Part shown: positions 1-64,000 of the stretch, piece by piece | Position numbering within the stretch: position 1 is the first letter of the stretch | Layout of the letters: each line of letters starts with the position of its first letter | From: a bacterium | Lineage (GTDB): Bacteria > Zhuqueibacterota > Zhuqueibacteria > Oceanimicrobiales > Oceanimicrobiaceae | Assembly (NCBI GenBank): GCA_046757525.1 | Contig: JBHHYI010000001.1 | Span: forward strand, 106,723-170,722 | Direction: 5' to 3' | Length of the DNA stretch: 64,000 nt | The notes under the pieces: generated by a model | Seen by the model: only the letters and a program-made list of their open reading frames with translations | What the model was told of the DNA's origin: nothing | Databases searched by the model: none | Program-made: the position numbers and the translations under genes

Positions 1-126
1 AGGTGTTACCAATTGGCCGGGGACACGAGTGCTGCGAGTAAGAGTTTAGAATTGCTGCTTGAGAAATTTCCAAGTGCCGGCATAAAAAGTGATGCCGAAG
101 AATTATTAGCAGAGTTGAATCCTTAA
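1..126 (+). CDS. 3' end of an upstream gene; last 41 codons only (…LLEKFPSAGIKSDAEELLAELNP*). Function unknown.
   Basis: Frame-1 translation runs from position 1 to TAA at 124-126. Too short for the ORF track. Confidence 0.3.
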   Translation, partial: RCYQLAGDTSAASKSLELLLEKFPSAGIKSDAEELLAELNP

Positions 127-156
127 GCCGTAGATACCTGCATATACAAAAATTAC

Positions 157-185
157 TTGCAAAAACTAAATAATTTTGTTATATT
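157..185 (+). promoter_or_regulatory. Sigma-70-like promoter TTGCAA-N17-TATATT upstream of rimP
   Basis: TTGCAA at 157-162, 17-nt spacer, TATATT at 180-185, about 55 nt upstream of the rimP GTG start. Confidence 0.4.
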
Positions 186-197
186 CTACACTTGGAA

Positions 198-224
198 GTG
201 GGTCAAACGACCCACTTTTTTATT
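198..224 (+). terminator. Intrinsic-terminator-like hairpin (GTGGGTC-AAAC-GACCCAC + T6) in the rimP-nusA-infB leader; possible attenuator or terminator of the upstream gene
   Basis: Perfect 7-bp GC-rich stem 198-204/209-215, 4-nt loop, then TTTTTT at 216-221. Confidence 0.5.
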
Positions 225-238
225 GTAAGGATATTTAA

Positions 239-694
239 GTGAAAGACGTCGTTCGAAAACTACGGCGGCTATTTTCGGCCATTTTAGATGAGCAAAAGAT
301 CGAACTGGTTGAGTTGCTGGTCAAAGGGAGCAAGAGCCATCCGGTGATCAAGGTTTTCGTAGACGAGGCGCGTGGAGGTATCACGCTGTCTAAGTGTGAG
401 CAGCTAACTCGTCAATTCCTGGACGCGCTGGATGTGGAAAGCACCGTGCCAGGAAGTTACCGTTTAGAGGTCTCTTCTCCGGGTCTGGACCGCCCTTTGA
501 GAACTCTCAGCGACTTTACGCGCAACATTGGCCAAGAGGTTAGAATCGTTTACCGGGAAAATCTGGAAGAATCTAACATCCAAGGAAAAATCGAATGCAC
601 AATGCCAGGCATCGTTCGACTAAAATGCCAAGGCCGAGAGAAAGAAATTCCTATTTCACAAATTAAAGAGGGCAAAATAAGATTGCCCTGGTAA
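239..694 (+). CDS. rimP: Ribosome maturation factor RimP
   Basis: 151 aa, GTG start. Sits just upstream of nusA-infB. The translation has the RimP-like conserved core …RLEVSSPGLDRPL…. Confidence 0.85.
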   Translation: MKDVVRKLRRLFSAILDEQKIELVELLVKGSKSHPVIKVFVDEARGGITLSKCEQLTRQFLDALDVESTVPGSYRLEVSSPGLDRPLRTLSDFTRNIGQEVRIVYRENLEESNIQGKIECTMPGIVRLKCQGREKEIPISQIKEGKIRLPW

Positions 695-723
695 TTGCGG
701 GTTAATTGGAGGTTTGTTGCAGC

Positions 724-1971
724 ATGAAAAGCGAAATCGTTGAAGCTTTTTCTCAAATTGTGAAGGAGAAGAATATAGACAAAGAGCTTCTTGGCGAAAT
801 CCTTGAAGGTACCATTCTTTCGATAATCAAGAAAAAGTATGGCAATGCAGACAATTTCGATATCTTTGTGAGCTCAGATAAGGGTGAAATCGAAATTTAC
901 CAGAACAAAGTAATTGTGGAAAAGGTCGAAGATGAAGTCAGCGAGATTGACCTGGAATCTGCCCGGAAGGTTGCCCCGGACCTGGAGATCGGAGATGAGT
1001 ATGTGGAGATCGTGAATCCGGCCAGTTTTGGGCGCAGATTGATCGTGTCGGCCAAACAAAACCTCAATCAAAAATTAAAAGATGCTGAGAAGGAAATCAT
1101 CTTAGAGGACTTTCAAAAGCGCGTTGGTGAAATAATCATTGGCGACGTGCGGCAAATCAACAGAGACGAAATCTATTTAAACATTGAGAAGACAGAAGTG
1201 ACCCTGCCGCGCAGAGAACAGATTCAAAGTGAAAGATACCGGCGGGGAGATCATATCCGGGTGATTGTCAAGGGTGTTTCGAAAACCAATCGCGGGTTGG
1301 AAATCATCGTGTCGCGGGCGGACCCAATGTTTGCCATCCGGCTTTTTGAATTAGAGGTGCCTGAGATTTATGATGGAATCATCGAGATCAAAAGCGTAGC
1401 CCGTGAGCCTGGAGAACGGGCCAAGATCGCAGTAACCTCCAACGACAAACGGATTGATGCTTTGGGTGCGTGTGTGGGGATGAAAGGAATCCGGATTCAG
1501 GCGATCAGTCGCGAGTTGAATAATGAAAAAATCGACGTCATCAATTGGCACAGTGATCCGGGTATATTTATTTCAAGGTCGTTGAGCCCTGCCAAGGTGA
1601 GCAAAGTAATCGTGGACCAAAACAAAAAGAAAGCGATTGCTGTCCTTTCTGACAGCCAGGTGTCTCTGGCTATTGGCAGAGGTGGGCAAAACCGACGACT
1701 GGCCTCCAGGCTTACTGGCTATGACATTGAAATCATCAAAGAAAGCGATTATTTGAGAATCATGCAAACTGACCTTGAGGGGGATCACAACATTAGTTTG
1801 AAAGAAGTGGACGGTATCACACCAAGCGTCTTAAAGAAATTGACGGATGCCGACGTGGAGACTGTGGCAGACGTCATGAAATTGGGCAGAAAGGAATTAA
1901 TGAAAATCCCTGGAATTGGAGAGAAGACTGCTCGAAAGATTCTCAAAAAGGTTAATTTTGTAAGTAACTGA
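724..1971 (+). CDS. nusA: Transcription termination/antitermination factor NusA
   Basis: The 421-aa ORF is trimmed to ATG 724 (MKSEIVEAF…). S1/KH-like core and C-terminal acidic repeats are present. Conserved position before infB. Confidence 0.9.
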   Translation: MKSEIVEAFSQIVKEKNIDKELLGEILEGTILSIIKKKYGNADNFDIFVSSDKGEIEIYQNKVIVEKVEDEVSEIDLESARKVAPDLEIGDEYVEIVNPASFGRRLIVSAKQNLNQKLKDAEKEIILEDFQKRVGEIIIGDVRQINRDEIYLNIEKTEVTLPRREQIQSERYRRGDHIRVIVKGVSKTNRGLEIIVSRADPMFAIRLFELEVPEIYDGIIEIKSVAREPGERAKIAVTSNDKRIDALGACVGMKGIRIQAISRELNNEKIDVINWHSDPGIFISRSLSPAKVSKVIVDQNKKKAIAVLSDSQVSLAIGRGGQNRRLASRLTGYDIEIIKESDYLRIMQTDLEGDHNISLKEVDGITPSVLKKLTDADVETVADVMKLGRKELMKIPGIGEKTARKILKKVNFVSN

Positions 1972-2007
1972 TCGAGCTGAGCCTCAAAAAATAGTGGAGA
2001 AACTGAT

Positions 2008-4704
2008 TTGAGTGGTACACGCAGAGTATTTCAAGTCGCTCGAGAATTGCACATTTCGAACGAGGCGGCGATAAGTTTTCTGGGCAAATTGGATTCGAAG
2101 ATTCATAATCAGATGAGTTCGGTGCCGGATTCGCTGTACGAAAAAATATGCCAAAAATACAACAGCGACAATATAGCGACTGATGTTGAACAAGACTTTC
2201 GGCAACGCCTGAAAGACAAAAAGATATTAGATGAGCTGCGTCGAAGCAAAGCGCGCAAAGAATTAGAGGAGAGAATTAAAGTTGCCACCAGAATAGCTGA
2301 AGAGCGACCCAGGAGACGAAAGGAAGCGCAAGAAACTGCTGAGCAGAAGGCTGAAGAGCAACGTAAGCTTGCAGAACAAGAAAAGAAACTAAAAGAGGTC
2401 CAGGCCGAGAAAGTTGCAGAAAAACCAGAGGAGTTGTCCGTAGTTGAGCGAATATCGCGTGCGAAAAAGGAGATCGAGCGTCAGAACAAATTAGCAAAGG
2501 CTCAGAAGACAGGCGAGGAGAAAGAGGTTGGTGCACAAGAAGGGAAGAAGAAGGGAGTCGTTGCAAAAGAAAAGACAGCTTTAGAAGAGGGTGCCGGCCA
2601 GGAAAAAGTTGCGGCTGAAGTCAAAGTCAAGGCTGAAACGCCTGCCAAAACCAAAAAGGCGAGGAAAGGCAAGACAGAAGAGCAAGAAGTTGTCGCAACG
2701 GAAGCCAAGGACGAGAAAGAGAAAGAAAAAAAAGAAGAAAAAGAGTCGAAGAAAAAACTGGCTGGTACTGAGAAGCAAACTCAGGAAAAAGGCAAACGCA
2801 AGAAAAAGAGGAAAAAGCGCAAAATCAGCGAGGAGGAGATCGAGGAGTCCATTCGTCAAACTCTGGCGGCAATGGAAGAAGTCAAGCCCAAGCGACGCAA
2901 ACGCAAAGTTAAGGGTACCGAAGAGACAGAAGAAGTCGATGAAAATGTGATCAAGGTGAGTGAGTTTATCTCCACTGCGGAATTGGCTGACATGCTCAAT
3001 GTTGAACCCACGGAAGTCATACAGAAGTGTTTGCAATTGGGCATGATGGTTTCCATAAACCAACGTCTCGACATGGAAACCATTGTGTCCGTGGCCGATG
3101 AGTTTGGCTGCGAAGTGGAAATCGTTCAGGAGTATGGCGCGGACACCATTGATCACGAAGACCTTTTGGAGATCGATGAGGAGACTGCGGTTCCCCGCCA
3201 TCCTGTGGTCACCATCATGGGGCACGTCGATCATGGCAAGACCTCTCTGTTGGATTATATTCGAAAAAGCAATATCATAGCTGGTGAAGCTGGTAGCATT
3301 ACTCAGCACATAGGAGCTTACGAAGTTCAGGTCGATGGCAGCGCCATAACCTTTCTGGACACACCAGGCCATGAGGCGTTTACCGCCATGCGTGCACGTG
3401 GCGCTCAGGTTACGGATCTGGTGGTCCTGATCGTCGCGGCCGACGATGGCGTGCAGCCTCAGACCATCGAGGCCATCAATCACGCCAAAGCTGCGGGAGT
3501 TCCCATCGTCGTTGCGATCAACAAAATAGACAAACCTGCCGCGAACCCGGAGCAGTTGAAAAAGCAGCTTGCCGACAACGATGTGCTGGTAGAGAGTTGG
3601 GGAGGAAAATACCAATCGGTAGAGATTTCGGCAAAGAAGGGGATTGGCATCGACAAGCTTCTGGAGATGATTCTTTTGGAAGCGGACATTCTGGAACTGA
3701 AAGCCAATCCGGAGCACAAAGCCCGCGGCATCATCATTGAAGCAAGACTGGACAAGGGGAAAGGTCCGGTGGCAACCGTGTTGGTGCAAAATGGCACTTT
3801 GAGAGTCGGCGATTCGTTTGTTTCCGGGCAGTTTAGCGGAAAAGTCAGGGCCATGTACAACGAACGCAACAAGAAAGTCACCAAGGCACCCCCGGCCACG
3901 CCGGTACAGGTGGTTGGATTCGACGGCGTACCCCAGGCCGGTGACACCTTTGTGGTCATGGACACCGAGCGGGAAGTGCGGGAGATAAGCATGAAGCGGC
4001 AACAACTGCGGCGGGAGCAAGATTTTCGCCGTGCGCGGCATGTCACCCTTGATCAGATTTCTCAGCGAATTCGTGAGGGCGTTGTTAAGGAGCTTAACCT
4101 CATTGTGAAAGCGGATGTGGATGGTTCGGCAGAGGCTCTCAGTGATGCTTTGATGAAACTTTCAAATGATGAGGTCTCTGTAAACGTCATTCACAAAGGC
4201 GTCGGCGGAATTTCGGAATCCGACATTCTGTTGGCCGCGGCCTCTCACGCGGTGATTGTTGGCTTTCACATTCGGCCTACGCTGCAAGCCAGAGAATTGG
4301 CGGAGAAAGAAAATGTGGACATCCATCTGTATCGCGTCATTTACGACGCCGTCGAAGATGTCAAATTGGCCCTGGAAGGTATGCTTGAACCGGAAATCGT
4401 CGAGGAGATGACGGCTTCGGTGGAAGTCAGGGACATTTTCAAGGTACCGAAAACTGGCACGGTGGCCGGTTGTTACGTGCAGTCCGGCAAGATTAATCGC
4501 AACGATTTGGCCAAGATCTACCGGGATGATAAATTGCTGTACGAAACCAAGATCAAATCGTTGAAGCGTTTCAAGGATGATGTGCGCGAAGTTGCAGCCG
4601 GCTTTGAGTGTGGCGTCGGTTTGGAGGGCTTTGACGACGTCAAGATTGGCGACATCATCGAATCGTACCAGCAAATCGAAACCAAACGGAAGCTGCAAAT
4701 ATGA
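2008..4704 (+). CDS. infB: Translation initiation factor IF-2
   Basis: 898 aa, TTG start. K/E-rich N-terminal region. GTPase motifs GHVDHGKTS, DTPGH and NKID are present, followed by the C-terminal beta-barrel domains. Confidence 0.95.
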   Translation: MSGTRRVFQVARELHISNEAAISFLGKLDSKIHNQMSSVPDSLYEKICQKYNSDNIATDVEQDFRQRLKDKKILDELRRSKARKELEERIKVATRIAEERPRRRKEAQETAEQKAEEQRKLAEQEKKLKEVQAEKVAEKPEELSVVERISRAKKEIERQNKLAKAQKTGEEKEVGAQEGKKKGVVAKEKTALEEGAGQEKVAAEVKVKAETPAKTKKARKGKTEEQEVVATEAKDEKEKEKKEEKESKKKLAGTEKQTQEKGKRKKKRKKRKISEEEIEESIRQTLAAMEEVKPKRRKRKVKGTEETEEVDENVIKVSEFISTAELADMLNVEPTEVIQKCLQLGMMVSINQRLDMETIVSVADEFGCEVEIVQEYGADTIDHEDLLEIDEETAVPRHPVVTIMGHVDHGKTSLLDYIRKSNIIAGEAGSITQHIGAYEVQVDGSAITFLDTPGHEAFTAMRARGAQVTDLVVLIVAADDGVQPQTIEAINHAKAAGVPIVVAINKIDKPAANPEQLKKQLADNDVLVESWGGKYQSVEISAKKGIGIDKLLEMILLEADILELKANPEHKARGIIIEARLDKGKGPVATVLVQNGTLRVGDSFVSGQFSGKVRAMYNERNKKVTKAPPATPVQVVGFDGVPQAGDTFVVMDTEREVREISMKRQQLRREQDFRRARHVTLDQISQRIREGVVKELNLIVKADVDGSAEALSDALMKLSNDEVSVNVIHKGVGGISESDILLAAASHAVIVGFHIRPTLQARELAEKENVDIHLYRVIYDAVEDVKLALEGMLEPEIVEEMTASVEVRDIFKVPKTGTVAGCYVQSGKINRNDLAKIYRDDKLLYETKIKSLKRFKDDVREVAAGFECGVGLEGFDDVKIGDIIESYQQIETKRKLQI

Positions 4705-4733
4705 ACCCAACACCGGCTCAAAAGCGGTAGGCT

Positions 4734-5015
4734 ATGCTGATTGGCGTGTGTCGCATCGAATTGTTCGTACCTAATAGCAGTTCCTTGAAAGCCAAACGGT
4801 TCGTTCTGACCAGTATCAAGAAACGCATTCATAACAAGTTCAACGTTTCGGTTTCTGAAGTGGACAGCCATGACAAATGGCAAAGGGTAACTCTGGGCCT
4901 ATCGATGGTGTCGAATGAACGCAAACACATCGACGCCATCGTCAGTGAGATTCTCAAGTTCATCGAAATGGATGGCAGGATGGAGATAGTCAATCACTTA
5001 ACCGAGATTTATTAG
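4734..5015 (+). CDS. DUF503 (YlxP-like) protein of the nusA-infB operon
   Basis: 93 aa, conserved position between infB and rbfA; sequence resembles YlxP-family proteins. Confidence 0.7.
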   Translation: MLIGVCRIELFVPNSSSLKAKRFVLTSIKKRIHNKFNVSVSEVDSHDKWQRVTLGLSMVSNERKHIDAIVSEILKFIEMDGRMEIVNHLTEIY

Positions 5016-5017
5016 AG

Positions 5018-5377
5018 ATGTTAGAATATAAACGCTCACAGAGAGTGGCCGAACTTTTGCGCGAGGAGATTAGCAAGATTGTTACCAATGAGCTCAAAGA
5101 TCCCGACATTGGCCTGGCGACCATTACCCATGTTAGAGTGAGCGACAATCTTAGGTCAGCGCACATATTCGTTCAAGTTTATGGCGATGTTGAGAAGTCC
5201 CAAAAAAGTCTTTCGGGATTGCTGCGGGCCAGGAATTGGATCAGGAATGAGTTGGGGCACAGGTTGTCTCTGAAGTATGTGCCTGAACTTACGTTTTGTT
5301 ATGACGACACGCTGGAGTACGCTGAGAATATCGAATCTTTAATAAAGACCATACACGAGGGTGACGCGGACGGATAA
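5018..5377 (+). CDS. rbfA: Ribosome-binding factor A
   Basis: 119 aa, MLEYKRSQRVAELLREEIS… RbfA-like; conserved position. Confidence 0.9.
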   Translation: MLEYKRSQRVAELLREEISKIVTNELKDPDIGLATITHVRVSDNLRSAHIFVQVYGDVEKSQKSLSGLLRARNWIRNELGHRLSLKYVPELTFCYDDTLEYAENIESLIKTIHEGDADG

Positions 5378-6068
5378 AGCCACAGCAATTTCCCAAGGGG
5401 CGCATTTTGATTTTGAAAGGGGCGAAGTACTCAACATCAACAAGCCGGAGAATTGCACTTCGTTTGATGTCGTAAAGAGAATTCGCGCGCTGGTTGCAGT
5501 GAAAAAAGTGGGGCATGCTGGTACGCTGGACCCATTTGCACGGGGGGTTCTTTTGATTTGCACCGGGAAGGCCACCAAGCGCGTCTCGGACTTAGTGGAC
5601 TGTGACAAAGAGTATCTCGCCACCATTGAACTGGGCAAAGTCACCGACACGCTGGACCGAACCGGCACCATAATCAGGGAAACCGTCCCCCCGGTGTTTG
5701 ATCGGGCGACCATTCTGAGGGTTTGCAACCAGTTTACAGGCGAGATATGGCAGACCCCGCCAATGTATTCGGCCATCAAAATAAAGGGCCAGAGGCTGTA
5801 TGATTTGGCTCGCCGCGGCATGGTGGTCGACAGAAAGCCCAGAAAGGTGACCATTCACCATATTGAATTGCTCAACTTTGATTCCCCGCGGATGGAACTC
5901 AGAGTAACATGTTCCAAGGGGACCTATATTCGCGCTTTGGCTTACGACATCGGAGAAGAATTAGGTTGCGGGGCACATTTGAACGAACTGGTTCGTACGC
6001 GCATTGGACCGTACAAACTTGAGAATGCTTTTACTTTAAACAGATTTGAACGATTGTTGGCACATTAG
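5361..6068 (+). CDS. truB: tRNA pseudouridine(55) synthase TruB
   Basis: 235 aa. The translation has the TruB-like conserved motif HAGTLDPFARGVLLICTGKATK. Overlaps the rbfA end. Confidence 0.9.
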   Translation: MTRTDKATAISQGAHFDFERGEVLNINKPENCTSFDVVKRIRALVAVKKVGHAGTLDPFARGVLLICTGKATKRVSDLVDCDKEYLATIELGKVTDTLDRTGTIIRETVPPVFDRATILRVCNQFTGEIWQTPPMYSAIKIKGQRLYDLARRGMVVDRKPRKVTIHHIELLNFDSPRMELRVTCSKGTYIRALAYDIGEELGCGAHLNELVRTRIGPYKLENAFTLNRFERLLAH

Positions 6069-6079
6069 ATTTGAATTAC

Positions 6080-7018
6080 ATGGAAATCTATCCGGACCTC
6101 AACAGCGTCAAAAAGAATTCGAACTCGGTGATAACCGTTGGCACTTTCGATGGGGTTCACTTAGGACATCAGTTTATTCTGGAGGAATTAAAAAAGAGAG
6201 CTATCCGGCGGGGTGCAGCTTCCACCTTAGTGACTTTCAAGCCACATCCACAACTGGTGCTCAACAGCAAGAAACCAGATCTCAAAATTTTGACGACCCT
6301 TGAGGAAAAGATCGAAATTCTGTCCCAGATTCAATTGGATCGAGTGATCATCATTCCCTTTACCAGAGAGTTTGCCAAAACGCCGTCGCACGATTTCGTA
6401 CGCACGATTCTGTTCGACACCATCGGATTCAAGGAAATAGTCGTGGGCCATGACCATGCCTTTGGCAAAGATCGGGAAGGCGACATGAGTACTTTGCGGG
6501 CCATGGCTGATGAATTAGGGTTTTCAGTAGACAATTTGCCGGGGTACCAATTGGACGGGACGGTCATTAGCAGCACAAAAATAAGAAATCTGATTGCCGG
6601 CGACAATATCAAAGAAGCTAACAAACTCTTAGCCAGAAATTACTTTTTCAGTGGCAAAGTAGTCCCGGGAGATGGCCGCGGCGCCAGACAAAATTTTCCG
6701 ACCGCTAATCTTCAAATCGATTCGGAAGACAAATTGATTCCCCCCGATGGCGTCTATGCCGTACATGTGCGTCTAAGCGGAGAACAATATCACGGTATGA
6801 TGAACATCGGTGTCCGACCCACGTTTGGAGAGCGTCAGCACACCATTGAAGTCCATATTTTCAATTTTGACCAGGACATTTACGGAGAAACCTTGAGAAT
6901 TGAATGCGTTGAAAAGATCAGAAATGAGATTCATTTCTCCAATCCAGGTGAATTGGTAAAACAATTAGAGAAAGACAAAACCCATTGCGTAACCCTATTA
7001 AGAGAACAGGAGGCATGA
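6080..7018 (+). CDS. ribF: Bifunctional riboflavin kinase / FMN adenylyltransferase
   Basis: ORF 6071-7018 trimmed to ATG 6080 (MEIYPDL…). [13 protein letters not shown] nucleotidyltransferase motif plus a C-terminal riboflavin kinase domain. Confidence 0.9.
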
Positions 7019-7287
7019 TGGCCCTTAGCTCAGAAGAAAAACGTACGCTCATTAAAGAATATGGCGATAGCGAAAAGGACTCGGGAAAAACCGAAGTGCA
7101 AATAGCCATGCTGACCAAAAGAATCAACCAGCTAACGCCACATTTCAATGAGCACAAAAAAGACCACCATTCACGACGGGGGTTGCTCAAGATGGTCGGC
7201 AAGAGAAGGAGATTGTTAGACTATCTGGCGAAGAAAGATATCGAACGGTATCGCAAGGTCATTAAACAATTGGGCATTAGGCGGTGA
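7015..7287 (+). CDS. rpsO: 30S ribosomal protein S15
   Basis: ATG at 7015 with a GGAGG box 7-9 nt upstream, overlapping the ribF stop. Translation [17 protein letters not shown]… is S15-like. Confidence 0.9.
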
Positions 7288-7424
7288 CGCCGTCACAGAA
7301 TGCCGGTTTAGTGGGCTCGGGGCTTTTGAGCTGAGTTTGCGGTATCTTCAAGACCGAGGACCTCTGGCAGAAAAGAGCAGGCCCGATTAATAACGTGGTA
7401 CAACTTAAAGGAGTTGCTTTGGAC

Positions 7425-9524
7425 ATGATTGTAAACGAACAGATTGAAATTGACGGTAAGACTTATTCTATCGAAACAGGCAAGGTTGCTAAGCAAGCCA
7501 ATGGATCGGTTTGGGTAAGAGTCGAGGATACCATTGTAATGGCTGCCGTGGTTGGGGCCACCGAGCCTACTGAAGGGTTGGATTTTTTCCCGCTTACTGT
7601 GGAGTATCGGGAAAGAGCCTATGCGGCCGGTAAGATTCCCGGGGGATTCTTCAAAAGAGAGGGCAGACCGAGTGAGAATGAAATCTTGAATGCCCGCATC
7701 GTTGATCGATCGATTCGGCCCCTCTTTCCAAAAGGCTACAAGAACGAAGTACAAGTCATGGTCTACGTTTTGTCGGCGGACAAGGAAAACGATCCGGATG
7801 TTTTGGCCGTAACCGGTGCCTCGGCGGCGCTATATATTTCGGATTTACCTTTTTATGATCCAATCGCCGCGGTTAGAGTCGGACGCATTAAGGGAGAATA
7901 TGTTGTCAATCCAACTTTTGCGGAGTTGGAAGAAAGCGACATCGACCTGGTGGTCTCGGCAACCAGGGAGTCTAGTGTCATGGTTGAAGGCGAAGCCAAA
8001 GAAATCAGTGAGCAAGATATGCTCGGTGCTTTGCAATTTGGTCACGAGAAGGTCAAGCAGATCTTGACTCTGGAGCAAAAGCTGTTCGAAAAAGTTGGTA
8101 AGGCGAAAATGGAAGTCCACCCGGATGAGCCTCCCGAAGAAATCGTCAAGAAAACCACAGAAGTCGTCGAGCCGCAGATACATCGAATATTCTCGATCAC
8201 GGAGAAGCAACAGAGGCATGATTTCGTGCACGAATTGAAGGAAGCTGCCGTTGAAGGCTTGTCGGAGGCTTACCCGGATTGCGAAAAGGAAGTCTCTGAG
8301 ATCGTCCACGATATCGAAAAGCAGGTCATCCGAAACAAGATAGTCACCGAAGGCAAGCGCATTGATGGTCGCGGTTTGGATGATATTCGCCCCATTAGCT
8401 GCGAAGTCGGGGTATTGCCACGCGCCCACGGCTCTGCTCTTTTTACCAGAGGCCAGACCCAGGCCCTGGCAGCCACCACACTGGGTACCAAGATTGATGA
8501 GCAGAAAATGGAAGAACTTGAAGGGGCATTCTGGAAGACCTACATGTTGCACTACAATTTCCCGCCCTTTTGTGTCGGCGAGATCCGGCCCATTCGCGGA
8601 GTCAGCCGCCGGGAGGTGGGACATGGACATCTGGCTGAGAGAGCCATTAAACCTGCGATTCCGTCGGACACCGTTTTCCCCTACACCTTGCGCATTGTCT
8701 CTGACATTTTAGAATCCAATGGTTCCTCCTCAATGGCCACAGTCTGTGCTGGTTCTCTTTCGCTCATGGATGCCGGCGTGCCGCTGAAAACGCCGATTGC
8801 CGGCATCGCCATGGGGCTCATTAAAGAAGAGGACAATTACGTCATCCTGACCGATATTTTAGGCGATGAGGACCACCTGGGGGACATGGACTTCAAAGTG
8901 GCCGGCTCCAATGAAGGCATCACAGCCTTTCAAATGGACATCAAGGTAAAAGGCATTCCTGCCGAAGTATTAGAGCAAGCTTTGGAGAAAGCGAGGGTCG
9001 CCCGCTTGAAAGTCCTTGACATCATGAACCAGACCCTTGACAAACCGCGGGACGAAATATCACCCTACGCGCCCACGATCACGACCATAAAGATCGGGGT
9101 CGATAATATTGGTACCGTCATCGGTCCCGGTGGCAAAATGATTCGGGAGATTACAGAAAAATCGGGCGCTACCATAAACATTGAAGACGACGGCACGGTT
9201 ATGATTGCCTCAACCGACCCCAGCGGTAGCAAGATGGCCCTGAGCATGATAGAGCAACTGGTTCAGGAACCTGAGTCTGGACAGACCTATATAGGTAAGG
9301 TCAAGAAAATTACTAACTTCGGGGCTTTCGTGGAATTCTTGCCTGGCAAAGAAGGTCTCCTTCATATCTCCGAAATTGCCCACCACCGGATCAACCGGGT
9401 TGAAGAGTATCTCAAAGTGGGCGATGAGATCGAAGTTAAGTTGCTGAAGATCGATTCTGGCGGCAAATTTGATTTGAGCAGAAAAGCGCTGCTGGAGAAA
9501 GATTCTGCCACAACGAAAAACTAA
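7425..9524 (+). CDS. pnp: Polyribonucleotide nucleotidyltransferase (PNPase)
   Basis: Two RNase PH domains, a KH domain and an S1 domain. Start trimmed to ATG 7425. TTG 7419 and GTG 7395 are alternatives (AGGAG at 7409-7413). Confidence 0.9.
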   Translation: MIVNEQIEIDGKTYSIETGKVAKQANGSVWVRVEDTIVMAAVVGATEPTEGLDFFPLTVEYRERAYAAGKIPGGFFKREGRPSENEILNARIVDRSIRPLFPKGYKNEVQVMVYVLSADKENDPDVLAVTGASAALYISDLPFYDPIAAVRVGRIKGEYVVNPTFAELEESDIDLVVSATRESSVMVEGEAKEISEQDMLGALQFGHEKVKQILTLEQKLFEKVGKAKMEVHPDEPPEEIVKKTTEVVEPQIHRIFSITEKQQRHDFVHELKEAAVEGLSEAYPDCEKEVSEIVHDIEKQVIRNKIVTEGKRIDGRGLDDIRPISCEVGVLPRAHGSALFTRGQTQALAATTLGTKIDEQKMEELEGAFWKTYMLHYNFPPFCVGEIRPIRGVSRREVGHGHLAERAIKPAIPSDTVFPYTLRIVSDILESNGSSSMATVCAGSLSLMDAGVPLKTPIAGIAMGLIKEEDNYVILTDILGDEDHLGDMDFKVAGSNEGITAFQMDIKVKGIPAEVLEQALEKARVARLKVLDIMNQTLDKPRDEISPYAPTITTIKIGVDNIGTVIGPGGKMIREITEKSGATINIEDDGTVMIASTDPSGSKMALSMIEQLVQEPESGQTYIGKVKKITNFGAFVEFLPGKEGLLHISEIAHHRINRVEEYLKVGDEIEVKLLKIDSGGKFDLSRKALLEKDSATTKN

Positions 9525-9534
9525 AGGGCGGGCC

Positions 9535-10830
9535 TTGAAAATAACAAACTCCAATTACCAAAAGAGCATGCTGAGCAACGGCATCCGGGTTGTGTCGGAA
9601 AAGATCCCGCACGTGCGATCGGTTTCCCTGGGTGTCTGGCTCATCGTTGGATCGAGAGATGAGAACGTTGAGAACAACGGCATTTCGCACTACATAGAGC
9701 ACATGCTGTTTAAAGGCACCAATAAGAGAAAGGCTCAGGAAATTGCCGAAAGTTTGGAATCCGTGGGTGGTCATCTAAATGCGTTTACGGCCAAAGAGTT
9801 GACTTGTTACTATGCGCACATACTGGATGAACACCTCACCATTGCCATCGACGTCATTTCAGACATCCTGAAAAACTCTATTTTTGACCGTGACGAAATG
9901 GAAAAAGAAAAGCAAGTCATCGTCGAAGAGATCAACAACATTGAAGAAACTCCAGAAGACATGGTACATGACTTGTTTCAGAACAACTTGTTTCCAAACC
10001 ATTCCCTGGGTCTGTCGATCGTGGGAAGTCGAGAAAACGTGCTGAATTTTAAACGGGAGAACCTGTTAGACTATATCGACAAGAACTACACCTCCAATAG
10101 GATTGTGATTGCAGCCGCTGGCAATGTAGTGCATTCACAATTGGTCGGACTGGCGGAGAAAAAGTTTGCCGAGTTCAAAAGTTCCGCAGAGCCAAACTAC
10201 CCAAACCCGACTCAACCGCTAAAGTTGAGAAACATATTCGAGAACGGCGGGATTCAAGCGCATCTCTGCCTGGGCACACATTCCTATTCCTACAGGAATC
10301 CCAAGAAATTCGGGCTGCTGGTTTTGAACACTCTGCTGGGTTCCGGCATGAGCTCCAGATTATTTCAAAACATTCGGGAAAAGTATGGTCTGGCTTACTC
10401 TATTTATTCCTATATCGATTTTCTGTTCGATACCGGCCTCTTTGGAGTTTATGTCGGCACCGACAGAAACAAACTGGATTCTTCCATTGAGTTGATTAGC
10501 AAAGAGCTGGACAAACTGCGCAAGAATCGTGTCTCCGCCGCAGACCTGAATCGGACCAAGTCTCAGCTCAAGGGGAATTTGATGTTGGGTCTGGAGAGTA
10601 CTTCAAGCCGCATGAATCGACTGGCAAAGATGGAAATATATCTACAAAAGTATTACACGCTGGATGACACCTTGCTTGAGATCGAACGAGTCTCATCGGA
10701 CGATTTGTTAGAAATCGCCAATGAGCTTTTTGACCCGAACCGAATTTGTTACACCATTTTGCAACCCCACAAGGGTAAGGGCTTACAAGAGGGAGGTATT
10801 TATGATCATTGGAATTCCAAAAGAAATTAA
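9535..10830 (+). CDS. M16-family (pitrilysin-like) zinc peptidase
   Basis: 431 aa with the inverted zinc motif HYIEHMLFKGT (HxxEH). Confidence 0.85.
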   Translation: MKITNSNYQKSMLSNGIRVVSEKIPHVRSVSLGVWLIVGSRDENVENNGISHYIEHMLFKGTNKRKAQEIAESLESVGGHLNAFTAKELTCYYAHILDEHLTIAIDVISDILKNSIFDRDEMEKEKQVIVEEINNIEETPEDMVHDLFQNNLFPNHSLGLSIVGSRENVLNFKRENLLDYIDKNYTSNRIVIAAAGNVVHSQLVGLAEKKFAEFKSSAEPNYPNPTQPLKLRNIFENGGIQAHLCLGTHSYSYRNPKKFGLLVLNTLLGSGMSSRLFQNIREKYGLAYSIYSYIDFLFDTGLFGVYVGTDRNKLDSSIELISKELDKLRKNRVSAADLNRTKSQLKGNLMLGLESTSSRMNRLAKMEIYLQKYYTLDDTLLEIERVSSDDLLEIANELFDPNRICYTILQPHKGKGLQEGGIYDHWNSKRN

Positions 10831-11920
10831 GCCTAACGAAAATCGCGTGTCGTTAATACCCGTAGGCGTTGAGTTGTTGAGGACCAACGGCCACACTGTG
10901 TTGGTCGAAAAAGGGGCAGGGGTAGGCAGTGGATTTTTGGACGAAGAGTACTCACAGGCTGGAGCCGAGATAATTTTCGCGCCCGATGAGATTTACAGCA
11001 GAGCCGACATGATCATGAAGGTTAAAGAGCCCCTGCCACAAGAGTACCCTCTCATCAAAGAGGGCCAGATAGTGTTCACCTATTTTCACTTTGCCGCCTC
11101 CAGGCAATTGACCACTGCGATGATTGAAAGAAATTGTGTCGCCATCGCTTATGAAACCGTGCAAAACAGTCAAGGCCATCTGCCACTTCTGGTGCCCATG
11201 AGTGAAGTGGCCGGGCGCATGTCCATTCAAGAGGGGGCCAGATATCTGGAGAAATTGCACGGCGGCAAGGGCATCTTGCTTGGAGGTGTGCCCGGTGTGG
11301 AGCCTGCCAGCGTGGTTATCATCGGCGGCGGTATCGTTGGCACGAACGCAGCAAAGATTGCAGCGGGTCTGGGAGCGAAAGTGACCATCTTAGATGTCAA
11401 CCTGGACCGCCTTCGTTACCTGGATGACGTCATGCCCAAAAATGTCATTAGTTTGATGTCAAACCCTGCCAACATACGCCGAGCCATCTCTGAAGCAGAC
11501 CTGGTGGTCGGCTCCGTCCTCATCCCTGGTGCCAAAGCCCCCAAACTGATCACCCGGGACATGCTGAAGTTTATGAAAAGAGGTTCGGTGATCGTTGACG
11601 TTGCTGTTGATCAAGGCGGTTGCGTAGAAACGATTAAACCTACCACGCATGCTAATCCCACCTATGAAATCGACGGCGTCATTCATTATGGCGTTGCCAA
11701 TATGCCCGGCGGGGTGCCCATGACTTCCACGGTTGCCCTGACCAATGCGACCTTGCCGTACGCCATTGAAATTGCAAACCATGGGTTTCCGGCGATCATT
11801 TCAGTGAGCGATGAAATTGCAAAGGGCGTGAACATTGCCTATGGTCGTGTGACTTACAGGGGGGTTGCTGAGGCTTTCGGTTTAGACTACACCCCTGTGG
11901 CACAGGCGATCAAAAACTAA
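10802..11920 (+). CDS. ald: Alanine dehydrogenase
   Basis: ATG 10802 (MIIGIPKEIKPNENRV…). NAD-binding GGGIVGTNAA motif. Overlaps the peptidase end by 29 nt in another frame. Confidence 0.85.
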   Translation: MIIGIPKEIKPNENRVSLIPVGVELLRTNGHTVLVEKGAGVGSGFLDEEYSQAGAEIIFAPDEIYSRADMIMKVKEPLPQEYPLIKEGQIVFTYFHFAASRQLTTAMIERNCVAIAYETVQNSQGHLPLLVPMSEVAGRMSIQEGARYLEKLHGGKGILLGGVPGVEPASVVIIGGGIVGTNAAKIAAGLGAKVTILDVNLDRLRYLDDVMPKNVISLMSNPANIRRAISEADLVVGSVLIPGAKAPKLITRDMLKFMKRGSVIVDVAVDQGGCVETIKPTTHANPTYEIDGVIHYGVANMPGGVPMTSTVALTNATLPYAIEIANHGFPAIISVSDEIAKGVNIAYGRVTYRGVAEAFGLDYTPVAQAIKN

Positions 11921-11930
11921 CTCGGGCCAG

Positions 11931-12710
11931 ATGTTCGTCCCCATTCTGGCTTACCACATGGTTCAACCCAACATGGATTTGGGGATAACCAATATCACTC
12001 CACACCGGTTTGAGAAGCAGATTCGCTACCTTCACCAAAACGGGTACAGAACCGTGTCCTTGACCGATCTGGTTAGCGACACAGGCAACGATGACCTGAG
12101 AGGAAACAAATTGGTGGCCATTACTTTCGACGATGCCTATCAATCGGTTTTTGAATTTGCTTTTCCAATTCTGAAGAAGTTCAATTTTACCGCCACGATT
12201 TTTGTGATTTCTGATTACGTTGGCAAATGTAACGGTTGGGATTACAGTTTCCTGCGGCCGGGCGTGCTGCATTGCGACTGGGATGAACTCAAGATGCTAA
12301 GCTTGAGTGGCTGGGAAATAGGGTCGCACACGGCCAACCACAAGAGCCTGAGCTCCCTTCCCAACAACCATGTTTGGGATGAATTGACACGCTCTAAGGA
12401 GACGATTGAAAACGAAATGCAAGTACCCGTAACCGTGCTATCCTATCCGTTTGGCGCATTCGATGGACGCGTGATACATTTAGCGTACAAAGCCGGTTAT
12501 ACTTGCGCTTGTACGTTGGGCAATCCATTGGCTGAAAGACGTTTTTCCCCGTTTGCGCTGAGCAGAAGAGGGGTCTATTCAATCGATCCCTTTTTTCTTT
12601 TCAAAGTCAAGCTGCAAAACAATAGGCTCTCGCACCTTGATGCTCAAAAGCAGAGATTAATAACTTTCTGTTCAAAGGGCACGATTTTGTATCACCACAT
12701 TTTCAGGTAA
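11931..12710 (+). CDS. Polysaccharide deacetylase (NodB-homology, CE4) family protein
   Basis: 259 aa. ITFDDAY motif and a CE4-like histidine pattern. Confidence 0.7.
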   Translation: MFVPILAYHMVQPNMDLGITNITPHRFEKQIRYLHQNGYRTVSLTDLVSDTGNDDLRGNKLVAITFDDAYQSVFEFAFPILKKFNFTATIFVISDYVGKCNGWDYSFLRPGVLHCDWDELKMLSLSGWEIGSHTANHKSLSSLPNNHVWDELTRSKETIENEMQVPVTVLSYPFGAFDGRVIHLAYKAGYTCACTLGNPLAERRFSPFALSRRGVYSIDPFFLFKVKLQNNRLSHLDAQKQRLITFCSKGTILYHHIFR

Positions 12711-12796
12711 CTTAAAAAACACTTGATTTATTATCCAAATGTTCTATATTGTTTTAATAGCAAGCGGGTTCATCACGCTGTGTTGAGAACGATTAA

Positions 12797-13165
12797 ATGA
12801 AAAAATTAGCTATTAAAAAGCTATATTATTCCATTAGCGAAGTCAGCAAAATCACCTCATTAAAGCCGTATGTCCTCAGATATTGGGAAACAGAATTCTC
12901 GGAGTTGAAGCCGTCAAAAAATCGAGCTGGCAACCGAATCTATCGACTCAATGACATTAACCTGATCAATTTGATCAAAAAACTGCTTTATCAAGAAAAA
13001 TACACGATTGAAGGAGCTCGACAAAAGCTCAAATTGCTTAGAGACAATAAGGATGGCCAACTCTATTTGTCGTTTTATGACCACAATCTAAACTCGATGC
13101 TGTCTGAAATAAGGCAAGAGTTGGTAGAAATCCTAAAAATCATCGGCAGTAATAGCGGGGCGTAG
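12797..13165 (+). CDS. MerR-family HTH transcriptional regulator
   Basis: 122 aa. N-terminal helix-turn-helix YSISEVSKITSLKPYVLRYWE. The 3' end overlaps the tRNA by about 10 nt. Confidence 0.65.
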   Translation: MKKLAIKKLYYSISEVSKITSLKPYVLRYWETEFSELKPSKNRAGNRIYRLNDINLINLIKKLLYQEKYTIEGARQKLKLLRDNKDGQLYLSFYDHNLNSMLSEIRQELVEILKIIGSNSGA

Positions 13166-13230
13166 CGCAGTCCGGTTAGCGCACTTGACTGGGGGTCAAG
13201 GGGTCGTAGGTTCAAATCCTATCGCCCCGA
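13156..13230 (+). tRNA. tRNA-Pro (anticodon GGG)
   Basis: Cloverleaf read by hand. Acceptor stem CGGGGCG/CGCCCCG, D-arm GCGC…GCGC, anticodon stem CTTGA/TCAAG with loop CTGGGGG, T-arm GTAGGTTCAAATCCTAT, discriminator A. CCA is not encoded. Confidence 0.85.
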
Positions 13231-13239
13231 CTATTTTTC

Positions 13240-13276
13240 GGAGCCGCACTCCACAGGGTTGCGGCTCTTTTTTTGG
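13240..13276 (+). terminator. Rho-independent terminator after tRNA-Pro
   Basis: GAGCCGCA-(11-nt loop)-TGCGGCTC followed by a T7-T8 run. Confidence 0.8.
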
Positions 13277-13728
13277 GTTTGTCCCACACTAACATCCGTT
13301 AGATTTCGTAAGCTCCGTCTCTCAACAACAAGCCGACCTTTGAATGACCAAGGCGAGAGGAGGGCCTTACCCACGAAAGGGATTCAGAATCCCAGAAACG
13401 AGAAAGGTATGGCAGACGGGGAGGAAAAGGAACAAGGAGGTTTGGCTCTTTTGAGGGTTTCAGCGGTGAAAACGATCTAACGCAAGTGCACCCGGGCGAC
13501 CGTTATGAGATTCTTTTGTGTCGACACGGCAACATCATTGTGATGGACGCTGTGCCCAATATTTGCCCAACTCCTATCCTTCTTCAAGCTACTCACGCCT
13601 TAAGCAACCAAGTTTTGTGCGAAGCTCCTTTAACACCAAGTCAAGAGGAGGCAAGGGATTGACCAGCCGTCCGAGTTCTCTTTCCCAGTATGGTTCCCTC
13701 GACCGTTCCAGAAGCTCTCTTCGGTCTA

Positions 13729-14547
13729 TCAATACAACCACCCATCAGGTATTAGCTTGTAGTTAACCAAAAGACCCCATTTGTCGTTATAGCTTCCGTG
13801 TTTTGGTGATATGGGATCCAGGACGGAGTAGCCCTTCGAGAGTTTCATGCCTTCAAAAATACACCTGTACTTGGGCAGCAGACCGCCTACTTCGAGAATG
13901 TAACCAAGTCTCTTCAATATCGTCATATTGCCCATCTCCATGGCAAAAGTTATTACTGTTTTAAAGTCCATTTCCTCTCGCGAAAAAAAGATCGACCTTG
14001 CAATTTCGTCGATTCCTCCGCAGTGTTCAGGATGGTCAAGGCAGTCGGCTATTGTCTTGTTTTTGTCTGAGATTTTGACTCGTTCACCTTCGACTTCAAT
14101 ATCAACCACGCCAAAGAATTTTTTCTCGGCAAGCTGCACAAAGAGGTAGGTGTTGTGCATAATCTCGATTTTTTTCTTGGCCCTGGTTGTTGCAATGAAT
14201 GTCGTTGTTGGAATCTGATCGGAAAAGCCGTAATGGTTCAGGGCGGACCAGTAGCCAATGTAGTATGGTTCCACAAGCTTTGAGCCGATTACAAAGCTGT
14301 GCATGGCAAAACTTTCTGCACCCTTCACGCCGACGTCAAGGGGGACGATTGCATACAGACCTCTTTTTAACTTGAGAATCCATTTCTTCTTTACAAGGTG
14401 GTGTATAGTCTTGCTGGCAGAATTGCCAACCAGCGCTTTAACATCCTCAGTCGTGAAGGTTATTCTGTTGTCTCTCGCAAAGCTTGAGATGAGAAAGGAT
14501 TCCTTCTTGCTGAGACCCTGCCTATATTTTTCTGTCGTTGTGTCCAT
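13729..14547 (-). CDS. AbiEi-like (type IV toxin-antitoxin antitoxin family) winged-helix protein; orphan, with no adjacent nucleotidyltransferase toxin gene
   Basis: 272 aa. N-terminal region …FTTEDVKALVGNSASKTIHHLVKKKWILKLKRGLYAIVPLD matches the AbiEi_4 pattern (…RGxY motif). AT-richer than its neighbours. The 490 bp downstream on the minus strand holds no ORF. Confidence 0.5.
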   Translation of the reverse strand: MDTTTEKYRQGLSKKESFLISSFARDNRITFTTEDVKALVGNSASKTIHHLVKKKWILKLKRGLYAIVPLDVGVKGAESFAMHSFVIGSKLVEPYYIGYWSALNHYGFSDQIPTTTFIATTRAKKKIEIMHNTYLFVQLAEKKFFGVVDIEVEGERVKISDKNKTIADCLDHPEHCGGIDEIARSIFFSREEMDFKTVITFAMEMGNMTILKRLGYILEVGGLLPKYRCIFEGMKLSKGYSVLDPISPKHGSYNDKWGLLVNYKLIPDGWLY

Positions 14548-14798
14548 ATTTTGTCACTTTCTACAGAATGATATAGTTTTTATGGCCTAATTTAACAATG
14601 TTTCGCAGCATAGTCAATGTGTTTTTCAGAGATGGTAGGACAGACAATCAAGTCCATTCATTTTCGTGACGTACTTCCCAATAACTGTCCAAGTTGAATA
14701 AGCTTCCCGTCGTCGTGGGGCTGTGTTTGCTAATATTCTACTGCTGGCAAGCTGTTGGTCAAGCTGCCGAAAATAAAGAATAAGCAACGTAATTCAAA

Positions 14799-15239
14799 AT
14801 GCCACCTTGTCTCGAAACGTGCATTCAGGGAAACAAAGTGAGTGTTGTTAGCAACCGTCTCATCAAAGTACTCATCGTCGACGACGACCGCATTCTCAGG
14901 CGTCTCATGACCAAGCTGATTCAGGATTCGTGGCCCATCGAGATCATCGAGGCCGAGGATGGCCTGGAAGCGCTGACCATCCTCCTGAAACATCCCCCAC
15001 ATCTCAACGTCATTATCCTGGACCTGATGATGCCCCTTGTCAACGGAATTGAAGTCCTCAAACTCATACGCAGCAGACCCAAGTTCGACCGGGTTCCCAT
15101 CATGGTCTGCACGGTGGTCAACGATGTGCAGCAGATCAAGCAAATCATCAAGCATGGCGTGGATGACTACGTCGTCAAACCAATAGACCGGGTGGTGTTC
15201 CTCAGGAAATTCTTCAGGATTCTGAGAAAGATTCGCTGA
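14799..15239 (+). CDS. Stand-alone CheY-like response-regulator receiver domain protein
   Basis: …IKVLIVDDDRILRRLM…IILDLMMPLVNGIEVL…VKP. The true start is probably a few codons downstream of 14799. Confidence 0.75.
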   Translation: MPPCLETCIQGNKVSVVSNRLIKVLIVDDDRILRRLMTKLIQDSWPIEIIEAEDGLEALTILLKHPPHLNVIILDLMMPLVNGIEVLKLIRSRPKFDRVPIMVCTVVNDVQQIKQIIKHGVDDYVVKPIDRVVFLRKFFRILRKIR

Positions 15240-15497
15240 GCCGGCACCCAACAGTCCCGGTCGTTCGTCACTTTGGAAGAGGTGCCATAGAAAGCGTTTC
15301 CTATTTAGGGAGTGCGTTCCACAGTTCCAGGCGGTGAAACTCGAACCATCTTCCGGGCAGAGATGCGCCAGGGCGTACAAGTCCCATAAAATCAAATTGA
15401 CGGGGCCCTCCATTCTTCTGTTGAAATCTCCCCTCCTGCTACGGCACACCATTTGATTGCCCACCGTGCCAAATCAACACTTAGTTCGTAATGCAAA

Positions 15498-16298
15498 ATG
15501 GCAGCAATTATGGAAGAAAAATATACCATGGAGGGTTTAGAAACCTGTTTTGCAAGATTCAACGCCTCCATTGGTGATCTCCAAAAAGCTTACAACAAAA
15601 TCCAACAGCATCTGCATCACAGCGGGGATAGCCTGTCCCAGGAAACCCTGCTCTACATGTCACAGAACCTGGCGCACGGCATTCGCAATCCCCTTGGCGG
15701 CATTGGTAACCTATTGACTCTGCTTTCTCACGACTACGATCTGCAACAAACGGACAAAGTGCAGAGAATGCACGAGGGGATTGAGCGGATTGAGCGAATC
15801 ATCGCTAAACTCATTGAGTTTAGTTCGCCGGTGGGAACAAAAAAGAGACGCCACGAACTACAAGAGTTGGTTGACGCAGTTGTTCATTCTGTAAAACAGT
15901 CCTTGGATTCAAATCGGTCTGCGATTCAATTGTCTTTGAGAATGTGTAAGCGCGCCTTGCTGTTGGAAGCGGATGTCCCCAAGTTGACGCAGGCCCTGCA
16001 ACACATCGTACAAAACGCATTCGAAGCCATGCCGCACGGGGGCAAAATAAGCATCTGGCTGCGAGAAAGCAAAACGCCCAACTGCGCCGAATTGCTGATT
16101 TCAGATGAAGGCCCTGGAATCAAGGTGGATGAAATAGAGAGGTGCTTTGCACCATTTTACACCACGAAAGTCAATGGCATGGGGCTTGGTCTCCCTTTTG
16201 CCAGAAAGGTTTTTGAGAAGCACGGTGGAACCATGCTCTTAGAGAATAGAAAGCCAACCGGACTGAAAGTTAGAATCAAATTGCCAACTAAAAACTGA
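15498..16298 (+). CDS. Cytoplasmic sensor histidine kinase (HisKA + HATPase_c, no TM segments); FlgS/FleS/FlrB-like
   Basis: H-box HGIRNPLGGI. N and G boxes (…LISDEGPGI…, GMGLGLPFARKV). No hydrophobic helices. Sits directly upstream of a sigma-54 activator and flgB. Confidence 0.8.
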   Translation: MAAIMEEKYTMEGLETCFARFNASIGDLQKAYNKIQQHLHHSGDSLSQETLLYMSQNLAHGIRNPLGGIGNLLTLLSHDYDLQQTDKVQRMHEGIERIERIIAKLIEFSSPVGTKKRRHELQELVDAVVHSVKQSLDSNRSAIQLSLRMCKRALLLEADVPKLTQALQHIVQNAFEAMPHGGKISIWLRESKTPNCAELLISDEGPGIKVDEIERCFAPFYTTKVNGMGLGLPFARKVFEKHGGTMLLENRKPTGLKVRIKLPTKN

Positions 16299-16304
16299 AG
16301 GGCG

Positions 16305-17687
16305 GTGCAAATGAAAAAGATACTGGTTGTTGATGACGATCCTCTCATCGGCTTGTCCCTGAAAGAAGCCCTGAAAAGATGGGATTACGAGGTCACTCTG
16401 ATTAATGAAGGTAGCCGGGTAATAGATGCACTGCAAGGGCAAGGGTATGACATGGTTTTCACTGACATGCGCATGCCAAATGTGACAGGCATGGACGTGT
16501 TGGAAAAAGTGCAGCAGTTGTGCCCATCTACCGGCGTCATCATGATTACGGCCTATGGCAGCATCGCTCAGGCCGTGGAAGCCATGCAGAAAGGCGCCTT
16601 CGATTTCATAACCAAGCCCTATTCGCTCCAGAAAATCAAGGCGTGTTTGGACAAGTATTTCTGCATCGCAAAGAATCCGGACAGTGGCCAGGTTTCACGG
16701 GAGACCCGTCTCCCTGTCAAAACTCAGGAAAGATTTGTCGGGGAAAATGTAAGGGTGAAAGAATTGTTCAGGACCCTGGAGATGGCTTATCATAGCGATG
16801 CGCCGGTGTTTATTCAAGGCGAAAGCGGCACCGGCAAAGAGCTCATCGCTGAGGCCATTCACTGCCAAAGTGCACGCAAGGAAAAACCGTACTTGAGAAT
16901 CAACTGTGCCGCGCTTCCGGAAAATCTGGTAGAAAGCCAGCTTTTTGGCCACGAGAAAGGGGCCTTTACCGGGGCCATTAAGACTTTTAAAGGGTTGTTT
17001 GAAGAAGCTGACGGTGGCACCTTGCTTTTGGATGAGATCACCGAAATGCCTCTGAATCTGCAAGCGAAGTTTCTGCGGGTCCTGCAAGAGGGGGAGTTCT
17101 CCAGAGTGGGCAGTACGCGTACCAGAAGAACAGATGTGCGCATTGTTGCGACGACCAACAGCGATGTGCAAGAAGCGATCGCGCAGGGCAGATTTCGTCA
17201 GGATTTGTACTACCGCCTGGCGGTCCTCTTCTTGCGGGTTCCCCCTTTGCGCGAACGAAAGGATGACATCCCTTTGCTATGTGAATACTTTCTCAAAAAG
17301 TATGGTGAGAAATATTCTAACAAGGTCAAAGGCATAGACCAGGAGGCTATTAGATTCCTCTCTCAACATGCATGGCCTGGCAATGTGCGCGAATTGGAAA
17401 ACATCATCCAGAGAAGTGTGTTGAGTTGTCGGAATGGAGAAGAGATCGGTCTGCAGCACGTTCAAGAGTTGCTAACCGTTGACGCAGCGGCCGGAGGTGA
17501 ACGCTTGGGCTGCAACGAAGACCTGAGCCTGGAAGAAATGGAAAAGCGGCTAATCGCGGCGACGTTGCAAAGATACCGATTTCACAAAACCAGGACCGCG
17601 GAAATCCTGGGGGTTACACTGAAAACTTTGAGAAACAAAATTCTTCAATATGGTCTGGAAACCGTACCCGTAAAAACTACCACTTGA
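16305..17687 (+). CDS. Sigma-54-dependent response regulator (NtrC family; FlgR/FleR/FlrC-like flagellar activator)
   Basis: REC domain (VVDDDP…FTDMRMP), AAA+ domain with GESGTGKE and the GAFTGA motif, and a C-terminal Fis-type HTH. Confidence 0.9.
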   Translation: MQMKKILVVDDDPLIGLSLKEALKRWDYEVTLINEGSRVIDALQGQGYDMVFTDMRMPNVTGMDVLEKVQQLCPSTGVIMITAYGSIAQAVEAMQKGAFDFITKPYSLQKIKACLDKYFCIAKNPDSGQVSRETRLPVKTQERFVGENVRVKELFRTLEMAYHSDAPVFIQGESGTGKELIAEAIHCQSARKEKPYLRINCAALPENLVESQLFGHEKGAFTGAIKTFKGLFEEADGGTLLLDEITEMPLNLQAKFLRVLQEGEFSRVGSTRTRRTDVRIVATTNSDVQEAIAQGRFRQDLYYRLAVLFLRVPPLRERKDDIPLLCEYFLKKYGEKYSNKVKGIDQEAIRFLSQHAWPGNVRELENIIQRSVLSCRNGEEIGLQHVQELLTVDAAAGGERLGCNEDLSLEEMEKRLIAATLQRYRFHKTRTAEILGVTLKTLRNKILQYGLETVPVKTTT

Positions 17688-17825
17688 CTCGTAGCTTTTA
17701 CGGCCTCGACTCCAGGCAACACCGGTGGCAAATTTTCGAAGAAGGTAGAATGGACCGAGCATAAGTTATTATTTTTAAAGCAATATTACCCACAATTACC
17801 TGGCCAGACTCTTTGAGTTTCGTGC

Positions 17826-17842
17826 CTGGCATATTAGTTGCC
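17826..17842 (+). promoter_or_regulatory. Sigma-54 (-24/-12) promoter for flgB: CTGGCATATTAGTTGC
   Basis: GG at 17828-29 and GC at 17840-41, the canonical 10-nt spacing. Lies 32 nt upstream of the flgB ATG. Confidence 0.7.
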
Positions 17843-17873
17843 TGAACAGGAAAAAAATAGGAGCACCCTAAGG

Positions 17874-18269
17874 ATGAAGATCGATTCTTTGGAAAAAACG
17901 CTCGTTCCGCTGTTGAAAAAAAGCCTGGATGCCTACAGCGTGCGGCAACAGGCGATTACCGAGAATATTGCCAACATAGACACCCCGGGTTATAAACCGA
18001 TCAAGGTCAGCTTTGAAGAAAAACTGCGCCACCTGCTGAACAGGAATCTCGATGTCAAGACCGGAAATCTGCGCCACATGGATTCAGGCGCCAACCTATT
18101 GCAAAATGACCCATCGCTCTTTGAGGTCACGAAGGAAGCCACAGACGTTAATCTTGAGGATCAAATGGCAGAGTTAGCCAAGAACCAGATACGATTCGAA
18201 TTTGCGACCAGGATGTTGAACCGAACTTACGAAATGATTCGTGCCAGCATAACGGGCCACGTAAGATGA
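17874..18269 (+). CDS. flgB: Flagellar basal-body rod protein FlgB
   Basis: ORF 17838-18269 trimmed to ATG 17874 so that it lies downstream of the sigma-54 promoter. ANIDTPGYK rod-protein motif. Confidence 0.85.
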   Translation: MKIDSLEKTLVPLLKKSLDAYSVRQQAITENIANIDTPGYKPIKVSFEEKLRHLLNRNLDVKTGNLRHMDSGANLLQNDPSLFEVTKEATDVNLEDQMAELAKNQIRFEFATRMLNRTYEMIRASITGHVR

Positions 18270-18302
18270 TATTCAGAGAAAACCTGAAAGGGAGTCTCGC
18301 AC

Positions 18303-18797
18303 ATGAATGATTTATTCTCCGTGTTAAAAATTGGTTCGGATGCGCTCAATGCACAGAAGAAGCAGCTATCCATTACAGCCGAAAACATTGCCAATGCCAG
18401 CACCACGCGCACGAGTGCAGGTACGCCCTACAAGCGCAAGTTTCTGGTAAAGAAGGCCATTTCGAACCCGCCAATGTTTCCAAGCCTTTTGTACCGCGCA
18501 AGAACCAGGCTGAGGACGGCAAATCCGGAACACATTGCTTCCGCCCGTTACCAGCCAGGAGGAGGTGCAACCCTTGGCAGTGAAGAGCTTGAAACGCAGG
18601 TTCTGGAAAAGGCTCAGTTCAAGAAGATTTACGATCCCGGCCATCCGGACGCGGGTGCCGATGGGTTTGTCGAATATCCCGACATCAATGTGGTTATGGA
18701 AATGCTCGAGCTGATTAGTACGAGTCGTGCTTATGAAGCAAACATCACCGTGATGAACACAGCAAAGACGCTGGCCAAGAGAGCCCTGGAGATTTAG
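18303..18797 (+). CDS. flgC: Flagellar basal-body rod protein FlgC
   Basis: 164 aa. N-terminal AENIANASTT… and the C-terminal rod motif. Confidence 0.85.
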   Translation: MNDLFSVLKIGSDALNAQKKQLSITAENIANASTTRTSAGTPYKRKFLVKKAISNPPMFPSLLYRARTRLRTANPEHIASARYQPGGGATLGSEELETQVLEKAQFKKIYDPGHPDAGADGFVEYPDINVVMEMLELISTSRAYEANITVMNTAKTLAKRALEI

Positions 18798-18808
18798 GAG
18801 AACAAAAA

Positions 18809-19093
18809 GTGAGCACGATTAAACCCGCGGTATTCCCCAACATCAGCCGCCATGCCGTCAATCGGCCAAACGAGCACGCGGACATCCTAAGGTCTGGCAA
18901 CGCCAGGGAAGTCGAACCAGGAAAGTCGGCCGTTCGTCACGACGCGTCAGGTTCGATTGAAGACAGGCGTGGTGCCGAACCATTAAACCAAACCAGGACA
19001 GCAGAAGGGAAAACGATCAAGTTTTATCGACCCAACAAAGTCAAGATTCAAAAACCGGTGGTGCTGGGAACGTACATCGACATCAAAGTGTGA
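18809..19093 (+). CDS. Hypothetical 94-aa protein inserted between flgC and fliE
   Basis: GTG start with GGAGAA 7 nt upstream. Exactly fills the flgC-fliE gap. Not recognisably similar to anything. Confidence 0.35.
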   Translation: MSTIKPAVFPNISRHAVNRPNEHADILRSGNAREVEPGKSAVRHDASGSIEDRRGAEPLNQTRTAEGKTIKFYRPNKVKIQKPVVLGTYIDIKV

Positions 19094-19114
19094 CCAATTG
19101 GGAAGTGAGTAAAC

Positions 19115-19417
19115 ATGGCTAAAATAAATCCTCTGCAACAACAGCAAATCAACGAAGCCATTGGGCAAACGTCTGCGGGGTCCAATGAGACCGGCGCCGC
19201 AAAGTTTTCTACCACGCTGAAAGATATGATCAACAAGGTTGACGAACTGCAGAAGAGCTCCGACCAGGCTACCACAGACTTCATATCAGGTAAAGACGCC
19301 GACATCCACGAGGTGATGGCTGCGGTCGAGGAGGCGCAGTTGAGTTTTCAACTGATGATGGAAATCCGCAACAAACTGCTGGATTCTTACCAGGAAATCA
19401 TGCGGATGCAAGTTTAA
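19115..19417 (+). CDS. fliE: Flagellar hook-basal body complex protein FliE
   Basis: 100 aa, C-terminal FliE motif …AVEEAQLSFQLMMEIRNKLLDSYQEIMRMQV. Confidence 0.85.
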   Translation: MAKINPLQQQQINEAIGQTSAGSNETGAAKFSTTLKDMINKVDELQKSSDQATTDFISGKDADIHEVMAAVEEAQLSFQLMMEIRNKLLDSYQEIMRMQV

Positions 19418-19443
19418 TGAACGAACAAATCTGAGGAGCCTTT

Positions 19444-20988
19444 TTGAACAACAAACTACTACAACAGATGAAGGCGGCGCTGGAACGGTTTACTGTTGGG
19501 CAGAAAATTGCGCTCGCCGCCATAACCGCTTTGGCGCTTTTCGGCATATTGTTCTTGTTGGTTTGGGCTAACCGGCCTGAGTTTGGGCTTCTGTATTCGA
19601 ACCTCGATGCAGCAGATGCTTCGGCCATTGTGGATGACTTAAAGAGCAGCAACATCCCCTATAAACTAAAGGATGGGGGCAAAACCATTTTGGTTGCAAA
19701 GAAAGACATCTACGAATTACGCATCAAATACGCGGGTCAGAAATTAATCTCCAGTGGCACCGTGGGCTATGAGCTCTTCGACAAAAACAATCTGGGGATG
19801 ACGGATTTCATGCAGAAAGTAAATCTGAAAAGAGCTATTGAAGGGGAGTTGACCAAGACCATCAACCAAATTGAAGCCATTCAACAATCCCGAGTGCACC
19901 TGGTAATGCCTGAACCTGCATTGTTTGAAGAGCAAGAACAAAAGGCCACCGCCTCGGTGATCATCAAGCTAAACACCAATGCCGGACTCAACCGGAAGCA
20001 AATTCTGGGAATCACCCACATGGTCGCCGGCAGTGTTGAAGGACTGACTCCTGACAATGTCACCATCGTGGACACCAAAGGCAACATCCTGACCAGTTTA
20101 GAGGCAGGCGATGATGATGTGGCCTTGACTAACAGCAATTTCGAGTTGAAACAAAAAGTGGAAAAATATATAGGACAAAAGGCCCAGAGCATGTTGGATC
20201 AAGTGTTGGGCAAGGGCAATGCCATCGTCAAGGTCTCGGCAGAGCTTAACTTTCAGAAAGTACGACGAACCTCCGAAACCTATGATCCCGACAATACGGC
20301 TGTGTTAAGCGAAGAACGCAACGAGGAACGTTCAAGCCGGCAGGACACCACCCAATTTCAGCGCGAGAATGTGATCACCAATTACCAGGTCAACAAGACA
20401 TTGGAAGAAGTCAACGGGAGCGTTGGAGACATCGAAAGGCTTTCTGTGGCGATTTTTGTCAATGGCATCTACCAGGACGACCAATACGTCCCCCGTTCTG
20501 ACGAAGAAATGCAGAAGATCGCTGACATTGTAAAGCCTGCCGTGGGTTTTCGGGCAGACCGAAAGGATCAGATCGTTGTGCACCAGTTGAATTTTGATCG
20601 ATCGTTCATCAACCAGGAACAAGAGGCATTGGAAACGCTGTCGAACAAGGAGTTTCGCCTGCAACTGGTGCGCGGCGGATTGGTCGCTTTGGGTGGCCTG
20701 CTGGTGCTGTTGATGCTGCGTTCTCTGTTCAGGAAATTTGGTGGAGAAGTCATGGCAGGATTTCAGGCACCGCAACTGCTTGAAGGACCCCGGGAATCCT
20801 CGCAACGGCTGCTCGCAGGTGAACATGCCATTGATATTCAAGACGACATCTACTCAAAAAAATTGTCACCGGAGGCTGCGGCCAAACTCCAGGCGCGGGA
20901 TAAAGTGACCAAGGATGTGGTCTCTTTTGCGGAACAAGACCCTGAGCGATCGGCCCGCGTCTTGAGGTACTGGTTGCTGGAGAATTAA
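19444..20988 (+). CDS. fliF: Flagellar M-ring protein FliF
   Basis: 514 aa. N-terminal TM, YscJ/FliF domain, second TM near residue 430. Confidence 0.9.
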   Translation: MNNKLLQQMKAALERFTVGQKIALAAITALALFGILFLLVWANRPEFGLLYSNLDAADASAIVDDLKSSNIPYKLKDGGKTILVAKKDIYELRIKYAGQKLISSGTVGYELFDKNNLGMTDFMQKVNLKRAIEGELTKTINQIEAIQQSRVHLVMPEPALFEEQEQKATASVIIKLNTNAGLNRKQILGITHMVAGSVEGLTPDNVTIVDTKGNILTSLEAGDDDVALTNSNFELKQKVEKYIGQKAQSMLDQVLGKGNAIVKVSAELNFQKVRRTSETYDPDNTAVLSEERNEERSSRQDTTQFQRENVITNYQVNKTLEEVNGSVGDIERLSVAIFVNGIYQDDQYVPRSDEEMQKIADIVKPAVGFRADRKDQIVVHQLNFDRSFINQEQEALETLSNKEFRLQLVRGGLVALGGLLVLLMLRSLFRKFGGEVMAGFQAPQLLEGPRESSQRLLAGEHAIDIQDDIYSKKLSPEAAAKLQARDKVTKDVVSFAEQDPERSARVLRYWLLEN

Positions 20989-21006
20989 TTTACTGAAGGG
21001 TAACAG

Positions 21007-22017
21007 ATGTTCAAAGGTGAAGAAAAACTCAGCGGTGTCAGGAAAGTCGCCATCTTTTTAATTGCTCTGGGTGTTAACCATGCCACCCCGTTGTTAAAGA
21101 ATTTGACCGAAGATGAGCTGGAGACCGTCACCGTGGAAATTGCGAAGCTAAAAAATCTCTCCCCCGAAATCGTGGGTAGGATTCTCATGGAATATTATGA
21201 GCTGATGATGGCTGAGAGATACACAACCCAGGGCGGTTTGGGATTTGCTGAGGATATGCTTAAACAGGCCATTGGTTCAGACAAAGCCCGCGACCTCCTG
21301 ATGAAAGTCAAATCGGCTGTTGAAATGACTGGTTTCAACTTACTGCAAACCGTGAATCCCAACGACCTGTTGAATTTCTTGCAGAAAGAACACCCACAAA
21401 CCATCGCTTTACTATTGGCCAATATGAAGACCCGTCAGGCGGCTGAGATTTTGTCCGACTTGCCAACGGAGTTGCAGGCGGAAGTCGCCTACAGGCTCGC
21501 TACTATGGGTAAGACCTCCCCGGAACTGCTGAAGGAAATTGAAGAAGCATTGACCTTGCAGATGGAAGGCGTCTTTGGCGGACAATTGATGGGCAGCGGC
21601 GGCGTCAAGGCCGTTGCGGAGATTCTAAACGCGGCCAGTCGAGCAGCGGAAACCAACATTCTGGAAATCCTGGTGCAGAAGAATCCCGAACTTGCCTCAG
21701 AAATAAACAAGCTGATGTTTGTCTTTGATGACCTGGTGAGGTTGAGAGACAGAGACATACAAAGAATCTTAAAAGACGTTGACAACAAAACGCTGGCCAT
21801 GGCTTTAAAGATTTCGTCAGACAAGTTACAGGAAAAATTATTCAAGAACCTGTCGCAGCAGGCGGCAGAGGCCCTAAAGGAAGAAATTGAATATCTGGGT
21901 CCAGTGCGCGTCAAGGAAGTAGAGGAGGCGCAGTGGAACATTCTCGAGCATGTGCAGGAATTGGAAAATTCTGGCGAAATCCTGGGCCGGGTCAGTTCAG
22001 ATGATTTTATCGAGTAG
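21007..22017 (+). CDS. fliG: Flagellar motor switch protein FliG
   Basis: 336 aa, with FliG N-terminal, middle and C-terminal domain signatures. Confidence 0.9.
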   Translation: MFKGEEKLSGVRKVAIFLIALGVNHATPLLKNLTEDELETVTVEIAKLKNLSPEIVGRILMEYYELMMAERYTTQGGLGFAEDMLKQAIGSDKARDLLMKVKSAVEMTGFNLLQTVNPNDLLNFLQKEHPQTIALLLANMKTRQAAEILSDLPTELQAEVAYRLATMGKTSPELLKEIEEALTLQMEGVFGGQLMGSGGVKAVAEILNAASRAAETNILEILVQKNPELASEINKLMFVFDDLVRLRDRDIQRILKDVDNKTLAMALKISSDKLQEKLFKNLSQQAAEALKEEIEYLGPVRVKEVEEAQWNILEHVQELENSGEILGRVSSDDFIE

Positions 22018-22024
22018 GTGAGAG

Positions 22025-22723
22025 ATGTTAATCAAAGCCGAAAACCATAACCAGAGCAACAAGTTTAAGATCTACGATTTCAGAACTCTCATTGAAGAGA
22101 AGGACCGCCTGGTTGAAAACCATGCGGGCGAATACCAACCTTCCGACACTAATGGTGTGTCGTCCTCCAGGCTGTTTGAACAGAAATTGCAGGAAACCTA
22201 CGACAGCGCATTCAATGATGGATTGCAGCAAGGCGAAAAAACAGGCTTTGAAAAGGGCTTGCGGTCCGTGGAAGGTGAGATCAAGTCATTGACCGACTTA
22301 GTTGGCAGCATTGCCCGGCAACAGCAAGAAATCTTGTCGAAATCCGAACAGTTTGTAGTTGATTTCGCTCTGAAAGTTGTAGAAAAAATCCTGGGCGTGG
22401 AGGAAATTTCAAACCTCAGAATTGATGAGAACAAATTGCGAAGGATCATCGGTGAGGCTTTAAATCAGTTTGCGGAGTCAACCAAATACAATATCCGGGT
22501 ACATCGCGATTCTGCCGAGACCATCGAAAAGTACAAATCGCAAATATTCGACACTCTTCCCCGGCACGTGGAGCTTTCCGTTACGGCCGACCCGTCGCTG
22601 AAACCAAGCGAGTATCTGATCGAATCGGAACACGGCGTCATCGACGCAAGAATCGCAACCCAGCTCAATGAAATCAAGAATGTCGTGACAAAGTCTAAGG
22701 CAAATGGCAGCACAATTCAATAA
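22025..22723 (+). CDS. fliH: Flagellar assembly protein FliH
   Basis: 232 aa. Lies between fliG and fliI and overlaps the fliI start. Confidence 0.7.
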   Translation: MLIKAENHNQSNKFKIYDFRTLIEEKDRLVENHAGEYQPSDTNGVSSSRLFEQKLQETYDSAFNDGLQQGEKTGFEKGLRSVEGEIKSLTDLVGSIARQQQEILSKSEQFVVDFALKVVEKILGVEEISNLRIDENKLRRIIGEALNQFAESTKYNIRVHRDSAETIEKYKSQIFDTLPRHVELSVTADPSLKPSEYLIESEHGVIDARIATQLNEIKNVVTKSKANGSTIQ

Positions 22724-24023
22724 ATATTTCGAAAATCTGAAGGCCGTCCGGCCTTACAAGATTTTGGGGCAGGTCAACAAGATCATTGGGCAGGTCATCG
22801 AATCTAACGGCCCGGTGACTGCCATCGGTGAAATGTGCCAAATCATTTCAAAAAACGGTAGAAGCATCCAGGCAGAGGTGGTGGGCTTCAGGGACAACAG
22901 AGTCATGCTGGTGCCCCTGGAGGAAACCGTGGGCATCGAACCCGGCAGCTACGTTTCCATCAACGATGTACCATTTACCATCGGGGTTGGACGTGAACTC
23001 CTGGGAAGGATACTCGACGGTACAGCCAAACCCCTGGACGGGAAAGGTCCTGTCCAAACCAGATGCCACCAACCCGTGCACAGCGCACCGTTGAATCCAT
23101 TGAAGCGCAAGCGAATTGCAGACCCCCTGGCCACCGGGATCAGGACGATCGACGGCTTGTTGACCTGTGGCAAGGGCCAACGGGTAGGGATTTTCGCCGG
23201 CAGCGGCGTGGGTAAGAGCATTTTGTTGGGCATGATTGCCAGGAATACCAGCGCAGACGTCAATGTCATAGGACTCATTGGCGAAAGAGGCCGCGAAGTG
23301 AGGGACTTCATCGAAAGGGATTTGGGCGAAGAAGGACTCAGTCGTTCCGTGGTGGTCACGGTGACCTCAGAGAAGGCCGCTTTTTTGCGCGTGAAAGGCG
23401 CGTTAATCGTGACGGCAATTGCTGAGTACTTTGCCAGCCTGGGATTGCACGTTTTGCTGATGATGGACTCTTTAACGCGGGTGGCCATGGCGCAGCGCGA
23501 GGTAGGACTCGCGGTCGGGGAACCCCCAACTTCAAAAGGGTACACCCCTTCGGTGTTCGCCATGCTCCCTAAACTCTTAGAACGGGCGGGAAATCTCCAG
23601 AATGGCAGCATCACGGGAATCTACACCGTTTTGGTTGAGAACGACGACATGAACGATCCCATCGCCGACACCGTACGCTCCATTTTGGATGGCCACATTG
23701 TCCTCTCCAGGAAAATAGCCCAGAGTGGACATTATCCCGCCATCGATGTTTTGCAGAGCGTGAGCCGAGTCATGATCGACATCATTTCCAGCAGCCATTT
23801 GCAGAACGCCAACAAAATTAAAGAAATCCTGGCGACCTACCAGGAATCTGAGGATTTGCTGAATATCGGTGCTTATGTCAAAGGGAGCAATGCACGGATT
23901 GATTACGCAGTTTCGATGATTGACAAGATTCACGATTATCAAAAACAGACCGTCAACGAGAAAGCTGCATTTGAAGACAGTCTGAGGCAACTGCAGGCGT
24001 TGTTGTCGAATGAGAGACCATAA
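22704..24023 (+). CDS. fliI: Flagellum-specific ATP synthase FliI
   Basis: Walker A GSGVGKS, T3SS-ATPase family. Confidence 0.95.
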   Translation: MAAQFNKYFENLKAVRPYKILGQVNKIIGQVIESNGPVTAIGEMCQIISKNGRSIQAEVVGFRDNRVMLVPLEETVGIEPGSYVSINDVPFTIGVGRELLGRILDGTAKPLDGKGPVQTRCHQPVHSAPLNPLKRKRIADPLATGIRTIDGLLTCGKGQRVGIFAGSGVGKSILLGMIARNTSADVNVIGLIGERGREVRDFIERDLGEEGLSRSVVVTVTSEKAAFLRVKGALIVTAIAEYFASLGLHVLLMMDSLTRVAMAQREVGLAVGEPPTSKGYTPSVFAMLPKLLERAGNLQNGSITGIYTVLVENDDMNDPIADTVRSILDGHIVLSRKIAQSGHYPAIDVLQSVSRVMIDIISSSHLQNANKIKEILATYQESEDLLNIGAYVKGSNARIDYAVSMIDKIHDYQKQTVNEKAAFEDSLRQLQALLSNERP

Positions 24024-24046
24024 ATGAGACCTGGAGGCCCATTACA

Positions 24047-24487
24047 TTGAAAAGGAAAGACTTTCGCTTGCAAAAAGTCCTGGAAATTCAGGAGTTGTTG
24101 GAGAAGCAGCAACAAAGGGACCTGGCCGTGTTTAAACAAAAGCTTAAGGCTTTTGAAGCCGAACTGGTGAAGATTCAGGCCAGGAAGAACAGTCTGACTC
24201 TTAATTTGCTCGACATCGATCAGGTGCCGGTCGCACGAATGCTGAACTACTACGATTATTTGAGCGCCCTTTCAGAAAAAATCATGGCGCAGCATAGTAC
24301 GATAGGCGAATTGAGAATAGAGATGGAGCAGCAACGGCAGAAACTACTCCAGGCTACCAAAGACAAGAAAATGCTTGAAACCTTGAAAGAAAGATTTGTT
24401 GCCGGACTCCGATTCGAGCAACACAAGAACGAACAAATTCTGATGGAAGAAATTGCAGCGAGAAAGAACTTCTCATTTCTAACTTGA
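24047..24487 (+). CDS. fliJ: Flagellar export protein FliJ
   Basis: 146 aa coiled-coil protein after fliI. Confidence 0.7.
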   Translation: MKRKDFRLQKVLEIQELLEKQQQRDLAVFKQKLKAFEAELVKIQARKNSLTLNLLDIDQVPVARMLNYYDYLSALSEKIMAQHSTIGELRIEMEQQRQKLLQATKDKKMLETLKERFVAGLRFEQHKNEQILMEEIAARKNFSFLT

Positions 24488-24506
24488 TTCATGAAGTAAC
24501 TGAAGC

Positions 24507-25043
24507 TTGGCAATGGTAAAGACCCTACTGATTTGGACACTCTTTTTTACAACGACCTTAGCTGGGTTCACCGCGGCCTTTTATTTCGGCCGCGACAAGA
24601 TATTGCCCCGGTCAAAGAGATCGCAAACACTGCGGGGTCTGAACATTGCGGTGGATGACTCTGCGTCAGGGGCGGGGGTCGACTCTCTAACGATGGTTAC
24701 AAACGAGCTTCTGACCCAACTGAAGGACTACGTCACGCAAGCAAAGCAAAATGCCAAGGTGATCGCGTTGCAGAAGAAACAGATAGAATTGTTGCGCGCC
24801 ACCAACGACTCCCTGCGGCAGCAGTTGCAAAGCCGCCAGCTTGCAAACAACAGGATTCAGGACCTTACCAAAACTTTAGGGGCCATGAAAGTAGACGTCC
24901 TGGAACCTATTCTTGAAAATTTGCCGGACGAGACCATTCAAATTCTGTACGACAAAGCCAAAAGTAAAGACAAAGAAAAGATTTTTAACGCGGTTAATCC
25001 CAAAAGAGCCGGCAGACTGCTAAGACTCATGACGAAAATCTGA
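24507..25043 (+). CDS. MotE/YlxF-like flagellar protein (MgtE-N-like domain)
   Basis: N-terminal TM, coiled coil, and C-terminal …PILENLPDETIQILYDKAKSKDKEKIFNAVNPKRAGRLL…. Sits at the ylxF position between fliJ and fliK. Confidence 0.5.
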   Translation: MAMVKTLLIWTLFFTTTLAGFTAAFYFGRDKILPRSKRSQTLRGLNIAVDDSASGAGVDSLTMVTNELLTQLKDYVTQAKQNAKVIALQKKQIELLRATNDSLRQQLQSRQLANNRIQDLTKTLGAMKVDVLEPILENLPDETIQILYDKAKSKDKEKIFNAVNPKRAGRLLRLMTKI

Positions 25044-25058
25044 GGTAAGGACTGAAGA

Positions 25059-27467
25059 ATGCTGCACCATGCACCCCATATTGAGAATCTGTTTGCCAGT
25101 GCCTCAGGTCTTCCCGCCCTCAAAAGCGAATTGCCTGATTCTATTGCTCCGGATTCATTCCACCTGATTTTGCAGCGATTTAAGGCCCTGGCTTTGCTCA
25201 CACGACCGGTGGGTAAAGTGGGCGTGACCGTGATCGACGGGCTTCCGGAAACCCATGCTCTGGCCAAAATACGTTCTGACAAGGGAAACAGAGCCTTGCG
25301 GCAAGACGGGCATTTAGTCTTAAACCTGATTCGGGAAGCTTTGGCACCCATGCTCAAATCCAGGGACCTTGGGATTCTCCAAGGAGAGACGGAAGCCTTT
25401 GATTTAACCCCTCAGAAGGATGCCGAACCTTCTTTCGAGGGTGAGGTTCACCACACGTTGCATTTGGAAACTTTAGGAGAGGCAACGGTAAGCCTGAAAA
25501 AAGCAGGGAATAAGGTACGGATCGAGATTGCGGTTGAGACGCTTCAGGCAAAAGACTGGTTAGAGGAGCAGTTAAAACACAGCGCCTTCAATAAAGAAGG
25601 CATCACCACCGAGGTTAGAGCCCTGCACTTGGAAAAGAGAGAGCTGGCGGCGCCGGCGTTGAAACCTGGAACCAAGAGTTTTGCAACGGGTCTCGAGGCT
25701 TTAAGCGCTGACAGAGCACCGAAAGCAGTCCTTTTGCACGGTCGACCAGCGACGCGTCTCAGCGACAACAGGAATGCAACGAGGACACACAGCAAAGGCC
25801 TTTTTGCAAATGCGAACACGGAAGACACAGATTCTGTTGCGGTGCCTGAGTCGCAAGACCGTCCGGAGGCACGAGGCCCCAAACGAGTACGCGTAACCAA
25901 AGTAAGGCACGCAAAAGGGCATGCCGTTGCCCTGAACCAGGCGCTACGCAAAGCAAAGGCACGCCGGAGGCCCGAGAAGTTAGTCAGCCGGGTTGAAACG
26001 GGGCCAACAGTCGCCGGATCAAACCGGAAGCCAAAGGGTTCTGCAGGCAAAGCGGCGCCGGTGCAGACGCACGACCGCGGCATTTTGCTTTCCGCGGAAA
26101 AAGCGTTGGAACAGGCGACCAAAGGTGCTGAGGTCTTTGCTGCTAAGCCGGAGGCAGGGAGGATCAAAAGTTCAATGGCTTCTGTGCCTTTGTCCGGCCG
26201 CGCGCCTCATGGCGCTGCAGGAAACGCGGGTCCCGCAAGCATCTTACCAGAGAAGCCCGTGTTGACCCCTGCCACGGGCGGTGACCAGAGTGCAATCACC
26301 AAAGGTGCGAACGTTCAGGCTTTGAATAAGATGGAGGAATTCATCCTTAACGAGGCGCAAATTACTTCCCGTTTTCCCATTTCCGGGAAAACTCATCTGA
26401 AGATGCAGGTCGCAGAATTGGGAGAGGTTTCCGTTGAAATAACCAATGCCGCGCAAAAAGTCGGCGTTGAAATAGGTGTTGAGAGCAACAGGGCGAAGAG
26501 CTTGATAGCCGGGCATTTGAAGCATTTGACGTCACAGCTTGACCGCCTGGAAATAAAAGTTGCGTACCGTCCCTTGGAAAAATCTCACGACCCCGGGCCA
26601 CACAACAAAAGGGAAAGATTCTCGCTGCGGGCCGGCACAGCCACTGACAAGAAAACGCCAGAGACCCCCAGGAATCCAACCGAAATATTCAGGGCGGGTC
26701 TAAATGAGGGAAGCAAAACGAAAAAGGGCGTCACCAAAAAAATGCAGGCCTCGACTTCAGACAGCGGCAAAGCGACGACCAGGCTCCAGGACCCTCAGGC
26801 GGGCTTTGGGAAACGCGCTGACCCTGTGGAAGAGTCGTCGGAGGATGGCGGAAAAGAATCTCGCGGCTTTCACGAACAAAAGTCTTCCCTGCAAAGCAAC
26901 GAGTTTGGCGTGGGCGCTAAACACAAACGTGGTGAGAAGGTCTCTGGCGTTGAAACGGCGCCGTTAACCAGACACGGAAACTTTCCGACTGAAAACAAAC
27001 TGGTTGCACCCGTAAAAGTAAGACAATCCCAGGTGCCAGAGATGATTCATCGCATCGCCAAAATGGTAGAAAACAGATTACAGGCTTCCAATTCCAGAAT
27101 CGAAGTTCAGTTGGACGTGGAAACCCTGGGTCTGATGAAGGTCGATGCTACCAGGCATCATGACTCCATTCATTTGCAGATTCAAGTTGAAAATGAAGAG
27201 GCCAAACGCTGGGTAGAGAGCCACTTGCGTCCCTTGAACAACCACATGACCAGGGAAGGCTTCCGAGTGGACAATCTGCAAGTGTCTGTCCAGGGTGAGA
27301 GGTCTGAAGGTCAGAGCAAACAAGGCAGATTCTACCATCCCTCGAAATTTGCCGGGGAGAAGCGCTACGCTACCCCGTCCGGAGTTGCCGGGGCGGCCGC
27401 AGAGAGTGCTCCGGTATACTCGGAGCAACGGAGCTTTGGTTACAACACTCTCGAGGTCTGGGGTTGA
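25059..27467 (+). CDS. fliK: Flagellar hook-length control protein FliK, enlarged (802 aa) with three Flg_hook-like repeats
   Basis: Flg_hook-like segments at about 25440-25635, 26361-26573 and 27090-27293. They are separated by K/R/A-rich linkers. Confidence 0.75.
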   Translation: MLHHAPHIENLFASASGLPALKSELPDSIAPDSFHLILQRFKALALLTRPVGKVGVTVIDGLPETHALAKIRSDKGNRALRQDGHLVLNLIREALAPMLKSRDLGILQGETEAFDLTPQKDAEPSFEGEVHHTLHLETLGEATVSLKKAGNKVRIEIAVETLQAKDWLEEQLKHSAFNKEGITTEVRALHLEKRELAAPALKPGTKSFATGLEALSADRAPKAVLLHGRPATRLSDNRNATRTHSKGLFANANTEDTDSVAVPESQDRPEARGPKRVRVTKVRHAKGHAVALNQALRKAKARRRPEKLVSRVETGPTVAGSNRKPKGSAGKAAPVQTHDRGILLSAEKALEQATKGAEVFAAKPEAGRIKSSMASVPLSGRAPHGAAGNAGPASILPEKPVLTPATGGDQSAITKGANVQALNKMEEFILNEAQITSRFPISGKTHLKMQVAELGEVSVEITNAAQKVGVEIGVESNRAKSLIAGHLKHLTSQLDRLEIKVAYRPLEKSHDPGPHNKRERFSLRAGTATDKKTPETPRNPTEIFRAGLNEGSKTKKGVTKKMQASTSDSGKATTRLQDPQAGFGKRADPVEESSEDGGKESRGFHEQKSSLQSNEFGVGAKHKRGEKVSGVETAPLTRHGNFPTENKLVAPVKVRQSQVPEMIHRIAKMVENRLQASNSRIEVQLDVETLGLMKVDATRHHDSIHLQIQVENEEAKRWVESHLRPLNNHMTREGFRVDNLQVSVQGERSEGQSKQGRFYHPSKFAGEKRYATPSGVAGAAAESAPVYSEQRSFGYNTLEVWG

Positions 27468-27555
27468 ACCAGCTAAACTGAAGGAGAATCGCAGTTACAA
27501 AGCGGTTAGATTATTAATTTTGCAGATGCATTTCAACAAAATGGAGGATTGAACC

Positions 27556-28236
27556 ATGTTAAGCACGGGACCGGTAGGACCAAATGCTACCCAGAACGTC
27601 CTGGGAGGTTCGCAAGACATACTGGGCAAGGATGATTTTTTGAGGATATTGGTTTCACAATTGCGCAATCAGGACCCAATAAATCCGATCAAGAGCGAAG
27701 AGTTTGCCGCACAACTGGCCCAGTTCAGCTCGGTAGAACAGCTTCAGAATATCAATGCAAATCTGGAGAACAGCATCCAAACGAATCTTTTGCTCAACCA
27801 GGCAATCAACAACACCATGGCCACCACGCTCATAGGGAAGAACGTCAAAGCGTTTGGTAACGCGGTCTCCCTGGCTGACGGAGAATCGGTTGGCCTGCAT
27901 TACAGCTTGTCTTCTCCAGCAGAAAACGTAACCATTCAAATCATGGACAGCAATGGTACGGTTGTTCGAACTGTTGAACTGAAGGGTCAAGCCCAGGGCG
28001 AGCAAACATTTGAGTGGGACGGAAAAGACGCCGAAGGCAATGTTTTAGCGGACGGCAAGTACACGTTTGCCATCAACGCCACAGATGGGAACGGCGATGG
28101 TGTGGCCGCGACCACCTTCATCAGCGGTGTCATCGATGGGATTAAATACGAAAACGGCAGTGCGTTGCTGCTACTTGGAGACCTGGAAGTGAATCTGTCG
28201 GATGTCGTGGAAATCAGTACCCCTGAGATTCCCTAA
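27556..28236 (+). CDS. flgD: Flagellar hook capping/assembly protein FlgD
   Basis: N-terminal …GKDDFLRILVSQLRNQDPINP… FlgD motif, with a C-terminal FlgD Ig-like/tudor region. Confidence 0.85.
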   Translation: MLSTGPVGPNATQNVLGGSQDILGKDDFLRILVSQLRNQDPINPIKSEEFAAQLAQFSSVEQLQNINANLENSIQTNLLLNQAINNTMATTLIGKNVKAFGNAVSLADGESVGLHYSLSSPAENVTIQIMDSNGTVVRTVELKGQAQGEQTFEWDGKDAEGNVLADGKYTFAINATDGNGDGVAATTFISGVIDGIKYENGSALLLLGDLEVNLSDVVEISTPEIP

Positions 28237-28277
28237 CCGGACAGGAACCAAACCGGGACCAATACTGGAGACCTGAG

Positions 28278-28658
28278 ATGAAAATTCACCAATTGCCGGG
28301 GCAAGTTCAGCCTGATTCCCTCCAGCCAAATAGGAGGACCGAAGGCTTTCAGCAAGGTTCTTTTGCCAGCGTGCTGCAAAGCAAGCTCTCGCAAAGTGCC
28401 GGCTCCTTGAAGTTCTCGGCTCATGCGATTGATCGGCTGGTATCGCGGAAGGTTCGGCTGAGCTCGCAGGACATTTCAAGACTGCAGCACGCGGTTCACC
28501 AGTTGGAGCAAAAGGGCGGAAACGAATCCCTGGTGCTTATGGGTGACCTGGCGCTGGTGGTCAGTGTTAAAAACAACACGGTCATCACGGCTGTAAACAG
28601 GAGCCCTAACGATGAAGCAAAGATATTCACCAACATCGATAGTGCTTTAATTTTGTGA
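28278..28658 (+). CDS. Small flagellar operon protein of the FlgD-FlgE intergenic family (TIGR02530-like)
   Basis: 126 aa. Conserved position between flgD and flgE, as in Clostridia and spirochaetes. Confidence 0.4.
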   Translation: MKIHQLPGQVQPDSLQPNRRTEGFQQGSFASVLQSKLSQSAGSLKFSAHAIDRLVSRKVRLSSQDISRLQHAVHQLEQKGGNESLVLMGDLALVVSVKNNTVITAVNRSPNDEAKIFTNIDSALIL

Positions 28659-28770
28659 TCGATTGGGTCGGACCCCAAATTGGTTTTTGGGGAGGCCCTC
28701 CACTGTGGAACGACAGAAGCAGTGGCTGTAATTCACTGGTTTTACTTACCTAAATCTGGAGGGCTGCATC

Positions 28771-30414
28771 ATGATGCGCTCATTATTTTCAGGTGTGTCT
28801 GGTTTACGTAACCAGCAAATTAAGATGGACGTCATTGGTAATAACATTGCAAATGTGAACACCATAGGCTTCAAGGGATCGAAGGTGAATTTCCTCGAGG
28901 AAGTGGGACAAGTATTAGCCAGAGGGGGCACCTCGGTGGCAGGCGGTTCTTTCAATGCAGTGCAAGTTGGCCTGGGGGTAAAAACCGGCAGCGTGGATCG
29001 GCAGTATTCCCAGGGGATTCTTCAAACCACCGGAAATGTGACTGACCTGGGGCTTCAGGGCAATGGCTTCTTCGTGGTTGGTGACTCTGACCGACAGTTC
29101 TTTACCCGGGCCGGGAACTTTCATTACGACAGTCAGGGCCGGTTGATGACTACCACCGGACTCTTTGTCAAGGGCTGGATGGCAGATCCAACAGGGGAAT
29201 TATCCAAGAGCTCGACCCTTACTGAGATTGTTGTAGACCCGTCCTTGGTGTCTCCCGCCAAGGCCACAACGAAAATCTCCCTTGCCGGCAACTTAGATGC
29301 CAGCGCGGTTCCGGTACAAGAGGTCTGGACGGCGGGTAAGGTGTTGACGGTGGCTGCAAGCGGAAACCCGGCGGTGGGAACCACCGACCTGAATGCGTTG
29401 ACTCAAACCACAACGCCTCTGGTTGCCGGAGACACGATTACCATTACTGGTACAAATCCGGACGGTTCGGCGGTAAGCGGTACTTTCACCTACGGCGCCA
29501 GCAACGACGGAACTACCGTCGATGATTTCCTGGCTGTCATAAATTCCGCTTACAGCGGAGCGACTGCGACATTAGACAGCGGCAAAATCGTCCTGACCGA
29601 TGACAACTTTGGCGCCAGCGATTTGACCATAGTCCTGGCTAACGGGGCTTCGAACACCGGGGTCATTTCCTTACCGAGCTTTGTGAATTCAGCCGAAGGC
29701 TTCACGCCGAAAACGACCGCCTCGACGGTCATTTATGACAGTTTGGGCACGCCACACACCGCCAACATTGAATTCACGAAAACAGAAAACGAGCGCGAAT
29801 GGCGCTTCACGGTGACTCTGTCTGGTAGCGAAACCGTCTTAGAAGGGGGTTCGGGAACTTTAACGTTCAAACCTGATGGTTCAATAGAAACAATTGCTTA
29901 CGACGGTGCTGAATCTGCCTTCAAATTCGATCCCAACAACGGAGCCAATCCCGTAGCCATAAACTTGGATTTTGGCAACGCGTCTGGCGTCAATGGTCTG
30001 ACCCAGTTCGATGGCAGTTCAAACGTCATCATCCCGACTCAAGACGGACAACCACACGGAGCCTTGTCATCGCTGTCGATTGACGAAAGTGGTCGAATTA
30101 TTGGTTCGTTCACCAACGGCAATAATCGTTTGATTGCTCAGATAGCGCTGGCGAAGTTCAACAACCCGGGCGGTCTGGTTCACCTGGGCAACAACATATT
30201 TGAAAAGACCGAGGGATCGGGTAGCCCGCTGATTGGCAAAGCTGGCGAGGATATCAGCACGGCCGTCATCTCGGGTAGTCTGGAATCTTCGAATGTGGAT
30301 TTAGCCGAGGAGTTCTCTGAAATGATCATTGCGCAGCGAGCCTTTCAGGCGAACGCGCGAACGATCACAGTTAGCGATCAATTCCTCAACGAAGTCGTTC
30401 AGTTGAAGAGATAA
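28771..30414 (+). CDS. flgE: Flagellar hook protein FlgE
   Basis: 547 aa. N-terminal FSGVSGLRNQQ…IANVNT, C-terminal …AQRAFQANARTITVSDQ…. Confidence 0.9.
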   Translation: MMRSLFSGVSGLRNQQIKMDVIGNNIANVNTIGFKGSKVNFLEEVGQVLARGGTSVAGGSFNAVQVGLGVKTGSVDRQYSQGILQTTGNVTDLGLQGNGFFVVGDSDRQFFTRAGNFHYDSQGRLMTTTGLFVKGWMADPTGELSKSSTLTEIVVDPSLVSPAKATTKISLAGNLDASAVPVQEVWTAGKVLTVAASGNPAVGTTDLNALTQTTTPLVAGDTITITGTNPDGSAVSGTFTYGASNDGTTVDDFLAVINSAYSGATATLDSGKIVLTDDNFGASDLTIVLANGASNTGVISLPSFVNSAEGFTPKTTASTVIYDSLGTPHTANIEFTKTENEREWRFTVTLSGSETVLEGGSGTLTFKPDGSIETIAYDGAESAFKFDPNNGANPVAINLDFGNASGVNGLTQFDGSSNVIIPTQDGQPHGALSSLSIDESGRIIGSFTNGNNRLIAQIALAKFNNPGGLVHLGNNIFEKTEGSGSPLIGKAGEDISTAVISGSLESSNVDLAEEFSEMIIAQRAFQANARTITVSDQFLNEVVQLKR

Positions 30415-30434
30415 TTTATTGAATGTTAAAACAT

Positions 30435-30494
30435 CTGGGTGTGGGAAGAGTCGCGCTTGCGTTGGTAAATCCCACACCCAGGTCCTTTTGATTA
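30435..30494 (+). terminator. Strong hairpin (12-bp perfect stem CTGGGTGTGGGA / TCCCACACCCAG, 23-nt loop) followed by a T-rich tract, between flgE and motA; candidate partial terminator or attenuator
   Basis: Stem arms at 30435-30446 and 30470-30481, then GTCCTTTTGATTAATT. Confidence 0.5.
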
Positions 30495-30516
30495 ATTCAA
30501 ATGGGTTGCTTTTGAA

Positions 30517-31308
30517 ATGGATAAGTCAACTGTTATTGGAATCGTTGCTGGCATGCTCCTTTTGGGCATCTCCCTTTTCATGGGCACAGGGTGGCAGATG
30601 TTTTTCAGCTTGCCTTCTTTTCTCATCGTGGTTGGAGGCACCATAGCTGCCACATTGGTCAATTTTCCTTTGAACGATGTAATTAGTGTCATGAAAATAA
30701 CCCAAAAGGTGCTGCTGCACAAGTCAATTGCTCCGGAAACCTACATCGAGAGGATTGTGCAGTTGGCAAAAAAGGCAAGATCCAACGGCCTGTTAGCCAT
30801 CGAGCAGGATTTAGATGAGATCGACATGGATTTCTTGAAGTCAGGGTTGCAACATGTCATCAATGGCGCGGAGCCCGAAGACCTTCGCAATATCTTGGAG
30901 ATGGATCTTTATGTGATGACCAAAAGGCATGATATCGGACAAAAAATGTTTCTCGCCATGGGGACCTACGCGCCCGCCTTTGGTATGATTGGGACATTAA
31001 TAGGTCTGATCAAGATGTTGCAAAGTTTGGAGGACCCTACTGGAATCGGTCCCGGCATGGCCCTGGCCATGGTAACGACTTTTTATGGCGCACTGCTTGC
31101 CAATCTCTTTTTCCTGCCAATGGCCGGGAAATTAAAACATCGCTCCGGAGAAGAGACCATTTTCAAAGAGATGTTGTTGCAGGGCATACTGTCCATGCAA
31201 GCCGAAGAATCGCCAAGAGTAATCAAGAACAAGCTGTTAACTTACCTGGCGCCTAATACGAGAAATAACGGGAAGCACGCAGAAAAAGAGGTAAAGACCA
31301 GTGAGTGA
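30517..31308 (+). CDS. motA: Flagellar stator protein MotA (MotA/TolQ/ExbB family)
   Basis: 263 aa. Four TM helices and the conserved C-terminal channel region. Confidence 0.85.
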   Translation: MDKSTVIGIVAGMLLLGISLFMGTGWQMFFSLPSFLIVVGGTIAATLVNFPLNDVISVMKITQKVLLHKSIAPETYIERIVQLAKKARSNGLLAIEQDLDEIDMDFLKSGLQHVINGAEPEDLRNILEMDLYVMTKRHDIGQKMFLAMGTYAPAFGMIGTLIGLIKMLQSLEDPTGIGPGMALAMVTTFYGALLANLFFLPMAGKLKHRSGEETIFKEMLLQGILSMQAEESPRVIKNKLLTYLAPNTRNNGKHAEKEVKTSE

Positions 31309-32005
31309 TCGGAAAAACAACTGCAATTGTGAAGAAGACGATACCCCGTCGTCGCCAGCGTGGATGACCACCTACGGTGACATGATGACTCTGCTGATGA
31401 CGTTTTTCATCTTGATCATGTCATTTTCGTCGATTCAAATCGACAAGTTCAAGGCGGCCATGGGCTCGTTGCAGGGGGCTTTTGGTGTATTAGGCCACTC
31501 CAAAGAGGTCAACGTGGACCGCAGTTGGTTTTCTCCCTTCATGGTCGATATGAAAAGAGAGAAGATATTGAACCAGGTAGACAACTTGCGGGAACTGCTT
31601 GAAAAAAACAATTTGGAAGATTCTATTGAATTATCTGGATCGGATACGGAGGTGACCATCCGCTTCAAAGACCACATTCTCTTTCCCTCCGGGGGGGCAG
31701 AGTTAAAGCCGTCATTTTTGCCCATATTCAAGAAAATCACTCGCATCATCATAAAGGGTGCAGGAGAAGTCAAAGTAGAAGGACATACCGATAATCTCCC
31801 AATTCACACCAGCCAATATCCGTCTAATTGGGAATTATCAATTGCCCGGGCGCTGAGCGTGCTCAGATATCTGGTACAGGAAGAAGGCCTCAATCCGACA
31901 AAGCTTTCTGCAGCGGGATTCAGCCAATTTCGTCCTTTAGTTCCTAACAATTCTCCCGATAATCGTGCCAAAAACAGAAGGGTAGAAATTCATCTGAGAT
32001 GGTGA
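31301..32005 (+). CDS. motB: Flagellar stator protein MotB (OmpA-like C-terminal domain)
   Basis: N-terminal TM with a conserved Asp (…TYGDMMTLLM…). C-terminal OmpA/MotB peptidoglycan-binding domain. Confidence 0.85.
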   Translation: MSDRKNNCNCEEDDTPSSPAWMTTYGDMMTLLMTFFILIMSFSSIQIDKFKAAMGSLQGAFGVLGHSKEVNVDRSWFSPFMVDMKREKILNQVDNLRELLEKNNLEDSIELSGSDTEVTIRFKDHILFPSGGAELKPSFLPIFKKITRIIIKGAGEVKVEGHTDNLPIHTSQYPSNWELSIARALSVLRYLVQEEGLNPTKLSAAGFSQFRPLVPNNSPDNRAKNRRVEIHLRW

Positions 32006-32037
32006 GGGTTTTGCTCAAAAAGAGAGGCGAATGAAGC

Positions 32038-32544
32038 ATGGCAGACGACACCAATAAAAATAAAGAATTAGAAAAAACATCCGATGTAAAGAAGGGAAGG
32101 AATGGGAAAATTCTAAAAATACTGTTGATCCCGATCATTTTGGTTGTGCAGGCTGGCGTAGCCTATTTTGTGGTGGTTAACTATTTAATCGGTAAACCTG
32201 AGAATCCTCAAAGCAAACCCTCAAAGCAGCACAACCAGGAGGTAGGGCAGTTCTTAGAAATTAAGGACATCGTCGTCAATCCGGCGGGCACCCTGGGAAG
32301 AAGGTTTCTGGTCGCTGAAATGGGATTGGAAACACATAATCCTGATTTAATCGAAGAGGCTGAAACCAAGAGAATCTGGATAAGAGACGCAGTCTTATCC
32401 TTTTTGCGAGAACAGACTTCCGAAGAACTGCTCGATCTTTCCAAGAGGGAGGCCCTGAAAGCAAAACTTTTGCAGGTCGTCAACAAAAAACTGACGAAAG
32501 CTAAATTTGAGAAGTTGTACTTCACCAAATACATCATGCAATGA
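32038..32544 (+). CDS. fliL: Flagellar basal body-associated protein FliL
   Basis: 168 aa, single TM, FliL family. Confidence 0.8.
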   Translation: MADDTNKNKELEKTSDVKKGRNGKILKILLIPIILVVQAGVAYFVVVNYLIGKPENPQSKPSKQHNQEVGQFLEIKDIVVNPAGTLGRRFLVAEMGLETHNPDLIEEAETKRIWIRDAVLSFLREQTSEELLDLSKREALKAKLLQVVNKKLTKAKFEKLYFTKYIMQ

Positions 32545-33011
32545 CCCAAGAGGCGCTTATGGCAGAAGAGATGGAACAAGTGGCCGACACTCCGGCACCA
32601 GGAGATGCTTTGGCAGAACAAGGTGCTGCTGACCCACCCGCTGAACAGGCTGATACCAGTTCGGCCGCTGAGAAACCGGAATCTATTGCAAAGCCGGAGA
32701 GGCCTGACAGTGAAAGCGATGACAACGGCCAGGAACTCCTGGGGTTCGATCAGAATAATCTGGGGCTGCTCATGGACGTTTCGCTGCAAGTTACCGTGGA
32801 GCTTGGTCGCAAAGAAATGCAGTTCGGGGAAATATTGCAGTTGGGCAAGGGTTCAGTAATCGAGTTGAATAAGATGGCCGAAGATCCCATCGCCATTTAC
32901 GTAAACCAGAGCAAAATAGCACAAGGCGAGGTCGTGGTGGTTGACGAGCATTTTGGAGTCCGCATTACGAAGTTGATGAACCGTTCCAACGTGATACGCA
33001 ACCTGGGTTGA
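32541..33011 (+). CDS. fliN: Flagellar motor switch protein FliN (SpoA domain) with an acidic N-terminal extension
   Basis: C-terminal SpoA domain …LQVTVELGRKEMQFGEILQLGKGSVIELN…. Confidence 0.85.
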   Translation: MTQEALMAEEMEQVADTPAPGDALAEQGAADPPAEQADTSSAAEKPESIAKPERPDSESDDNGQELLGFDQNNLGLLMDVSLQVTVELGRKEMQFGEILQLGKGSVIELNKMAEDPIAIYVNQSKIAQGEVVVVDEHFGVRITKLMNRSNVIRNLG

Positions 33012-33014
33012 CAA

Positions 33015-33533
33015 ATGAACAAGAAAAGAGGCCTTACCCTTGTCGGGGTGATTTTTTTTTTGTTGGCTTTGCTCATCGGGATGTACAAATTGGAGGCGCA
33101 GCTCGCTGACAAAAATCGAGAAGAAGGTGCCAAACCTCAAGTAGTACAACCTTCGCAGGCTCCTCAAAATGATTCTTGCTCCGATCCAGGTTATCTGTTG
33201 CTTAAAGCAGCCGCACTCATTGTCATATTCTCGGTGGTCCTTTATTTCCTGTTGAGAAGCAGCAAGAACTTTATTTTCACCAAAACGTTTGCTGGGAGTT
33301 CGTCGGGAATCCAGATTAAGGGAAGCAAGATAATAGGTCCGCACAAATGGCTTTATATCGTTGACGTACTTGGCCATATCCTGCTTTTGGGAGTTACCGA
33401 AAAGCAGGTTACCGTGCTTTTGGATATGCCTTTTGAGAACCTGAGCGAAGAAGAAAAAAGATTGTGGAACGACGAAGTAAAAACTTCAGAACCAAACTTC
33501 AAGAAGCTTTTGCATCATTGGCTTAGGAAGTAG
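33015..33533 (+). CDS. fliO: Flagellar biosynthesis protein FliO (FliZ-like)
   Basis: 172 aa, single N-terminal TM, position before fliP. Confidence 0.6.
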   Translation: MNKKRGLTLVGVIFFLLALLIGMYKLEAQLADKNREEGAKPQVVQPSQAPQNDSCSDPGYLLLKAAALIVIFSVVLYFLLRSSKNFIFTKTFAGSSSGIQIKGSKIIGPHKWLYIVDVLGHILLLGVTEKQVTVLLDMPFENLSEEEKRLWNDEVKTSEPNFKKLLHHWLRK

Positions 33534-33537
33534 CCCT

Positions 33538-34302
33538 ATGGACCAGAGATCGCGGATATGGAAGTCCTGCCTGTTGCTTGGACTCGTGGCCTTGCTGCTA
33601 CTCACTTCGTTTCATTCCCTTTCTGCGCAACCTTTGCCAAAGATTACCCTGGAATTTCCCAAGCAAACAGGCAAGCAAGATACGTCGTTGGCGATTCAAA
33701 TTCTTTTCTTGATTACGGTTCTGTCGATTGCGCCGGCGATTTTGGTCATGATGACTTCGTTTACGCGCCTGGTGATCGTGTTTCATTTTCTGCGGATGGC
33801 TCTGGGGACTCAGCAATCGCCTGGCAATCAAATCATCATTGGACTGTCTCTGTTTTTGACTTACTTCATCATGCAGCCGGTTTGGAATGAAATTAATCAA
33901 AGCAGTATTCAGCCTTATTTGCAGGACAAAGTCACGCAGCAACAGGCTTTGAACAACGCTCTAAAACCGGTTCGCAAGTTCATGTTTAAAGAGACCCGCG
34001 AAAAGGACCTCATGCTTTTCGTGAAATTAGCAAAAATTCAAAGACCGAAAACCCGGGAGAATTTGCCGACTTATGTGCTAATTCCGTCGTTCATAATCAG
34101 TGAGTTGCGCATTGCCTTTCAGATCGGCTTTATGGTTTACCTGCCCCTGGTGTTGATCGACCTCATCGTGGGCGTAATCTTGATGTCCATGGGCATGATG
34201 ATGTTGCCGCCGATTATGATTTCGTTACCGTTCAAGATTCTGCTCTTCATCCTGGTCGATGGGTGGCATCTGGTGGTGCAGTCGGTGGTTTCCGGATTTT
34301 GA
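33538..34302 (+). CDS. fliP: Flagellar biosynthesis protein FliP
   Basis: 254 aa. Signal peptide plus the conserved FliP membrane core. Confidence 0.9.
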   Translation: MDQRSRIWKSCLLLGLVALLLLTSFHSLSAQPLPKITLEFPKQTGKQDTSLAIQILFLITVLSIAPAILVMMTSFTRLVIVFHFLRMALGTQQSPGNQIIIGLSLFLTYFIMQPVWNEINQSSIQPYLQDKVTQQQALNNALKPVRKFMFKETREKDLMLFVKLAKIQRPKTRENLPTYVLIPSFIISELRIAFQIGFMVYLPLVLIDLIVGVILMSMGMMMLPPIMISLPFKILLFILVDGWHLVVQSVVSGF

Positions 34303-34324
34303 TGGAATTGGAGGTGCGTACGCA

Positions 34325-34594
34325 ATGACGACGGATTTCGTACTTTATTGGGGGCAACAAACTGTTAAGACTGCGCTGCTAATCACGGCACCGATTTTGA
34401 TTGGCGGCATGCTGGTTGGCCTGATCATCGGAATCTTTCAGGCAGTCACACAGATACACGAAATGACTCTGTCGTTTATTCCCAAGATGGCGGTCGTCAT
34501 TCTCATCATTCTCTTTTTGATGCCGTGGATGTTGGGTGTCTTGACCGATTTTGCCAGCCATGCATTTTCGCAAATATCTGTGATTTCTCATTGA
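34325..34594 (+). CDS. fliQ: Flagellar biosynthesis protein FliQ
   Basis: ORF 34259-34594 trimmed to ATG 34325, giving 89 aa (MTTDFVLYWGQQTV…). Confidence 0.85.
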   Translation: MTTDFVLYWGQQTVKTALLITAPILIGGMLVGLIIGIFQAVTQIHEMTLSFIPKMAVVILIILFLMPWMLGVLTDFASHAFSQISVISH

Positions 34595-34595
34595 G

Positions 34596-35381
34596 ATGCT
34601 CAACGAAATATTAGCACTGTCGAATCAACAATTCGTCGCTTTTTTTTTGGCCTTTTTGCGTATATTGGCGCTGATTTTTGTTGCACCAATTTTAGGCTCC
34701 AGGTCGATTCCAATTCAAAGCAAGATTTTTTTTGCGATGTTTTTGTCGATTTGTGTTTGGCCGCTGATCAAGAACCAGCCAGTGACGCCGAATTTAGAGT
34801 TGACCGCGCTGACCTTTCTGTCGGCGCGGGAAGTATTGTTGGGGTTGTTCTTTGGGTACAATGCCAAGCTGATCTTCGAGGGTTTTCAGTTTGCAGGTCG
34901 ATTGATTGGAAATCAAATGGGGTTAGGAGTTGCCGAGTTAATAGACCCGGAGAGCGGTGTACAGGTCTCTTCAATAGGCAACTTCTATAACCTCATCGGT
35001 GTTGTTCTTTTCTTAACGCTGAACGGGCATCACTACCTTCTCACGGCGCTGTACAAAAGCTTCGAGATAGCCCCGGTGGGTTCAGGCCGATTGGTGAGTG
35101 TTCTCGCAAAAGAGCGACTGCTGTCGAATTTTGACGACATTTTCACCGTTGCCATTAAGCTTGCGGCGCCATCGATGGCCGTTTTGTTTCTTATTGAAGT
35201 CGGCATGGGAATTTTAGCAAGGATTGTTCCGCAAATGAATATATTTTTTATCGGGTTACCCGTTAGACTCGGGTTAGGGATGTTCATTCTCGTGGCTTCA
35301 CTCCCGATGTTTTATATTCTTTTCCAGACTATTCTTAAAGCATGGCAAGGAAAAGTCACTGGTTTAATGCTGCTATTTTAG
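34596..35381 (+). CDS. fliR: Flagellar biosynthesis protein FliR
   Basis: 261 aa, polytopic membrane protein after fliQ. Confidence 0.85.
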   Translation: MLNEILALSNQQFVAFFLAFLRILALIFVAPILGSRSIPIQSKIFFAMFLSICVWPLIKNQPVTPNLELTALTFLSAREVLLGLFFGYNAKLIFEGFQFAGRLIGNQMGLGVAELIDPESGVQVSSIGNFYNLIGVVLFLTLNGHHYLLTALYKSFEIAPVGSGRLVSVLAKERLLSNFDDIFTVAIKLAAPSMAVLFLIEVGMGILARIVPQMNIFFIGLPVRLGLGMFILVASLPMFYILFQTILKAWQGKVTGLMLLF

Positions 35382-35392
35382 GAGTAATCATC

Positions 35393-36283
35393 ATGGAATT
35401 AATTATTGAAGAATTAGATTCTAAGCTCATTGGGAAGAAATTAGGGCAAAACCTCTACAATTCAAAGGGGAGCCTGCTGTTGCGCAAGGGGGCAGAAATC
35501 GAGATGTTGCATTTTGCCCATCTCAAGAGTCTGGGTTACCAGAGTGTCTATGTGCTCAATGGTAATTCCGCAGATTTGGACCAGGATGGGGAAATTATTT
35601 CCGGGCACCTGCGTGCGAAGGGGCCGCACGAGCTCAAAGGCATCTTTAGAAAGTTGCTGACGGATGACAGAAGACAGATTGCAACCGCGAAAAAAGAGGT
35701 TTTCGTGTTAGCGGAAAATATACTCAAATCAGTTAATTTGAAAAAGCACGAGGGATCGAAGATCCTGGACTTAAAAAGACAGGGGGATTATCTCTGTCAA
35801 CATTCAATCAATGTGGCTGCTTACTCAATCCTCATCGGCACCTGTCTGTCCTACCATCAGTTGAAATTGTCTGATTTGGCCGTGGCAGCTTTATTGCACG
35901 ATTTTGGCATGCTATTCATAGACGAATCGCTGTTAAATAAGTCGACGGCACTAACTGAAAGCGAATCAGAATTAATCAAAGAGCACACGGTAAAGGGCTT
36001 TCAACACCTGGGCCGCAATTGTTCCTTTAAAGGCCTGGTTACGGTCGTGGCCTTGCAACATCATGAACGCTACGATGGCCTTGGTTATCCCAAAGGTTTA
36101 GTCGGCGAGGAACCGCACGAATTTTCGCGTATCGTTGCCCTGGCCAATTTTTTTGACGCGTACACCTCAGACCGACCCTATCGCCGCATGCATACCATTG
36201 ACGCTGCGTTGCAGGTCATTCAAGATGAAGTGGGCACGGCATTTGATCCTAACCTGGTGCAGCATTTCTTGAAGTATTTCTAA
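35393..36283 (+). CDS. HD-GYP domain protein (putative c-di-GMP phosphodiesterase) embedded between fliR and flhB
   Basis: HD motif …LLHDFGM… and HHERYDGLGYP (the GYP signature). Start trimmed to ATG 35393 (MELIIEEL…), which has an AGGAG box. Confidence 0.75.
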   Translation: MELIIEELDSKLIGKKLGQNLYNSKGSLLLRKGAEIEMLHFAHLKSLGYQSVYVLNGNSADLDQDGEIISGHLRAKGPHELKGIFRKLLTDDRRQIATAKKEVFVLAENILKSVNLKKHEGSKILDLKRQGDYLCQHSINVAAYSILIGTCLSYHQLKLSDLAVAALLHDFGMLFIDESLLNKSTALTESESELIKEHTVKGFQHLGRNCSFKGLVTVVALQHHERYDGLGYPKGLVGEEPHEFSRIVALANFFDAYTSDRPYRRMHTIDAALQVIQDEVGTAFDPNLVQHFLKYF

Positions 36284-36292
36284 TCGAAAATC

Positions 36293-37360
36293 ATGGCGGA
36301 AGATTCTTTTCAGGAAAAAACCGAACAGGCAACTCCAAAACAGTTAGAGAAAGCCCGTGAAGAAGGAAATGTTGCCAAAAGCGCAGAACTGAACTCCGTT
36401 TTTGTCCTTTTTATTGGGCTCATGATCCTCTATTTCTTGAGTGGAAAGATTTTAAGTCAATCCGTCGACCTCTTCAAGTTTTTTTACAGTCAGGCAGGTC
36501 ACGTCGCGATCAATCAAAGCAGCATCCTGTACTACTTTACCCTGTGTTTAAAATTTTTGGTTAGTCTGGTGACGCCTCTCGTGATTGGTCTCATAGTTGT
36601 GGGCTTAGGGGTAAATTGGGCACAGTTTGGATTTTTGTTTAGCACCAAGCCGCTTACACCAAACTTCCAAAAAATCAATCCCATTTCAGGACTCAAGAAT
36701 TTTGTTTCCCTCAAGTCGTTGGTCGAGTTGTTGAAAGGAATCATCAAGATCACCGTTGTAGGGCTTATCGCCTACCGTACGATTTCGAACCAGCAGGAAC
36801 GCTACCTTCTTCTGATGAATGAAAGCGTTGGCAATATTTTGAAATTCATCGGCTCCACAGTGTTCAAGGTGGCTATGAATACGACCGCGGCTTTGTTGTT
36901 TTTAGCTGTTTTAGATTTCTTATATCAGAGGTGGCAGTACAAAAAGGACCTGATGATGTCCAAACAGGATGTGAAAGAAGAGCAGAAGGAATCTGAAGGG
37001 AACCCGCTGATTAAGAGCGCCATCCGCAGCCTGCAACGGGCACGTGCCAGACAGCGCATGATGGATGCTGTGCCCCAGGCAGATGTGGTCGTGACCAACC
37101 CGACCCGCTTAGCCATCGCACTGAAGTATGATCCGGAGGCTATGGACGCGCCAGTGGTCCTGGCAAAAGGCTCCAGACTCATCGCTGCCAGAATTAAAGA
37201 AATCGCGCAAAAACACGGTATCCCAATCTATGAGAACAAACCTCTGGCACAATCGCTGTTCAAAATCAGCAAGGTTGGTCAACAGATTCCTTTTGAACTT
37301 TTTCACGTTGTGGCAGAAGTGTTCGCTTACGTTTATCAGCTAAAACAGAACAAGAACTAA
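36293..37360 (+). CDS. flhB: Flagellar biosynthesis protein FlhB
   Basis: 355 aa. NPTRLA autocleavage motif (…VVTNPTRLAIAL…). Confidence 0.9.
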   Translation: MAEDSFQEKTEQATPKQLEKAREEGNVAKSAELNSVFVLFIGLMILYFLSGKILSQSVDLFKFFYSQAGHVAINQSSILYYFTLCLKFLVSLVTPLVIGLIVVGLGVNWAQFGFLFSTKPLTPNFQKINPISGLKNFVSLKSLVELLKGIIKITVVGLIAYRTISNQQERYLLLMNESVGNILKFIGSTVFKVAMNTTAALLFLAVLDFLYQRWQYKKDLMMSKQDVKEEQKESEGNPLIKSAIRSLQRARARQRMMDAVPQADVVVTNPTRLAIALKYDPEAMDAPVVLAKGSRLIAARIKEIAQKHGIPIYENKPLAQSLFKISKVGQQIPFELFHVVAEVFAYVYQLKQNKN

Positions 37361-37434
37361 TACAACCCTTAACAGGAAGAACGCACCTTTTGTACGGTTA
37401 TCCACTTTGAGCTAACTTCTATTTTTAGAATAGC

Positions 37435-39525
37435 ATGAATAGTCGCCAGCTAAACTCGGGCAGATCCGCTTTACAGGTTGTCATCCAGCGCACGGATATT
37501 TTTCTTGCTGTGGCTGTGGTCTCCATTTTGATATTCATGATCATCCCGCTGCCCAGCTTCTTTTTAGATATTCTGCTCGCTCTGAACATCCTGTTTTCTT
37601 TGATGATTCTACTGGTGCCCATGTACGCCATTAAGCCACTGGAGTTTTCCGTCTTCCCCGGCATTTTATTGCTCATCACCCTCTTTCGCCTTTCTCTTAA
37701 CGTGGCGTCCACGCGGTTAATCTTAGGGGAGGCCTTCGCCGGCGAAATCATCCAGGCTTTTGGAAGCTTTGTGGTGAAGGGCAATTATGTGGTAGGATTG
37801 GTCATCTTCATCATACTGATAACGATTAATTTTGTGGTAATCACCAAAGGCGCGGGAAGAATCGCGGAAGTAACGGCGAGGTTTACCTTGGATGCCATGC
37901 CCGGCAAACAAATGGCTATCGATGCCGACTTGAACGCAGGTTTGATCGACGAAAAAGAAGCCAGAGCCCGCCGGGACGAGATCCGAAAAGAGGCCGATTT
38001 TTATGGGGCCATGGATGGGGCCAGCAAATTTGTGCGCGGCGATGCGGTTGCCGGTCTTTTGATCACAGCCGTCAATATCCTGGGCGGCCTTGTCATCGGG
38101 GTTGTGCAGCTAAAAATGAGCTTGCAAGAAGCCTTGACCACCTATACCATCCTGACGGTAGGAGATGGCCTTGTGTCGCAGATTCCGGCGCTCATCATTT
38201 CCACGGCGGCCGGTATTATTGTCTCCAAAGCTTCTTCTGAATACAGCCTGGCCCAGAGCCTGGTAAACCAGTTTCTGGCAAAGTCCAAACCCATCTATAT
38301 CGCCGCCGGCGTTCTGTTTGTGCTGGGATTCGTCCCTGGACTCCCCACACTACCTTTTTTCACCTTGGGAGTTATTACGGGTGGGATTGGCTACTTCACC
38401 ACGGGAATGGTCTCTGAAATGATGCGCGAAACCGAAGAGGAAGGTGAGGAGGAAGTAGCGCCCTCGCAAAAAGATAGGGTTGAGAACTACTTACATGTCG
38501 ACCCCCTCGAAATTGAAATTGGCTACAGCTTGATCCCGCTCATTGACGTCAATCAAGGTGGAGACCTCCTGGACAGCCTGACCATGATTCGAAAGCAGAT
38601 TGCTCAGGAACTTGGCATCATCGTGCCACCCATCCGCATCCGCGACAATGTGCAATTGAAGTCCAACCAATATGTGATCAGAATCAAGGGTAACCAAGTT
38701 GCTCAGGGTGAGGTCATGAACGGATATTATCTGGCACTCACACCGGATGGCGCATCCGATGAACTGGAAGGCATAAAGACCATAGACCCCACCTTCAACA
38801 TGCCCGCTTACTGGCTCAATGAAGAGCAAAAAGACAAAGCCGAGATGAAGGGGTATACCGTTGTTGAAGCGTCGGCAGTCATCGGCACCCATTTAATGGA
38901 AGTGCTTAAAACCAACGCTTACAGAATAATAGATCGGCAGGCGGTGCAGAATCTTCTGGACAGTTTTAAGGTAGAGCACCCCGCTGTTGTGGAGGAGTTG
39001 GTCCCTAATCTGCTGTCGGTGGGGGTCATTCAGAATGTCTTGAGGAATCTCCTGAAGGAGCACATTCCAATTAGAGATTTGACTACCATCCTCGAGTTGT
39101 TAGCGGATTACGCGCCTTTGACCAAAGATCCGGAACTGTTGACTGAGAACGTGCGGGTAGCCCTGTTTGAAACCATCACCAATCTGTACAAAGATGATGA
39201 TGGCACGCTGACAGCGATCACCCTGGATCCCAGATTAGAGAACTATGTTACGCAGCAGTTGGAAGGTGGCAAACGCCCCCGGCAAAACTTCGACTTGCCG
39301 CCGACCGCGGTGAACGAGATATTCTCCGGAGCCGCAAACAAAATGCAGCAGTTGATTGCCACCATCGGCAAGGCCGTGCTGGTGACAAGTCCAGCAATTC
39401 GCCGTTACGTTAAGCGTTTCTTTGAGCCAGTCCTGCCCAAACTGATCGTTTTGTCCTATGCAGAATTGTCCCCGGAGTTGCAAATTAATTCAATAGGCAG
39501 TATTGGAATCTCCAACTATGATTAA
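37435..39525 (+). CDS. flhA: Flagellar biosynthesis protein FlhA
   Basis: 696 aa, FHIPEP family. Confidence 0.9.
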   Translation: MNSRQLNSGRSALQVVIQRTDIFLAVAVVSILIFMIIPLPSFFLDILLALNILFSLMILLVPMYAIKPLEFSVFPGILLLITLFRLSLNVASTRLILGEAFAGEIIQAFGSFVVKGNYVVGLVIFIILITINFVVITKGAGRIAEVTARFTLDAMPGKQMAIDADLNAGLIDEKEARARRDEIRKEADFYGAMDGASKFVRGDAVAGLLITAVNILGGLVIGVVQLKMSLQEALTTYTILTVGDGLVSQIPALIISTAAGIIVSKASSEYSLAQSLVNQFLAKSKPIYIAAGVLFVLGFVPGLPTLPFFTLGVITGGIGYFTTGMVSEMMRETEEEGEEEVAPSQKDRVENYLHVDPLEIEIGYSLIPLIDVNQGGDLLDSLTMIRKQIAQELGIIVPPIRIRDNVQLKSNQYVIRIKGNQVAQGEVMNGYYLALTPDGASDELEGIKTIDPTFNMPAYWLNEEQKDKAEMKGYTVVEASAVIGTHLMEVLKTNAYRIIDRQAVQNLLDSFKVEHPAVVEELVPNLLSVGVIQNVLRNLLKEHIPIRDLTTILELLADYAPLTKDPELLTENVRVALFETITNLYKDDDGTLTAITLDPRLENYVTQQLEGGKRPRQNFDLPPTAVNEIFSGAANKMQQLIATIGKAVLVTSPAIRRYVKRFFEPVLPKLIVLSYAELSPELQINSIGSIGISNYD

Positions 39526-40642
39526 GAAATTCAAAGCCCCGAACATGAAAGACGCCATGAAAATGGTCAAGGAGAGTTTGGGCGAGAATGCCGTGATCCT
39601 GCAGACCCGTAAGATCAACCGTGGCGGCTTGTTTGACATTATGAACCCGCAAATGGTCGAGATCACTGCCATCGCCGAGAACCAGCACGTCACACCACCG
39701 GCCGCCAACAAACTGCCCAAAGGGGTCTATTCGCCCCCATCGGTAGTCAAGCGGCTGAGGGGCACCAATACCAACCACCTGGCGACAGCAATCAAAGCGG
39801 AGTTGAAAGACCTGAAGGACGCCGTCATTCAAGTGTCCGATTATTTGCATTTTTCAAAAATGCTTTTGCTGCCAGAGTCGTTTCGTTATTTGGTGAACCG
39901 AAAAGGCGTGGATGAGGATTTGGCTGTTGAGTTGGTGCAAAAAGTCATCTTTAAACTCAGCGGCGACGAATTGCAGGACAAAAGCACGATAAAGGAGGCT
40001 TTGTCACAACAAATCAAGGACTGTCTGAAAGTAGCTGGCAAGATCAAATCAGTTCCGGGCAGGCCCAAGATCGTTTTGCTTGTAGGACCTACGGGCATGG
40101 GGAAAACGACCACCATAATCAAGCTGGCCACCCACCCGCAGTTTTATGGCAGCCAAAGGGTTGCCCTGATCACCATTGACACTTACCGCGTTGCAGCGGC
40201 CGCCCAGCTCAAAACCTTCGCCACTCTGGCAAAATTGCCGTTGGAAGTCGTTTACGAGCCGGAAGATTTCGCCAGGGCGCTGGAGGCTTTCAAATCGTAC
40301 GCTGTCATACTGGTCGATACGGCGGGGCGCAGCCCCCTGAACGAAAAGCACTTACAGGATCTAAAATCTTTCTTGACGGTAGGCGTGCCGGACGAGGTGC
40401 ATCTGGTTCTGTCGGTATCCATGCGCGCCGACAATCTCCTGGATGCCGCGCGGAATTTTTCGTCTTTGCCGGTCAGCCAACTGATATTCTCAAAATTGGA
40501 TGAAACGCCTCGAATCGGTAATATTCTGAATGTGGCACAGAAACTCGACTTGCCCATTTCATTCTTGACAAACGGGCAAAACGTCCCGGAGGATATTCTC
40601 CTGGCCAAAAAAAATTACCTGGCCGATTGTATTCTTGGTTAG
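39518..40642 (+). CDS. flhF: Flagellar biosynthesis regulator FlhF (SRP-type GTPase)
   Basis: Start trimmed to ATG 39518 (MIKKFKAPNMKDAM…). G-motifs GPTGMGKTTT and DTAGR. Confidence 0.85.
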   Translation: MIKKFKAPNMKDAMKMVKESLGENAVILQTRKINRGGLFDIMNPQMVEITAIAENQHVTPPAANKLPKGVYSPPSVVKRLRGTNTNHLATAIKAELKDLKDAVIQVSDYLHFSKMLLLPESFRYLVNRKGVDEDLAVELVQKVIFKLSGDELQDKSTIKEALSQQIKDCLKVAGKIKSVPGRPKIVLLVGPTGMGKTTTIIKLATHPQFYGSQRVALITIDTYRVAAAAQLKTFATLAKLPLEVVYEPEDFARALEAFKSYAVILVDTAGRSPLNEKHLQDLKSFLTVGVPDEVHLVLSVSMRADNLLDAARNFSSLPVSQLIFSKLDETPRIGNILNVAQKLDLPISFLTNGQNVPEDILLAKKNYLADCILG

Positions 40643-40694
40643 AATTTGCCGATATGAATGATGTGGCAGAATTTACGAAATTGGTGCCGTAGCG

Positions 40695-40889
40695 GTGAAC
40701 AAGTTTATCCTCAAATTCAGTTTGTTTGTGGCAATCCTTACCCTGGTATGTTGCATGATATCCAGTATCTCGTTGCAGGAAAGCCTCTTCAGAGCCCTGT
40801 TGGTCTTTGCCGGTGCGTATGCCGTTCTCGTTGCCTTTTTCATAGGGCTTAAGCTCATTCTAAATGCCAAACAAACTAAAAGGAGCTGA
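40695..40889 (+). CDS. Small (64 aa) two-helix membrane protein occupying the position normally held by flhG; translationally coupled to fliA
   Basis: GTG start. Two hydrophobic helices. Its stop overlaps the fliA ribosome-binding site. Confidence 0.4.
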   Translation: MNKFILKFSLFVAILTLVCCMISSISLQESLFRALLVFAGAYAVLVAFFIGLKLILNAKQTKRS

Positions 40890-40891
40890 AA

Positions 40892-41659
40892 TTGGAAAGT
40901 GAAGAGTTGGTTAAGGCCTACAAGAGAAACCCTGAGCCTGAACTGCGGGAACAAGTGGTGGTTCAGTTTCTGCCAATTGTGAAATATGTCATCGGCCGAA
41001 TGCATTTGACGGTCAAGAACAAAGCTGAGATAGAAGACATCCATAGCGCTGGAATTTTGGGGCTGCTCCATGCCCTCGAAGATTTTGACGTGGCCAGAAA
41101 CACGAAATTCAAGACTTACGCGACCTGGAGAGTGCGCGGCTTTATTCTGGATTATTTGCGGCAAATTGATTTCCTGAGTAGAACCGATCGGGCCAAGATT
41201 CGGGCCATTGAAAGAGTGATCGCCGAGCTGACCCAGAAATACGGTCGCGAGCCTTCCAACCAGGAAATAGCCCAGGAAATAGACGTGGACCTGACAGAAT
41301 TCAATCGCTTGCTGGAATTGACCCAGTTGAATTTCATCGTCCCGTTTGACCAAAAACAGGCGCTGAACGACGAGCAAATAACCTTGAGCGAAGTCATTGC
41401 CGATGAATCCAATGAAGGCCCGTTCGAACAATCCAGTAAAAGTGATCTTTTGAATCTGGTAAAAGAGGCCATCGGCAACTTGCCAGAACGGCTCAGGCTC
41501 ATCGTTCTCATGTATTACAACGACGAAATGACTTTGGCAGAGATCGGAAAGGTCTTGTGTCTTTCTGAGTCTCGGGTGAGCAGACTGCTCGGGAAAGCCT
41601 TGCTTTCCATTCGTCAGGAAATCCTCGAAATCAATGTTCCAAGCAAAGTTCCCATTTAG
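40892..41659 (+). CDS. fliA: Flagellar sigma factor FliA (sigma-28)
   Basis: TTG start with AAAAGGAG 6 nt upstream. Sigma-70 region 2 (…YATWRVRGFILDYLR…), region 3 and region 4 HTH (…MTLAEIGKVLCLSESRVSRL…). Confidence 0.9.
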   Translation: MESEELVKAYKRNPEPELREQVVVQFLPIVKYVIGRMHLTVKNKAEIEDIHSAGILGLLHALEDFDVARNTKFKTYATWRVRGFILDYLRQIDFLSRTDRAKIRAIERVIAELTQKYGREPSNQEIAQEIDVDLTEFNRLLELTQLNFIVPFDQKQALNDEQITLSEVIADESNEGPFEQSSKSDLLNLVKEAIGNLPERLRLIVLMYYNDEMTLAEIGKVLCLSESRVSRLLGKALLSIRQEILEINVPSKVPI

Positions 41660-41676
41660 AAGGAAGGTGATGCGAC

Positions 41677-41946
41677 ATGTCCGATTTGGTGATTCCCAGG
41701 AATTTACCAAACGCCAATCCCATCGACAAGGTTGAACAAACCCAAAAGTCGCAACAAAACGACGAGCAGAAAAAAACAGACCAGGACAAGCGCAACAAGA
41801 AGCGTCATAAACAACAGAAAGCTCCGGAACAAGACCAGGACCGCGTCTTCATCTCATCACCCACTGCGGTTACAAAAGCCCGTAAGCAGGGAAAAAAAGG
41901 GCCCAAAAAGCTGGGCAAAGGGGACATAATAGATATTCAAGTATGA
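41677..41946 (+). CDS. Hypothetical small basic (K/Q-rich) protein downstream of fliA
   Basis: 89 aa, ATG with GGAAGG upstream. Its stop overlaps the next start (ATGA). Confidence 0.4.
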   Translation: MSDLVIPRNLPNANPIDKVEQTQKSQQNDEQKKTDQDKRNKKRHKQQKAPEQDQDRVFISSPTAVTKARKQGKKGPKKLGKGDIIDIQV

Positions 41947-43004
41947 ATTGTGCGTTTCACAGAATGATGGCCTATTTGGCACTTCCCGTTTGGACCTTGT
42001 GTTCTTGCGCAGTTGGCGCCAGAGGTGCAGAGCTTTTGGACATCCGCACCGGGTTTCACCAGTCTTACTCGCGGTTGGTCCTGCAGTTTGATTCAAAGGT
42101 AAACTACGAGGTGTCAAAGGAGCTCGAGGAGGGCAAGATCGCGGTTAACCTTCAGCCGGTGACAATCACCTCGGATTTTGGACCAACCCCGGTGGAAGCC
42201 GATGACCTGTTTTTGCGACAAGTCCATTACAGACATTCTTCACACCGGCTAACGGTGACGTTATTGTTGAGAACCTCGAACATCCGGTTGGTTGAATACA
42301 CTTTGGAAAGACCGTACCGGCTGGTCATCGACCTGCACCAGGGCAATTTCTCTGAAGAACTGAAGCAGGACAGCTCGTTCGTTCCTCCTGCACCTGCGGC
42401 TCCGGAAATGCCAGTGGCAACCGACTCGTCTTCTTTAACACTGATAGACACGCTCAAGGATAGCGAAGCCACTCTGCACACAAGCGAGATTCTTTTGAAC
42501 CATCCTCCAATGAAAAGCTCGGTTCAAATCGGGCCCCGTGGCAGCAGAATCCGTATGTTTCTGGGGGTCACAATCATTCTTGTCTTAATAGATATTTTGA
42601 TCTTTCTTTTTTACAAGATAAGGAAGAGCCGAATCCACAACTCTTCGGAAGATTCAAAAAAAACACAAACAACGGTCGCGCGCCCCGGGGCTGAAGCCAA
42701 CCCCCACTTCAAAGCCGTGTTGGGTATGATGGTGAAAGATGAGCACACCCACAAGACCAGTGTCGCCGATTTCCGAAAGGCAAATGGTCAGCAGGCTGCG
42801 GACCTGTCGGCCCGACTTGAATCTTTGTCCAGAGTGCTCTTTTCAGGACGTTCCGCTACCCGTCTCGGTCTCGATCCTGAGGACCTCAGTGAGGGCATGG
42901 GAGAGTTGGAAGCTGCTTCAGGCATCCCCAAGGAATTCTGGATCGGTCGAGATGGCATCGAGTTTGTCAACAACATCAAGAAACTCAACATGAACATGAA
43001 TTGA
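41943..43004 (+). CDS. Membrane protein with an N-terminal periplasmic AMIN domain, a Pro-rich linker, one TM helix and a ~140-aa cytoplasmic tail
   Basis: Signal-like N-terminus. AMIN-like region …YSRLVLQFDSKVNYEV…HRLTVTLLLRTSNIRLVEYTLERPYRLVIDLHQ. TM helix MFLGVTIILVLIDILIFLFYKI. Confidence 0.5.
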   Translation: MNCAFHRMMAYLALPVWTLCSCAVGARGAELLDIRTGFHQSYSRLVLQFDSKVNYEVSKELEEGKIAVNLQPVTITSDFGPTPVEADDLFLRQVHYRHSSHRLTVTLLLRTSNIRLVEYTLERPYRLVIDLHQGNFSEELKQDSSFVPPAPAAPEMPVATDSSSLTLIDTLKDSEATLHTSEILLNHPPMKSSVQIGPRGSRIRMFLGVTIILVLIDILIFLFYKIRKSRIHNSSEDSKKTQTTVARPGAEANPHFKAVLGMMVKDEHTHKTSVADFRKANGQQAADLSARLESLSRVLFSGRSATRLGLDPEDLSEGMGELEAASGIPKEFWIGRDGIEFVNNIKKLNMNMN

Positions 43005-43142
43005 AGTAGTAAAAACTACCAAACCGTTCGGGTTTTCTGGTAAAAACTCCCACCGACCTTCAACAATTTGTCCTTTTCTGACCTCTTCTTAATTCAATAA
43101 TAATAAATTACTTACTCGCCTCCACGGCTGGTTGATTTGTGC

Positions 43143-43159
43143 CTGGCACATTAGTTGCG
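43143..43159 (+). promoter_or_regulatory. Sigma-54 (-24/-12) promoter for flgF: CTGGCACATTAGTTGC
   Basis: Same core as the flgB promoter (CCTGGCA[C/T]ATTAGTTGC). GG/GC spacing is 10 nt. Lies 30 nt upstream of the flgF ATG. Confidence 0.7.
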
Positions 43160-43189
43160 CAAATGTGCAAAAAAAACAGGAAATCAACG

Positions 43190-43936
43190 ATGTTAAAAGG
43201 ACTTGAATTGACGGGCCGTTCAATGGCGACGAGAATGGCTCAAATGGACGCGATCACCAACAATCTGGCAAATATTAGCACCAGGGGTTTTAAGAGAGAC
43301 ATGGTGTTTATTCACAGCGTTGCTGAAAACCTGCGCCAGATTGACCGAAAGGACGGCTCCGTTCAGCACCGAACTGTTGCGTCCACTACTCTGGACTTGA
43401 CCCAGGGTAGTTTGGTGGGTACGGAACGGCCTCTGGATCTGGCCATCTCGGGTGACGGCTTTTTCGTGGTTGAGACTTCCGAGGGCGCGGCCTACACTCG
43501 AAACGGGCAATTCACGCTGAATGCAGAGGGGGTCTTGACCACTTTAGACGGGAAGGTTGTTTTGGGCGAAGGGGGCGCCATTGAAATAAACATCGATCAA
43601 AAAACACCAAATCAGATTCTAATCAATGAGCAGGGAGAAATTCTGCTCGATGGCAACCTGATAGACAAATTGCAGATTGTAGCCCCGGAAAATCCGAACA
43701 AGCTGCTTAAGGCGGGTGCTAATCTTTTCAAGTTGGCAGATGAGACCACTTCCATGCAGCCGGTCGAGTTGGTTTCGGTGAAACAGGGCTTTCTCGAAGA
43801 ATCCAATGTCAACCCAATGTTGGAAATGATTGCCATGATGGAAAACTTGCAGCACTTTCAAATGGATCAGAAGATCATCAAGACAGAAGATGAAATGCTG
43901 GGCCGTGCTGCAAACAACATCGGAAGGGTGACCTAA
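43190..43936 (+). CDS. flgF: Flagellar basal-body rod protein FlgF
   Basis: Trimmed to ATG 43190 (MLKGLELTGRSM…). N-terminal and C-terminal rod domains. Confidence 0.8.
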   Translation: MLKGLELTGRSMATRMAQMDAITNNLANISTRGFKRDMVFIHSVAENLRQIDRKDGSVQHRTVASTTLDLTQGSLVGTERPLDLAISGDGFFVVETSEGAAYTRNGQFTLNAEGVLTTLDGKVVLGEGGAIEINIDQKTPNQILINEQGEILLDGNLIDKLQIVAPENPNKLLKAGANLFKLADETTSMQPVELVSVKQGFLEESNVNPMLEMIAMMENLQHFQMDQKIIKTEDEMLGRAANNIGRVT

Positions 43937-43975
43937 GCTAACCACAGTCATTGAACTAACTCAGAAGAGGACGAA

Positions 43976-44764
43976 ATGATCAGATCGCTTCGAACGGCTG
44001 CTTTAGGCATGTCAGCCCAGAGTCTGCGAGTTGACAATATTGCCAACAATCTGGCCAACGTCAACACCACGGCTTTTAAGAAAAGCACCATTGAGTTTCA
44101 GGATTTGTTCTACCAGAGCTTTCGCCCGGCCGGGGTCAAAGATCAGTCGAATGCTGAAATTCCCACCGAGCTGCAAATTGGGCACGGCAATCGGCCAGTG
44201 GCCACGATCAAAAACTTTTCGCAGGGAGATGTGGTAAACACCGGCAACGCTCTGGACCTTTCTTTAAACGGGGAAGGATTTTTTCAAATTCAACGGCCGG
44301 ACGGTTCCATCGTTTACACCCGGGACGGCAGCTTCAACCTCTCTTCTAAAGGGCAGATCGTCAATTCCTCCGGACTGCTCCTGGATCCGGAAACCTCGAT
44401 TCCGGAAGAGGCGGTCAGCATCAATGTTGGTTCAGACGGCAATATCTCCGTCCTGCTGCCCGGCGAATCTACTCCGCAGGAAGTTGGTCAGATCGAGTTA
44501 GCCAAATTCATCAATCCGGCCGGTCTCAAAAGCATCGGAGGCAATCTTTACGAAGCCACGGCAGCTTCCGGCGAACCCACGCTGGGCACACCGGGAAGCG
44601 ACGGCATCGGCAGCGTGCTACAAGGCTTTCTGGAAAAATCCAATGTGGAAGTGGTGCAGGAGATGGTTGAGCTGATCGTAGCGCAACGCGCGTACGAAAT
44701 CAACGCCAAAGCGATCCGGACGGCCGAGCAAATGATGGAAATCGCCAACAATATTAAACGATAG
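43976..44764 (+). CDS. flgG: Flagellar basal-body rod protein FlgG
   Basis: 262 aa distal rod protein. N-terminal IANNLANVNTTAFK, C-terminal …VAQRAYEINAKAIRTAEQM…. Confidence 0.9.
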   Translation: MIRSLRTAALGMSAQSLRVDNIANNLANVNTTAFKKSTIEFQDLFYQSFRPAGVKDQSNAEIPTELQIGHGNRPVATIKNFSQGDVVNTGNALDLSLNGEGFFQIQRPDGSIVYTRDGSFNLSSKGQIVNSSGLLLDPETSIPEEAVSINVGSDGNISVLLPGESTPQEVGQIELAKFINPAGLKSIGGNLYEATAASGEPTLGTPGSDGIGSVLQGFLEKSNVEVVQEMVELIVAQRAYEINAKAIRTAEQMMEIANNIKR

Positions 44765-44772
44765 TATGAGAA

Positions 44773-45519
44773 GTGATGGAGCAACCGAGAGAAAACTGGC
44801 TGGACAGGCGATCAATACTGTTTGCAATGGTCCTTTTGTATTTTGGGTCGGGGGTTTGTGATGTTCGCAGCGCCAGTGTGCGAAAGATACCGGCGAGGAT
44901 GAAGGAGAGCATCGAACGCTATGTTTACCAAAACTCCGACGTCCCCAAAGAGGACGTGGTGATCGAATTTGGTTCCTTCAGCGGAGAGATTGCCAACATA
45001 AGCGCAGCCGCTGAATTCAGAGTATTGCCGTCCAGAGGTAAGATCAAAAAAGGCAGCCAGATGATTCGGTGCGGCTTGTTTCTGGACAATGAGTTGCTCA
45101 GGCGCTTTGCGGTCCGGATCAACGTGCGGGTTTTTCAGACCGTGGTTGTGAGCAACAGACCCCTTTCCCGCCTGACCCTTCTGGCAGACGACTTCTTGAG
45201 CCTGAGCAGACGAGAGACCACCCATATTTCAAGAACCATTTACACGTCAAAGGATGGACTGGTGGGGCTGAGGACCAGACGCTTCGTGCAATCCGGTGAA
45301 ATCGTGACCGAGGATTTGGTGGAAGTGCCACCGCTGATTGCCCGCGGCAAAGAGGTGAGAATCATTTTCAAGAAGGACGCTCTGGAGATTTCCGTGACGG
45401 GCGTTAGCCGAGAGGACGGGCGTTTGGGAGAAACGATCAAGGTAAAATGTCTGGAAACCAACAAGACCTTCAAGGCAAACGTGGTGGACGCTACCACGGT
45501 AATCGTACCATTATTATAG
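44773..45519 (+). CDS. flgA: Flagellar P-ring assembly chaperone FlgA (SAF domain)
   Basis: 248 aa. C-terminal SAF-like region. Sits before flgH-flgI. Confidence 0.6.
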   Translation: MMEQPRENWLDRRSILFAMVLLYFGSGVCDVRSASVRKIPARMKESIERYVYQNSDVPKEDVVIEFGSFSGEIANISAAAEFRVLPSRGKIKKGSQMIRCGLFLDNELLRRFAVRINVRVFQTVVVSNRPLSRLTLLADDFLSLSRRETTHISRTIYTSKDGLVGLRTRRFVQSGEIVTEDLVEVPPLIARGKEVRIIFKKDALEISVTGVSREDGRLGETIKVKCLETNKTFKANVVDATTVIVPLL

Positions 45520-45528
45520 GATGCTGAC

Positions 45529-46173
45529 ATGAAAAATCTGAGTACAAAGACCCGAATAGCCGCTCTAACCGTCGTTCTGTTTGTTGCACAAACTGGCTTT
45601 GCACAACAGTACAAATATTTCCGGCATCCGTCTCTTTACACCGACGTGAAAGCCCGAGGGATCGGAGACGTGATTACCATCCTGATTGTAGAGGCCACCA
45701 ACGGCTCTCGACAATCGGATGTGACCTCTTCGGACAAATCTGCGCTGAGCGCTTCCGGAAGCGTCACCGGCAATCTCACTAAATTCCTGCCGTTGTTTGG
45801 GGCCTCGTCTGACTTTTCCAAGAGTTACGACGGCAGCGAGGCAACGGCGCAAAAGGACCTGCTCACTGGCAAAATCACCGCCGTGGTCACGCAATTTACG
45901 CCAAGCGGGAATTTGGTTTTGCAGGGCAAGAGGCGTTTGGAAGTAAACGGGGAAACGCACATTTTAGAACTAAAAGGCATTGTCAGACCCAAGGACATCG
46001 ACTCGAACAACATCGTTTTTTCCTATAATCTCGCCAATGTGGAAATCGCTTACAAGAAAGCGGGCCTGATGAACAGGCTTGGGAAGCCCGGTTGGGTCGC
46101 GCGCTGGAGCACCTGGCTGCTGGCCCTGGGTTTAGGTGGGGCGGCTTATTTAGGCGTTTCAGCAGCTAATTGA
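45529..46173 (+). CDS. flgH: Flagellar L-ring protein FlgH
   Basis: 214 aa, signal peptide, FlgH family. Confidence 0.85.
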   Translation: MKNLSTKTRIAALTVVLFVAQTGFAQQYKYFRHPSLYTDVKARGIGDVITILIVEATNGSRQSDVTSSDKSALSASGSVTGNLTKFLPLFGASSDFSKSYDGSEATAQKDLLTGKITAVVTQFTPSGNLVLQGKRRLEVNGETHILELKGIVRPKDIDSNNIVFSYNLANVEIAYKKAGLMNRLGKPGWVARWSTWLLALGLGGAAYLGVSAAN

Positions 46174-46189
46174 AGGACGTCGCTCAAAA

Positions 46190-47317
46190 ATGAAACCTAA
46201 GCTCCTACAATTCTGGCTGTTGCTTGTTTGTTGTGCGTACCCACATCTGGCCACCAGTCAGGCACGCATCAAGGACATCGCCACCTTTCAGGGGATGCAG
46301 CCTTACCACCTTCTCGGTTACGGCCTGGTGATTGGTCTCGACGGCAGTGGGGACCGGAGCAGCGGCGCAAGCGGCGCAATTTTTACCGTCCAATCGGTGA
46401 CCAACATGCTGGAAAAATTCGGGATTACCGTACCTGCGGAGAAATTGCGCGTTCGCAACGTGGCCGCTGTCATGGTTACGGCCAAAATGGAACCCTTTCT
46501 CAATGTGGGCACCAAGCTCGACGTCACCGTCTCTTCACTGGGCGATGCCAAAAGTTTGGAAGGTGGAATCCTCCTGGAGACGCCTCTGTTCGGAAGCAAC
46601 GGTGAACTTTTTGCCCTGGCGCAAGGGCCTGTTTCAATCGGGGGATTCAATATTGAAACCAATGAAGGGGAGAAGGTACGTCAAAATTACGCGTTAGTCG
46701 GCAGAGTCCCCAATGGCGGGTTCATCCAAAAGGCTCTGCCGTTTGCATTTGACCGGGGGAGGCCTTTGGGAATCTTGCTGAGAAAGCCTGATTTCACCAC
46801 GTCTGCGCGGGTTGCTGACCTCATCAACAGGGATTTCGGCGCGTCGCTGGCGTCCCCAATCAATGCAGCTACCATTTGGGTACAATGGCCCAAGGACCTT
46901 CACACGCAGGGCGACATGGTTCGCTTTATTGCCAAAGTTGAAACACTAAACGTGGTGCAAGACCGGACGGCCAAAGTGGTGATCAACGAACGAACCGGCA
47001 CCATTGTGGCCGGCGGCGACGTGAGGATTTCTGAAATCATGGTTTCGCACGGCAACCTCATCATTCGAACGCGCAGGGTGCCGGTCATTTCACAGCCCGC
47101 ACCATTTAGCCGTCGGGGCAGGACCGTGGTGGAAGGGGTGAGCGAAACCACAGTTCAGGCGGATGACGCCCACACGGTGGTCATTCGCAACACGGTGAAC
47201 GTGAGCGACATTTCTTCAGCGCTGAACCAACTGGGGGTGAAACCCCGGGACATCATTGCCATCTTTCAGGCCATCAAAGAAGCCGGAGCGTTACAAGCAG
47301 AATTGATCATCATGTAA
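46190..47317 (+). CDS. flgI: Flagellar P-ring protein FlgI
   Basis: 375 aa, signal peptide, FlgI family. Confidence 0.9.
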   Translation: MKPKLLQFWLLLVCCAYPHLATSQARIKDIATFQGMQPYHLLGYGLVIGLDGSGDRSSGASGAIFTVQSVTNMLEKFGITVPAEKLRVRNVAAVMVTAKMEPFLNVGTKLDVTVSSLGDAKSLEGGILLETPLFGSNGELFALAQGPVSIGGFNIETNEGEKVRQNYALVGRVPNGGFIQKALPFAFDRGRPLGILLRKPDFTTSARVADLINRDFGASLASPINAATIWVQWPKDLHTQGDMVRFIAKVETLNVVQDRTAKVVINERTGTIVAGGDVRISEIMVSHGNLIIRTRRVPVISQPAPFSRRGRTVVEGVSETTVQADDAHTVVIRNTVNVSDISSALNQLGVKPRDIIAIFQAIKEAGALQAELIIM

Positions 47318-47328
47318 AAGGGTCACCG

Positions 47329-48111
47329 ATGAACGTTGAATTCAACAGCCTGCAAAAGCAGGACCTGCACGATTTCCAAATAGAAAAAAACGATTTAGGT
47401 AAGACTGGCGTTCAGAAGCACAGCCACGGTTCGCTGCGAAAGGCGGCGCAAAACTTCGAGGCATTTTTTCTGACCCAGCTACTGCAAACCATGCGAAAAA
47501 GTATTCCGAACTCCAACCTTTTTGGCAAGGGTCAATCCGGGGACATTTACAAGAGTTTGTTTGATGAAAAGATTGCTGAGGCTGTCGCCAGCAAGGGGGG
47601 CATTGGATTGGCCGATATAATAATTGAAGATTTGCAAAGGAACGATGAGCGACAGACACCCGCTTCCGGACAATCCTTATTAGATTACAGACAACTTTCC
47701 CGATGGAACAGGCCTGCGCCGGGCGCACACGAAAATTGGGATCGCAGCGTGATTGCTGAGGCGGCCAACCGATTCGACGTGGCCCCTAAGCTCATCGAGG
47801 CGATCATTCGGGTGGAGTCGAACTACCGGGTCACGGCTGTCTCCCCAAAAGGCGCTGCCGGTTTAATGCAGCTCATGGAGTCAACAGCGCACGAAATGGG
47901 GGTCTCTGACAGAATGAATCCCACAGAAAACATTTACGGTGGGGTTAAATATTTCAAATCGCTGTTGGATCGATTTCATGGAAAGTTGGAGCTGGCCTTG
48001 AGCGCCTACAACGCAGGGCCTGCGGCGGTTGAAAAGTACAACGGCGTCCCGCCTTACCCTGAAACGCAACGCTACGTGAAGAAAGTTTTGGAAATCTATC
48101 AAGAGCTCTGA
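47329..48111 (+). CDS. flgJ: FlgJ-like rod-binding domain fused to an SLT-type lytic transglycosylase domain
   Basis: N-terminal rod-binding motif (…FEAFFLTQLLQTMRKS…). C-terminal SLT motif (…VESNYRVTAVSPKGAAGLMQLMESTAHEMG…YNAGP…). Confidence 0.75.
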   Translation: MNVEFNSLQKQDLHDFQIEKNDLGKTGVQKHSHGSLRKAAQNFEAFFLTQLLQTMRKSIPNSNLFGKGQSGDIYKSLFDEKIAEAVASKGGIGLADIIIEDLQRNDERQTPASGQSLLDYRQLSRWNRPAPGAHENWDRSVIAEAANRFDVAPKLIEAIIRVESNYRVTAVSPKGAAGLMQLMESTAHEMGVSDRMNPTENIYGGVKYFKSLLDRFHGKLELALSAYNAGPAAVEKYNGVPPYPETQRYVKKVLEIYQEL

Positions 48112-48614
48112 TGATGGAAGAGATTATTGAAGAATTAGTCGTGGTCATTTCCAAAGAAGTCAAAGCGTTTAATCAGCTCCTAAAAACCTTGCGCGAAAAG
48201 CAGCGGGCGATCGTGGAGGGAGAAATCGAACGGCTAAAAAAGCAGGTGACTGCTGAAACCAGGATCGTCCACGAAACCAAAACCCTGGAAGCCCAAAGAA
48301 TTGCGCAAACCCGGGTGTTGGCTGAGGTCCTGGCACTGGACAACATGAATCCTCGCTTGAGCGAAATCATAGAAAAAATCGAAGCAAAATACGCCCAGCG
48401 TTTGACAGAGCAGCGGAGCTTGCTGAAATCGTTGATGGAGAAGATTCGAAGCATCAATGAAAGCAACCAGTTCCTTCTGAATTATTCTTTGCAGTTCATC
48501 GAAAGCAGCCTGAGTTTGTTGCTCAGTGGAAATGACGACATGCCTGTTTACCAACAGGATGGTACCTGTCAAAGAGATTTGCGGCAAGCAAAGATTCTGG
48601 ACCAAAGGATTTGA
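48111..48614 (+). CDS. flgN: FlgN-like flagellar export chaperone
   Basis: 167 aa helical protein immediately upstream of flgK-flgL. Confidence 0.5.
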   Translation: MMEEIIEELVVVISKEVKAFNQLLKTLREKQRAIVEGEIERLKKQVTAETRIVHETKTLEAQRIAQTRVLAEVLALDNMNPRLSEIIEKIEAKYAQRLTEQRSLLKSLMEKIRSINESNQFLLNYSLQFIESSLSLLLSGNDDMPVYQQDGTCQRDLRQAKILDQRI

Positions 48615-48621
48615 GTGAGTC

Positions 48622-50001
48622 ATGTCGGATTTACTGAGAATTTTTAACATTGGCAGGAAGGCCCTGAGTGCGCACCAAAGCGCCATGAATACCGCCGGAC
48701 ACAACATTGCCAATGTTAATACCAAGGGCTATTCCAGGCAGCGCGTAAACTTGACGGCCAGCAGACCCCAATTCACGCCCCGGGGCATTTTCGGCAGTGG
48801 AGTTGATATCGAAAGTGTTGAGCGCGTGCGAAATAAATTCATCGACCAACAGTTGAGCCAGGAACGCCCGTCTGTCGGTCAATATGAGTTCCTAACCGAC
48901 TCGCTGCAATCCGTTGAAGATGTGTTTAACGAACCATCCGAGTTTGGTTTGAATCGCGCGATGGAAGACTTCTTCAATGCTTTTCAGGATTTAGCCAACG
49001 ACCCAGAGAGTGCTTCAGCGCGAGTGGTGCTCAAGAACAAAGCCTTGACTCTGGCCAGCGGTTTCAATCGCGTCCAGCGCCAGTTGTCGGACCTCAACAA
49101 GCAGTTGAACCAGGAATTGCAAGTGAAGGTGGATGAGATGAATCGACTCGGCAGCGAAATTGCCGAACTGAATAAAAAGATAGCCAGCTTTGAACTTGGC
49201 GGTTCCGAGGCCTCTGATTTTCGGGACCAGAGGGACCTGCTGATCGACCAACTGGCGAAGCTAATAAATATCAAAACCAACGAGAACGAAGCCGGCGTCC
49301 TCAGCGTGACTGCCGGAAGCCGCTTTCTGGTGGTTGACACGCGCGTTCAGAAATTCGCTTTGCAAACCAGTTCTGAAGATTCAACCGGTCCGCAAGTTGT
49401 GTCCGAGTCGGGTGGGCAGGTGGTGGATATTGCCAGTGGCAGCTTGAAAGGACTTTTGCAGGCCCGCGACGAATACATTCCTGATTATCTGAGCAGGTTA
49501 GACCTCTTAGCCCAAATCGTCGCTTCTGAGGTGAACACGCGCCACCGTTCGGGTTACAACCTCGCCGGGGAAACCAATGTCAACTTTTTCAATGACGGCA
49601 TCACGGGTGCAGCAGATTTTGCTGTGACCGAAGAGATCAGCAATCGGCCGGAACTGATCGCCACGGCCTCTGAACCCAACAAACCTGGAGATAACAGCAC
49701 GGCACTCGCCATCGCCGGGCTGCAAAACGATTCGCTGATGCAGGACGGCACGGCTTCGTTAAGCGATTTTTACAACGGGCTTCTTACCGACGTGGGTTCA
49801 CAAAAGCAAGAAGCGAGCAAATTCAAGGAAAATTTTAGTCTTTTCGTTGAGAAATTGGAAGCGAACCGGGAGTCGATTTCCGGGGTTTCGCTGGACGAAG
49901 AGATGACAAACTTGATCACCTCCCAACATGCCTTCACGGCGGCAGCCAGGTTTATTGCGACCGTTGATGAGATGACCCAAACCATCTTGGATATGCTTTA
50001 G
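48622..50001 (+). CDS. flgK: Flagellar hook-associated protein 1 FlgK
   Basis: 459 aa, with N-terminal and C-terminal conserved HAP1 regions. Confidence 0.9.
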   Translation: MSDLLRIFNIGRKALSAHQSAMNTAGHNIANVNTKGYSRQRVNLTASRPQFTPRGIFGSGVDIESVERVRNKFIDQQLSQERPSVGQYEFLTDSLQSVEDVFNEPSEFGLNRAMEDFFNAFQDLANDPESASARVVLKNKALTLASGFNRVQRQLSDLNKQLNQELQVKVDEMNRLGSEIAELNKKIASFELGGSEASDFRDQRDLLIDQLAKLINIKTNENEAGVLSVTAGSRFLVVDTRVQKFALQTSSEDSTGPQVVSESGGQVVDIASGSLKGLLQARDEYIPDYLSRLDLLAQIVASEVNTRHRSGYNLAGETNVNFFNDGITGAADFAVTEEISNRPELIATASEPNKPGDNSTALAIAGLQNDSLMQDGTASLSDFYNGLLTDVGSQKQEASKFKENFSLFVEKLEANRESISGVSLDEEMTNLITSQHAFTAAARFIATVDEMTQTILDML

Positions 50002-50015
50002 TAAGAGCAACGACT

Positions 50016-50909
50016 ATGAGAATCACCGACAACTTGATCAACAAAAACTTCTATGAAAACATCAGCCGTACACGGAAAAAGATGGTGCAATTGCAGTCGG
50101 ACATCGCCACTACCAAGAAGGTACGAACGCCTTCCGACGATCCCATCGGGTTTTCCAGGGCTACCCGGTTTAAGCTTTTGAAAAGTCGCAACGAGCAATA
50201 CTCGAAGAACATTCAGCAAGTTTCCGACCATGTCTCCGGAGCGCTCGCCGCCATTGATTCGGCCGTGGACATCGTTTCCCATGCCAAAGAACTGGCCGTT
50301 CAAGCTGCCAATGGCACGCTGGAGGAGACGACCAGGGGGAGTATAGCCAAGGAAGTCGACCAAATGATTGAGTCGCTGGTGACCAAAGGGAACGCCAAAC
50401 ATGACAATCGGTTCATCTTTGCAGGAACGCAAACGCTGGGAGACCCGCCATTTGTCAGAAACGGGGACGTGATTCAGTACAACGGGGACGATGGCGTGAT
50501 AAAAAATACCGTTGGCGACGGGGTGGAGGTGGCTACGAACAAGCCTGGAACCGAGGTTTTTAAGCCCGGCGGTGGTGTGGACATCTTTGACAGCATGATT
50601 GCCTTTAAGCAGGCGCTCGAGCAAAATGACGTCGCTGCCATCGAGAATTCTATCGATGATTTGGGCCAATCTCTGGACCATTTGCTCACGGTTTCCGCAG
50701 ATTTTGCCGGGCTGCAAAACAGGTTGGACGCCACAGAAGAATTGATTCAATCGCATAACCTCAAACTCACAGATGCCGCCTCCAGGATCGAAGATACGGA
50801 TGTAGTCAAAACCATCATTGACTTTCAGAATGCACAGAATGCCTACACCTTTGCTTTGCGTTCTTTCCAACAATTGATTGACACCAGCTTAATCAATTTC
50901 CTCAGTTAA
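50016..50909 (+). CDS. flgL: Flagellar hook-associated protein 3 FlgL
   Basis: 297 aa, flagellin-like N-terminal and C-terminal helices. Confidence 0.85.
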   Translation: MRITDNLINKNFYENISRTRKKMVQLQSDIATTKKVRTPSDDPIGFSRATRFKLLKSRNEQYSKNIQQVSDHVSGALAAIDSAVDIVSHAKELAVQAANGTLEETTRGSIAKEVDQMIESLVTKGNAKHDNRFIFAGTQTLGDPPFVRNGDVIQYNGDDGVIKNTVGDGVEVATNKPGTEVFKPGGGVDIFDSMIAFKQALEQNDVAAIENSIDDLGQSLDHLLTVSADFAGLQNRLDATEELIQSHNLKLTDAASRIEDTDVVKTIIDFQNAQNAYTFALRSFQQLIDTSLINFLS

Positions 50910-50946
50910 CAGCCGTTTAGAACCAACTCATGTTTAGGAGATTACA

Positions 50947-51555
50947 ATGGATAAAAATAAGACACTGAATCATGGTCAGGAGAAGATGTTAGAAGGCACC
51001 GCTCTGTTGCACCAGGGTGAATTGGAGCGAGCCCGAGAAAGCTATGCGAAAACTCTGGGGGGTGAACCTGAGAATCTCGAGGCCCTGTACGGAATTGGGA
51101 TGATTCACCAGCAGAGGAACGAATTTACGTCTGCCAGAGAATATTTTGAGAAGGCCTTGCAATGCGACGCAAACAATTCCCACCTGTTGAACAGCTTCGG
51201 GGTGGTGTCGGCCCATTTGGGCGACCGCGAGGCAGCCATTCATTCCTTTGAGAAAGCCATAGAATTGGACCCGGCTTTTGTCCAGGCAGAAAGAAACCTG
51301 GCCGAAATCTATATTGATTCAGGAGAATTTGAAAGGGGCGTAAAGCATTACATGGAAGCCTTGAAAAGGGATCCAGGAGATGTGGACACCTTGCTGGCCA
51401 TCGCGGAGCTTTATTTTGAAATCGGTGACTTTGAGTCAACAGAATTCATTCTCAAGCGAGTCCTGGAAATAGACCCTGAGAACGAATTCGCCAGAGAAGC
51501 CATCAAAATAAATTCAGCTAAGCTCGCCGCGCTTAGCCAGGTTGGACCGGAATAA
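50947..51555 (+). CDS. TPR-repeat protein
   Basis: 202 aa made of tandem TPR units. Confidence 0.7.
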   Translation: MDKNKTLNHGQEKMLEGTALLHQGELERARESYAKTLGGEPENLEALYGIGMIHQQRNEFTSAREYFEKALQCDANNSHLLNSFGVVSAHLGDREAAIHSFEKAIELDPAFVQAERNLAEIYIDSGEFERGVKHYMEALKRDPGDVDTLLAIAELYFEIGDFESTEFILKRVLEIDPENEFAREAIKINSAKLAALSQVGPE

Positions 51556-53272
51556 ACACCGGGTCGAGTTGCAGGTTACGGCTAAAATGAGAGGCAGCAA
51601 AAAAGAGATCGTAAGGCTCTTCAGGACGAACCAGGTGGAGCAGGCTTACCTGAGAGCAAAAGCTCTTTTGACGGAATTCCCCGCTGACTATGAGCTGCAT
51701 TACATCCTGGGCATGATCCATGGTTCGCAGTACCGCTATGTCGACGCCTTGCAATCCTTTAGTCGGGCCCTGACTTTCAACCCAGGGCACAGGCCGTCGC
51801 TGACCGAACGGGGCATTATTTTTATGACGCTCAGACGGGATCGCCAGGCCCTGGCCGAGTTTCGTGAAGCGCTCAGAGTCGATCCTCTTGCGCACGACGT
51901 CTGTCATTATGTCCGTGAAATCGAAAGACGAATGAAGCCAGTGGAGCCGACCCTTGCCGCCTGTCTCATCGTAAAAAATGAAGCAAAACACCTGCCTAAC
52001 TGCTTGAAGAGTATTCAGGCTGTGGTGGACGAGATGGTGGTGGTAGACACCGGCTCTGAAGATGCCACTCCAGAAATCGCACGGCAATTCGGCGCCCGGG
52101 TCGTGCAGTTTGAGTGGCGGAAGGATTTCGCTGCTGCCAGAAATTTTGCCATAAGACAGGCTGAGAGCGATTGGATTTTGCAAATAGATGCGGACGAAGA
52201 GCTGTTTCCCGAAGACCAATACAAGATTCGTGAGATCATCCACCAGAGGGATTGTAACGGGGCCTTTGTAGCAATGAGAAATAGAAACTCGAGCCTGTTT
52301 GGCGAGAACCCGTGCACGGTTCACTACCTGGTGCGCCTCTACCGCAACCACAGATCGATCTATTATGTCAATCCCATTCATGAAACGTTGAAGATATCCG
52401 GTGAGGTTGTTGCCACCGACATCAATTTCCTGCATCACGGCTATAATTTGGACGCCGAGTACATGAAGCAGAAACGACGGCGAAACGCCGAGATCCTGTA
52501 TCAAAGGTTGCAATCTGACCCGAGCAACATTACCACCCTGTTTTATCTTTCCATGATGCATTTGGGCAATGAAGAATATGACCAGGCTGGAATCTACGCA
52601 AAGCAGGTCCTGGAGAAGCTGAGTCCCCAGGACGCGAAGAAGCAGCATTTTTATTTGATGATGCTCAACAATCTGGCCTGGATTCATGTAGAAAAGCAAA
52701 ACTATGCGTTGGTGCAGAAATACTGCGAGCAGGCCATTGCTATAAACAGCAATTACTTAGATCCCCAATTCTTTTTAGGCCTGAGCTATTTTAAGGAGGA
52801 ACAGTATGAGAAAGCCAGGGAGACCTTTGAAAGATTCCTGAAGAAATATGGAGAGATCACACAAAACCCTGTGTTTAATTTGTTTGCCCATTCGTCTCAT
52901 GCCTATTTGTACCAGGTTTATCACCTCCTGGGCAAGATATCTCGAAGAGAAAAGAACTATCCCGTGGCGCAAAGGATGATGTTGAAGGCGATCGAGAGCA
53001 ACCCCAATTTCTGGATCGGGTATGCGGACCTGGGTTACCTAAGCATGGACCTGAGCGAGTGGCAAAAAGCTGCTCACTATTTGTCGACGGCCGTCAGCAT
53101 TGCGAAAAAGAGCCCGCACGTCAACAGGAACAATAGAGTCGTTTGGTTTGATTTTTTTAACCTGTTGAAGAATTATGTTGCGGTGCTAAAAAAATGTGCC
53201 GGCGCGGCAAAAGCGGCTCCTGTTAGCGTATCTTCAACCGTGCGCCAAGAATCAAATGCTGAACAGAGTTAG
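51542..53272 (+). CDS. Glycosyltransferase family 2 domain fused to TPR repeats (paralog 1)
   Basis: GT2 motifs …CLIVKNEAKHLPNCLKSIQAVVDEMVVVDTGSEDAT…ILQIDADEELF…. The start is uncertain (TTG 51542 or ATG 51587). Confidence 0.75.
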   Translation: MDRNKHRVELQVTAKMRGSKKEIVRLFRTNQVEQAYLRAKALLTEFPADYELHYILGMIHGSQYRYVDALQSFSRALTFNPGHRPSLTERGIIFMTLRRDRQALAEFREALRVDPLAHDVCHYVREIERRMKPVEPTLAACLIVKNEAKHLPNCLKSIQAVVDEMVVVDTGSEDATPEIARQFGARVVQFEWRKDFAAARNFAIRQAESDWILQIDADEELFPEDQYKIREIIHQRDCNGAFVAMRNRNSSLFGENPCTVHYLVRLYRNHRSIYYVNPIHETLKISGEVVATDINFLHHGYNLDAEYMKQKRRRNAEILYQRLQSDPSNITTLFYLSMMHLGNEEYDQAGIYAKQVLEKLSPQDAKKQHFYLMMLNNLAWIHVEKQNYALVQKYCEQAIAINSNYLDPQFFLGLSYFKEEQYEKARETFERFLKKYGEITQNPVFNLFAHSSHAYLYQVYHLLGKISRREKNYPVAQRMMLKAIESNPNFWIGYADLGYLSMDLSEWQKAAHYLSTAVSIAKKSPHVNRNNRVVWFDFFNLLKNYVAVLKKCAGAAKAAPVSVSSTVRQESNAEQS

Positions 53273-53287
53273 AAAATTGGAGTGCCA

Positions 53288-54709
53288 ATGGAATATGGCT
53301 TCAAGCATGGGAAGCCCACCCTTTCGCTTTGCATGATCGTCAAGAACGAGGCAAGGTACCTGGAGGCGTGTCTCAAAAGTGTGGCAGATTTGGTGGATGA
53401 AATCATCGTGGTCGACACCGGGTCCACCGACGCTACTTTGGACATTGCTCGAAGATTCAAGGCAAGAATCTACCATTACCCGTGGACCCAAGACTTCGCA
53501 GCCGCGCGCAATGAAAGCCTCAAACACGCCACAAGCGACTGGATCCTCTATTTGGATGCCGACGAGCGATTGGAAGCCAGGAGCAAGCGTGAGTTGCTTG
53601 GGCTTTTGAGAAACAAATCCATTCTGTGTGTCAATGTACTGATCGATAGCCCGCTTAGGGACTCCAGGAAAGGACACATCAGTCGGTCGCACCGCTTGTT
53701 CCGCAACTTACCCGGGATCAGATTCTCTGGCCGAGTCCATGAACAGATTTCGCCTTCGATCGCCGGGTTAAAAGGGAAAGAATGTTTTTCTACCATCAGG
53801 CTGAAGCATCTGGGCTACGCAAAGGACGCGCCTGAGATGTCGAAGAAAAGCCGCCGCAATTATGAGCTGCTGCAACTGCAAATCAGGGACGAGCCAGTCA
53901 ATGCCTACTGGCATTTCAGTTTGGCACAGAATCAGATTCTGAGCCAAAAATACCGGGAGGCCAGGGAATCGCTCGGCATCGCCTTAAGAATTGGCGGCCT
54001 GCCGGAAGACATTTTATGCTCCATTTACAACAATCTGTCGGAAGTTCATCTCAAATTGGCAAAACTCGACGAGGCCATAAGCTACGCTGAAAGAGCTCTG
54101 TCGATAACGCCGAATCAATGTACAGCGCACCTGCTGCTATTTCAGATTTACCAAACTCAGGGCAACAAGAAAAAACAACTCGAGTCACTGGAGGCAGCCG
54201 TCGGAGTTGTAGAGGGGCAGAAGACCGGGCAGCAAAAAGTCTCGGTGGAAGCGTATGTGGATCGGGCGGCACTCTACGTCAGTTTGGCAGGGCTTTATTT
54301 GCAAGAGAACCGCGTTGCGGAGGCCCGCGGTTATTTCCAAAGAGCCTTGCGGATCGATCCGGACAATGTCAGCGCATTGAACGGCCTGGCGGATTGTTTA
54401 TTAGAGGAAAGGAGATTCATTGAAGCCAGCAAAATCCTGGAGCATCTCGATTTGGTCAGTCCGGAAGATTTAGCAAGGAAGGAAAAGCTGGCCTGGCTTG
54501 CGATCAAGTTGGGCAATTACCCGAGAGCCATCGAGATTTACAAACATCTCCTTGAAATAGAACCGCACAATGTTGTCTTGAACAGACAGATGGCCGCCTT
54601 ATGCCACAAGATTGGCTTGACCGCCCAGGCCAGGAGGTATCTTGCCAAAGCAAAACGTCATTCCCATAGCTCTGTTGCATCCGAGACGACTGCGCAGGTC
54701 CTGCCTTAA
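53288..54709 (+). CDS. Glycosyltransferase family 2 domain fused to TPR repeats (paralog 2)
   Basis: ATG 53288 with GGAG 6 nt upstream. …LCMIVKNEARYLEACLKSVADLVDEIIVVDTGSTDAT…LYLDADERLE… closely parallels the preceding gene. Confidence 0.75.
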   Translation: MEYGFKHGKPTLSLCMIVKNEARYLEACLKSVADLVDEIIVVDTGSTDATLDIARRFKARIYHYPWTQDFAAARNESLKHATSDWILYLDADERLEARSKRELLGLLRNKSILCVNVLIDSPLRDSRKGHISRSHRLFRNLPGIRFSGRVHEQISPSIAGLKGKECFSTIRLKHLGYAKDAPEMSKKSRRNYELLQLQIRDEPVNAYWHFSLAQNQILSQKYREARESLGIALRIGGLPEDILCSIYNNLSEVHLKLAKLDEAISYAERALSITPNQCTAHLLLFQIYQTQGNKKKQLESLEAAVGVVEGQKTGQQKVSVEAYVDRAALYVSLAGLYLQENRVAEARGYFQRALRIDPDNVSALNGLADCLLEERRFIEASKILEHLDLVSPEDLARKEKLAWLAIKLGNYPRAIEIYKHLLEIEPHNVVLNRQMAALCHKIGLTAQARRYLAKAKRHSHSSVASETTAQVLP

Positions 54710-55050
54710 AATCGATTCCATGCTTCCTACCCTTTCGTCTTCCCAATTGTGAGGCATCCTTGCCCCACCGCGGGAAAATGTGCCACACTTCTTGCTTTCT
54801 CTTTTAAAATCATATTGTTACACGCCCGGAATTCCTGGGGAGTGAGACATGAATGTCCCAAAGCAAAAATTGGCAGGTAATTGACTAAAAAGCCAGGTCA
54901 GGTTTAATTAATGTAAAAACAAGGTATTACATCAACAGATATTTTACCCTGAAACTACCGTTTTTTGGTACGATGCTTGTAAGAAGCGGGTTACTTTGTT
55001 GACAAGGTCGTTAAAGGAGGTTTTCTACTAAAAATCTGCAGGAGGATACT

Positions 55051-57981
55051 ATGGCTAAAACACGCTACTTTTTAATTGCGGTGATTGTTGCGTTTTCGCT
55101 GTTTTTCTTGCACCAGGAAACACGTGCGCAGTCCACTTATGTTGGCACGGAGACGTGCAACAATTGCCACGGCAAAGAAGCCAATTTTGCGGGCAATCAA
55201 TGGGCTACCTGGGTCAAGACCCGGCATAACATGAAATGGCGGGATCCTGACGAAGGGTTAGGCGTGGTTGCCCATGATTACTTCGTCAACAACCTGGATC
55301 TGTCTACGGATCCGGACTTCGCTGCTTTCGGGGCGAACGCGCCCAAGCTCAGCTTCGACCCCTCTGATCCGGCGGATTCCACCGACGGTAAGAGCGGCTA
55401 CCGCGTCACGGTTGGTGCCACAACCTACGAGGTGAACTGGACGCTGGGTGGTACCGGTGTCTGGAAACAGCGTTACATGACGGAGATTGGCAACAGCATC
55501 TACATTCTGCCCATTCAGTACAATGAAACAACCGACGACTGGGTGCCTTATCATCCCCCCACCTGGTATGACAGCAACAACCAGCCGTTGGCAGAGGTTC
55601 CCAAGGCGGACTCTTACCAACGCCGCTGTATCGGCTGCCACTCGGTCAATCCTGTGGTGAGCTTCAACGATAGCACTGGAGAGTGGACCGCCACGGTGAC
55701 CGAGCGCAATATTGGCTGCGAAGACTGCCACGGTCCCGGAAGTGAACACGCTCAAACCACGGACAAGACCAAGATCATAAATCCCGAAACCGATCTCACC
55801 AACAAAGACAGACGCCTGGAAGTCTGCGGCGCCTGCCACGGCCGCGGTTCCAGCACCGCCACTCTGGGCGGCAAAAACTTTGGCTTCCCTTACAACGATG
55901 CCAATGGCCACTATCGACCTGGCGAGGTATTGGCCGATTATTACAACCAAACGACGTCGTCTTCTAACTTTTGGCCCAATGAACAGCCTTACGGCCGGAA
56001 TTCCAAATCGCACCACCAACAATATCTCGACTTCTTGACCAGCGCCCATTACAGCAATCCGTTCGAGGAGATCAACTGCTGGACCTGTCACGATCCACAT
56101 GGGGGCACGGGCCAGGAGTTTCTAATCCGGGACAAGCTGGTGGAAGACGGCGTGGAGATCGCTACGACCAACGATGACAACACCCTTTGCCTGGCTTGTC
56201 ACGCGGAATTCGAGCCCTTCGATCTGATTAGCAAAGAAATGGTAGCAGACCCCACGGGAGCCAATTTGGAAACCATCAAAGCCGTGGTAGAAACTCACAC
56301 GAAGCATCCTTATGATCCTACGGGCACTGGGGCCAGTAGGTGCACCAAGTGCCACGATCCAAAGGTCGCCAAGTCGGCGATCGAATACGACATCCATTCC
56401 CACTCCTTTTGGGTGATGTCCCCGGAACAAACGCTTACCTATCAGCCTGAAGGCGGGGTGCCAAATTCCTGTGCGGTGAGCTGCCACAGAAAGGCCGAGT
56501 TCCCGAATTTTGGCATGGACCTGTCTGGCGACGTTCTCAAGACCTGGACAGAATCTACCGATATCGCCCTGGCCGATACTCTGCAACGCTTTTTGGGTGC
56601 TGGAGGCTATTGGTGGGATACGGATCCGTCTGGCAACATGGGTGATCCCCTGTTGGTCAAGCGGGTCGATACCATGCCAACCATCGATGGTGACGATTCC
56701 GATGCGGCCTGGGCCGGCGCACAAGAAACGACCCTGGCCAACGGTGCTACCATCAAGGCTGTGAACAATTCGGACATGGTGGCCTTTTTGGTCAAGTGGA
56801 GCGATCCTACCATGAGCATGACGCGCGGCGGCTCCTGGCAGTGGGTGAGCGGCGCCTGGGTTAAAACCAATGCCACGGAAGAAGGCGGTGCTAATGAAGA
56901 TCGCTTCAACATCTTGTGGAACATCAACATAAGTGAATTTGGCCAGAGAGGCTGTGCCACCAAATGTCATGGTCAGGAAGGCAATGCCACAGGGGCTTAC
57001 CTGGATAAAGTGGGCGAATATGCCGACATGTGGCACATGAAGGCCTCACGGGCTCTGCCCGCGATCAGCTCTTCACAATCCGACAATTTGACTTTCAGCA
57101 CTTCTGACGCGACCGACCAGCATCAGGTGACCAGCGGAACCATCATTCTCAACGGTTACGCCGACGACAAACTCACGGCAGCCCGACTGGATCCGGCTTA
57201 CCCATTCGATCCGGAGGACGGCGGACGTCATGGTGACAGCGGCACGGCCATGTTTCGCCACAACCGCAACTCCGACAAAACCGCTCCCATGTACATTGAA
57301 ACCGCACCAACCAACTACATCGACGGCATGGTGCTCTACCAGTCGGAAATTGACAACGGTGAAGCGGTGGAAGTTGCCAGTTTATCTACCCAGCAGATCG
57401 ACCAGGCCTGGGCGGCGTACGCTGCGGTCAACGCAGTGGTGCCTGAGCGGATCATGCAACAGCCGGCTGGCAGCCGCGGCGATGTGCGGGAAGCGGCAAA
57501 ATGGGAAAACGGCCAGTGGACCGCAGAATATGAACGCGCCCTGGTGACTAACAACGTCGACGACGTCCAATTCGACGACTTGACCAAGGGCTACCTCTTT
57601 GGAACGTCTATCATGGACAACTCGGGTGGCGATAAGCACAACATCTCTGCGCGCTTAAATGAATTGCGCTTCGACGAGTTTGTTGGCATCGAAACGCCCG
57701 GCGCCGACAATCTGCCATCCCAGTATGCGTTGTTGCAAAACTATCCCAATCCATTCAATCCCACGACCAAAATACGCTTTACCCTCAGGAAAAGTGGATT
57801 GGTGAAGCTTAGAGTTTTCAACATGTTAGGTCAGCAGGTCAAAACGCTGGTCTATCAGCAACTTCCGGCCGGTCAGTATGAGGTTCCATTTGATGCGTCG
57901 CAATTCTCTTCCGGTTTGTATTTGTACAGACTTGAAGTGAACGGTTTCACGCAGGTGAAAAAAATGGTGTTGGCCAAGTAA
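55051..57981 (+). CDS. Secreted multiheme cytochrome c (7 CXXCH + 2 CX3CH) with a type IX secretion system C-terminal sorting domain
   Basis: Signal peptide MAKTRYFLIAVIVAFSLFFLHQETRAQS. Heme motifs CNNCH, CIGCH, CEDCH, CGACH, CWTCH, CLACH, CTKCH, CAVSCH and CATKCH. C-terminal …NYPNPFNPTTKIRFTL…YLYRLEVNGFTQVKKMVLAK, the Por_Secre_tail signature. Confidence 0.85.
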   Translation: MAKTRYFLIAVIVAFSLFFLHQETRAQSTYVGTETCNNCHGKEANFAGNQWATWVKTRHNMKWRDPDEGLGVVAHDYFVNNLDLSTDPDFAAFGANAPKLSFDPSDPADSTDGKSGYRVTVGATTYEVNWTLGGTGVWKQRYMTEIGNSIYILPIQYNETTDDWVPYHPPTWYDSNNQPLAEVPKADSYQRRCIGCHSVNPVVSFNDSTGEWTATVTERNIGCEDCHGPGSEHAQTTDKTKIINPETDLTNKDRRLEVCGACHGRGSSTATLGGKNFGFPYNDANGHYRPGEVLADYYNQTTSSSNFWPNEQPYGRNSKSHHQQYLDFLTSAHYSNPFEEINCWTCHDPHGGTGQEFLIRDKLVEDGVEIATTNDDNTLCLACHAEFEPFDLISKEMVADPTGANLETIKAVVETHTKHPYDPTGTGASRCTKCHDPKVAKSAIEYDIHSHSFWVMSPEQTLTYQPEGGVPNSCAVSCHRKAEFPNFGMDLSGDVLKTWTESTDIALADTLQRFLGAGGYWWDTDPSGNMGDPLLVKRVDTMPTIDGDDSDAAWAGAQETTLANGATIKAVNNSDMVAFLVKWSDPTMSMTRGGSWQWVSGAWVKTNATEEGGANEDRFNILWNINISEFGQRGCATKCHGQEGNATGAYLDKVGEYADMWHMKASRALPAISSSQSDNLTFSTSDATDQHQVTSGTIILNGYADDKLTAARLDPAYPFDPEDGGRHGDSGTAMFRHNRNSDKTAPMYIETAPTNYIDGMVLYQSEIDNGEAVEVASLSTQQIDQAWAAYAAVNAVVPERIMQQPAGSRGDVREAAKWENGQWTAEYERALVTNNVDDVQFDDLTKGYLFGTSIMDNSGGDKHNISARLNELRFDEFVGIETPGADNLPSQYALLQNYPNPFNPTTKIRFTLRKSGLVKLRVFNMLGQQVKTLVYQQLPAGQYEVPFDASQFSSGLYLYRLEVNGFTQVKKMVLAK

Positions 57982-58028
57982 ATTCATGCTCTCTCTCCTA
58001 TAATCACAATCATTCTCTGTTTGGAGAC

Positions 58029-58063
58029 AAGGGTCGGCCGCTCAGGTCGACCCTTATTTTAAT
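58029..58063 (+). terminator. Rho-independent terminator after the cytochrome gene
   Basis: AAGGGTCG-(loop)-CGACCCTT followed by ATTTTAATT. Confidence 0.7.
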
Positions 58064-58246
58064 TCCTTAAACCGAAATAAAGACCATGGCGGCGGAACTG
58101 CGGGAGAAGCATGAAAAAGGAAGCCAATGAACCCGGAAGTAGCTCTTTGAAAACGCAGGGATTTCTCACGCAATCAGGGGCAAGGAGGCCCCAAAAATCT
58201 ACTAATGTGAAGTTAAAAACGAAACAGATTCTCTGGAGTAGCATCT

Positions 58247-58606
58247 GTGGAAGCAAGGGTCTTACTCGTTTGTAATGATGAAAATTGCCGAAAAGGGTTG
58301 ATGCATTTGTTCAAGGGGAGCGGGTTGTCCATTCACGGTGTCTTAGGGGATGCCGATCTGCTTCTCGAAATCTTGGACCGCGAATATGATTTGGTGATCT
58401 ACGACTTGGAATCATCCAACAAGGATGGGCTCAAATTAATCAAAATAATGCGAAGAATTAGGCCCAAGGTTCCGCTGCTGGTCATTTCCAGCGATCCTTC
58501 AAAGAAGCTGGGCGGTAAGGTTTTGCAAGAGGGTGTGACTTATTATTCCGTAAAGCCGATTGAACCTGCTGGTTTTAAGGAGGCCGTGTTGACTATCCTC
58601 AAGTGA
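58247..58606 (+). CDS. Atypical CheY-like receiver domain protein (acidic pocket NDE instead of DD), first gene of the respiratory operon
   Basis: …VLLVCNDEN…DLVIYDLESSNKDGL…LLVISSD…VKP. Overlaps the next gene by 4 nt. Confidence 0.55.
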   Translation: MEARVLLVCNDENCRKGLMHLFKGSGLSIHGVLGDADLLLEILDREYDLVIYDLESSNKDGLKLIKIMRRIRPKVPLLVISSDPSKKLGGKVLQEGVTYYSVKPIEPAGFKEAVLTILK

Positions 58607-58653
58607 CCAACCTGACAAGGACTCGTTGCCTGTGGATTACAATTTGGACTAAA

Positions 58654-59154
58654 ATGAACAATTCAATTTCGAATATTCTTTGTTCCCTAATTGCAGTATT
58701 AATCGCAGGCTTGCTAAGCAGTTCTGAGAAGGAGCCGGTGCAGCCGATCGCCTACAACCACAACAAGCACGTCGAGGAGGCTGGTATGGAGTGCCTGGAC
58801 TGCCACAAATATGCTGAAGAGAACGCGCGTGCGTCGATTCCAAACATCGAAGTGTGCCAGGATTGTCACGATGAGGCGTTATCTGACAGCGAAGCGGAAA
58901 AAACTTTAGTCGCCTACATCAAGAATAAGAAAAGGATACCCTGGCAACAAAACTACTTCGTCCCCGATTATGCTTACTTTTCTCACCGACGACATGTGAA
59001 GCTGGGGAAACTGGATTGCGCCGTTTGCCATGGCGATGTTGCAAAACTTACCAGGCCGATAAGCCAACCATTTGTCAAAATGAAAATGGACTGGTGCAGG
59101 GACTGTCACGAACAAAGAAAGGTATCCAATGATTGTTACGCTTGCCACAGATAG
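58654..59154 (+). CDS. Membrane-anchored pentaheme cytochrome c (ActA/QrcA-like)
   Basis: Trimmed to ATG 58654, whose N-terminus is a signal-anchor. Five CXXCH motifs (CLDCH, CQDCH, CAVCH, CRDCH, CYACH). Confidence 0.75.
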   Translation: MNNSISNILCSLIAVLIAGLLSSSEKEPVQPIAYNHNKHVEEAGMECLDCHKYAEENARASIPNIEVCQDCHDEALSDSEAEKTLVAYIKNKKRIPWQQNYFVPDYAYFSHRRHVKLGKLDCAVCHGDVAKLTRPISQPFVKMKMDWCRDCHEQRKVSNDCYACHR

Positions 59155-59173
59155 GACTTACTAAAGATTGGTT

Positions 59174-61657
59174 ATGCTGATTTCTCGCAGAGCGTTTTTG
59201 AAGTATTTGGGCATTGCGTCTGCCGGAATCCCGCTCAGCGGTTTGGGGTGTGATTCAAGGTGGTCTGTGCCTGACGAACTTCTCGGAAAAGTGGCTGGAG
59301 CTCCTCGTCTTGAAAGCTGGAAAACGAGCGTTTGCAGCCTGTGTCCCGCAGGCTGTGGCATCAAAGTGCGGTTAATCGACAGCATTCCCGTGCGGATTCA
59401 TGGCAATCCTATTCATCCGGTTAATCGAGGTGGCATCTGTCCCGTCGCTGAAGCAGGAGTCGAGGCCTTGTTTAATCCGGATAGAATCAAACAACCTTTA
59501 AAGCGAGTTGGCGAGCGTGGAGAAGATAAATGGCAAAGCATCTCCTGGAAAGAGGCGATACAAACAGTCGTCTCCCGTCTGCAAGCCTTAAGAGAGAAGA
59601 AAGAAGCGCAGAAATTGACTTTTTGGTCCGGGCATGAAAACAATCTGCTCGCTGGCTTGATCGAAAGATTTGTGCAAAACTTTGGTTCGCCCAATCTGTT
59701 TGTTTTTGGAGAAACCAATCTCTCATCTTGGGCGACTTACTTAACCCAGGGGCATAGGAATCCATTGGGATACGATTTTGAGAATATTAAGCTCCTGATC
59801 AACTTTGGGGCGGATTTGTTGGACGTTGGCCCAACTCCTGTTCGGTTTAATCAACTTTACTCAGAATTAAGAAATCGCGGCAATGGATCCAGAGCGAAGA
59901 TCATTCATATCGACTCTCGTCTTTCCCGTACCGCCGGCAATTCTGACGAATGGATACCGATTCAACCGGGGACAATGGCAGGTTTGGCGCTGGGAATGGC
60001 CAACGTCTTGATTAAAGATGGCCAGTACGACAAGGATTTTGTGAAAGCATACAGTTTTGGGTTTGAGGACTGGAAGGATAGCGAGGGTGCTTCCCATCAG
60101 GGGTTCAAATCTTTGGTTGAACAGGAATACTATCCAGAAAAAGTGGCCGATATCACCGGCGTTTCGGCCTCAAAAATAGTCACGTTAGCACGAGAGTTCG
60201 GTGCTGAGGAGTCGGCTTTAGTTGTGGCGGGCGGACAGGCCGCAAATAGCACCAATGCTCTTTACACGCTTTGGGCGATTGAATGTTTGAATGCCCTGAA
60301 GGGCAATTTCAAGGAAGAGGGGCCGGTATCCTTTGTAAAGTTACCTCCCTTTGCTGCACTTCCGGACGAGGAAAAAGATGAAATCGCTTCAAAAGGGTTG
60401 AGCCATCCAAAGCTGACCCAATCGATTGAAGATTTCTGTTTTCCGGAAGATGCCGTTTCCCGTCTGCCCAGTATGATCCTGGCTAAGCAGCCAATTCCTA
60501 TCGAGGTGCTCTTTCTCGCAAATGTGAATCCAGTGTTTGATTCGATCAATCAGGACGATTTCATTGCCGTTCTAAAAGAAATTCCTTTCATTGTGAGTTT
60601 TTCTCCATTTGTCGATGAAACGACCGCCTATGCTGATCTGATTTTGCCCGACCATAGCTTCTTAGAAAAGTATGAAGTTTATTACAACACTCCAACAGTG
60701 GAATTTTCACATTTTGGCATGCAGCAGCCCATCATTGAGCCGCTGTTCAACACCCACAACGTCGGAGATGTGATTTTGGAAATTGCTCACAATCTTGGCG
60801 GCGTGCAGGCTTCTTCCTTTCCCTGGGCGAATTATCACGAATATATCCAATCTCGGTTAGAAGGTATTTACAAGACTGGGGCTGGAACCATATTTACGGA
60901 GCGCATGGATGAAGCCTGGTTGAAATTCTTGAAAGAGCGGGGCTGGCAGATATTCGAATACACGAGTTTCAGTGAGTTCTGGGACGTTCTGTTAGATAAA
61001 GGGGGGTGGTTGGATCCATTTCCAACGAACACCCACTTTAGTAGAAGTTTCAAAACCCCATCCGGAAAATATGAATTTTATTCACAAGTATTGGAACATG
61101 AAATCAAGGCACAAATACAGGCTAATAAGGCACAGAATGACGCCTTGAATCACAGGTTGGAAAACTGGGGAGTAGATGCCCGGGGCGATGTCGTGTTTCT
61201 TCCGCATTTTGAAACGCCAAAGTTGGAGGATGGCGGTGATAAATTCTCCTTGCATCTGCTTACCTACAATTTGATTACGAACTCAAATGGCATGGCAAGC
61301 AATCTGCCACTAATGCAGGAGTTGTTTGGGCTGCTCACTCGAGAATACTGGCAGTCGTGGCTGGAGGTCAATCCCGAAACCGCCCATAAGTATGGCATAA
61401 GCGATGGGGATACGGTTAAGGTGACGTCCTCCCGAGGGAGTTTACACGTCAAGGTAAAGATACTGCCGGGGATCATGCCCGACGTTGTGCACCTTCCTTT
61501 TGGACTTGGACATAAAGCCTATGGGCGATATGCCAGGGGAATTGGCGTCAATCCGTTTGAGATTCTCGTGGAGGAATATGATGGCTTGAGCGGCAGCCCT
61601 TCTTTGATTTCGACCAAGGTCACGATAGCTAAAGTGAAGGGAAAGGGGAGAGCGTAA
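59174..61657 (+). CDS. Tat-exported molybdopterin-oxidoreductase-family (CISM) large subunit (ActB1/QrcB/PsrA-like)
   Basis: Twin-arginine motif SRRAFLKYLG. FS0 [4Fe-4S] motif CSLCPAGCG…C. About 828 aa, MopB-like. Confidence 0.75.
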   Translation: MLISRRAFLKYLGIASAGIPLSGLGCDSRWSVPDELLGKVAGAPRLESWKTSVCSLCPAGCGIKVRLIDSIPVRIHGNPIHPVNRGGICPVAEAGVEALFNPDRIKQPLKRVGERGEDKWQSISWKEAIQTVVSRLQALREKKEAQKLTFWSGHENNLLAGLIERFVQNFGSPNLFVFGETNLSSWATYLTQGHRNPLGYDFENIKLLINFGADLLDVGPTPVRFNQLYSELRNRGNGSRAKIIHIDSRLSRTAGNSDEWIPIQPGTMAGLALGMANVLIKDGQYDKDFVKAYSFGFEDWKDSEGASHQGFKSLVEQEYYPEKVADITGVSASKIVTLAREFGAEESALVVAGGQAANSTNALYTLWAIECLNALKGNFKEEGPVSFVKLPPFAALPDEEKDEIASKGLSHPKLTQSIEDFCFPEDAVSRLPSMILAKQPIPIEVLFLANVNPVFDSINQDDFIAVLKEIPFIVSFSPFVDETTAYADLILPDHSFLEKYEVYYNTPTVEFSHFGMQQPIIEPLFNTHNVGDVILEIAHNLGGVQASSFPWANYHEYIQSRLEGIYKTGAGTIFTERMDEAWLKFLKERGWQIFEYTSFSEFWDVLLDKGGWLDPFPTNTHFSRSFKTPSGKYEFYSQVLEHEIKAQIQANKAQNDALNHRLENWGVDARGDVVFLPHFETPKLEDGGDKFSLHLLTYNLITNSNGMASNLPLMQELFGLLTREYWQSWLEVNPETAHKYGISDGDTVKVTSSRGSLHVKVKILPGIMPDVVHLPFGLGHKAYGRYARGIGVNPFEILVEEYDGLSGSPSLISTKVTIAKVKGKGRA

Positions 61658-61658
61658 T

Positions 61659-62342
61659 ATGCCGAGATGGGGCATGGTCATCGATTTGAATAAGTGCACA
61701 GGTTGTGGTGAATGTGTTGCTGCATGCAAAGTAGAAAACAATGTGGCCATCGTAGGACCAGGGGAGTCCGCAAAAGAGCGAACCATGCTCTGGATGGACA
61801 TCCTTACCCTGTATGAAGGGGAATTTCCACACGTAAAAGTGCGTCATATCCCGCGACCCTGTTTTCATTGCGATAATCCGCCTTGCACCAAAGTGTGCCC
61901 TGTGCGAGCAACTTATCTCAACGAAGAGGGCATTGTGACTCAGATATTTCCCCAGTGTATTGGATGTCGATATTGTATGGCAGCCTGTCCTTATACTGTC
62001 AAGTCATTTAACTGGTACAAACCGGAATGGCCCGCAGAAATGGCTGCGGCCTGTAATCCTGATGTTTCTGTTCGCCCTGTGGGAGTCGTGGAAAAGTGTA
62101 CCTTTTGCATCCATCGGCTCCAGAAGGCCAAAGAACAGGCGGCGGCTGAGGAGCGAGAACTGGAGGAGAGAGATTACGTTCCGGCTTGCGTCGAAAGCTG
62201 CCCAACTAAAGCCATGTACTTTGGGGATTTAGATAGTCATAAAAGTGAGGTAACCAGGTTGATAAGAAGCCCTCGCGCTTTTCGGATGTTGGAAGATTTG
62301 GGCACAGAGCCTAAGGTCTATTATTTGTCTGAGGTGGAATAA
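61659..62342 (+). CDS. 4Fe-4S ferredoxin-type subunit (ActB2/QrcC/PsrB-like)
   Basis: Four Cys clusters (CTGCGECVAAC…, CFHCDNPPCTKVCP, CIGCRYCMAACP, CTFCIHR…C…CP). Confidence 0.85.
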   Translation: MPRWGMVIDLNKCTGCGECVAACKVENNVAIVGPGESAKERTMLWMDILTLYEGEFPHVKVRHIPRPCFHCDNPPCTKVCPVRATYLNEEGIVTQIFPQCIGCRYCMAACPYTVKSFNWYKPEWPAEMAAACNPDVSVRPVGVVEKCTFCIHRLQKAKEQAAAEERELEERDYVPACVESCPTKAMYFGDLDSHKSEVTRLIRSPRAFRMLEDLGTEPKVYYLSEVE

Positions 62343-63704
62343 ATGGCCGAACATCAACAAAGCACATTCGAAGATGAAGACCTGGTGCGTCCCATCGCAC
62401 AGACTGGGGCGGGTTTTTATGCCATGGTTGTCATATTAGTAGGAGTGATTGCTTTTGCTGGCTATGCTTACATCAGGCAAGTGTTTTTTGGCTTGGGTGT
62501 CACAGGTTTGGCGCAACCGGTATCGTGGGGATTCTATATCATCAACTTCGTTTTTTTTATTGGCATAAGTCATGCGGGGACCCTTATCTCGGCAATTCTC
62601 AGACTCTCGAAGGCAGAGTGGCGGCGTCCTATCACCCGCATGGCGGAAGTGATCACTGCGATTGTGTTGGCCATCGGTGGACTTCATCCAATTCTTGATT
62701 TAGGCCGCCCGGATCGTATGTTGCATCTTGTCAGCAGCGGACGTTTGCAGTCTCCATTACTTTGGGATGTTACCAGTATTACCGCCTATTTTGCTGCCAG
62801 TACCGTGTATCTGTACATTCCCATGATTCCGGATATCGCAATTTTGCGTGACCGTGGCATGAAACCACGCTGGCTTTACGAGTTCTTGGCCTGGGGCTGG
62901 CAGGGCACCGAACATCAGAAGAGGGTACTCGAAAGGGCAATCAACATCCTCATGATCATGGTCATTCCAATTGCTGTTTCTGTTCACACCGTCATTTCGT
63001 TCATATTTTCCATGACCCTTCAGCCCGGATGGCATAGCACGATTTTTGGCCCTTATTTTGTGGTAGGCGCTATTTTTTCTGGCATTGCCGCGCTGCTGAT
63101 TGTCATGATTGTTTTTCGAAAAGCATTTCATCTGGAAAAATATCTCAAAGAAATCCACTTTAATTATCTATCTATATTACTTCTAATCATGTCGGTGTTG
63201 TGGTTCTATTTCACCTTTTCTGAATATCTCACCGGGTATTATGGACACGAACCGAATGAAATGAGAGTTTTCTTTTACAAATTCATTGGCGACTTCTCCC
63301 CATTCTTTTGGTTAATGATTATGTGTAATTTTATCATTCCGATGGCCATACTGGTAAACCCAAAAACCAGAAAGGTTTCGGGCATCCTTATCGCTTCCAT
63401 TTCTGTGGTTATCGGAATGTGGTTGGAAAGACTCATAATTGTCGTCCCATCTTTGGCGAATCCAAGGTTGCCTTACCCCACGGGTATTTATGTTCCGACG
63501 TTGACGGAGTGGAGTCTTTTTGCCGGTGGTGTGGCTGCATTTATCTTAGGATATTTGATTTTTGCAAAATTATTTCCTTTGATTTCAATCTGGGAAATTC
63601 AAGAAGGGAGACGACACAGTGTTGAGGAGGTAGCCAGGCGGCTGAAATCCTATCTGCCTGAGCAGTCCCATGGCGAAATACTAAGTCCAGGCGCCGGAGC
63701 ATAA
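62343..63704 (+). CDS. NrfD/PsrC-family polytopic quinone-interacting membrane subunit (ActC/QrcD-like)
   Basis: 453 aa, about 10 predicted TM helices. Start is adjacent to the FeS gene stop. Confidence 0.8.
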   Translation: MAEHQQSTFEDEDLVRPIAQTGAGFYAMVVILVGVIAFAGYAYIRQVFFGLGVTGLAQPVSWGFYIINFVFFIGISHAGTLISAILRLSKAEWRRPITRMAEVITAIVLAIGGLHPILDLGRPDRMLHLVSSGRLQSPLLWDVTSITAYFAASTVYLYIPMIPDIAILRDRGMKPRWLYEFLAWGWQGTEHQKRVLERAINILMIMVIPIAVSVHTVISFIFSMTLQPGWHSTIFGPYFVVGAIFSGIAALLIVMIVFRKAFHLEKYLKEIHFNYLSILLLIMSVLWFYFTFSEYLTGYYGHEPNEMRVFFYKFIGDFSPFFWLMIMCNFIIPMAILVNPKTRKVSGILIASISVVIGMWLERLIIVVPSLANPRLPYPTGIYVPTLTEWSLFAGGVAAFILGYLIFAKLFPLISIWEIQEGRRHSVEEVARRLKSYLPEQSHGEILSPGAGA

Positions 63705-63706
63705 GA

Positions 63707-63949
63707 ATGAAAAACAAAAAGCGAATTTTTTGGTTGCAGATTGCCTCAGTTTCCTTGATCTGGATTTTTGTCCTGAGCGTGGCAATTTGGATTTTGAAGT
63801 TGATTAAAGTTTCCCATGAACTAAACGATGCACTTAACGCGTCGGTTGCGATCAGCATCGTGGCGATTCCAGTGTTTTTCACTTTGGCTTCGGTGCTAAC
63901 CTATGTTTTTGTCGGTCTGCAAAAAGGCCGGGGTGGTGAAAGCAATTGA
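63707..63949 (+). CDS. Small (80 aa) two-TM membrane protein, possible accessory subunit
   Basis: Starts 2 nt after the NrfD-like gene. Two hydrophobic helices. Confidence 0.35.
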   Translation: MKNKKRIFWLQIASVSLIWIFVLSVAIWILKLIKVSHELNDALNASVAISIVAIPVFFTLASVLTYVFVGLQKGRGGESN

Positions 63950-64000
63950 GCCTGGGAAAGGGCGTCAGGTCATCTTCTTACTTAGGAGTCGACAAAATGG

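What the first reader, a model, noticed from the sequence alone, without database searches (positions are those of the whole stretch)
13156..14798. tRNA-Pro-adjacent AT-richer stretch with an orphan AbiEi-like gene and about 490 bp of non-coding DNA
Directly after tRNA-Pro(GGG) and its terminator comes a 490-bp stretch with no credible ORF on either strand. Then, convergent with the tRNA, there is a 272-aa protein whose N-terminus matches the AbiEi winged-helix pattern (…KRGLYAIVPLD). AbiEi antitoxins normally sit directly upstream of an AbiEii/AbiGii-type nucleotidyltransferase toxin, and none is present. This could be a remnant of an integrated element at a tRNA hotspot with a decayed toxin gene. 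The protein could also be a solo AbiEi-type regulator repurposed as a transcription factor.
Basis: partly seen in the sequence, partly recalled or inferred. Interest (0 to 1): 0.6.

Follow-up and report, generated by a model that had tools for sequence, protein, structure and literature searches.

The report
Decayed AbiE toxin-antitoxin module beside tRNA-Pro
This is the wreck of an ordinary AbiE phage-defence toxin–antitoxin pair: the antitoxin gene is intact, but a clean 630-base deletion has removed the whole working core of the toxin gene and left a 50-codon stub, a common fate for such modules.

Summary
tRNA-Pro(GGG) lies at 13156-13231 (+). A convergent, intact 272-aa gene at 13729-14547 (-) is a genuine AbiEi: both Pfam AbiEi domains score above their cut-offs, and PADLOC AbiEi matches at 2.3e-74 over the full length.

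The "490 bp of non-coding DNA" is not all empty. A 50-codon ORF (13589-13741, -) overlaps the abiEi stop by 13 nt, as real abiEii genes do. It is the first 16 codons of abiEii fused in frame to the last ~34. About 210 codons are missing, and they include all four AbiEii motifs. A separate assembly of the same locus carries the same deletion.

In 58 of 66 related loci an intact abiEii follows abiEi. In the rest the toxin is frameshifted, truncated, deleted or replaced.

Two distant relatives keep the gene order up to MerR and tRNA-Pro(GGG), lack abiE, and differ downstream. The module therefore looks acquired at a variable tRNA-flanking site. However, there is no integrase and no att repeat, and the GC shift is small (44% against 49%).

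313 bp (13276-13588) remain unexplained.

Verdict: an ordinary decayed type IV TA/Abi module with an orphan antitoxin. Interest is low.

The parts
13156..13231 (+). tRNA-Pro (anticodon GGG). It is the last element of a gene order shared with distant relatives.
   Evidence: ARAGORN. Rfam RF00005, 65.6 bits. The order PNPase-M16 peptidase-(AlaDH)-deacetylase-MerR-tRNA-Pro(GGG) is also found in L005 and L006.
13242..13275 (+). Intrinsic-terminator-like hairpin after the tRNA: 8-bp GC-rich stem, 11-nt loop, T7 run.
   Evidence: Read directly from the sequence. The T-run length differs by one base in L004.
13276..13588 (.). 313 bp of unassigned non-coding DNA between the tRNA terminator and the toxin remnant. 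GC 0.50, like the host.
   Evidence: No Pfam or PADLOC match in any of six frames. No Rfam match. Folding no better than shuffles: z +0.38 and +1.66. No similarity to any fetched locus, the rest of the window, or plasmids.
13589..13741 (-). abiEii remnant: a 50-codon ORF starting at GTG and overlapping the abiEi stop by 13 nt.
- Codons 1-16 (13694-13741) are the AbiEii N-terminus, VVVLIDRRELLERSRE.
- Codons 17-50 (13592-13693) are the AbiEii C-terminus, PYWERELGRLVNPLPPLDLVLKELRTKLG...
- The deletion junction lies between 13694 and 13693. About 630 nt (210 codons) are missing.
- A further 1-nt deletion near 13608-13610 shifts the last 5 codons. The ancestral stop TGA is at 13593-13595.
   Evidence: tblastn of three intact AbiEii proteins: C-terminal part E 2e-13 to 7e-11, N-terminal part E 1e-4 to 5e-4. 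Against the whole window, C-terminal part 7e-9. blastn to L001: 60/67 nt (E 6e-22) and 78/102 nt (E 5e-17), mapping to L001 segment positions 16-82 and 712-813. The motifs FKGGTAL, RLSEDLDF, EEIFAEKLRAL and SRDYYD start at residues 45, 61, 160 and 176 of L003 AbiEii, so all lie in the deleted part. L004 has the same deletion and one extra base near 13608, giving ...KLGLLKA*.
13729..14547 (-). abiEi, an intact 272-aa AbiEi-family antitoxin and transcriptional regulator. Winged helix at about residues 22-68; AbiEi C-terminal domain at about 84-219.
   Evidence: Pfam AbiEi_4 2.8e-9 and AbiEi_1 4.7e-7, both above their gathering scores. PADLOC AbiEi PDLC02267 2.3e-74 over residues 12-263. 664 homologues, mostly exactly 272 aa. 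It shares all 57 invariant columns of a 40-sequence alignment. dN/dS against L001 is 0.11. It has no differences from the L004 assembly.
14548..14627 (-). abiEi leader and promoter. The -35 TTGACT is at 14612-14617 and the TG-extended -10 TAAATT at 14589-14594, 17 nt apart. The family-conserved TATATCATTCTGTAGAAAGTGAC lies just 5' of the ATG. The right-hand end of similarity to L001 is about 14627.
   Evidence: Promoter scan. Alignment of upstream regions from 13 loci. blastn to L001: 86% over 81 nt, ending 80 nt upstream of the ATG.
14628..14798 (.). Remainder of the divergent intergenic region up to the response-regulator gene (14799-15239, +). No similarity to other abiE loci. It contains a second minus-strand promoter-like site (14735-14762).
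   Evidence: Response_reg match for 14799-15239, E 7e-25.

Best explanation
The locus is a decayed AbiE (AbiEi/AbiEii) type IV toxin-antitoxin and abortive-infection module.

Shown:
- abiEi is intact and keeps its promoter.
- The toxin gene that follows it in relatives has lost codons ~17-226 in one in-frame deletion. That is the whole nucleotidyltransferase core with motifs I-IV. A 50-codon stub remains, starting at the usual overlapping GTG.

Inferred from what is established for AbiE in Streptococcus agalactiae and Lactococcus (my knowledge of Dy et al. 2014 and Hampton et al. 2018, not re-read here):
- In the ancestral module, AbiEi repressed the operon through its N-terminal winged helix and neutralised the GTP-specific nucleotidyltransferase AbiEii through its C-terminal domain.
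- Without the catalytic core there is no toxin. The locus can no longer abort phage infection or enforce its own retention.
- AbiEi now at most represses its own promoter.
- Toxin-first loss is the only order of decay that does not kill the cell. This is why an orphan antitoxin is the expected intermediate.

Further inference:
- The module was most likely acquired horizontally into the variable region 3' of tRNA-Pro(GGG).
- The deletion is probably recent, because the strongly conserved columns of the stub are almost all still intact.
For: 1. AbiEi identity: (both Pfam domains above cut-off; PADLOC 2.3e-74, full length).
2. Partner expected: the closest relatives (82%, 71% and 69% identity) each have a PF08843 AbiEii gene of 256-260 aa overlapping the abiEi stop by 4-17 nt. 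58 of 66 family loci with enough downstream DNA have a full-length, single-piece abiEii.
3. Remnant: the stub starts 13 nt before the abiEi stop, as in L003. Its two halves match the two ends of AbiEii and nothing in between. All four AbiEii motifs fall in the gap.
4. Real, not an assembly quirk: an independent Logan assembly (L004) has the identical junction.
5. Relaxed constraint on the stub: a 1-nt indel near its end separates the window from L004. All 5 differences between the two assemblies lie in non-coding or remnant DNA, and none in abiEi, the response-regulator gene or the kinase gene.
6. Acquisition:
- L005 and L006 share the left flank up to tRNA-Pro(GGG), lack abiE and differ downstream.
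- abiEi is the only sizeable minus-strand gene in a long plus-strand run.
- Its GC is at the 5th percentile.
- Sources name members of the family in Calditrichaeota, Micrarchaeota, Deltaproteobacteria and Ca. Sumerlaeota at 55-73% identity.
- Some relatives sit next to integrases.
- Others lie 80-130 bp from tRNA genes.
Against: - No integrase, no direct repeat of the tRNA 3' end and no other mobile-element gene in the window. An integrated element is therefore not demonstrated, and the compositional shift is small.
- No ancestral allele with an intact toxin at this same site was found, so the deletion is inferred from paralogous loci in other genomes.
- No operator-like inverted repeat was found in the promoter.
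- The 313 bp between the stub and the tRNA terminator are unexplained.
- Expression of abiEi or of the stub was not and cannot be tested here.
- L004 may derive from the same sample as the window. If so, it is not a fully independent witness.
Confidence: 0.88

Rival explanations
1. Exaptation. After losing its toxin, the solo AbiEi is kept by selection. It might be a transcription factor acting on the divergently transcribed response-regulator, kinase, NtrC-like and flagellar genes that start 251 bp away. Or it might be an "anti-addiction" factor that neutralises AbiEii toxins arriving on other elements.
For: - abiEi is full length, keeps every invariant family residue and both domains, and has a good promoter.
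- It shows no differences between the two assemblies, while nearby non-coding DNA shows three.
- It shares a 251-bp intergenic region with the regulatory operon.
Against: - The stub still keeps nearly all strongly conserved columns, so the deletion looks recent. An intact abiEi then needs no selection to explain it.
- dN/dS of 0.11 against L001 mostly measures time spent as a paired antitoxin.
- Zero differences in 819 nt against a 99.8% identical sequence is not informative.
- No other abiEii in the window.
- No sign that other lineages keep a solo copy for long. Other decayed loci look like independent, different lesions.
Confidence: 0.08
2. Assembly or binning artefact. The genome really carries an intact abiEii, and the 630-nt gap is a mis-join.
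For: The source is a metagenome-assembled genome. L004 could come from the same reads.
Against: - Two assemblies made separately give the identical junction while differing at five other positions.
- Relatives have no long repeat at the two breakpoints that would cause a collapse. Only 2-3 nt (AA or GAA) are shared there.
- The junction is in frame and sits inside a continuous contig.
Confidence: 0.02
3. Old resident gene. abiEi and the stub are ancient, vertically inherited parts of this chromosome, not a recent acquisition at a tRNA hotspot. The closeness to the tRNA is coincidence.
For: - No integrase and no att repeats.
- The GC shift is small.
- The only comparable genomes are distant (PNPase 64-69% identical), so the missing abiE there says little about timing.
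Against: - The closest abiEi (82%, L001) sits in an unrelated context next to tRNA-Arg.
- Five other loci have the module 80-130 bp from a tRNA.
- The gene runs opposite to all its neighbours.
- Gene order ends exactly at the tRNA.
Confidence: 0.1

Closest known systems
AbiE (AbiEi/AbiEii) type IV toxin-antitoxin and abortive-infection system of Lactococcus lactis pNP40 and Streptococcus agalactiae (Dy et al. 2014; Hampton et al. 2018; from my own knowledge, not re-read here)
   Same: AbiEi with an N-terminal AbiEi_4 winged helix and an AbiEi C-terminal domain. In relatives, a two-gene operon with the toxin start overlapping the antitoxin stop, and a PF08843 nucleotidyltransferase toxin.
   Different: - The toxin core is deleted here, so the defining second component is missing.
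- The AbiEi is a 272-aa subfamily that scores far below the NCBIfam TAA_AbiEi equivalog cut-off (25.6 against 150 bits).
- It has no sequence-level match to any solved structure.
- No operator inverted repeats were recognised.
Orphan antitoxins left by toxin-first decay of TA modules, such as the orphan AbiEi-type antitoxins reported in Mycoplasma mycoides subsp. capri (PMC8562856)
   Same: An antitoxin gene retained without a working cognate toxin, in a variable region. That paper also notes tRNA-bordered, island-like TA regions.
   Different: Here the lesion can be read exactly: one 630-nt in-frame deletion joining codon 16 to the last ~34 codons. The toxin is not simply absent.
tRNA-linked genomic islands carrying defence or TA cargo
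   Same: Position directly 3' of a tRNA gene. Gene order breaks there. The gene runs opposite to its neighbours and has slightly lower GC.
   Different: No integrase and no duplicated att site. The total foreign DNA is at most ~1.6 kb.

Membership tests
AbiEi antitoxin family (protein) | N-terminal winged-helix DNA-binding domain (Pfam AbiEi_4, PF13338) | tested here: met
   Residues 22-68, E 2.8e-9, 37.4 bits against a gathering score of 25. This is the only well-modelled part of the AF2 model, pLDDT ~82-87.
AbiEi antitoxin family (protein) | AbiEi C-terminal domain (Pfam AbiEi_1, PF09407), the part needed for antitoxicity in the studied systems | tested here: met
   Residues 84-219, E 4.7e-7, 30.5 bits against 22.2. 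The full-length PADLOC AbiEi model PDLC02267 matches at 2.3e-74 over residues 12-263.
AbiEi antitoxin family (protein) | NCBIfam equivalog NF047376 (TAA_AbiEi), curated cut-off 150 bits | tested here: not met
   25.6 bits, E 8e-6, and only residues 20-132 match. The protein belongs to the broad AbiEi family but not to this particular equivalog group, whose model is 172 positions long.
AbiEi antitoxin family (protein) | Fold like solved AbiEi structures | tested here: inconclusive
   No PDB match by sequence or by profile. The AF2 model is too poor (mean pLDDT 48.7), so no fold search was run.
Complete AbiE type IV TA/Abi system | Adjacent AbiEii nucleotidyltransferase toxin (PF08843) with motifs I-IV | tested here: not met
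   Only a 50-codon fusion of the N- and C-termini remains. Motifs starting at residues 45, 61, 160 and 176 of L003 AbiEii are all deleted. No Pfam or PADLOC AbiEii match in any minus-strand frame. No other abiEii in the window.
Complete AbiE type IV TA/Abi system | Two-gene operon with the toxin start overlapping the antitoxin stop | tested here: met
   The stub's GTG (13739-13741) lies 13 nt before the end of abiEi. L003 has the same overlap (5807 against 5819).
Complete AbiE type IV TA/Abi system | Negative autoregulation through inverted-repeat operators in the promoter | tested here: inconclusive
   A promoter is present and conserved with L001. No inverted repeat of 8 nt or more was found in 14540-14700. 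Binding cannot be tested here.
Complete AbiE type IV TA/Abi system | Toxicity, neutralisation without toxin-antitoxin binding, and phage abortive infection | not testable with these tools
   These need expression and phage assays.
tRNA-integrated genomic island | Integrase or recombinase gene | tested here: not met
   None between the tRNA and the response-regulator gene. Relatives L002 and L153 do have one next to the module.
tRNA-integrated genomic island | Direct repeat of the tRNA 3' end marking the far boundary (att site) | tested here: not met
   The 22-nt and 16-nt 3'-end patterns, with up to 3 mismatches, match only the tRNA itself in 64 kb. No such repeat.
tRNA-integrated genomic island | Gene order breaks at the tRNA and the cargo is absent from relatives | tested here: met
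   L005 and L006 share five or six left-flank genes up to tRNA-Pro(GGG), lack abiE, and each has different genes downstream. Caveat: these relatives are distant.
tRNA-integrated genomic island | Deviant base composition | tested here: inconclusive
   abiEi GC 0.444 against 0.491 +/- 0.032 (5th percentile). The adjacent 13232-13588 has GC 0.499.

The most novel reading that the evidence does not exclude
The orphan AbiEi is not a passive leftover but has been kept for a new job. It could act as chromosomal "immunity" that disarms AbiEii toxins carried by incoming mobile elements. Or it could act as a repressor or DNA-bending factor in the 251-bp region it shares with the divergent response-regulator, kinase, NtrC-like and flagellar operon. 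The in-frame 50-aa fusion of the AbiEii N- and C-termini might still be translated by coupling and play a part.
Probability: 0.06. Interest if true: 0.55.

Novelty: new member of a known kind. Interest (0 to 1): 0.15.

Why it matters
It matters little beyond annotation. The locus should be recorded as an abiEi gene plus an abiEii pseudogene (internal deletion), not as an "orphan regulator" followed by empty DNA. It should not be counted as a working defence system.

It is a tidy, datable example of toxin-first decay in a type IV TA module. The survey done along the way suggests two general features of this 272-aa AbiEi subfamily, both of which would need a proper census:
- About one locus in eight has lost its toxin, through different lesions.
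- The module often sits within ~100 bp of a tRNA gene.

Tried and rejected
1. Profile scans (Pfam, PADLOC) of all six frames of 13232-13741 found no AbiEii or any other family. The remnant is too short for profiles and was found only by tblastn and blastn with close relatives.
2. Integrated-island hallmarks: no repeat of the tRNA 3' end and no integrase.
3. Structured or known RNA in 13276-13588: no Rfam match, and folding energies are no better than shuffles.
4. Similarity of 13232-13600 to 160 fetched loci, the rest of the window and PLSDB plasmids: none.
5. Operator inverted repeats in the abiEi promoter: none found.
6. Solved-structure relatives by sequence or profile: none.
7. The AlphaFold2 model built from 40 close homologues was poor (pLDDT 48.7). 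I ran no fold search because the matches would be meaningless.
8. The metagenome scan with the single protein found nothing. Repeating it with an alignment worked.
9. IMG/VR viral contigs: no relatives, so there is no evidence that the module is phage-borne.
10. The genome-contig scan did not return the window's own genome or a close relative. The best was 53% identity for the deacetylase, so no empty-site or intact-toxin allele from a near relative could be obtained.
Full report
**What is there**

ARAGORN finds a single tRNA in the window, tRNA-Pro(GGG) at 13156-13231 on the plus strand. Rfam confirms it. An 8-bp GC-rich hairpin with a T7 run follows at 13242-13275 (read).

The only long ORF nearby is 13729-14547 on the minus strand, 272 aa, convergent with the tRNA. 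To the left lie a MerR-family gene whose ORF runs 10 nt into the tRNA, and a polysaccharide deacetylase gene. To the right, transcribed divergently from 14799, come a receiver-domain response regulator, a histidine kinase, an NtrC-like activator and flagellar rod genes. Almost every sizeable gene in the 64-kb window is on the plus strand. The 272-aa gene is a conspicuous exception.

**Identity of the protein**

- Pfam gives AbiEi_4 (residues 22-68, E 2.8e-9) and the AbiEi C-terminal domain AbiEi_1 (residues 84-219, E 4.7e-7). Both are above their gathering scores.
- PADLOC's AbiEi model PDLC02267 matches over residues 12-263 at 2.3e-74.
- The NCBIfam equivalog TAA_AbiEi is matched only weakly: 25.6 bits against a cut-off of 150. 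The protein belongs to the broad AbiEi family but not to that equivalog group.
- The large protein collection holds 664 homologues. The listed best ones are mostly exactly 272 aa and 55-82% identical. Sources name them in Calditrichaeota, Micrarchaeota, Deltaproteobacteria and Ca. Sumerlaeota.
- In a 40-sequence alignment the window protein shares all 57 invariant columns.
- No solved structure is detectable by sequence or profile.
- An AlphaFold2 model was confident only for the winged helix (mean pLDDT 48.7). I did not use it further.

**The missing toxin is a deletion, and its scar is readable**

The three closest relatives whose contigs I fetched have 82%, 71% and 69% identity. In each, a PF08843 AbiEii gene of 256-260 aa follows abiEi and overlaps its stop by 4-17 nt.

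In the window, a 50-codon ORF (13589-13741, minus strand) starts at a GTG 13 nt before the end of abiEi. L003 has the same geometry. tblastn with the three intact toxins shows the following:
- The first 16 codons (VVVLIDRRELLERSRE) are the AbiEii N-terminus (VDVLIDKRELLEKARE in L003).
- The next ~34 codons (PYWERELGRLVNPLPPLDLVLKELRTKLG...) are the AbiEii C-terminus. E is 2e-13 to 7e-11 in the local search, and 7e-9 against the whole window.

At the DNA level the stub matches two separated blocks of a 1,200-nt segment of L001:
- Stub nt 1-67 match segment positions 16-82 (60/67 identical, E 6e-22).
- Stub nt 68-168 match segment positions 712-813 (78/102 identical, E 5e-17).

The missing piece is 630 nt, or 210 codons, relative to L002 and L003. 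The junction lies between window 13694 and 13693 and keeps the reading frame. In the relatives only 2-3 nt (AA or GAA) are shared at the two breakpoints. That would fit illegitimate recombination at microhomology, but this is inference only.

The recognisable AbiEii motifs FKGGTAL, RLSEDLDF, EEIFAEKLRAL and SRDYYD start at residues 45, 61, 160 and 176 of L003 AbiEii. All fall in the deleted part. The stub therefore cannot be a nucleotidyltransferase. Profile scans of the region found nothing because each piece is too short.

**Is the deletion real?**

A 2.7-kb contig from a separate Logan assembly (L004, run SRR29324609) covers 13222-15954 at 99.8% identity and has the identical junction. It differs from the window at five positions: 13268, 13308, ~13608, 15406 and 15420. 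All five lie in non-coding or remnant DNA. None lies in abiEi, the response-regulator gene or the kinase gene.

The difference near 13608 is a 1-nt indel in the stub. L004 reads ...KLGLLKA*, like genuine AbiEii C-termini (...LGFLNA*). The window has lost a base and reads ...KLGCLRRE*. That fits an unconstrained pseudogene, although a homopolymer sequencing error cannot be excluded.

Otherwise the stub keeps nearly all columns that are at least 90% conserved among 58 intact toxins. The one exception is a Ser at a 91%-Ala column. This suggests the deletion is recent.

**How usual is this?**

An alignment-based scan of metagenome contigs returned 80 more loci. Of 66 loci with at least 790 bp downstream of abiEi, 58 have a full-length abiEii in a single piece. 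The other eight, plus two short contigs, show different lesions:
- frameshifts near the N-terminus (L001, L159);
- truncations (L117, L121, L126);
- internal deletions (L085, L090);
- a shortened gene (L135);
- replacement by an ORF that looks like a tyrosine recombinase (my reading of its sequence motifs; no profile search was run) and also clips the AbiEi C-terminus (L153, L155).

Some of these may be assembly errors. Still, the pattern is the familiar toxin-first decay of TA modules. Orphan AbiEi-type antitoxins are already reported, for example in Mycoplasma mycoides subsp. capri (PMC8562856).

**Was it acquired at the tRNA?**

Two MAGs share the order PNPase, M16 peptidase, (alanine dehydrogenase), deacetylase, MerR, tRNA-Pro(GGG) with the window:
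- L005 is labelled Cytophagia, with PNPase 69% identical.
- L006 is candidate division KSB1, with PNPase 64% identical.

Both lack abiE, and all three genomes differ downstream of the tRNA. The tRNA is therefore a break point in gene order.

Other support:
- abiEi GC is 0.444 against 0.491 +/- 0.032 (5th percentile).
- Similarity to L001 runs from the toxin stop to 80 nt upstream of the abiEi start codon and no further. That delimits a module of about 1.04 kb now, and about 1.67 kb before the deletion.
- The family sits 80-130 bp from tRNA-Leu or tRNA-Val genes in L103, L110, L146, L158 and L161, 307 bp from a tRNA in L134, and 625 bp from tRNA-Arg in L001. By my rough estimate, chance would put a tRNA that close in well under 1% of loci.
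- L002 and L153 have integrases beside the module.

Against an integrated element:
- No integrase and no repeat of the tRNA 3' end anywhere in the 64 kb.
- No relatives in IMG/VR or PLSDB.
- The comparison genomes are distant.

I rate "acquired into a variable tRNA-flanking site" as likely but unproven.

**What remains unexplained**

The 313 bp at 13276-13588 have host-like GC (0.50). They have no protein-family match in six frames, no Rfam match, no unusual folding and no similarity to anything fetched.

The abiEi promoter is a TG-extended TTGACT-17-TAAATT at 14589-14617. The 23-nt leader TATATCATTCTGTAGAAAGTGAC is conserved across the family. I found no operator-like inverted repeat.

**Mechanism and verdict**

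- Shown: an intact AbiEi gene with its promoter, an abiEii pseudogene lacking the whole catalytic core, and the same state in a second assembly.
- Inferred from published AbiE biology (my knowledge): the ancestral module was an autoregulated type IV TA/abortive-infection pair. Now there is no toxin, so there is no defence and no addiction. AbiEi at most represses itself.
- Not excluded, but unsupported: a retained role for AbiEi as anti-addiction immunity or as a regulator of the divergent flagellar-regulatory operon.

This is an ordinary, well-understood kind of locus. Interest is low.

Noticed in passing
L103, L110, L146, L158, L161 (also L134, L001): In this AbiEi/AbiEii subfamily the module ends 80-130 bp from a tRNA gene (Leu, Val) in five loci, 307 bp from a tRNA in L134, and 625 bp from tRNA-Arg in L001. 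By my rough estimate this is far more often than chance, and it suggests a general link with tRNA-flanking variable regions.
   Followed up: partly
L001, L085, L090, L117, L121, L126, L135, L159, L153, L155: Independent toxin lesions next to an intact or nearly intact abiEi: frameshifts, truncations, internal deletions and, in L153/L155, replacement by an ORF that looks like a tyrosine recombinase. That is about 1 in 8 loci with enough sequence. Some could be assembly errors.
   Followed up: partly
L001:1531-2313: The closest relative's abiEii was called from an ATG in the wrong frame. The native GTG frame (VVVLIDRRELLEKARERNLNLQIMEKDYVLGWLLF...) breaks at a T-run near 1640. This toxin too is either frameshifted or mis-sequenced.
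   Followed up: partly
window 14548-14570 and the matching positions in L001-L003 and L085-L092: About 23 nt (TATATCATTCTGTAGAAAGTGAC) just 5' of the abiEi start codon are conserved across loci whose upstream DNA otherwise differs. It may be a leader or operator element. Many loci also have a CCTTGACTTT box ~100 nt upstream.
   Followed up: no
window 13276-13588: 313 bp with no ORF, no protein or RNA family match, no notable folding and no similarity to any fetched sequence. GC matches the host.
   Followed up: yes
window 12797-13165 and 13156-13231; L005:8855-9320; L006:8841-9433: A MerR-family gene sits directly upstream of tRNA-Pro(GGG) in all three genomes. In the window its ORF runs 10 nt into the tRNA. 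The MerR gene is the most AT-rich part of the neighbourhood, GC 0.377.
   Followed up: no
window 13222-15954 against L004: The two assemblies differ at five positions (13268, 13308, ~13608, 15406, 15420). All are outside intact coding sequence, and three are single-base length differences in short runs.
   Followed up: yes
window 1-64000: Nearly all sizeable ORFs that do not lie inside a longer ORF on the opposite strand are on the plus strand. After the response regulator, kinase and NtrC-like genes come FlgB and FlgC (by my reading of their translations), followed by a long plus-strand run of ORFs that I did not annotate. abiEi is the main minus-strand exception near the finding.
   Followed up: no
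window 14735-14762 (-): A second, stronger sigma-70-like match (TTGACC-16-TAGAAT, 10 of 12) lies on the minus strand ~190 nt upstream of abiEi. It is outside the region conserved with L001. Its meaning is unknown.
   Followed up: no
L005:9245-10824: The relative L005 has a second proline tRNA (CGG) 1.4 kb after tRNA-Pro(GGG). Between them lie two ORFs that I read by eye as a glycosyltransferase and a DedA-type protein. The window has only the GGG gene.
   Followed up: no

Follow-up and report, generated by a model that had tools for sequence, protein, structure and literature searches.

The window, the whole 64,000-nucleotide stretch of DNA that was analysed, contains a flagellar cluster of ~36 kb in which a single unbroken frame of 802 codons lies between fliJ and flgD/flgE. 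The immediate synteny is fliI-fliJ-orf-fliK-flgD-flg_new-flgE. The wider gene order runs flgB-flgC-?-fliE-F-G-H-I-J-orf178-fliK-flgD-flg_new-flgE-motA-motB-fliL-fliN-fliO-P-Q-R and continues after fliR with (HD)-flhB-flhA-flhF-fliA...flgF-G-A-H-I-J-N-K-L. An identical protein in an NCBI metagenome-assembled genome carries the name FliK. The genes and features considered here are the following.

25059..27467, + strand: fliK, 802-aa hook-length control protein; ATG at 25059, stop codon at 27465-27467; PF02120 at 103 bits with three stretches; synteny
25158..25172, + strand: candidate gate-recognition motif (GRM) F34-H-L-I-L38 in the N-terminal export region, proposed from alignment and position
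25281..25637 (aa 75-193), + strand: module R1; PF02120 28.0 bits; predicted helix 75-98, loop of ~30 aa, strands 130-136, 140-149 and 152-159, then a shortened helix 162-174 and strand 182-188
25638..26279 (aa 194-407), + strand: linker 1, basic, Ala/Pro/Gly-rich, predicted disordered (pLDDT <50), poorly conserved
26280..26573 (aa 408-505), + strand: module R2; predicted helix 408-438, strands 444-451, 455-464 and 467-474, helix 477-496, short strand 502-504
26574..27023 (aa 506-655), + strand: linker 2, basic, Ser/Thr/Lys-rich, predicted disordered (pLDDT <50)
27024..27293 (aa 656-745), + strand: module R3, conserved orthologous T3S4/Flg_hook switch domain; PF02120 55 bits; pLDDT 93-95; predicted helix 656-673, strands 680-687, 691-700 and 703-710, helix 713-732, strand 737-744
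27294..27464 (aa 746-802), + strand: disordered C-terminal tail; pLDDT <50 for 751-791
27435-27464 (aa 793-802), + strand: terminal motif FGYNTLEVWG, conserved in relatives
27556..28236, + strand: flgD (hook cap), directly 3' of fliK; FlgD, FlgD_ig and FlgD_tudor domains
28771..30414, + strand: flgE (hook protein, 547 aa; the structure measured by FliK); Flg_bb_rod, D1, FlgE_D2 and Flg_bbr_C domains
36293..37360, + strand: flhB, the expected FliK target; PF01312 418 bits; NPTR at the autocleavage site; sequence VVVTNPTRLAIAL

On synteny, NCBI name and PF02120 match the gene is identified as fliK; its coordinates and context bear out the preliminary description of this DNA, which had assigned an 802-aa FliK frame to 25059-27467. 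The protein exceeds the curated PF02120 threshold (for R3 alone, 55.0 bits against a gathering score of 29.8), and its gene has the hook cap and hook genes as neighbours within a flagellar cluster. A long, flexible ruler that is predicted to be disordered (pLDDT <50; basic and rich in Ala, Pro, Gly and Ser) precedes the switch domain, and the core is followed by a disordered tail with a conserved extreme C-terminus. Identification as a YscP/SctP injectisome needle-length determinant (TIGR02514) was considered and rejected: a yscP-type domain at aa 436-500, within R2, reached 32 bits against a cut-off of 76.5, and the neighbours are all flagellar. When extra FlhB-like targets matching the extra domains were sought in the window, only the single flhB was found.

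Three Flg_hook-like segments had been proposed within the protein, and these translate to aa 128-193, 435-505 and 678-745. The motif quoted for them reads LHLETLGEATVSL..VRIEIAVE..AKDWLEEQL in the first segment (R1), MQVAELGEVSVEI..VGVEIGVE..AKSLIAGHL in the second (R2) and LDVETLGLMKVDA..IHLQIQVE..AKRWVESHL in the third (R3). PF02120 (Flg_hook) matched the whole protein at 103.1 bits in three separate stretches. R1, R2 and R3 were each also scanned alone as 110-aa pieces. R1 scored 28.0 bits (E 1.9e-6), which is 1.8 bits under the gathering score, R2 scored 37.4 bits (E 2.3e-9), which is over it, and R3 matched with E 7.3e-15 across profile positions 5-82 of 85; R1 and R2 covered only positions ~13-72. 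BLASTP aligned R1 with R2 (32% identity, E 1e-10) and with R3 (30% identity, E 4e-7) and gave no significant match between R2 and R3. R2 is nevertheless similar to C-terminal domains from other FliKs (E 1e-9 to 1e-10). Matches this strong are well outside what chance or low-complexity sequence would give. With a local HMM, R1 scored 39.5 bits. The three copies are 26-38% identical to one another and, by this measure, are old paralogs. Tandem Repeats Finder detected no DNA-level tandem repeats in the gene, and an assembly duplication or a recent duplication is therefore rejected.

The FliKC fold consists of two helices packed on a four-stranded sheet in the order alpha-beta-beta-beta-alpha-beta (PMC6972891). 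AlphaFold predicted this fold for R1, R2 and R3, whose elements follow one another in the same order and are almost equal in length; the other copies were present in the input alignments, however, and could draw the inner modules toward the same fold. In the full model pLDDT was 78-93 for R1, 71-87 for R2 and 93-95 for R3. Fold searches were run with the full model, which contains R2, and with R1 modelled by itself. The R1-only model (mean pLDDT 79.7) had as its top PDB match 5CUK, the PscP switch domain (prob 1.00, E 2.4e-3, 66 columns, 3.4 Å), and the full-protein model matched 2RRL first and 5CUK second. A profile of the family's C-terminal domains matched Salmonella FliK-C (2RRL) with E 2.4e-12; a phmmer search of the PDB sequences with the complete protein was negative, and 2RRL was reached by the profile only. 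The predicted structures of both R1 and R2 have two helices on a four-stranded sheet, and together with the PF02120 scores they substantiate the three segments first proposed from the motif.

The segments that separate the modules are long and basic, as had been described: aa 194-434 have a pI of 10.6 and a net charge of +18, aa 506-670 have a pI of 9.95 and a net charge of +10, and pLDDT falls below 50 at aa 191-344, 352-410 and 526-648, the predicted disordered linkers. The end of the protein is conserved. The tail motif FGYN[ST]xEVW[AG], or xQTxEIWA, is kept in 25/25 aligned relatives, and 23/129 homologs end in E[IVL]W[AGVIL], which is found internally in none. At the other end, a short hydrophobic GRM that docks on FlhBc lies near residues 36-40 of early flagellar substrates (PMC8983047). 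A consensus of 26 sequences has an F...L pair at ~35 and 39, with which F34HLIL38 aligns, and its place in the protein is where a GRM would be expected; the pattern is short, and the motif is a candidate.

Despite the shared fold, the three domains are not equivalent, and by sequence comparison R3 alone is an ortholog of the relatives' C-terminal domain. R3 matched relatives' C-terminal domains at 70-82 bits and 40-47% identity, whereas R1 and R2 reached about 30-42 bits against anything; with an HMM of the C-copies, R3 scored 104 bits, R1 30 and R2 40. The core columns G26, V30, I43, V45, L54 and L58 are kept in R1 and R2. In contrast, the C-copy-specific surface columns R34, E49, R52, P60, E63, K74 and S78 show at least 87% conservation across 30 C-copies; in R1 and R2 they are either replaced or missing, and only 5-40% of relatives' inner copies retain them. 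Pro725 of R3, for example, is His in both R1 and R2. The conserved terminal tail stands after R3 alone; R1 and R2 are followed by no tail motif. The equivalents of Salmonella Val302/Ile304, which are FlhBc-proximal, are A/V in R1, V/V in R2 and M/V in R3, and with these retained some residual FlhB binding by R1 and R2 is conceivable. The preliminary description spoke of multiple switch domains on one ruler. Its three Flg_hook-like segments stand; their equivalence as switch domains is not supported, since the C-copy residues, the tail and the orthology belong to R3 alone.

The same asymmetry is seen in rates of change, which were compared in sister proteins, this gene having no close ortholog: in pairs of orthologs among the relatives, identity is 59-76% for the C-copy, 37-44% for the inner copy and 27-34% for the linkers. 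Inner copies are thus slightly better conserved than linkers, and they are always kept as ungapped units in such pairs. Leave-one-out classification assigned 15/20 inner copies to the inner type, and a shortened helix 2 and a helix that begins with AK[DE]WL are common to these copies. This loosely coherent subfamily hints at a function of the inner copies beyond length.

Relatives of the protein vary in copy number. At least two copies (local HMM, at least 25 bits) were found in 16/30 of the nearest representative homologs and in 8 of the next 120, frequencies that refer to the 150 best matches of one exhaustive phmmer run, a sample that favours multi-copy proteins. The local HMM was trained on matches that include inner copies, and its counts of weak inner copies (14-30 bits) are upper estimates; fragmentary remnants of 14-25 bits occur in many relatives. 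Pfam at E ≤1e-3 found one stretch only in homologs P0003, P0007, P0010 and P0013, two copies in five other proteins and five in P0112 (JGI metagenome 3300014198). The five copies of P0112 score 61-76 bits each and are 56-74% identical to one another, and its gene lies in a confirmed fliJ...fliK-flgD-flgE locus. Two copies, 75% identical, occur in a Moorella sp. metagenome-assembled genome (MEW8957616.1), two each in the Ignavibacteria/Bacteroidota genomes HEY9187072.1 and HQJ74209.1, and three each, by the local HMM, in KSB1/Caldithrix MCH9006533.1 and TDI87982.1. P0013 and P0023 are 81-90% identical where aligned, yet one of them has an entire inner copy that the other lacks. FliK lengthens with copy number, with medians of 530 aa (one copy), 646 aa (two) and 768 aa (three).

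The protein itself stands apart from these sequences: its nearest homolog by phmmer shows 39% identity, confined to the C-terminal ~155 aa, and no close ortholog was among the phmmer matches. A word-indexed homolog search returned only the protein itself when the full sequence was used and three fragments only when a 50-sequence C-terminal-domain profile was used. A scan of genome contigs gave one relative (L001, identical to P0011), whose fliK is cut by the contig end inside a repeat region. The sequences indicate that the duplications are of different ages and origins, that the expansion arose repeatedly in different phyla, and that the arrangement recurs in several uncultured lineages. A literature search that reached a minority of the subscription journals yielded no description of FliKs with more than one T3S4/Flg_hook domain. 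The arrangement had been called unusual, and against textbook FliKs it is: Salmonella FliK comprises FliKN, a linker and one FliKC (PMC6972891), in line with the single C-terminal domain taken as typical. The comparison of domain counts turned up multi-copy FliKs, several of them with 2-5 copies, and the implied rarity does not extend to the protein's own relatives.

In Salmonella, hook length is determined by the length of the ruler, and FlhBc is bound by the FliKC core (PMC6972891). According to a 2026 model, the T3S4 fold temporarily arrests secretion, which gives the last five residues time to act on FlhB-CCD and eject it (PMC13344023). The gene encodes the hook-length ruler of an uncultured FCB-group diderm related to KSB1/Calditrichota. 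For this FliK we favour, with a probability of about 60%, a protein with one C-terminal switch unit and two fold-retaining ruler or pause modules. The switch unit would be the R3 T3S4 fold with the disordered tail that ends in ...LEVWG and, by analogy with Salmonella, would act on FlhB and end hook export. R1 and R2 are ancient, diverged paralogs of the R3 fold embedded in the ruler between basic disordered linkers. Because their hydrophobic core is kept, folding in the cytoplasm is probable; the modules would then be plugs that have to unfold at the export gate before they can pass, and would probably slow or pace FliK secretion. Each would add roughly 120-200 residues of ruler length, and we infer an effect on hook length. 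They are not expected to flip the switch themselves.

The strongest competitor, which we nevertheless regard as unlikely, is that all three T3S4 folds engage FlhB, giving several measuring points or several chances to switch, in which case the precision or the set-point of hook length would be altered. The predicted fold of all three modules and the retained beta-2 residues equivalent to Val302/Ile304 are consistent with this, as is P0112, which keeps five well-conserved copies in a real fliK locus. R1 and R2, however, lack the C-copy-specific residues, and neither has the terminal tail to which the current model ascribes the action on FlhB-CCD (PMC13344023). Inner copies also diverge at about the rate of the linkers and come and go between near-identical proteins, and a functional switch as early as residue ~145 should be triggered before any hook exists.

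Slightly less probable is recruitment of the inner copies as binding modules for another partner, for example FlgD, FlgE, or a component of the export apparatus or a chaperone. A weak signature of their own (AK[DE]WL, shortened helix 2), their preservation as ungapped units and the location of R1 toward the N-terminus, the part through which FlgD and FlgE are bound in Salmonella FliK (PMC6972891), all point in this direction. The low conservation of inner copies (37-44%) and their variable number (1 to 5) fit poorly with a fixed partner, and the gene neighbourhood suggests none. On this reading the inner copies would take the role of the unrelated Salmonella FliKN region.

That R1 and R2 are decaying duplicates, tolerated as neutral filler, seems improbable. 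It would account for the fast divergence, the truncated helix 2 of R1, the Pfam scores near or below threshold and the many relatives with 14-25-bit remnants. Against it, the hydrophobic core is intact and the fold is confidently predicted (pLDDT 71-93) despite divergence to ~30% identity, and repetition of the same expansion in different phyla suggests selection.

A more far-reaching proposal, to which we give little credence, is that the three T3S4 folds serve as successive checkpoints on one ruler. In Salmonella, a rod plus hook of ~90 nm is equated with residues 302-304 (PMC6972891), from which we calculate a scale of ~0.30 nm per residue. The beta-2 strands of R1, R2 and R3 lie at about residues 145, 460 and 694, and on this scale their distances from the N-terminus are ~43, 137 and 207 nm; arrival of R1 at the export gate would then approximately coincide with rod completion. 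If there were such checkpoints, each fold could impose a timed arrest, or specificity could change in stages from rod to hook to filament. The protein would be a multi-step ruler, possibly for very long hooks, and through the natural range of copy numbers (1 to 5 or more) evolution would tune the length of the hook and the timing of the switch. Finally, an artefact (chance low-complexity matches, mis-assembly or a frameshift fusion of neighbouring genes) can be practically dismissed even for a metagenome-assembled genome, given independent E-values of 1.9e-6 to 7e-15, copies only 26-38% identical with no DNA repeat, an uninterrupted 802-codon frame and the same architecture in many independent assemblies.

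The protein differs in several respects from the known systems closest to it. Salmonella enterica FliK (405 aa; core PDB 2RRL) shares the gene position next to flgD/flgE and the plan of an N-terminal export/ruler region, flexible linker(s), a C-terminal T3S4 core, a disordered tail and a conserved end. The present protein is twice as long (802 aa) and has two extra T3S4-fold modules in the ruler, so that beta-2 of the switch domain lies at ~residue 694 rather than at 302-304. The proline of the Salmonella L-x-P-x-x-LG motif (P296 in our numbering of the 2RRL chain) is Val in R3, Leu in R1 and Val in R2, and the linkers are basic where those of Salmonella are simply Pro-rich. The other multi-copy proteins (P0112, Moorella, Ignavibacteria, KSB1/Caldithrix) are likewise annotated as FliK, with at least two Flg_hook domains of which the last is strongly conserved; copies are 56-75% identical in the P0112 and Moorella proteins as against 26-38% here. 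The injectisome rulers YscP/PscP (SctP; PDB 5CUK) share the T3S4 fold, whereas the context of the present gene is entirely flagellar. The ruler region of YscP has internal repeats, and changes in repeat number change needle length; the repeated units are short ruler segments and not copies of the switch domain. These repeats would be the closest functional precedent for a modular ruler.

FliK is the standard secreted molecular ruler, and its mechanism is still under revision. Multi-copy rulers in which only the last copy carries the tail are natural test cases for the brake model (PMC13344023): they separate the fold as a brake from the tail as a trigger, and they predict longer hooks or altered switch timing. 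They also show that ruler length can evolve through duplication of the switch domain itself. Should the inner copies be inert, the protein would be an example of domain duplication followed by loss of subfunction in an uncultured lineage.

Three stretches of the 802-aa FliK hook-length ruler encoded at 25059-27467 (+), and not the C-terminal one alone, match the Pfam Flg_hook domain (PF02120), with a total of 103 bits. When the copies, designated R1 to R3 from the N- to the C-terminus, were searched individually, R1 scored 28.0 bits (E 1.9e-6), marginally (1.8 bits) short of the curated threshold, R2 37.4 bits (E 2.3e-9), and R3 55.0 bits (E 7.3e-15). The preliminary description had placed three Flg_hook-like segments at positions that correspond to residues 128-193, 435-505, and 678-745, separated by basic linkers; the motif it quoted is present in each, and the linkers are indeed basic (pI 10.6 and 9.95) and predicted to be disordered. 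BLASTP links R1 with R2 (E 1e-10) and R1 with R3 (E 4e-7). The copies are only 26-38% identical to each other and no DNA tandem repeat is present in fliK, which together exclude an assembly artefact.

The full-length AlphaFold2 model (alignment of 26 sequences) contains three confident modules with an identical order of elements, the alignments behind the models including the sister copies.

Predicted elements of the three modules (residue numbers)
R1: helix 1, 75-98; strands 1-3, 130-136, 140-149, 152-159; helix 2, 162-174; strand 4, 182-188; pLDDT 78-93
R2: helix 1, 408-438; strands 1-3, 444-451, 455-464, 467-474; helix 2, 477-496; strand 4, 502-504; pLDDT 71-87
R3: helix 1, 656-673; strands 1-3, 680-687, 691-700, 703-710; helix 2, 713-732; strand 4, 737-744; pLDDT 93-95

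Each segment is predicted to share the two-helix, four-strand layout of the Salmonella FliKC core (PMC6972891). The best PDB matches of the full-length model were the C-terminal domain of FliK (2RRL) and the switch domain of PscP (5CUK); 5CUK was also the best match of R1 modelled by itself (pLDDT 79.7), and the C-terminal-domain profile matched 2RRL with E 2.4e-12. R1 has a loop of ~30 residues between helix 1 and the sheet, and its helix 2 has 13 residues versus 20.

To judge from their sequences, the three copies are not equivalent. Exhaustive phmmer against 1.84 billion representatives returned only 165 matches at E≤1e-3, all anchored on the C-terminal ~150 residues (closest, 39% identical over that part). 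Between R3 and the C-terminal domains of relatives, identity was 40-47% and scores were 70-82 bits; for R1 and R2, no sequence gave better than ~30-42 bits. HMMs built from the relatives' C-terminal copies (C-copies) and from their inner copies gave, respectively, 104 and 50 bits for R3, 30 and 39 for R1, and 40 and 36 for R2. On an 80-column profile, the core (G26, V30, I43, V45, L54, and L58) is intact in R1 and R2, and the C-copy-specific R34, E49, R52, P60, E63, K74, and S78 are lost; relatives' inner copies retain those seven positions in just 5-40% of cases. The extreme C-terminal FGYNTLEVWG, downstream of R3 only, is kept in all aligned relatives, and its core E[IVL]W[AGVIL] is terminal in 23/129 homologs and internal in none. 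This restriction matters because the current Salmonella model assigns action on FlhB-CCD to the last five residues, the T3S4 fold providing temporary secretion arrest (PMC13344023). The earlier wording "multiple switch domains" therefore holds for three domains of one predicted fold but not for their equivalence, as only R3 combines the C-copy residues with the tail. That R1 and R2 also work as switches is unlikely; both retain the equivalents of Val302 and Ile304, so residual FlhB contact is possible.

Comparison of domain counts across relatives bore out the multi-copy pattern. Counts from a locally iterated HMM for the 150 best representatives were one copy in 118, two in 23, three in 6, five in one, and six in one, the weak inner-copy counts being upper estimates because Pfam at E≤1e-3 finds one copy only in homologs P0003, P0007, P0010, and P0013. 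At 25 bits or more, at least two copies occur in 16/30 of the nearest and 8/120 of the next. Pfam independently finds five in P0112, from a genuine fliJ...fliK-flgD-flgE locus, and two each in P0002, P0005, P0008, P0028, and P0039; a Moorella MAG and Ignavibacteria/Bacteroidota MAGs are among the carriers with names. Identity between copies is 56-74% in P0112, 75% in Moorella, and 26-38% here, the duplications differing in age. Orthologous pairs are 59-76% identical in the C-copy, 37-44% in the inner copy, and 27-34% in the linkers. P0013 and P0023 differ by one whole inner copy though 81-90% identical where aligned, and FliK length is 530, 646, and 768 aa with rising copy number. The architecture is both recurrent and dynamic. 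In a related FliK (L001, JBHHWX010000012.1, 1-1449; protein P0011), three or more ~70-aa repeats in tandem (…ADESLKG.KRSRPNN.QGI..LKS.LKE…; the contig ends inside them) take the place of inner T3S4 copies in the ruler, a second, different route to a longer ruler in the same clade.

The flagellar cluster spans ~36 kb, and its FliK is a 100% match to a MAG protein named FliK by NCBI.

Gene order and neighbouring features
13729-14547 (-): AbiEi-type antitoxin gene, just upstream of the flagellar regulators and oriented opposite to them
15498-17687: histidine kinase and sigma-54 response regulator, first genes of the cluster
Then flgB, flgC, fliE, fliF, fliG, fliH, fliI, fliJ, 178-aa ORF, fliK, flgD
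Then TIGR02530 "flg_new" gene, flgE, motA, motB, fliL, fliN, fliO, fliP, fliQ, fliR
Then HD-domain gene, flhB, flhA, flhF, fliA
Last, flgF, flgG, flgA, flgH, flgI, flgJ, flgN, flgK, flgL
24507-25043 (+): the 178-aa ORF; hydrophobic N-terminus, sub-threshold NCBIfam match only, no Pfam match
35342-36283 (+): HD_5/HD-GYP-like protein (PF13487, 99 bits) between fliR and flhB, within the export-gate run
36293-37360 (+): flhB, with NPTR instead of canonical NPTH in the autocleavage loop (VVVTNPTRLAIAL)
41943-43004 (+): 353-aa ORF between fliA and flgF, no family match
50947-54709 (+): directly downstream of flgL, one TPR-only and two TPR/family-2 glycosyltransferase proteins
55051-63704 (+): 976-aa multihaem cytochrome (EB_dh domain, T9SS C-terminal sorting tail), molybdopterin oxidoreductase, NrfD-type membrane subunit

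By its position, the 178-aa ORF corresponds to the ylxF-type gene of fla operons, a gene that is poorly understood. The HD protein resembles NosR-family c-di-GMP phosphodiesterase response regulators in their phosphodiesterase portion. [quoted passage not shown] Between fliL and the 156-aa fliN-type gene (32038-33011, +), no gene was recognisable as fliM, nor was any among the subset of remaining window ORFs scanned, and the flhF-fliA gap is too small for flhG. The TPR/glycosyltransferase genes could serve flagellin glycosylation. The host is diderm, since L- and P-ring genes are present. The genes at 55051-63704 resemble a respiratory module, either extracellular or periplasmic, and suggest an FCB-group organism; the T9SS tail together with named FliK relatives in KSB1, Calditrichota, and Caldithrix points to that group.

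By every feature testable here the protein is a FliK family member, deviating in the extra T3S4 folds within its ruler. Its domain matches show in any Pfam scan and it is already annotated FliK; a literature search found no description of FliKs with several T3S4 folds. We conclude that the multi-T3S4 FliK is a real, recurrent, yet apparently undescribed variant. The nearest functional precedent is YscP, whose ruler region is repeat-variable with repeats that are not switch domains, whereas this FliK repeats the switch-domain fold. We infer that R3 and its tail form one switch unit and that R1 and R2 are fold-retaining modules in the ruler. Because FliK export needs unfolding, a pause is to be expected at each folded module. 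Such pauses could tune FliK secretion speed, decisive in a 2026 model (PMC13344023). In Salmonella, the length of the ruler determines that of the hook (PMC6972891); on this basis, the inner modules and linkers should add to the measured distance. On a scale of ~0.30 nm/residue, our own arithmetic with Salmonella residues 302-304 taken as ~90 nm (from PMC6972891), R3 would engage at ~200 nm. If Salmonella scaling holds, unusually long hooks are predicted.

Follow-up and report, generated by a model that had tools for sequence, protein, structure and literature searches.

A lineage-restricted AMIN-domain membrane protein and its small partner encoded directly behind fliA

The AMIN domain was recognised as a recurrent flagellar add-on, in FliO, MotK, and PflA, only in 2024-2025. 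Flagellar AMIN domains are known from FliO (PMC12403147), MotK of Cereibacter sphaeroides Fla2 (PMC10954123), and PflA of Campylobacter jejuni and Helicobacter pylori (PMC11870540). AMIN-domain forms of FliO occur in Campylobacterota, Nitrospinota, Myxococcota, and others, and in C. jejuni the domain is required for FlhB stability (PMC12403147). PilQ uses its AMIN domains to recruit the type IV pilus machinery to places where the cell will divide (PMC5285504). FipA is a membrane protein encoded just behind the flhA-flhF-flhG-fliA-che operon; its conserved cytoplasmic domain recruits FlhF (PMC11620751), and it strictly co-occurs with FlhG (PMC11620751, PMC12918733). SwrB, encoded by the last gene of a large flagellar operon and directly behind the sigma-28 gene (PMC4526659), crosses the membrane once, has a large C-terminal part in the cytoplasm, and activates flagellar type III secretion (PMC4526659; bioRxiv 10.1101/2021.04.30.442225).

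The two genes in this report, p89 and p353, lie in a 64-kb window, by which we mean the whole stretch of 64,000 nucleotides analysed. By prediction, p353 encodes a bitopic flagellar accessory protein of the inner membrane, and p89 encodes a small cytoplasmic protein that is disordered over most of its length and conserved at both ends. Both families are lineage-restricted, having been seen in Calditrichota and unclassified metagenome-assembled genomes only, and their members are always named "hypothetical." We know of no prior studies of the flagella of the phylum that carries them.

Gene order and transcription unit

All features given here are on the + strand of the window. The gene directly upstream of the pair is indeed fliA (40892-41659), as the first-pass annotation had it: its product scores 212 bits against TIGR02479 (FliA_WhiG, cut-off 189.6 bits), with Sigma70 regions 2, 3, and 4 all found. 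When genome contigs were scanned for FliA, the matches were distant sigma factors only, belonging to Atribacterota and Poribacteria. p89 (41677-41946; 89 aa) and p353 (41943-43004; 353 aa) occupy the interval between fliA and the sigma-54 promoter of flgF. Both are real ORFs, and both are kept in position, length, and motifs across 16 independent loci. The p353 ATG and the p89 TGA overlap as ATGA in the window sequence, just as the overlapping stop and start had been described. p89 has a strong ribosome-binding site (AGGAAGGTGA) and starts 17 nt after the fliA stop; this spacing is 6 to 17 nt in seven of the eight loci measured and 85 nt in L021. Between flhF and fliA sits a 64-aa mini-protein with two transmembrane (TM) helices (40695-40889), a member of the same conserved block. 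Its homologues, called as 82 to 107 aa in annotated loci, are found in the flhF-fliA interval of every locus covering it, with 40 to 59% identity over about 60 aligned residues, and a profile search gave no family match for it.

Word-indexed homology searches with p353 or p89 alone returned self matches only. The p353 family was recovered by a full HMMER search, which gave 33 relatives, and a 10-sequence subset of these 33 was used for the metagenome scan. P0076, a candidate for an AMIN-less family member, was rejected, its gene being cut by the contig end. The order flhF, mini-protein, fliA, p89, p353 is unchanged in 16 related loci, as far as the contigs reach, and the placement behind fliA holds although the proteins share just 20 to 35% identity. 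The expected synteny with flagellar genes is thus invariant, and relatives provide both it and an AMIN profile match (see below).

AMIN-TM proteins with other short tails exist outside flagellar loci, for example in L023, where one lies beside PilZ and ParA-like genes. Such proteins lend some color to the idea that p89 and p353 are a nonflagellar cell-envelope pair merely located in the cluster. We consider this extremely improbable in view of the invariant placement in 16 loci at such low protein identity, the tight fliA spacing with no intervening terminator, and the finding of no p353 family member outside the fliA context.

The downstream boundary of the p89/p353 unit is the sigma-54 promoter of the flgF operon (43144-43158; TGGCACATTAGTTGC). 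This is the sole exact TGGCAC-N5-TTGC match within the 64-kb window and lies 46 nt ahead of the likely flgF start at 43190. The pattern TGGCA[CT]-N5-TTGC is found upstream of flgF, at a distance of 46 to 106 nt, in 11 of 11 related loci that include flgF, and this conserved promoter, already named in the first-pass annotation, marks the start of the next operon. In L020 and L021, fliA-p89-p353 is kept while the downstream genes differ, and the linkage is therefore to fliA and not to flgF; since the flgF block is variable, the pair closes the flhB-flhA-flhF-fliA operon. Neither a terminator between fliA and p89 nor a convincing sigma-28 promoter before p89 was found, the only nearby site, at 41379, having two mismatches, like nine other sites in the window. 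Given this and the 17-nt spacing, p89 and p353 look like members of the flhB-flhA-flhF-fliA transcription unit and not like targets of FliA, with fliA most likely on the same transcript as the pair, and the "sigma-28 class" once proposed for them finds no support.

Architecture of p353

The topology proposed from the sequence (signal peptide, AMIN domain, linker, TM helix, cytoplasmic tail) is borne out by hydropathy and by AlphaFold2 (AF2). Residues 1 to 27 (41943-42023) form a signal peptide or N-terminal anchor, with a hydropathy peak at residues 8 to 26 and R7 in the n-region; this hydrophobic N-terminus is shared throughout the family alignment. Residues 28 to 134 (42024-42344) are assigned to a periplasmic AMIN domain, DIRTGFHxxYSRLVLQFD ... 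PYRLVIDL, from family profiles, AF2, and Foldseek. They are followed by a Ser/Pro-rich, variable periplasmic linker (residues 135 to 203; 42345-42551; pLDDT 45 to 62) that ranges from 62 to 121 aa across the family. A single TM helix spans residues 204 to 228 (42552-42626), where Kyte-Doolittle values reach 2.9; AF2 places a helix over residues 199 to 232 (pLDDT 81 to 89), with the conserved pattern FxLxDxxLL. The remaining 125 residues, 229 to 353 (42627-43001), are the cytoplasmic tail, helical according to family alignments and AF2. The N-terminus is either cleaved or anchored, and the AMIN domain, which we infer to be extracytoplasmic given the hydrophobic signal ahead of it and the lone TM helix behind it, is held in the periplasm on a flexible linker of about 70 residues.

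The AMIN assignment holds at the level of the family and of the predicted fold only. Against the Pfam AMIN and AMIN-like profiles (PF11741 / PF24837), the window p353 scores 17.8 bits (cut-off 20.5) and 18.3 bits (cut-off 27), respectively, both below threshold. Among its relatives, AMIN-like is matched in 22 of 33 (best 1.3e-8) and AMIN in 15 of 33 (best 3.6e-8), and more distant phmmer matches themselves exceed the Pfam AMIN threshold (e.g., P0045, 88.7 bits). AF2 with the family alignment gave an eight-stranded beta-sandwich for residues 29 to 133 (pLDDT 93 to 98); with the single sequence the model was uninformative (pLDDT 42). The top Foldseek match of the p353 model in the PDB was Escherichia coli AmiC (4bin; E 9.4e-7, rmsd 2.9 Angstrom over 116 columns), and the next was the B2 domain of PilQ (4aqz). 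The AMIN domain of the first-pass annotation therefore stands for the relatives and the fold, and the window protein by itself falls under the PF11741 threshold.

Further top matches of Foldseek are the N-terminal domain of PflA and the periplasmic scaffold of C. jejuni (E 4e-3 to 8e-3). Moreover, in L019, a flagellar locus not related to this one, the gene following motA encodes an AMIN protein of 819 aa whose N-terminus is matched by the p353 profile (hhalign 94.6%, E 7e-8), and that protein fits the description of MotK homologues (PMC10954123). Both matches would suit p353 as a stator or periplasmic-scaffold anchor like MotK of alpha-proteobacteria or PflA of Campylobacterota, with an AMIN domain that binds peptidoglycan near the motor and assists in recruiting or opening MotB; mutants would then keep their flagella and be paralysed. 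MotK and PflA, however, work via long TPR regions, whereas the p353 family has no TPR match and its periplasmic part beyond the AMIN domain is the variable disordered linker; the conserved surface of p353 is cytoplasmic, and its gene goes with flhF and fliA rather than with motAB, which is at 30517-32005 in the window. A role of this kind is in our view quite unlikely.

Next to the membrane the tail is basic; beyond this stretch come helices with the motifs (D/E)F..L, K-I-D-x-x-I-x-S-L-S, and P-x-(F/L)-x-(E/D)-(I/V)-A. AF2 places helices at residues 254 to 265, 285 to 300, 312 to 326, and 330 to 352. The tail has no significant Pfam or PDB relative, and the same is true of its last 28 residues (326 to 353; 42918-43001), which form the best conserved segment of the family, (E)-x-L-I-G-R-D-G-x-E-F-x-x-N-I-K-R-L-x-L-N. 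Mean pairwise identity in this segment is 44%, compared to 32% in the AMIN domain and 12% in the linker, and D337, G338, and F341 are nearly invariant; because the C-terminal 28 residues are best conserved, the functional core of p353 is placed in the cytoplasm. DUF2802 was found in none of 18 tails at E<=10, the tails show no similarity to the FimV C-terminal domain, and a FlgM-like tail was rejected after no FlgM signal was found.

The membrane helix and tail could also be read as an activator or chaperone of the export apparatus, comparable to Bacillus subtilis SwrB or Campylobacter AMIN-FliO, that transiently contacts the MS ring, or the type III export gate while it is being built, and thereby stabilises the gate or makes it secretion-competent, while the AMIN domain would fix the assembly site to the wall. 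The gene position is that of SwrB (PMC4526659; bioRxiv 10.1101/2021.04.30.442225), the topology is that of AMIN-FliO, whose AMIN domain FlhB needs for its stability in C. jejuni (PMC12403147), and p353 shares one operon with flhB and flhA. The window already encodes an ordinary FliO, however, at 33015-33533 between fliN and fliP (PF04347, 1.6e-11). A comparison of the p353 family with this FliO gave an hhalign probability of 1%, PF04347 is matched in 0 of 33 family members, and the tail is predicted to be helical rather than to form the FliO beta-sheet core; p353 as FliO itself was rejected on these grounds, and SwrB is likened by description only. An export activator thus seems unlikely to us, less so than a stator anchor.

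The small protein p89

The window p89 is largely low-complexity, with a pI of 10.0 and 16 K and 12 Q residues. The label "basic" is correct for this protein and does not extend to the family, as homologues have net charges from -3 to +13. These homologues are 79 to 91 aa long and occupy the same slot in every locus covering it. They share an N-terminus (M-x-D-(L/Y)-G-x-x-L-G-x-P), a patch of lysines, the motif D-x-V-x-I-S, and a C-terminus (K-G-x-x-I-D-I-x-V) directly followed by the stop. A p89 profile run against 5.8 billion proteins found just eight clusters, every one of them from this lineage and annotated as hypothetical. p89 has no Pfam match, and its profile matches no PDB chain at E<=10, FlgM structures included.

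Elsewhere in the window, a 94-aa ORF at 18809-19093 aligns with p89 over the last 12 residues alone (hhalign E 0.01, 4%; hmmsearch E 7), and the end motif that the two share is unique among 4306 six-frame ORFs. With the alignment limited to these 12 residues, the ORF is at most a candidate paralogue.

FlgM binds sigma-28 through C-terminal amphipathic helices, and p89 had been put forward as a possible FlgM analogue. More broadly, p89, the p353 tail, or both might bind FliA as a lineage-specific anti-sigma factor or sigma tether; a signal from the wall or pole, or secretion of p89 by the flagellar export machinery, might relieve this. Close coupling of the kind seen here, with p89 6 to 17 nt behind the fliA stop in all measured loci except L021, is typical for sigma/anti-sigma pairs, and the window has no flgM ahead of flgN. 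Like FlgM, p89 is small, disordered, and encoded in a flagellar locus, and it has a D-x-V-x-(I/L)-S-like motif: its D-x-V-x-I-S aligns with D-Q-V-E-I-S in the FlgM-like protein of a relative, but this hhalign alignment covers just 15 columns at 1% probability. Unlike FlgM, p89 lacks C-terminal amphipathic helices and ends in a beta-like I-D-I-x-V, and the eight family members give no PF04316 match even at E<=10. In addition, L020 carries a separate FlgM-like gene besides p89 and p353, adjoining fliT, fliD, and fliS (PF04316 E 3.9e-4, 21 bits, cut-off 25). The profile and structure searches thus leave the FlgM analogy unsupported, and, with no FlgM signal in the p353 tail either, we regard a sigma-28 regulatory module as very unlikely.

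A possible role and comparison with known systems

Our tentative reading, to which we give slightly less than even weight, is that p353 ties an early component of flagellar assembly to peptidoglycan and so guides basal-body placement or wall anchoring. Both p353 and p89 appear to be produced from the last part of the transcript that carries flhB, flhA, flhF, the 2-TM mini-protein gene, and fliA. The AMIN domain would then fix p353 to peptidoglycan, probably septal or new-pole, as for AmiC and PilQ, from which both the putative peptidoglycan binding and any preference for septal wall are extrapolated. At the cytoplasmic face, the conserved tail, perhaps with p89 as an adaptor, would bind the assembly component, for which FlhF, the export gate, and the MS/C ring are candidates. 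In this way p353 might help to decide the basal-body site or hold the basal body against the wall, and it would unite the roles that HubP/FimV, as a peptidoglycan-binding landmark, and FipA, as the membrane partner of FlhF, have in gamma-proteobacteria.

The window contains flhF, and flhG adjoining flhF is absent in the p89/p353 lineage. No MinD/ParA-type ORF (KGGxGK[ST]) was found in the 64-kb window or in the related loci scanned; FlhG could be encoded elsewhere in the genome. A bolder form of the wall-tether reading, which we think improbable, takes the block of mini-protein, p89, and p353 as a lineage-specific, FlhG-free means of flagella placement or counting. Here the AMIN domain would read septal or new-pole peptidoglycan, the invariant C-terminal motif would capture FlhF (or FliA) there with p89 serving as a disordered adaptor, and flagellar assembly or late gene expression would be wired to the wall left by the last division. 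Should the tail bind FlhF or the export gate, this would show polar or site-specific assembly without the usual FlhG, HubP, and FipA set, and the tether reading, if true, would turn two families now labelled "hypothetical protein" into named ones with a testable role.

HubP/FimV has a periplasmic LysM domain, a TM helix, a long acidic cytoplasmic region, and a C-terminal FimV TPR domain. p353 resembles this gamma-proteobacterial landmark only in its layout of a periplasmic wall-binding-type domain, a TM helix, and a cytoplasmic part. With FipA it shares a membrane anchor, a conserved cytoplasmic domain, and a gene at the end of the flhA-flhF-...-fliA region. Unlike these proteins, p353 has no DUF2802, LysM, or FimV-domain similarity, and, unlike with FipA, FlhF is present with no FlhG-type gene seen in the window or loci. 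The likeness to SwrB (YlxL) of B. subtilis is one of gene position and topology alone: both are single-pass proteins with a cytoplasmic C-terminal domain encoded after the sigma-28 gene, in the case of p353 with p89 between, but SwrB belongs to a Gram-positive host, and p353 has a periplasmic domain and a small partner.

Among the flagellar AMIN proteins, AMIN-FliO has the same order of parts as p353, with an AMIN domain at the periplasmic N-terminus, a single TM helix, and a C-terminal region in the cytoplasm, and its gene likewise shares an operon with genes of the export gate. Inside the cell, p353 nevertheless has a predicted helical tail and not the FliO beta-sheet core, and p353 is found after fliA, with a separate ordinary FliO present, rather than adjoining fliP. 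MotK and PflA likewise carry an N-terminal AMIN-type beta-sandwich in a flagellum-specific protein, but they are soluble periplasmic proteins with a long TPR region that contacts the stator or scaffold, whereas p353 spans the membrane and its conserved part is cytoplasmic. p353 is neither FliO, MotK, PflA, nor FipA. Its family adds a fourth, architecturally different flagellar AMIN case, one in which a wall-binding-type domain appears to be connected across the membrane with a cytoplasmic motif that is new and strongly conserved, and which is always encoded with the small partner p89 at the end of the flhF-fliA operon.

The gene pair and its flagellar setting

The window holds a near-complete flagellar supercluster. 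At its start, the gene for a histidine kinase (15498-16298, +) is followed by that for a sigma-54-activating response regulator (16305-17687, +) and directly afterwards by a sigma-54-like site, TGGCATATTAGTTGC (17827-17841, +); the cluster then runs through flgB, flgC, a 94-aa ORF, fliEFGHIJ, a YlxF-like gene, fliK, flgD, flgE, motA, motB, fliLNOPQR, an HD_5 (HD-GYP-type) gene, flhB, flhA, flhF, a 64-aa ORF, fliA, the 89-aa and 353-aa ORFs considered here (p89 and p353), a sigma-54 promoter, and flgFGAHIJNKL; no flgM was found before flgN (48111). The kinase, regulator, sigma-54-like site and flgB (15498-17841, +) form an FlrBC/FleSR-like arrangement, which implies a sigma-54 tier for the rod and hook genes. 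The HD_5 gene (35342-36283, +), inserted between fliR and flhB, is found in every relative whose contig extends that far, and its position suggests that cyclic-di-GMP turnover is wired into the export-gate operon. Right behind flgL lie three genes, one for a TPR protein and two for fusions of TPRs to a glycosyltransferase (50947-54709, +), possibly serving flagellin or sheath glycosylation. The gene that comes next (55051-57981, +) encodes a multihaem cytochrome of 976 aa, whose C-terminal sorting domain for type IX secretion points to an origin in the FCB group.

The fliA product (40892-41659) passes the TIGR02479 FliA/WhiG model (212 bits, cut-off 189.6). The fliA stop and the start of p89 are 17 nt apart, no terminator was found between them, and p89 has a strong ribosome-binding site (AGGAAGGTGA) in front of it. 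Both ORFs lie where the first-pass annotation had placed them, p89 at 41677-41946 (+) and p353 at 41943-43004 (+), with the ATG of p353 sharing bases with the TGA of p89; NCBI lists them as MAG hypothetical proteins ACE5HO_00845 and ACE5HO_00850. The sigma-54 promoter beyond them, TGGCACATTAGTTGC (43144-43158), is the sole exact match to TGGCAC-N5-TTGC within the window and lies 46 nt upstream of position 43190, where flgF likely starts. In each of the 11 related loci that contain flgF, this gene is likewise preceded by a TGGCA[CT]-N5-TTGC element.

The order flhF, 64-aa ORF, fliA, p89, p353 is kept, as far as the contigs reach, in 16 loci from assemblies at NCBI, ENA, JGI and Logan, across which p353 identity is only 20-35%. 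In most loci the pair is followed by the sigma-54 promoter and flgF-flgK. In one relative, L020, it is followed by fliT, a flgM-like gene, fliD and fliS on the opposite strand, and in another, L021, by non-flagellar genes. Because the downstream genes differ in these two relatives, the pair is tied to fliA and is, judging from sequence, the end of the flhB-flhA-flhF-fliA operon. The flagellar association proposed earlier holds, and an unrelated hitch-hiker is barely credible. Relatives annotated as Calditrichota, together with the sorting domain of the cytochrome, point to a Calditrichota-like organism, and the p353 family is restricted to one lineage.

The 64-aa ORF (40695-40889, +) encodes two TM helices and occupies the slot between flhF and fliA, the usual place of flhG. 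It also occurs in the loci L006-L015, L017 and L021, and in annotated relatives it is 82-107 aa long with an extra acidic tail. No MinD/ParA-type ORF, recognizable by its deviant Walker A box (KGGxGK[ST]), turned up in the window or in the loci screened.

Domain architecture and conservation of p353

Hydropathy agrees with the topology first read from the sequence: residues 8-26 of p353 form a signal-like N-terminal segment, and a single strong TM helix spans about residues 203-228. The AMIN domain claimed at the same time stands at the level of family and fold, although the window protein by itself falls below the Pfam thresholds (AMIN, 17.8 versus 20.5 bits; AMIN-like, 18.3 versus 27). An exhaustive HMMER search gave 94 relatives, 31 with E<1e-10, mostly 330-430 aa and aligning end to end; the weaker hits are proteins above the AMIN threshold in their own right. 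AMIN-like was matched by 22 of 33 aligned members (best, 1.3e-8) and AMIN by 15 (best, 3.6e-8). Given the family alignment, AF2 modeled residues 29-133 with pLDDT of 93-98, and the best Foldseek match of the model in the PDB was the AMIN domain of Escherichia coli AmiC (E 9.4e-7, rmsd 2.9 Å, 116 columns), followed by PilQ B2; the list also includes PflA of the Campylobacter motor scaffold, through its N-terminal domain. The family matches, predicted model and fold match together make the assignment sound.

How well p353 is conserved depends strongly on the region. Mean pairwise identity is 32% in the AMIN domain (residues 28-134), 12% in the Ser/Pro-rich periplasmic linker (135-203; 62-121 aa across members), 28% in the TM helix (204-228) and 21% in the middle of the tail (253-325), and it rises to 44% in the last 28 residues (326-353; ..LIGRDGxEFxxNIKRLxLN), so that this cytoplasmic motif is the conservation hotspot. 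AF2 predicts a helical tail, for which neither Pfam nor PDB sequences yielded relatives.

We propose that the AMIN domain would anchor p353 to peptidoglycan, possibly, by analogy with AmiC and PilQ (PMC5285504), at the septal wall or that of the new pole, and that the tail, perhaps with p89, would bind an early flagellar assembly component. Our tentative reading, a little short of an even chance, is that p353 would place or anchor the flagellar assembly site.

The small partner p89

Homologues of p89, 79-91 aa long, are found at this position in every locus that covers it. They share an N-terminal M-x-D-(L/Y)-G-x-x-L-G-x-P, a lysine patch, a D-x-V-x-I-S motif and a terminal K-G-x-x-I-D-I-x-V. 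"Basic" describes the window member and not the family, since net charge ranges from -3 to +13. Searched against 5.8 billion proteins, the p89 profile found eight clusters only, each of which belongs to the same lineage and is called hypothetical.

The first-pass annotation had raised a FlgM analogue as one possibility for p89 and had suggested a sigma-28-class flagellar or localisation factor for p353. The p89 family has no meaningful match in Pfam, FlgM included, even at E<=10, and none among PDB chains. The sole FlgM signal seen is a separate 115-aa gene in L020 (2133-2480, -; PF04316 E 3.9e-4, 21 bits, below the cut-off of 25), which adjoins fliT-like, fliD and fliS genes in a locus that also carries p89 and p353; the p89 profile aligns with its product just over the D-x-V-x-I-S stretch, at 1% probability (hhalign). 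The FlgM reading is therefore unsupported. The closest sigma-28-like site to the pair has two mismatches, a number shared by nine others in the window, so sigma-28 dependence is not demonstrated. Despite the position behind fliA, a sigma-28 regulatory module is very unlikely.

The 94-aa ORF between flgC and fliE (18809-19093, +) has a good ribosome-binding site and ends in ...GTYIDIKV-stop, the terminal motif of the p89 family. When 4306 six-frame ORFs from the window and loci were screened for G..[IVLF]D[IVL].[VIA]-stop, only that family and this ORF matched; the ORF has no Pfam match and no significant alignment to p89 outside the motif.

How p353 relates to known systems

Three flagellar proteins with AMIN domains are known: FliO, MotK and PflA (PMC12403147, PMC10954123, PMC11870540). 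In Campylobacterota and several other phyla, FliO consists of a periplasmic AMIN domain, which FlhB stability requires, then a TM helix and a beta core in the cytoplasm (PMC12403147). p353 shares this layout but has a predicted helical tail in place of the beta core, and it is not FliO: the window has an ordinary FliO of its own, against which the p353 family scores 1% (hhalign). MotK of Cereibacter, a periplasmic AMIN-TPR protein, binds MotB2 and MotE (PMC10954123), and PflA, likewise AMIN plus TPR, builds scaffold spokes (PMC11870540). We rejected both identities, as no p353 member has TPRs and p353 spans the membrane with its conserved surface inside the cell; a MotK/PflA-like stator anchor, sharing the AMIN domain, is quite unlikely.

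The p353 AMIN profile also matched the N-terminus of an 819-aa protein (94.6%, E 7e-8, hhalign), in which a Pfam search found nothing. Its gene (L019, 2849-5308, +) comes after fliL, a MotE-like gene and motA; the locus is an unrelated flagellar one of high GC and looks alpha-proteobacterial. The protein fits the published description of MotK homologues. Another locus, L023 (8001-11306, +), encodes a 258-aa protein in which an AMIN domain, a linker and a TM helix lead to a short tail unlike that of p353. Its neighbors are a 106-aa ORF, a PilZ protein and a ParA/MinD-like ATPase, with no flagellar cluster around; it may be another AMIN-anchored positioning module.

HubP/FimV resemble p353 in layout only (peptidoglycan-binding domain, TM helix, cytoplasmic part), and p353 shows no sequence similarity to DUF2802 or FimV domains. 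In gene position it resembles FipA, which is encoded after the flhF-fliA-che operon and acts as a membrane partner of FlhF (PMC11620751), and SwrB, a single-pass protein that activates type III export and whose gene directly follows sigD (PMC4526659). An export-gate activator like SwrB or an AMIN-FliO, suggested by this position and by the FliO-like layout, is unlikely given the different tail. Among these systems p353 is a putatively wall-anchored AMIN flagellar accessory protein, and what is new is its cytoplasmic tail and its small partner, p89.
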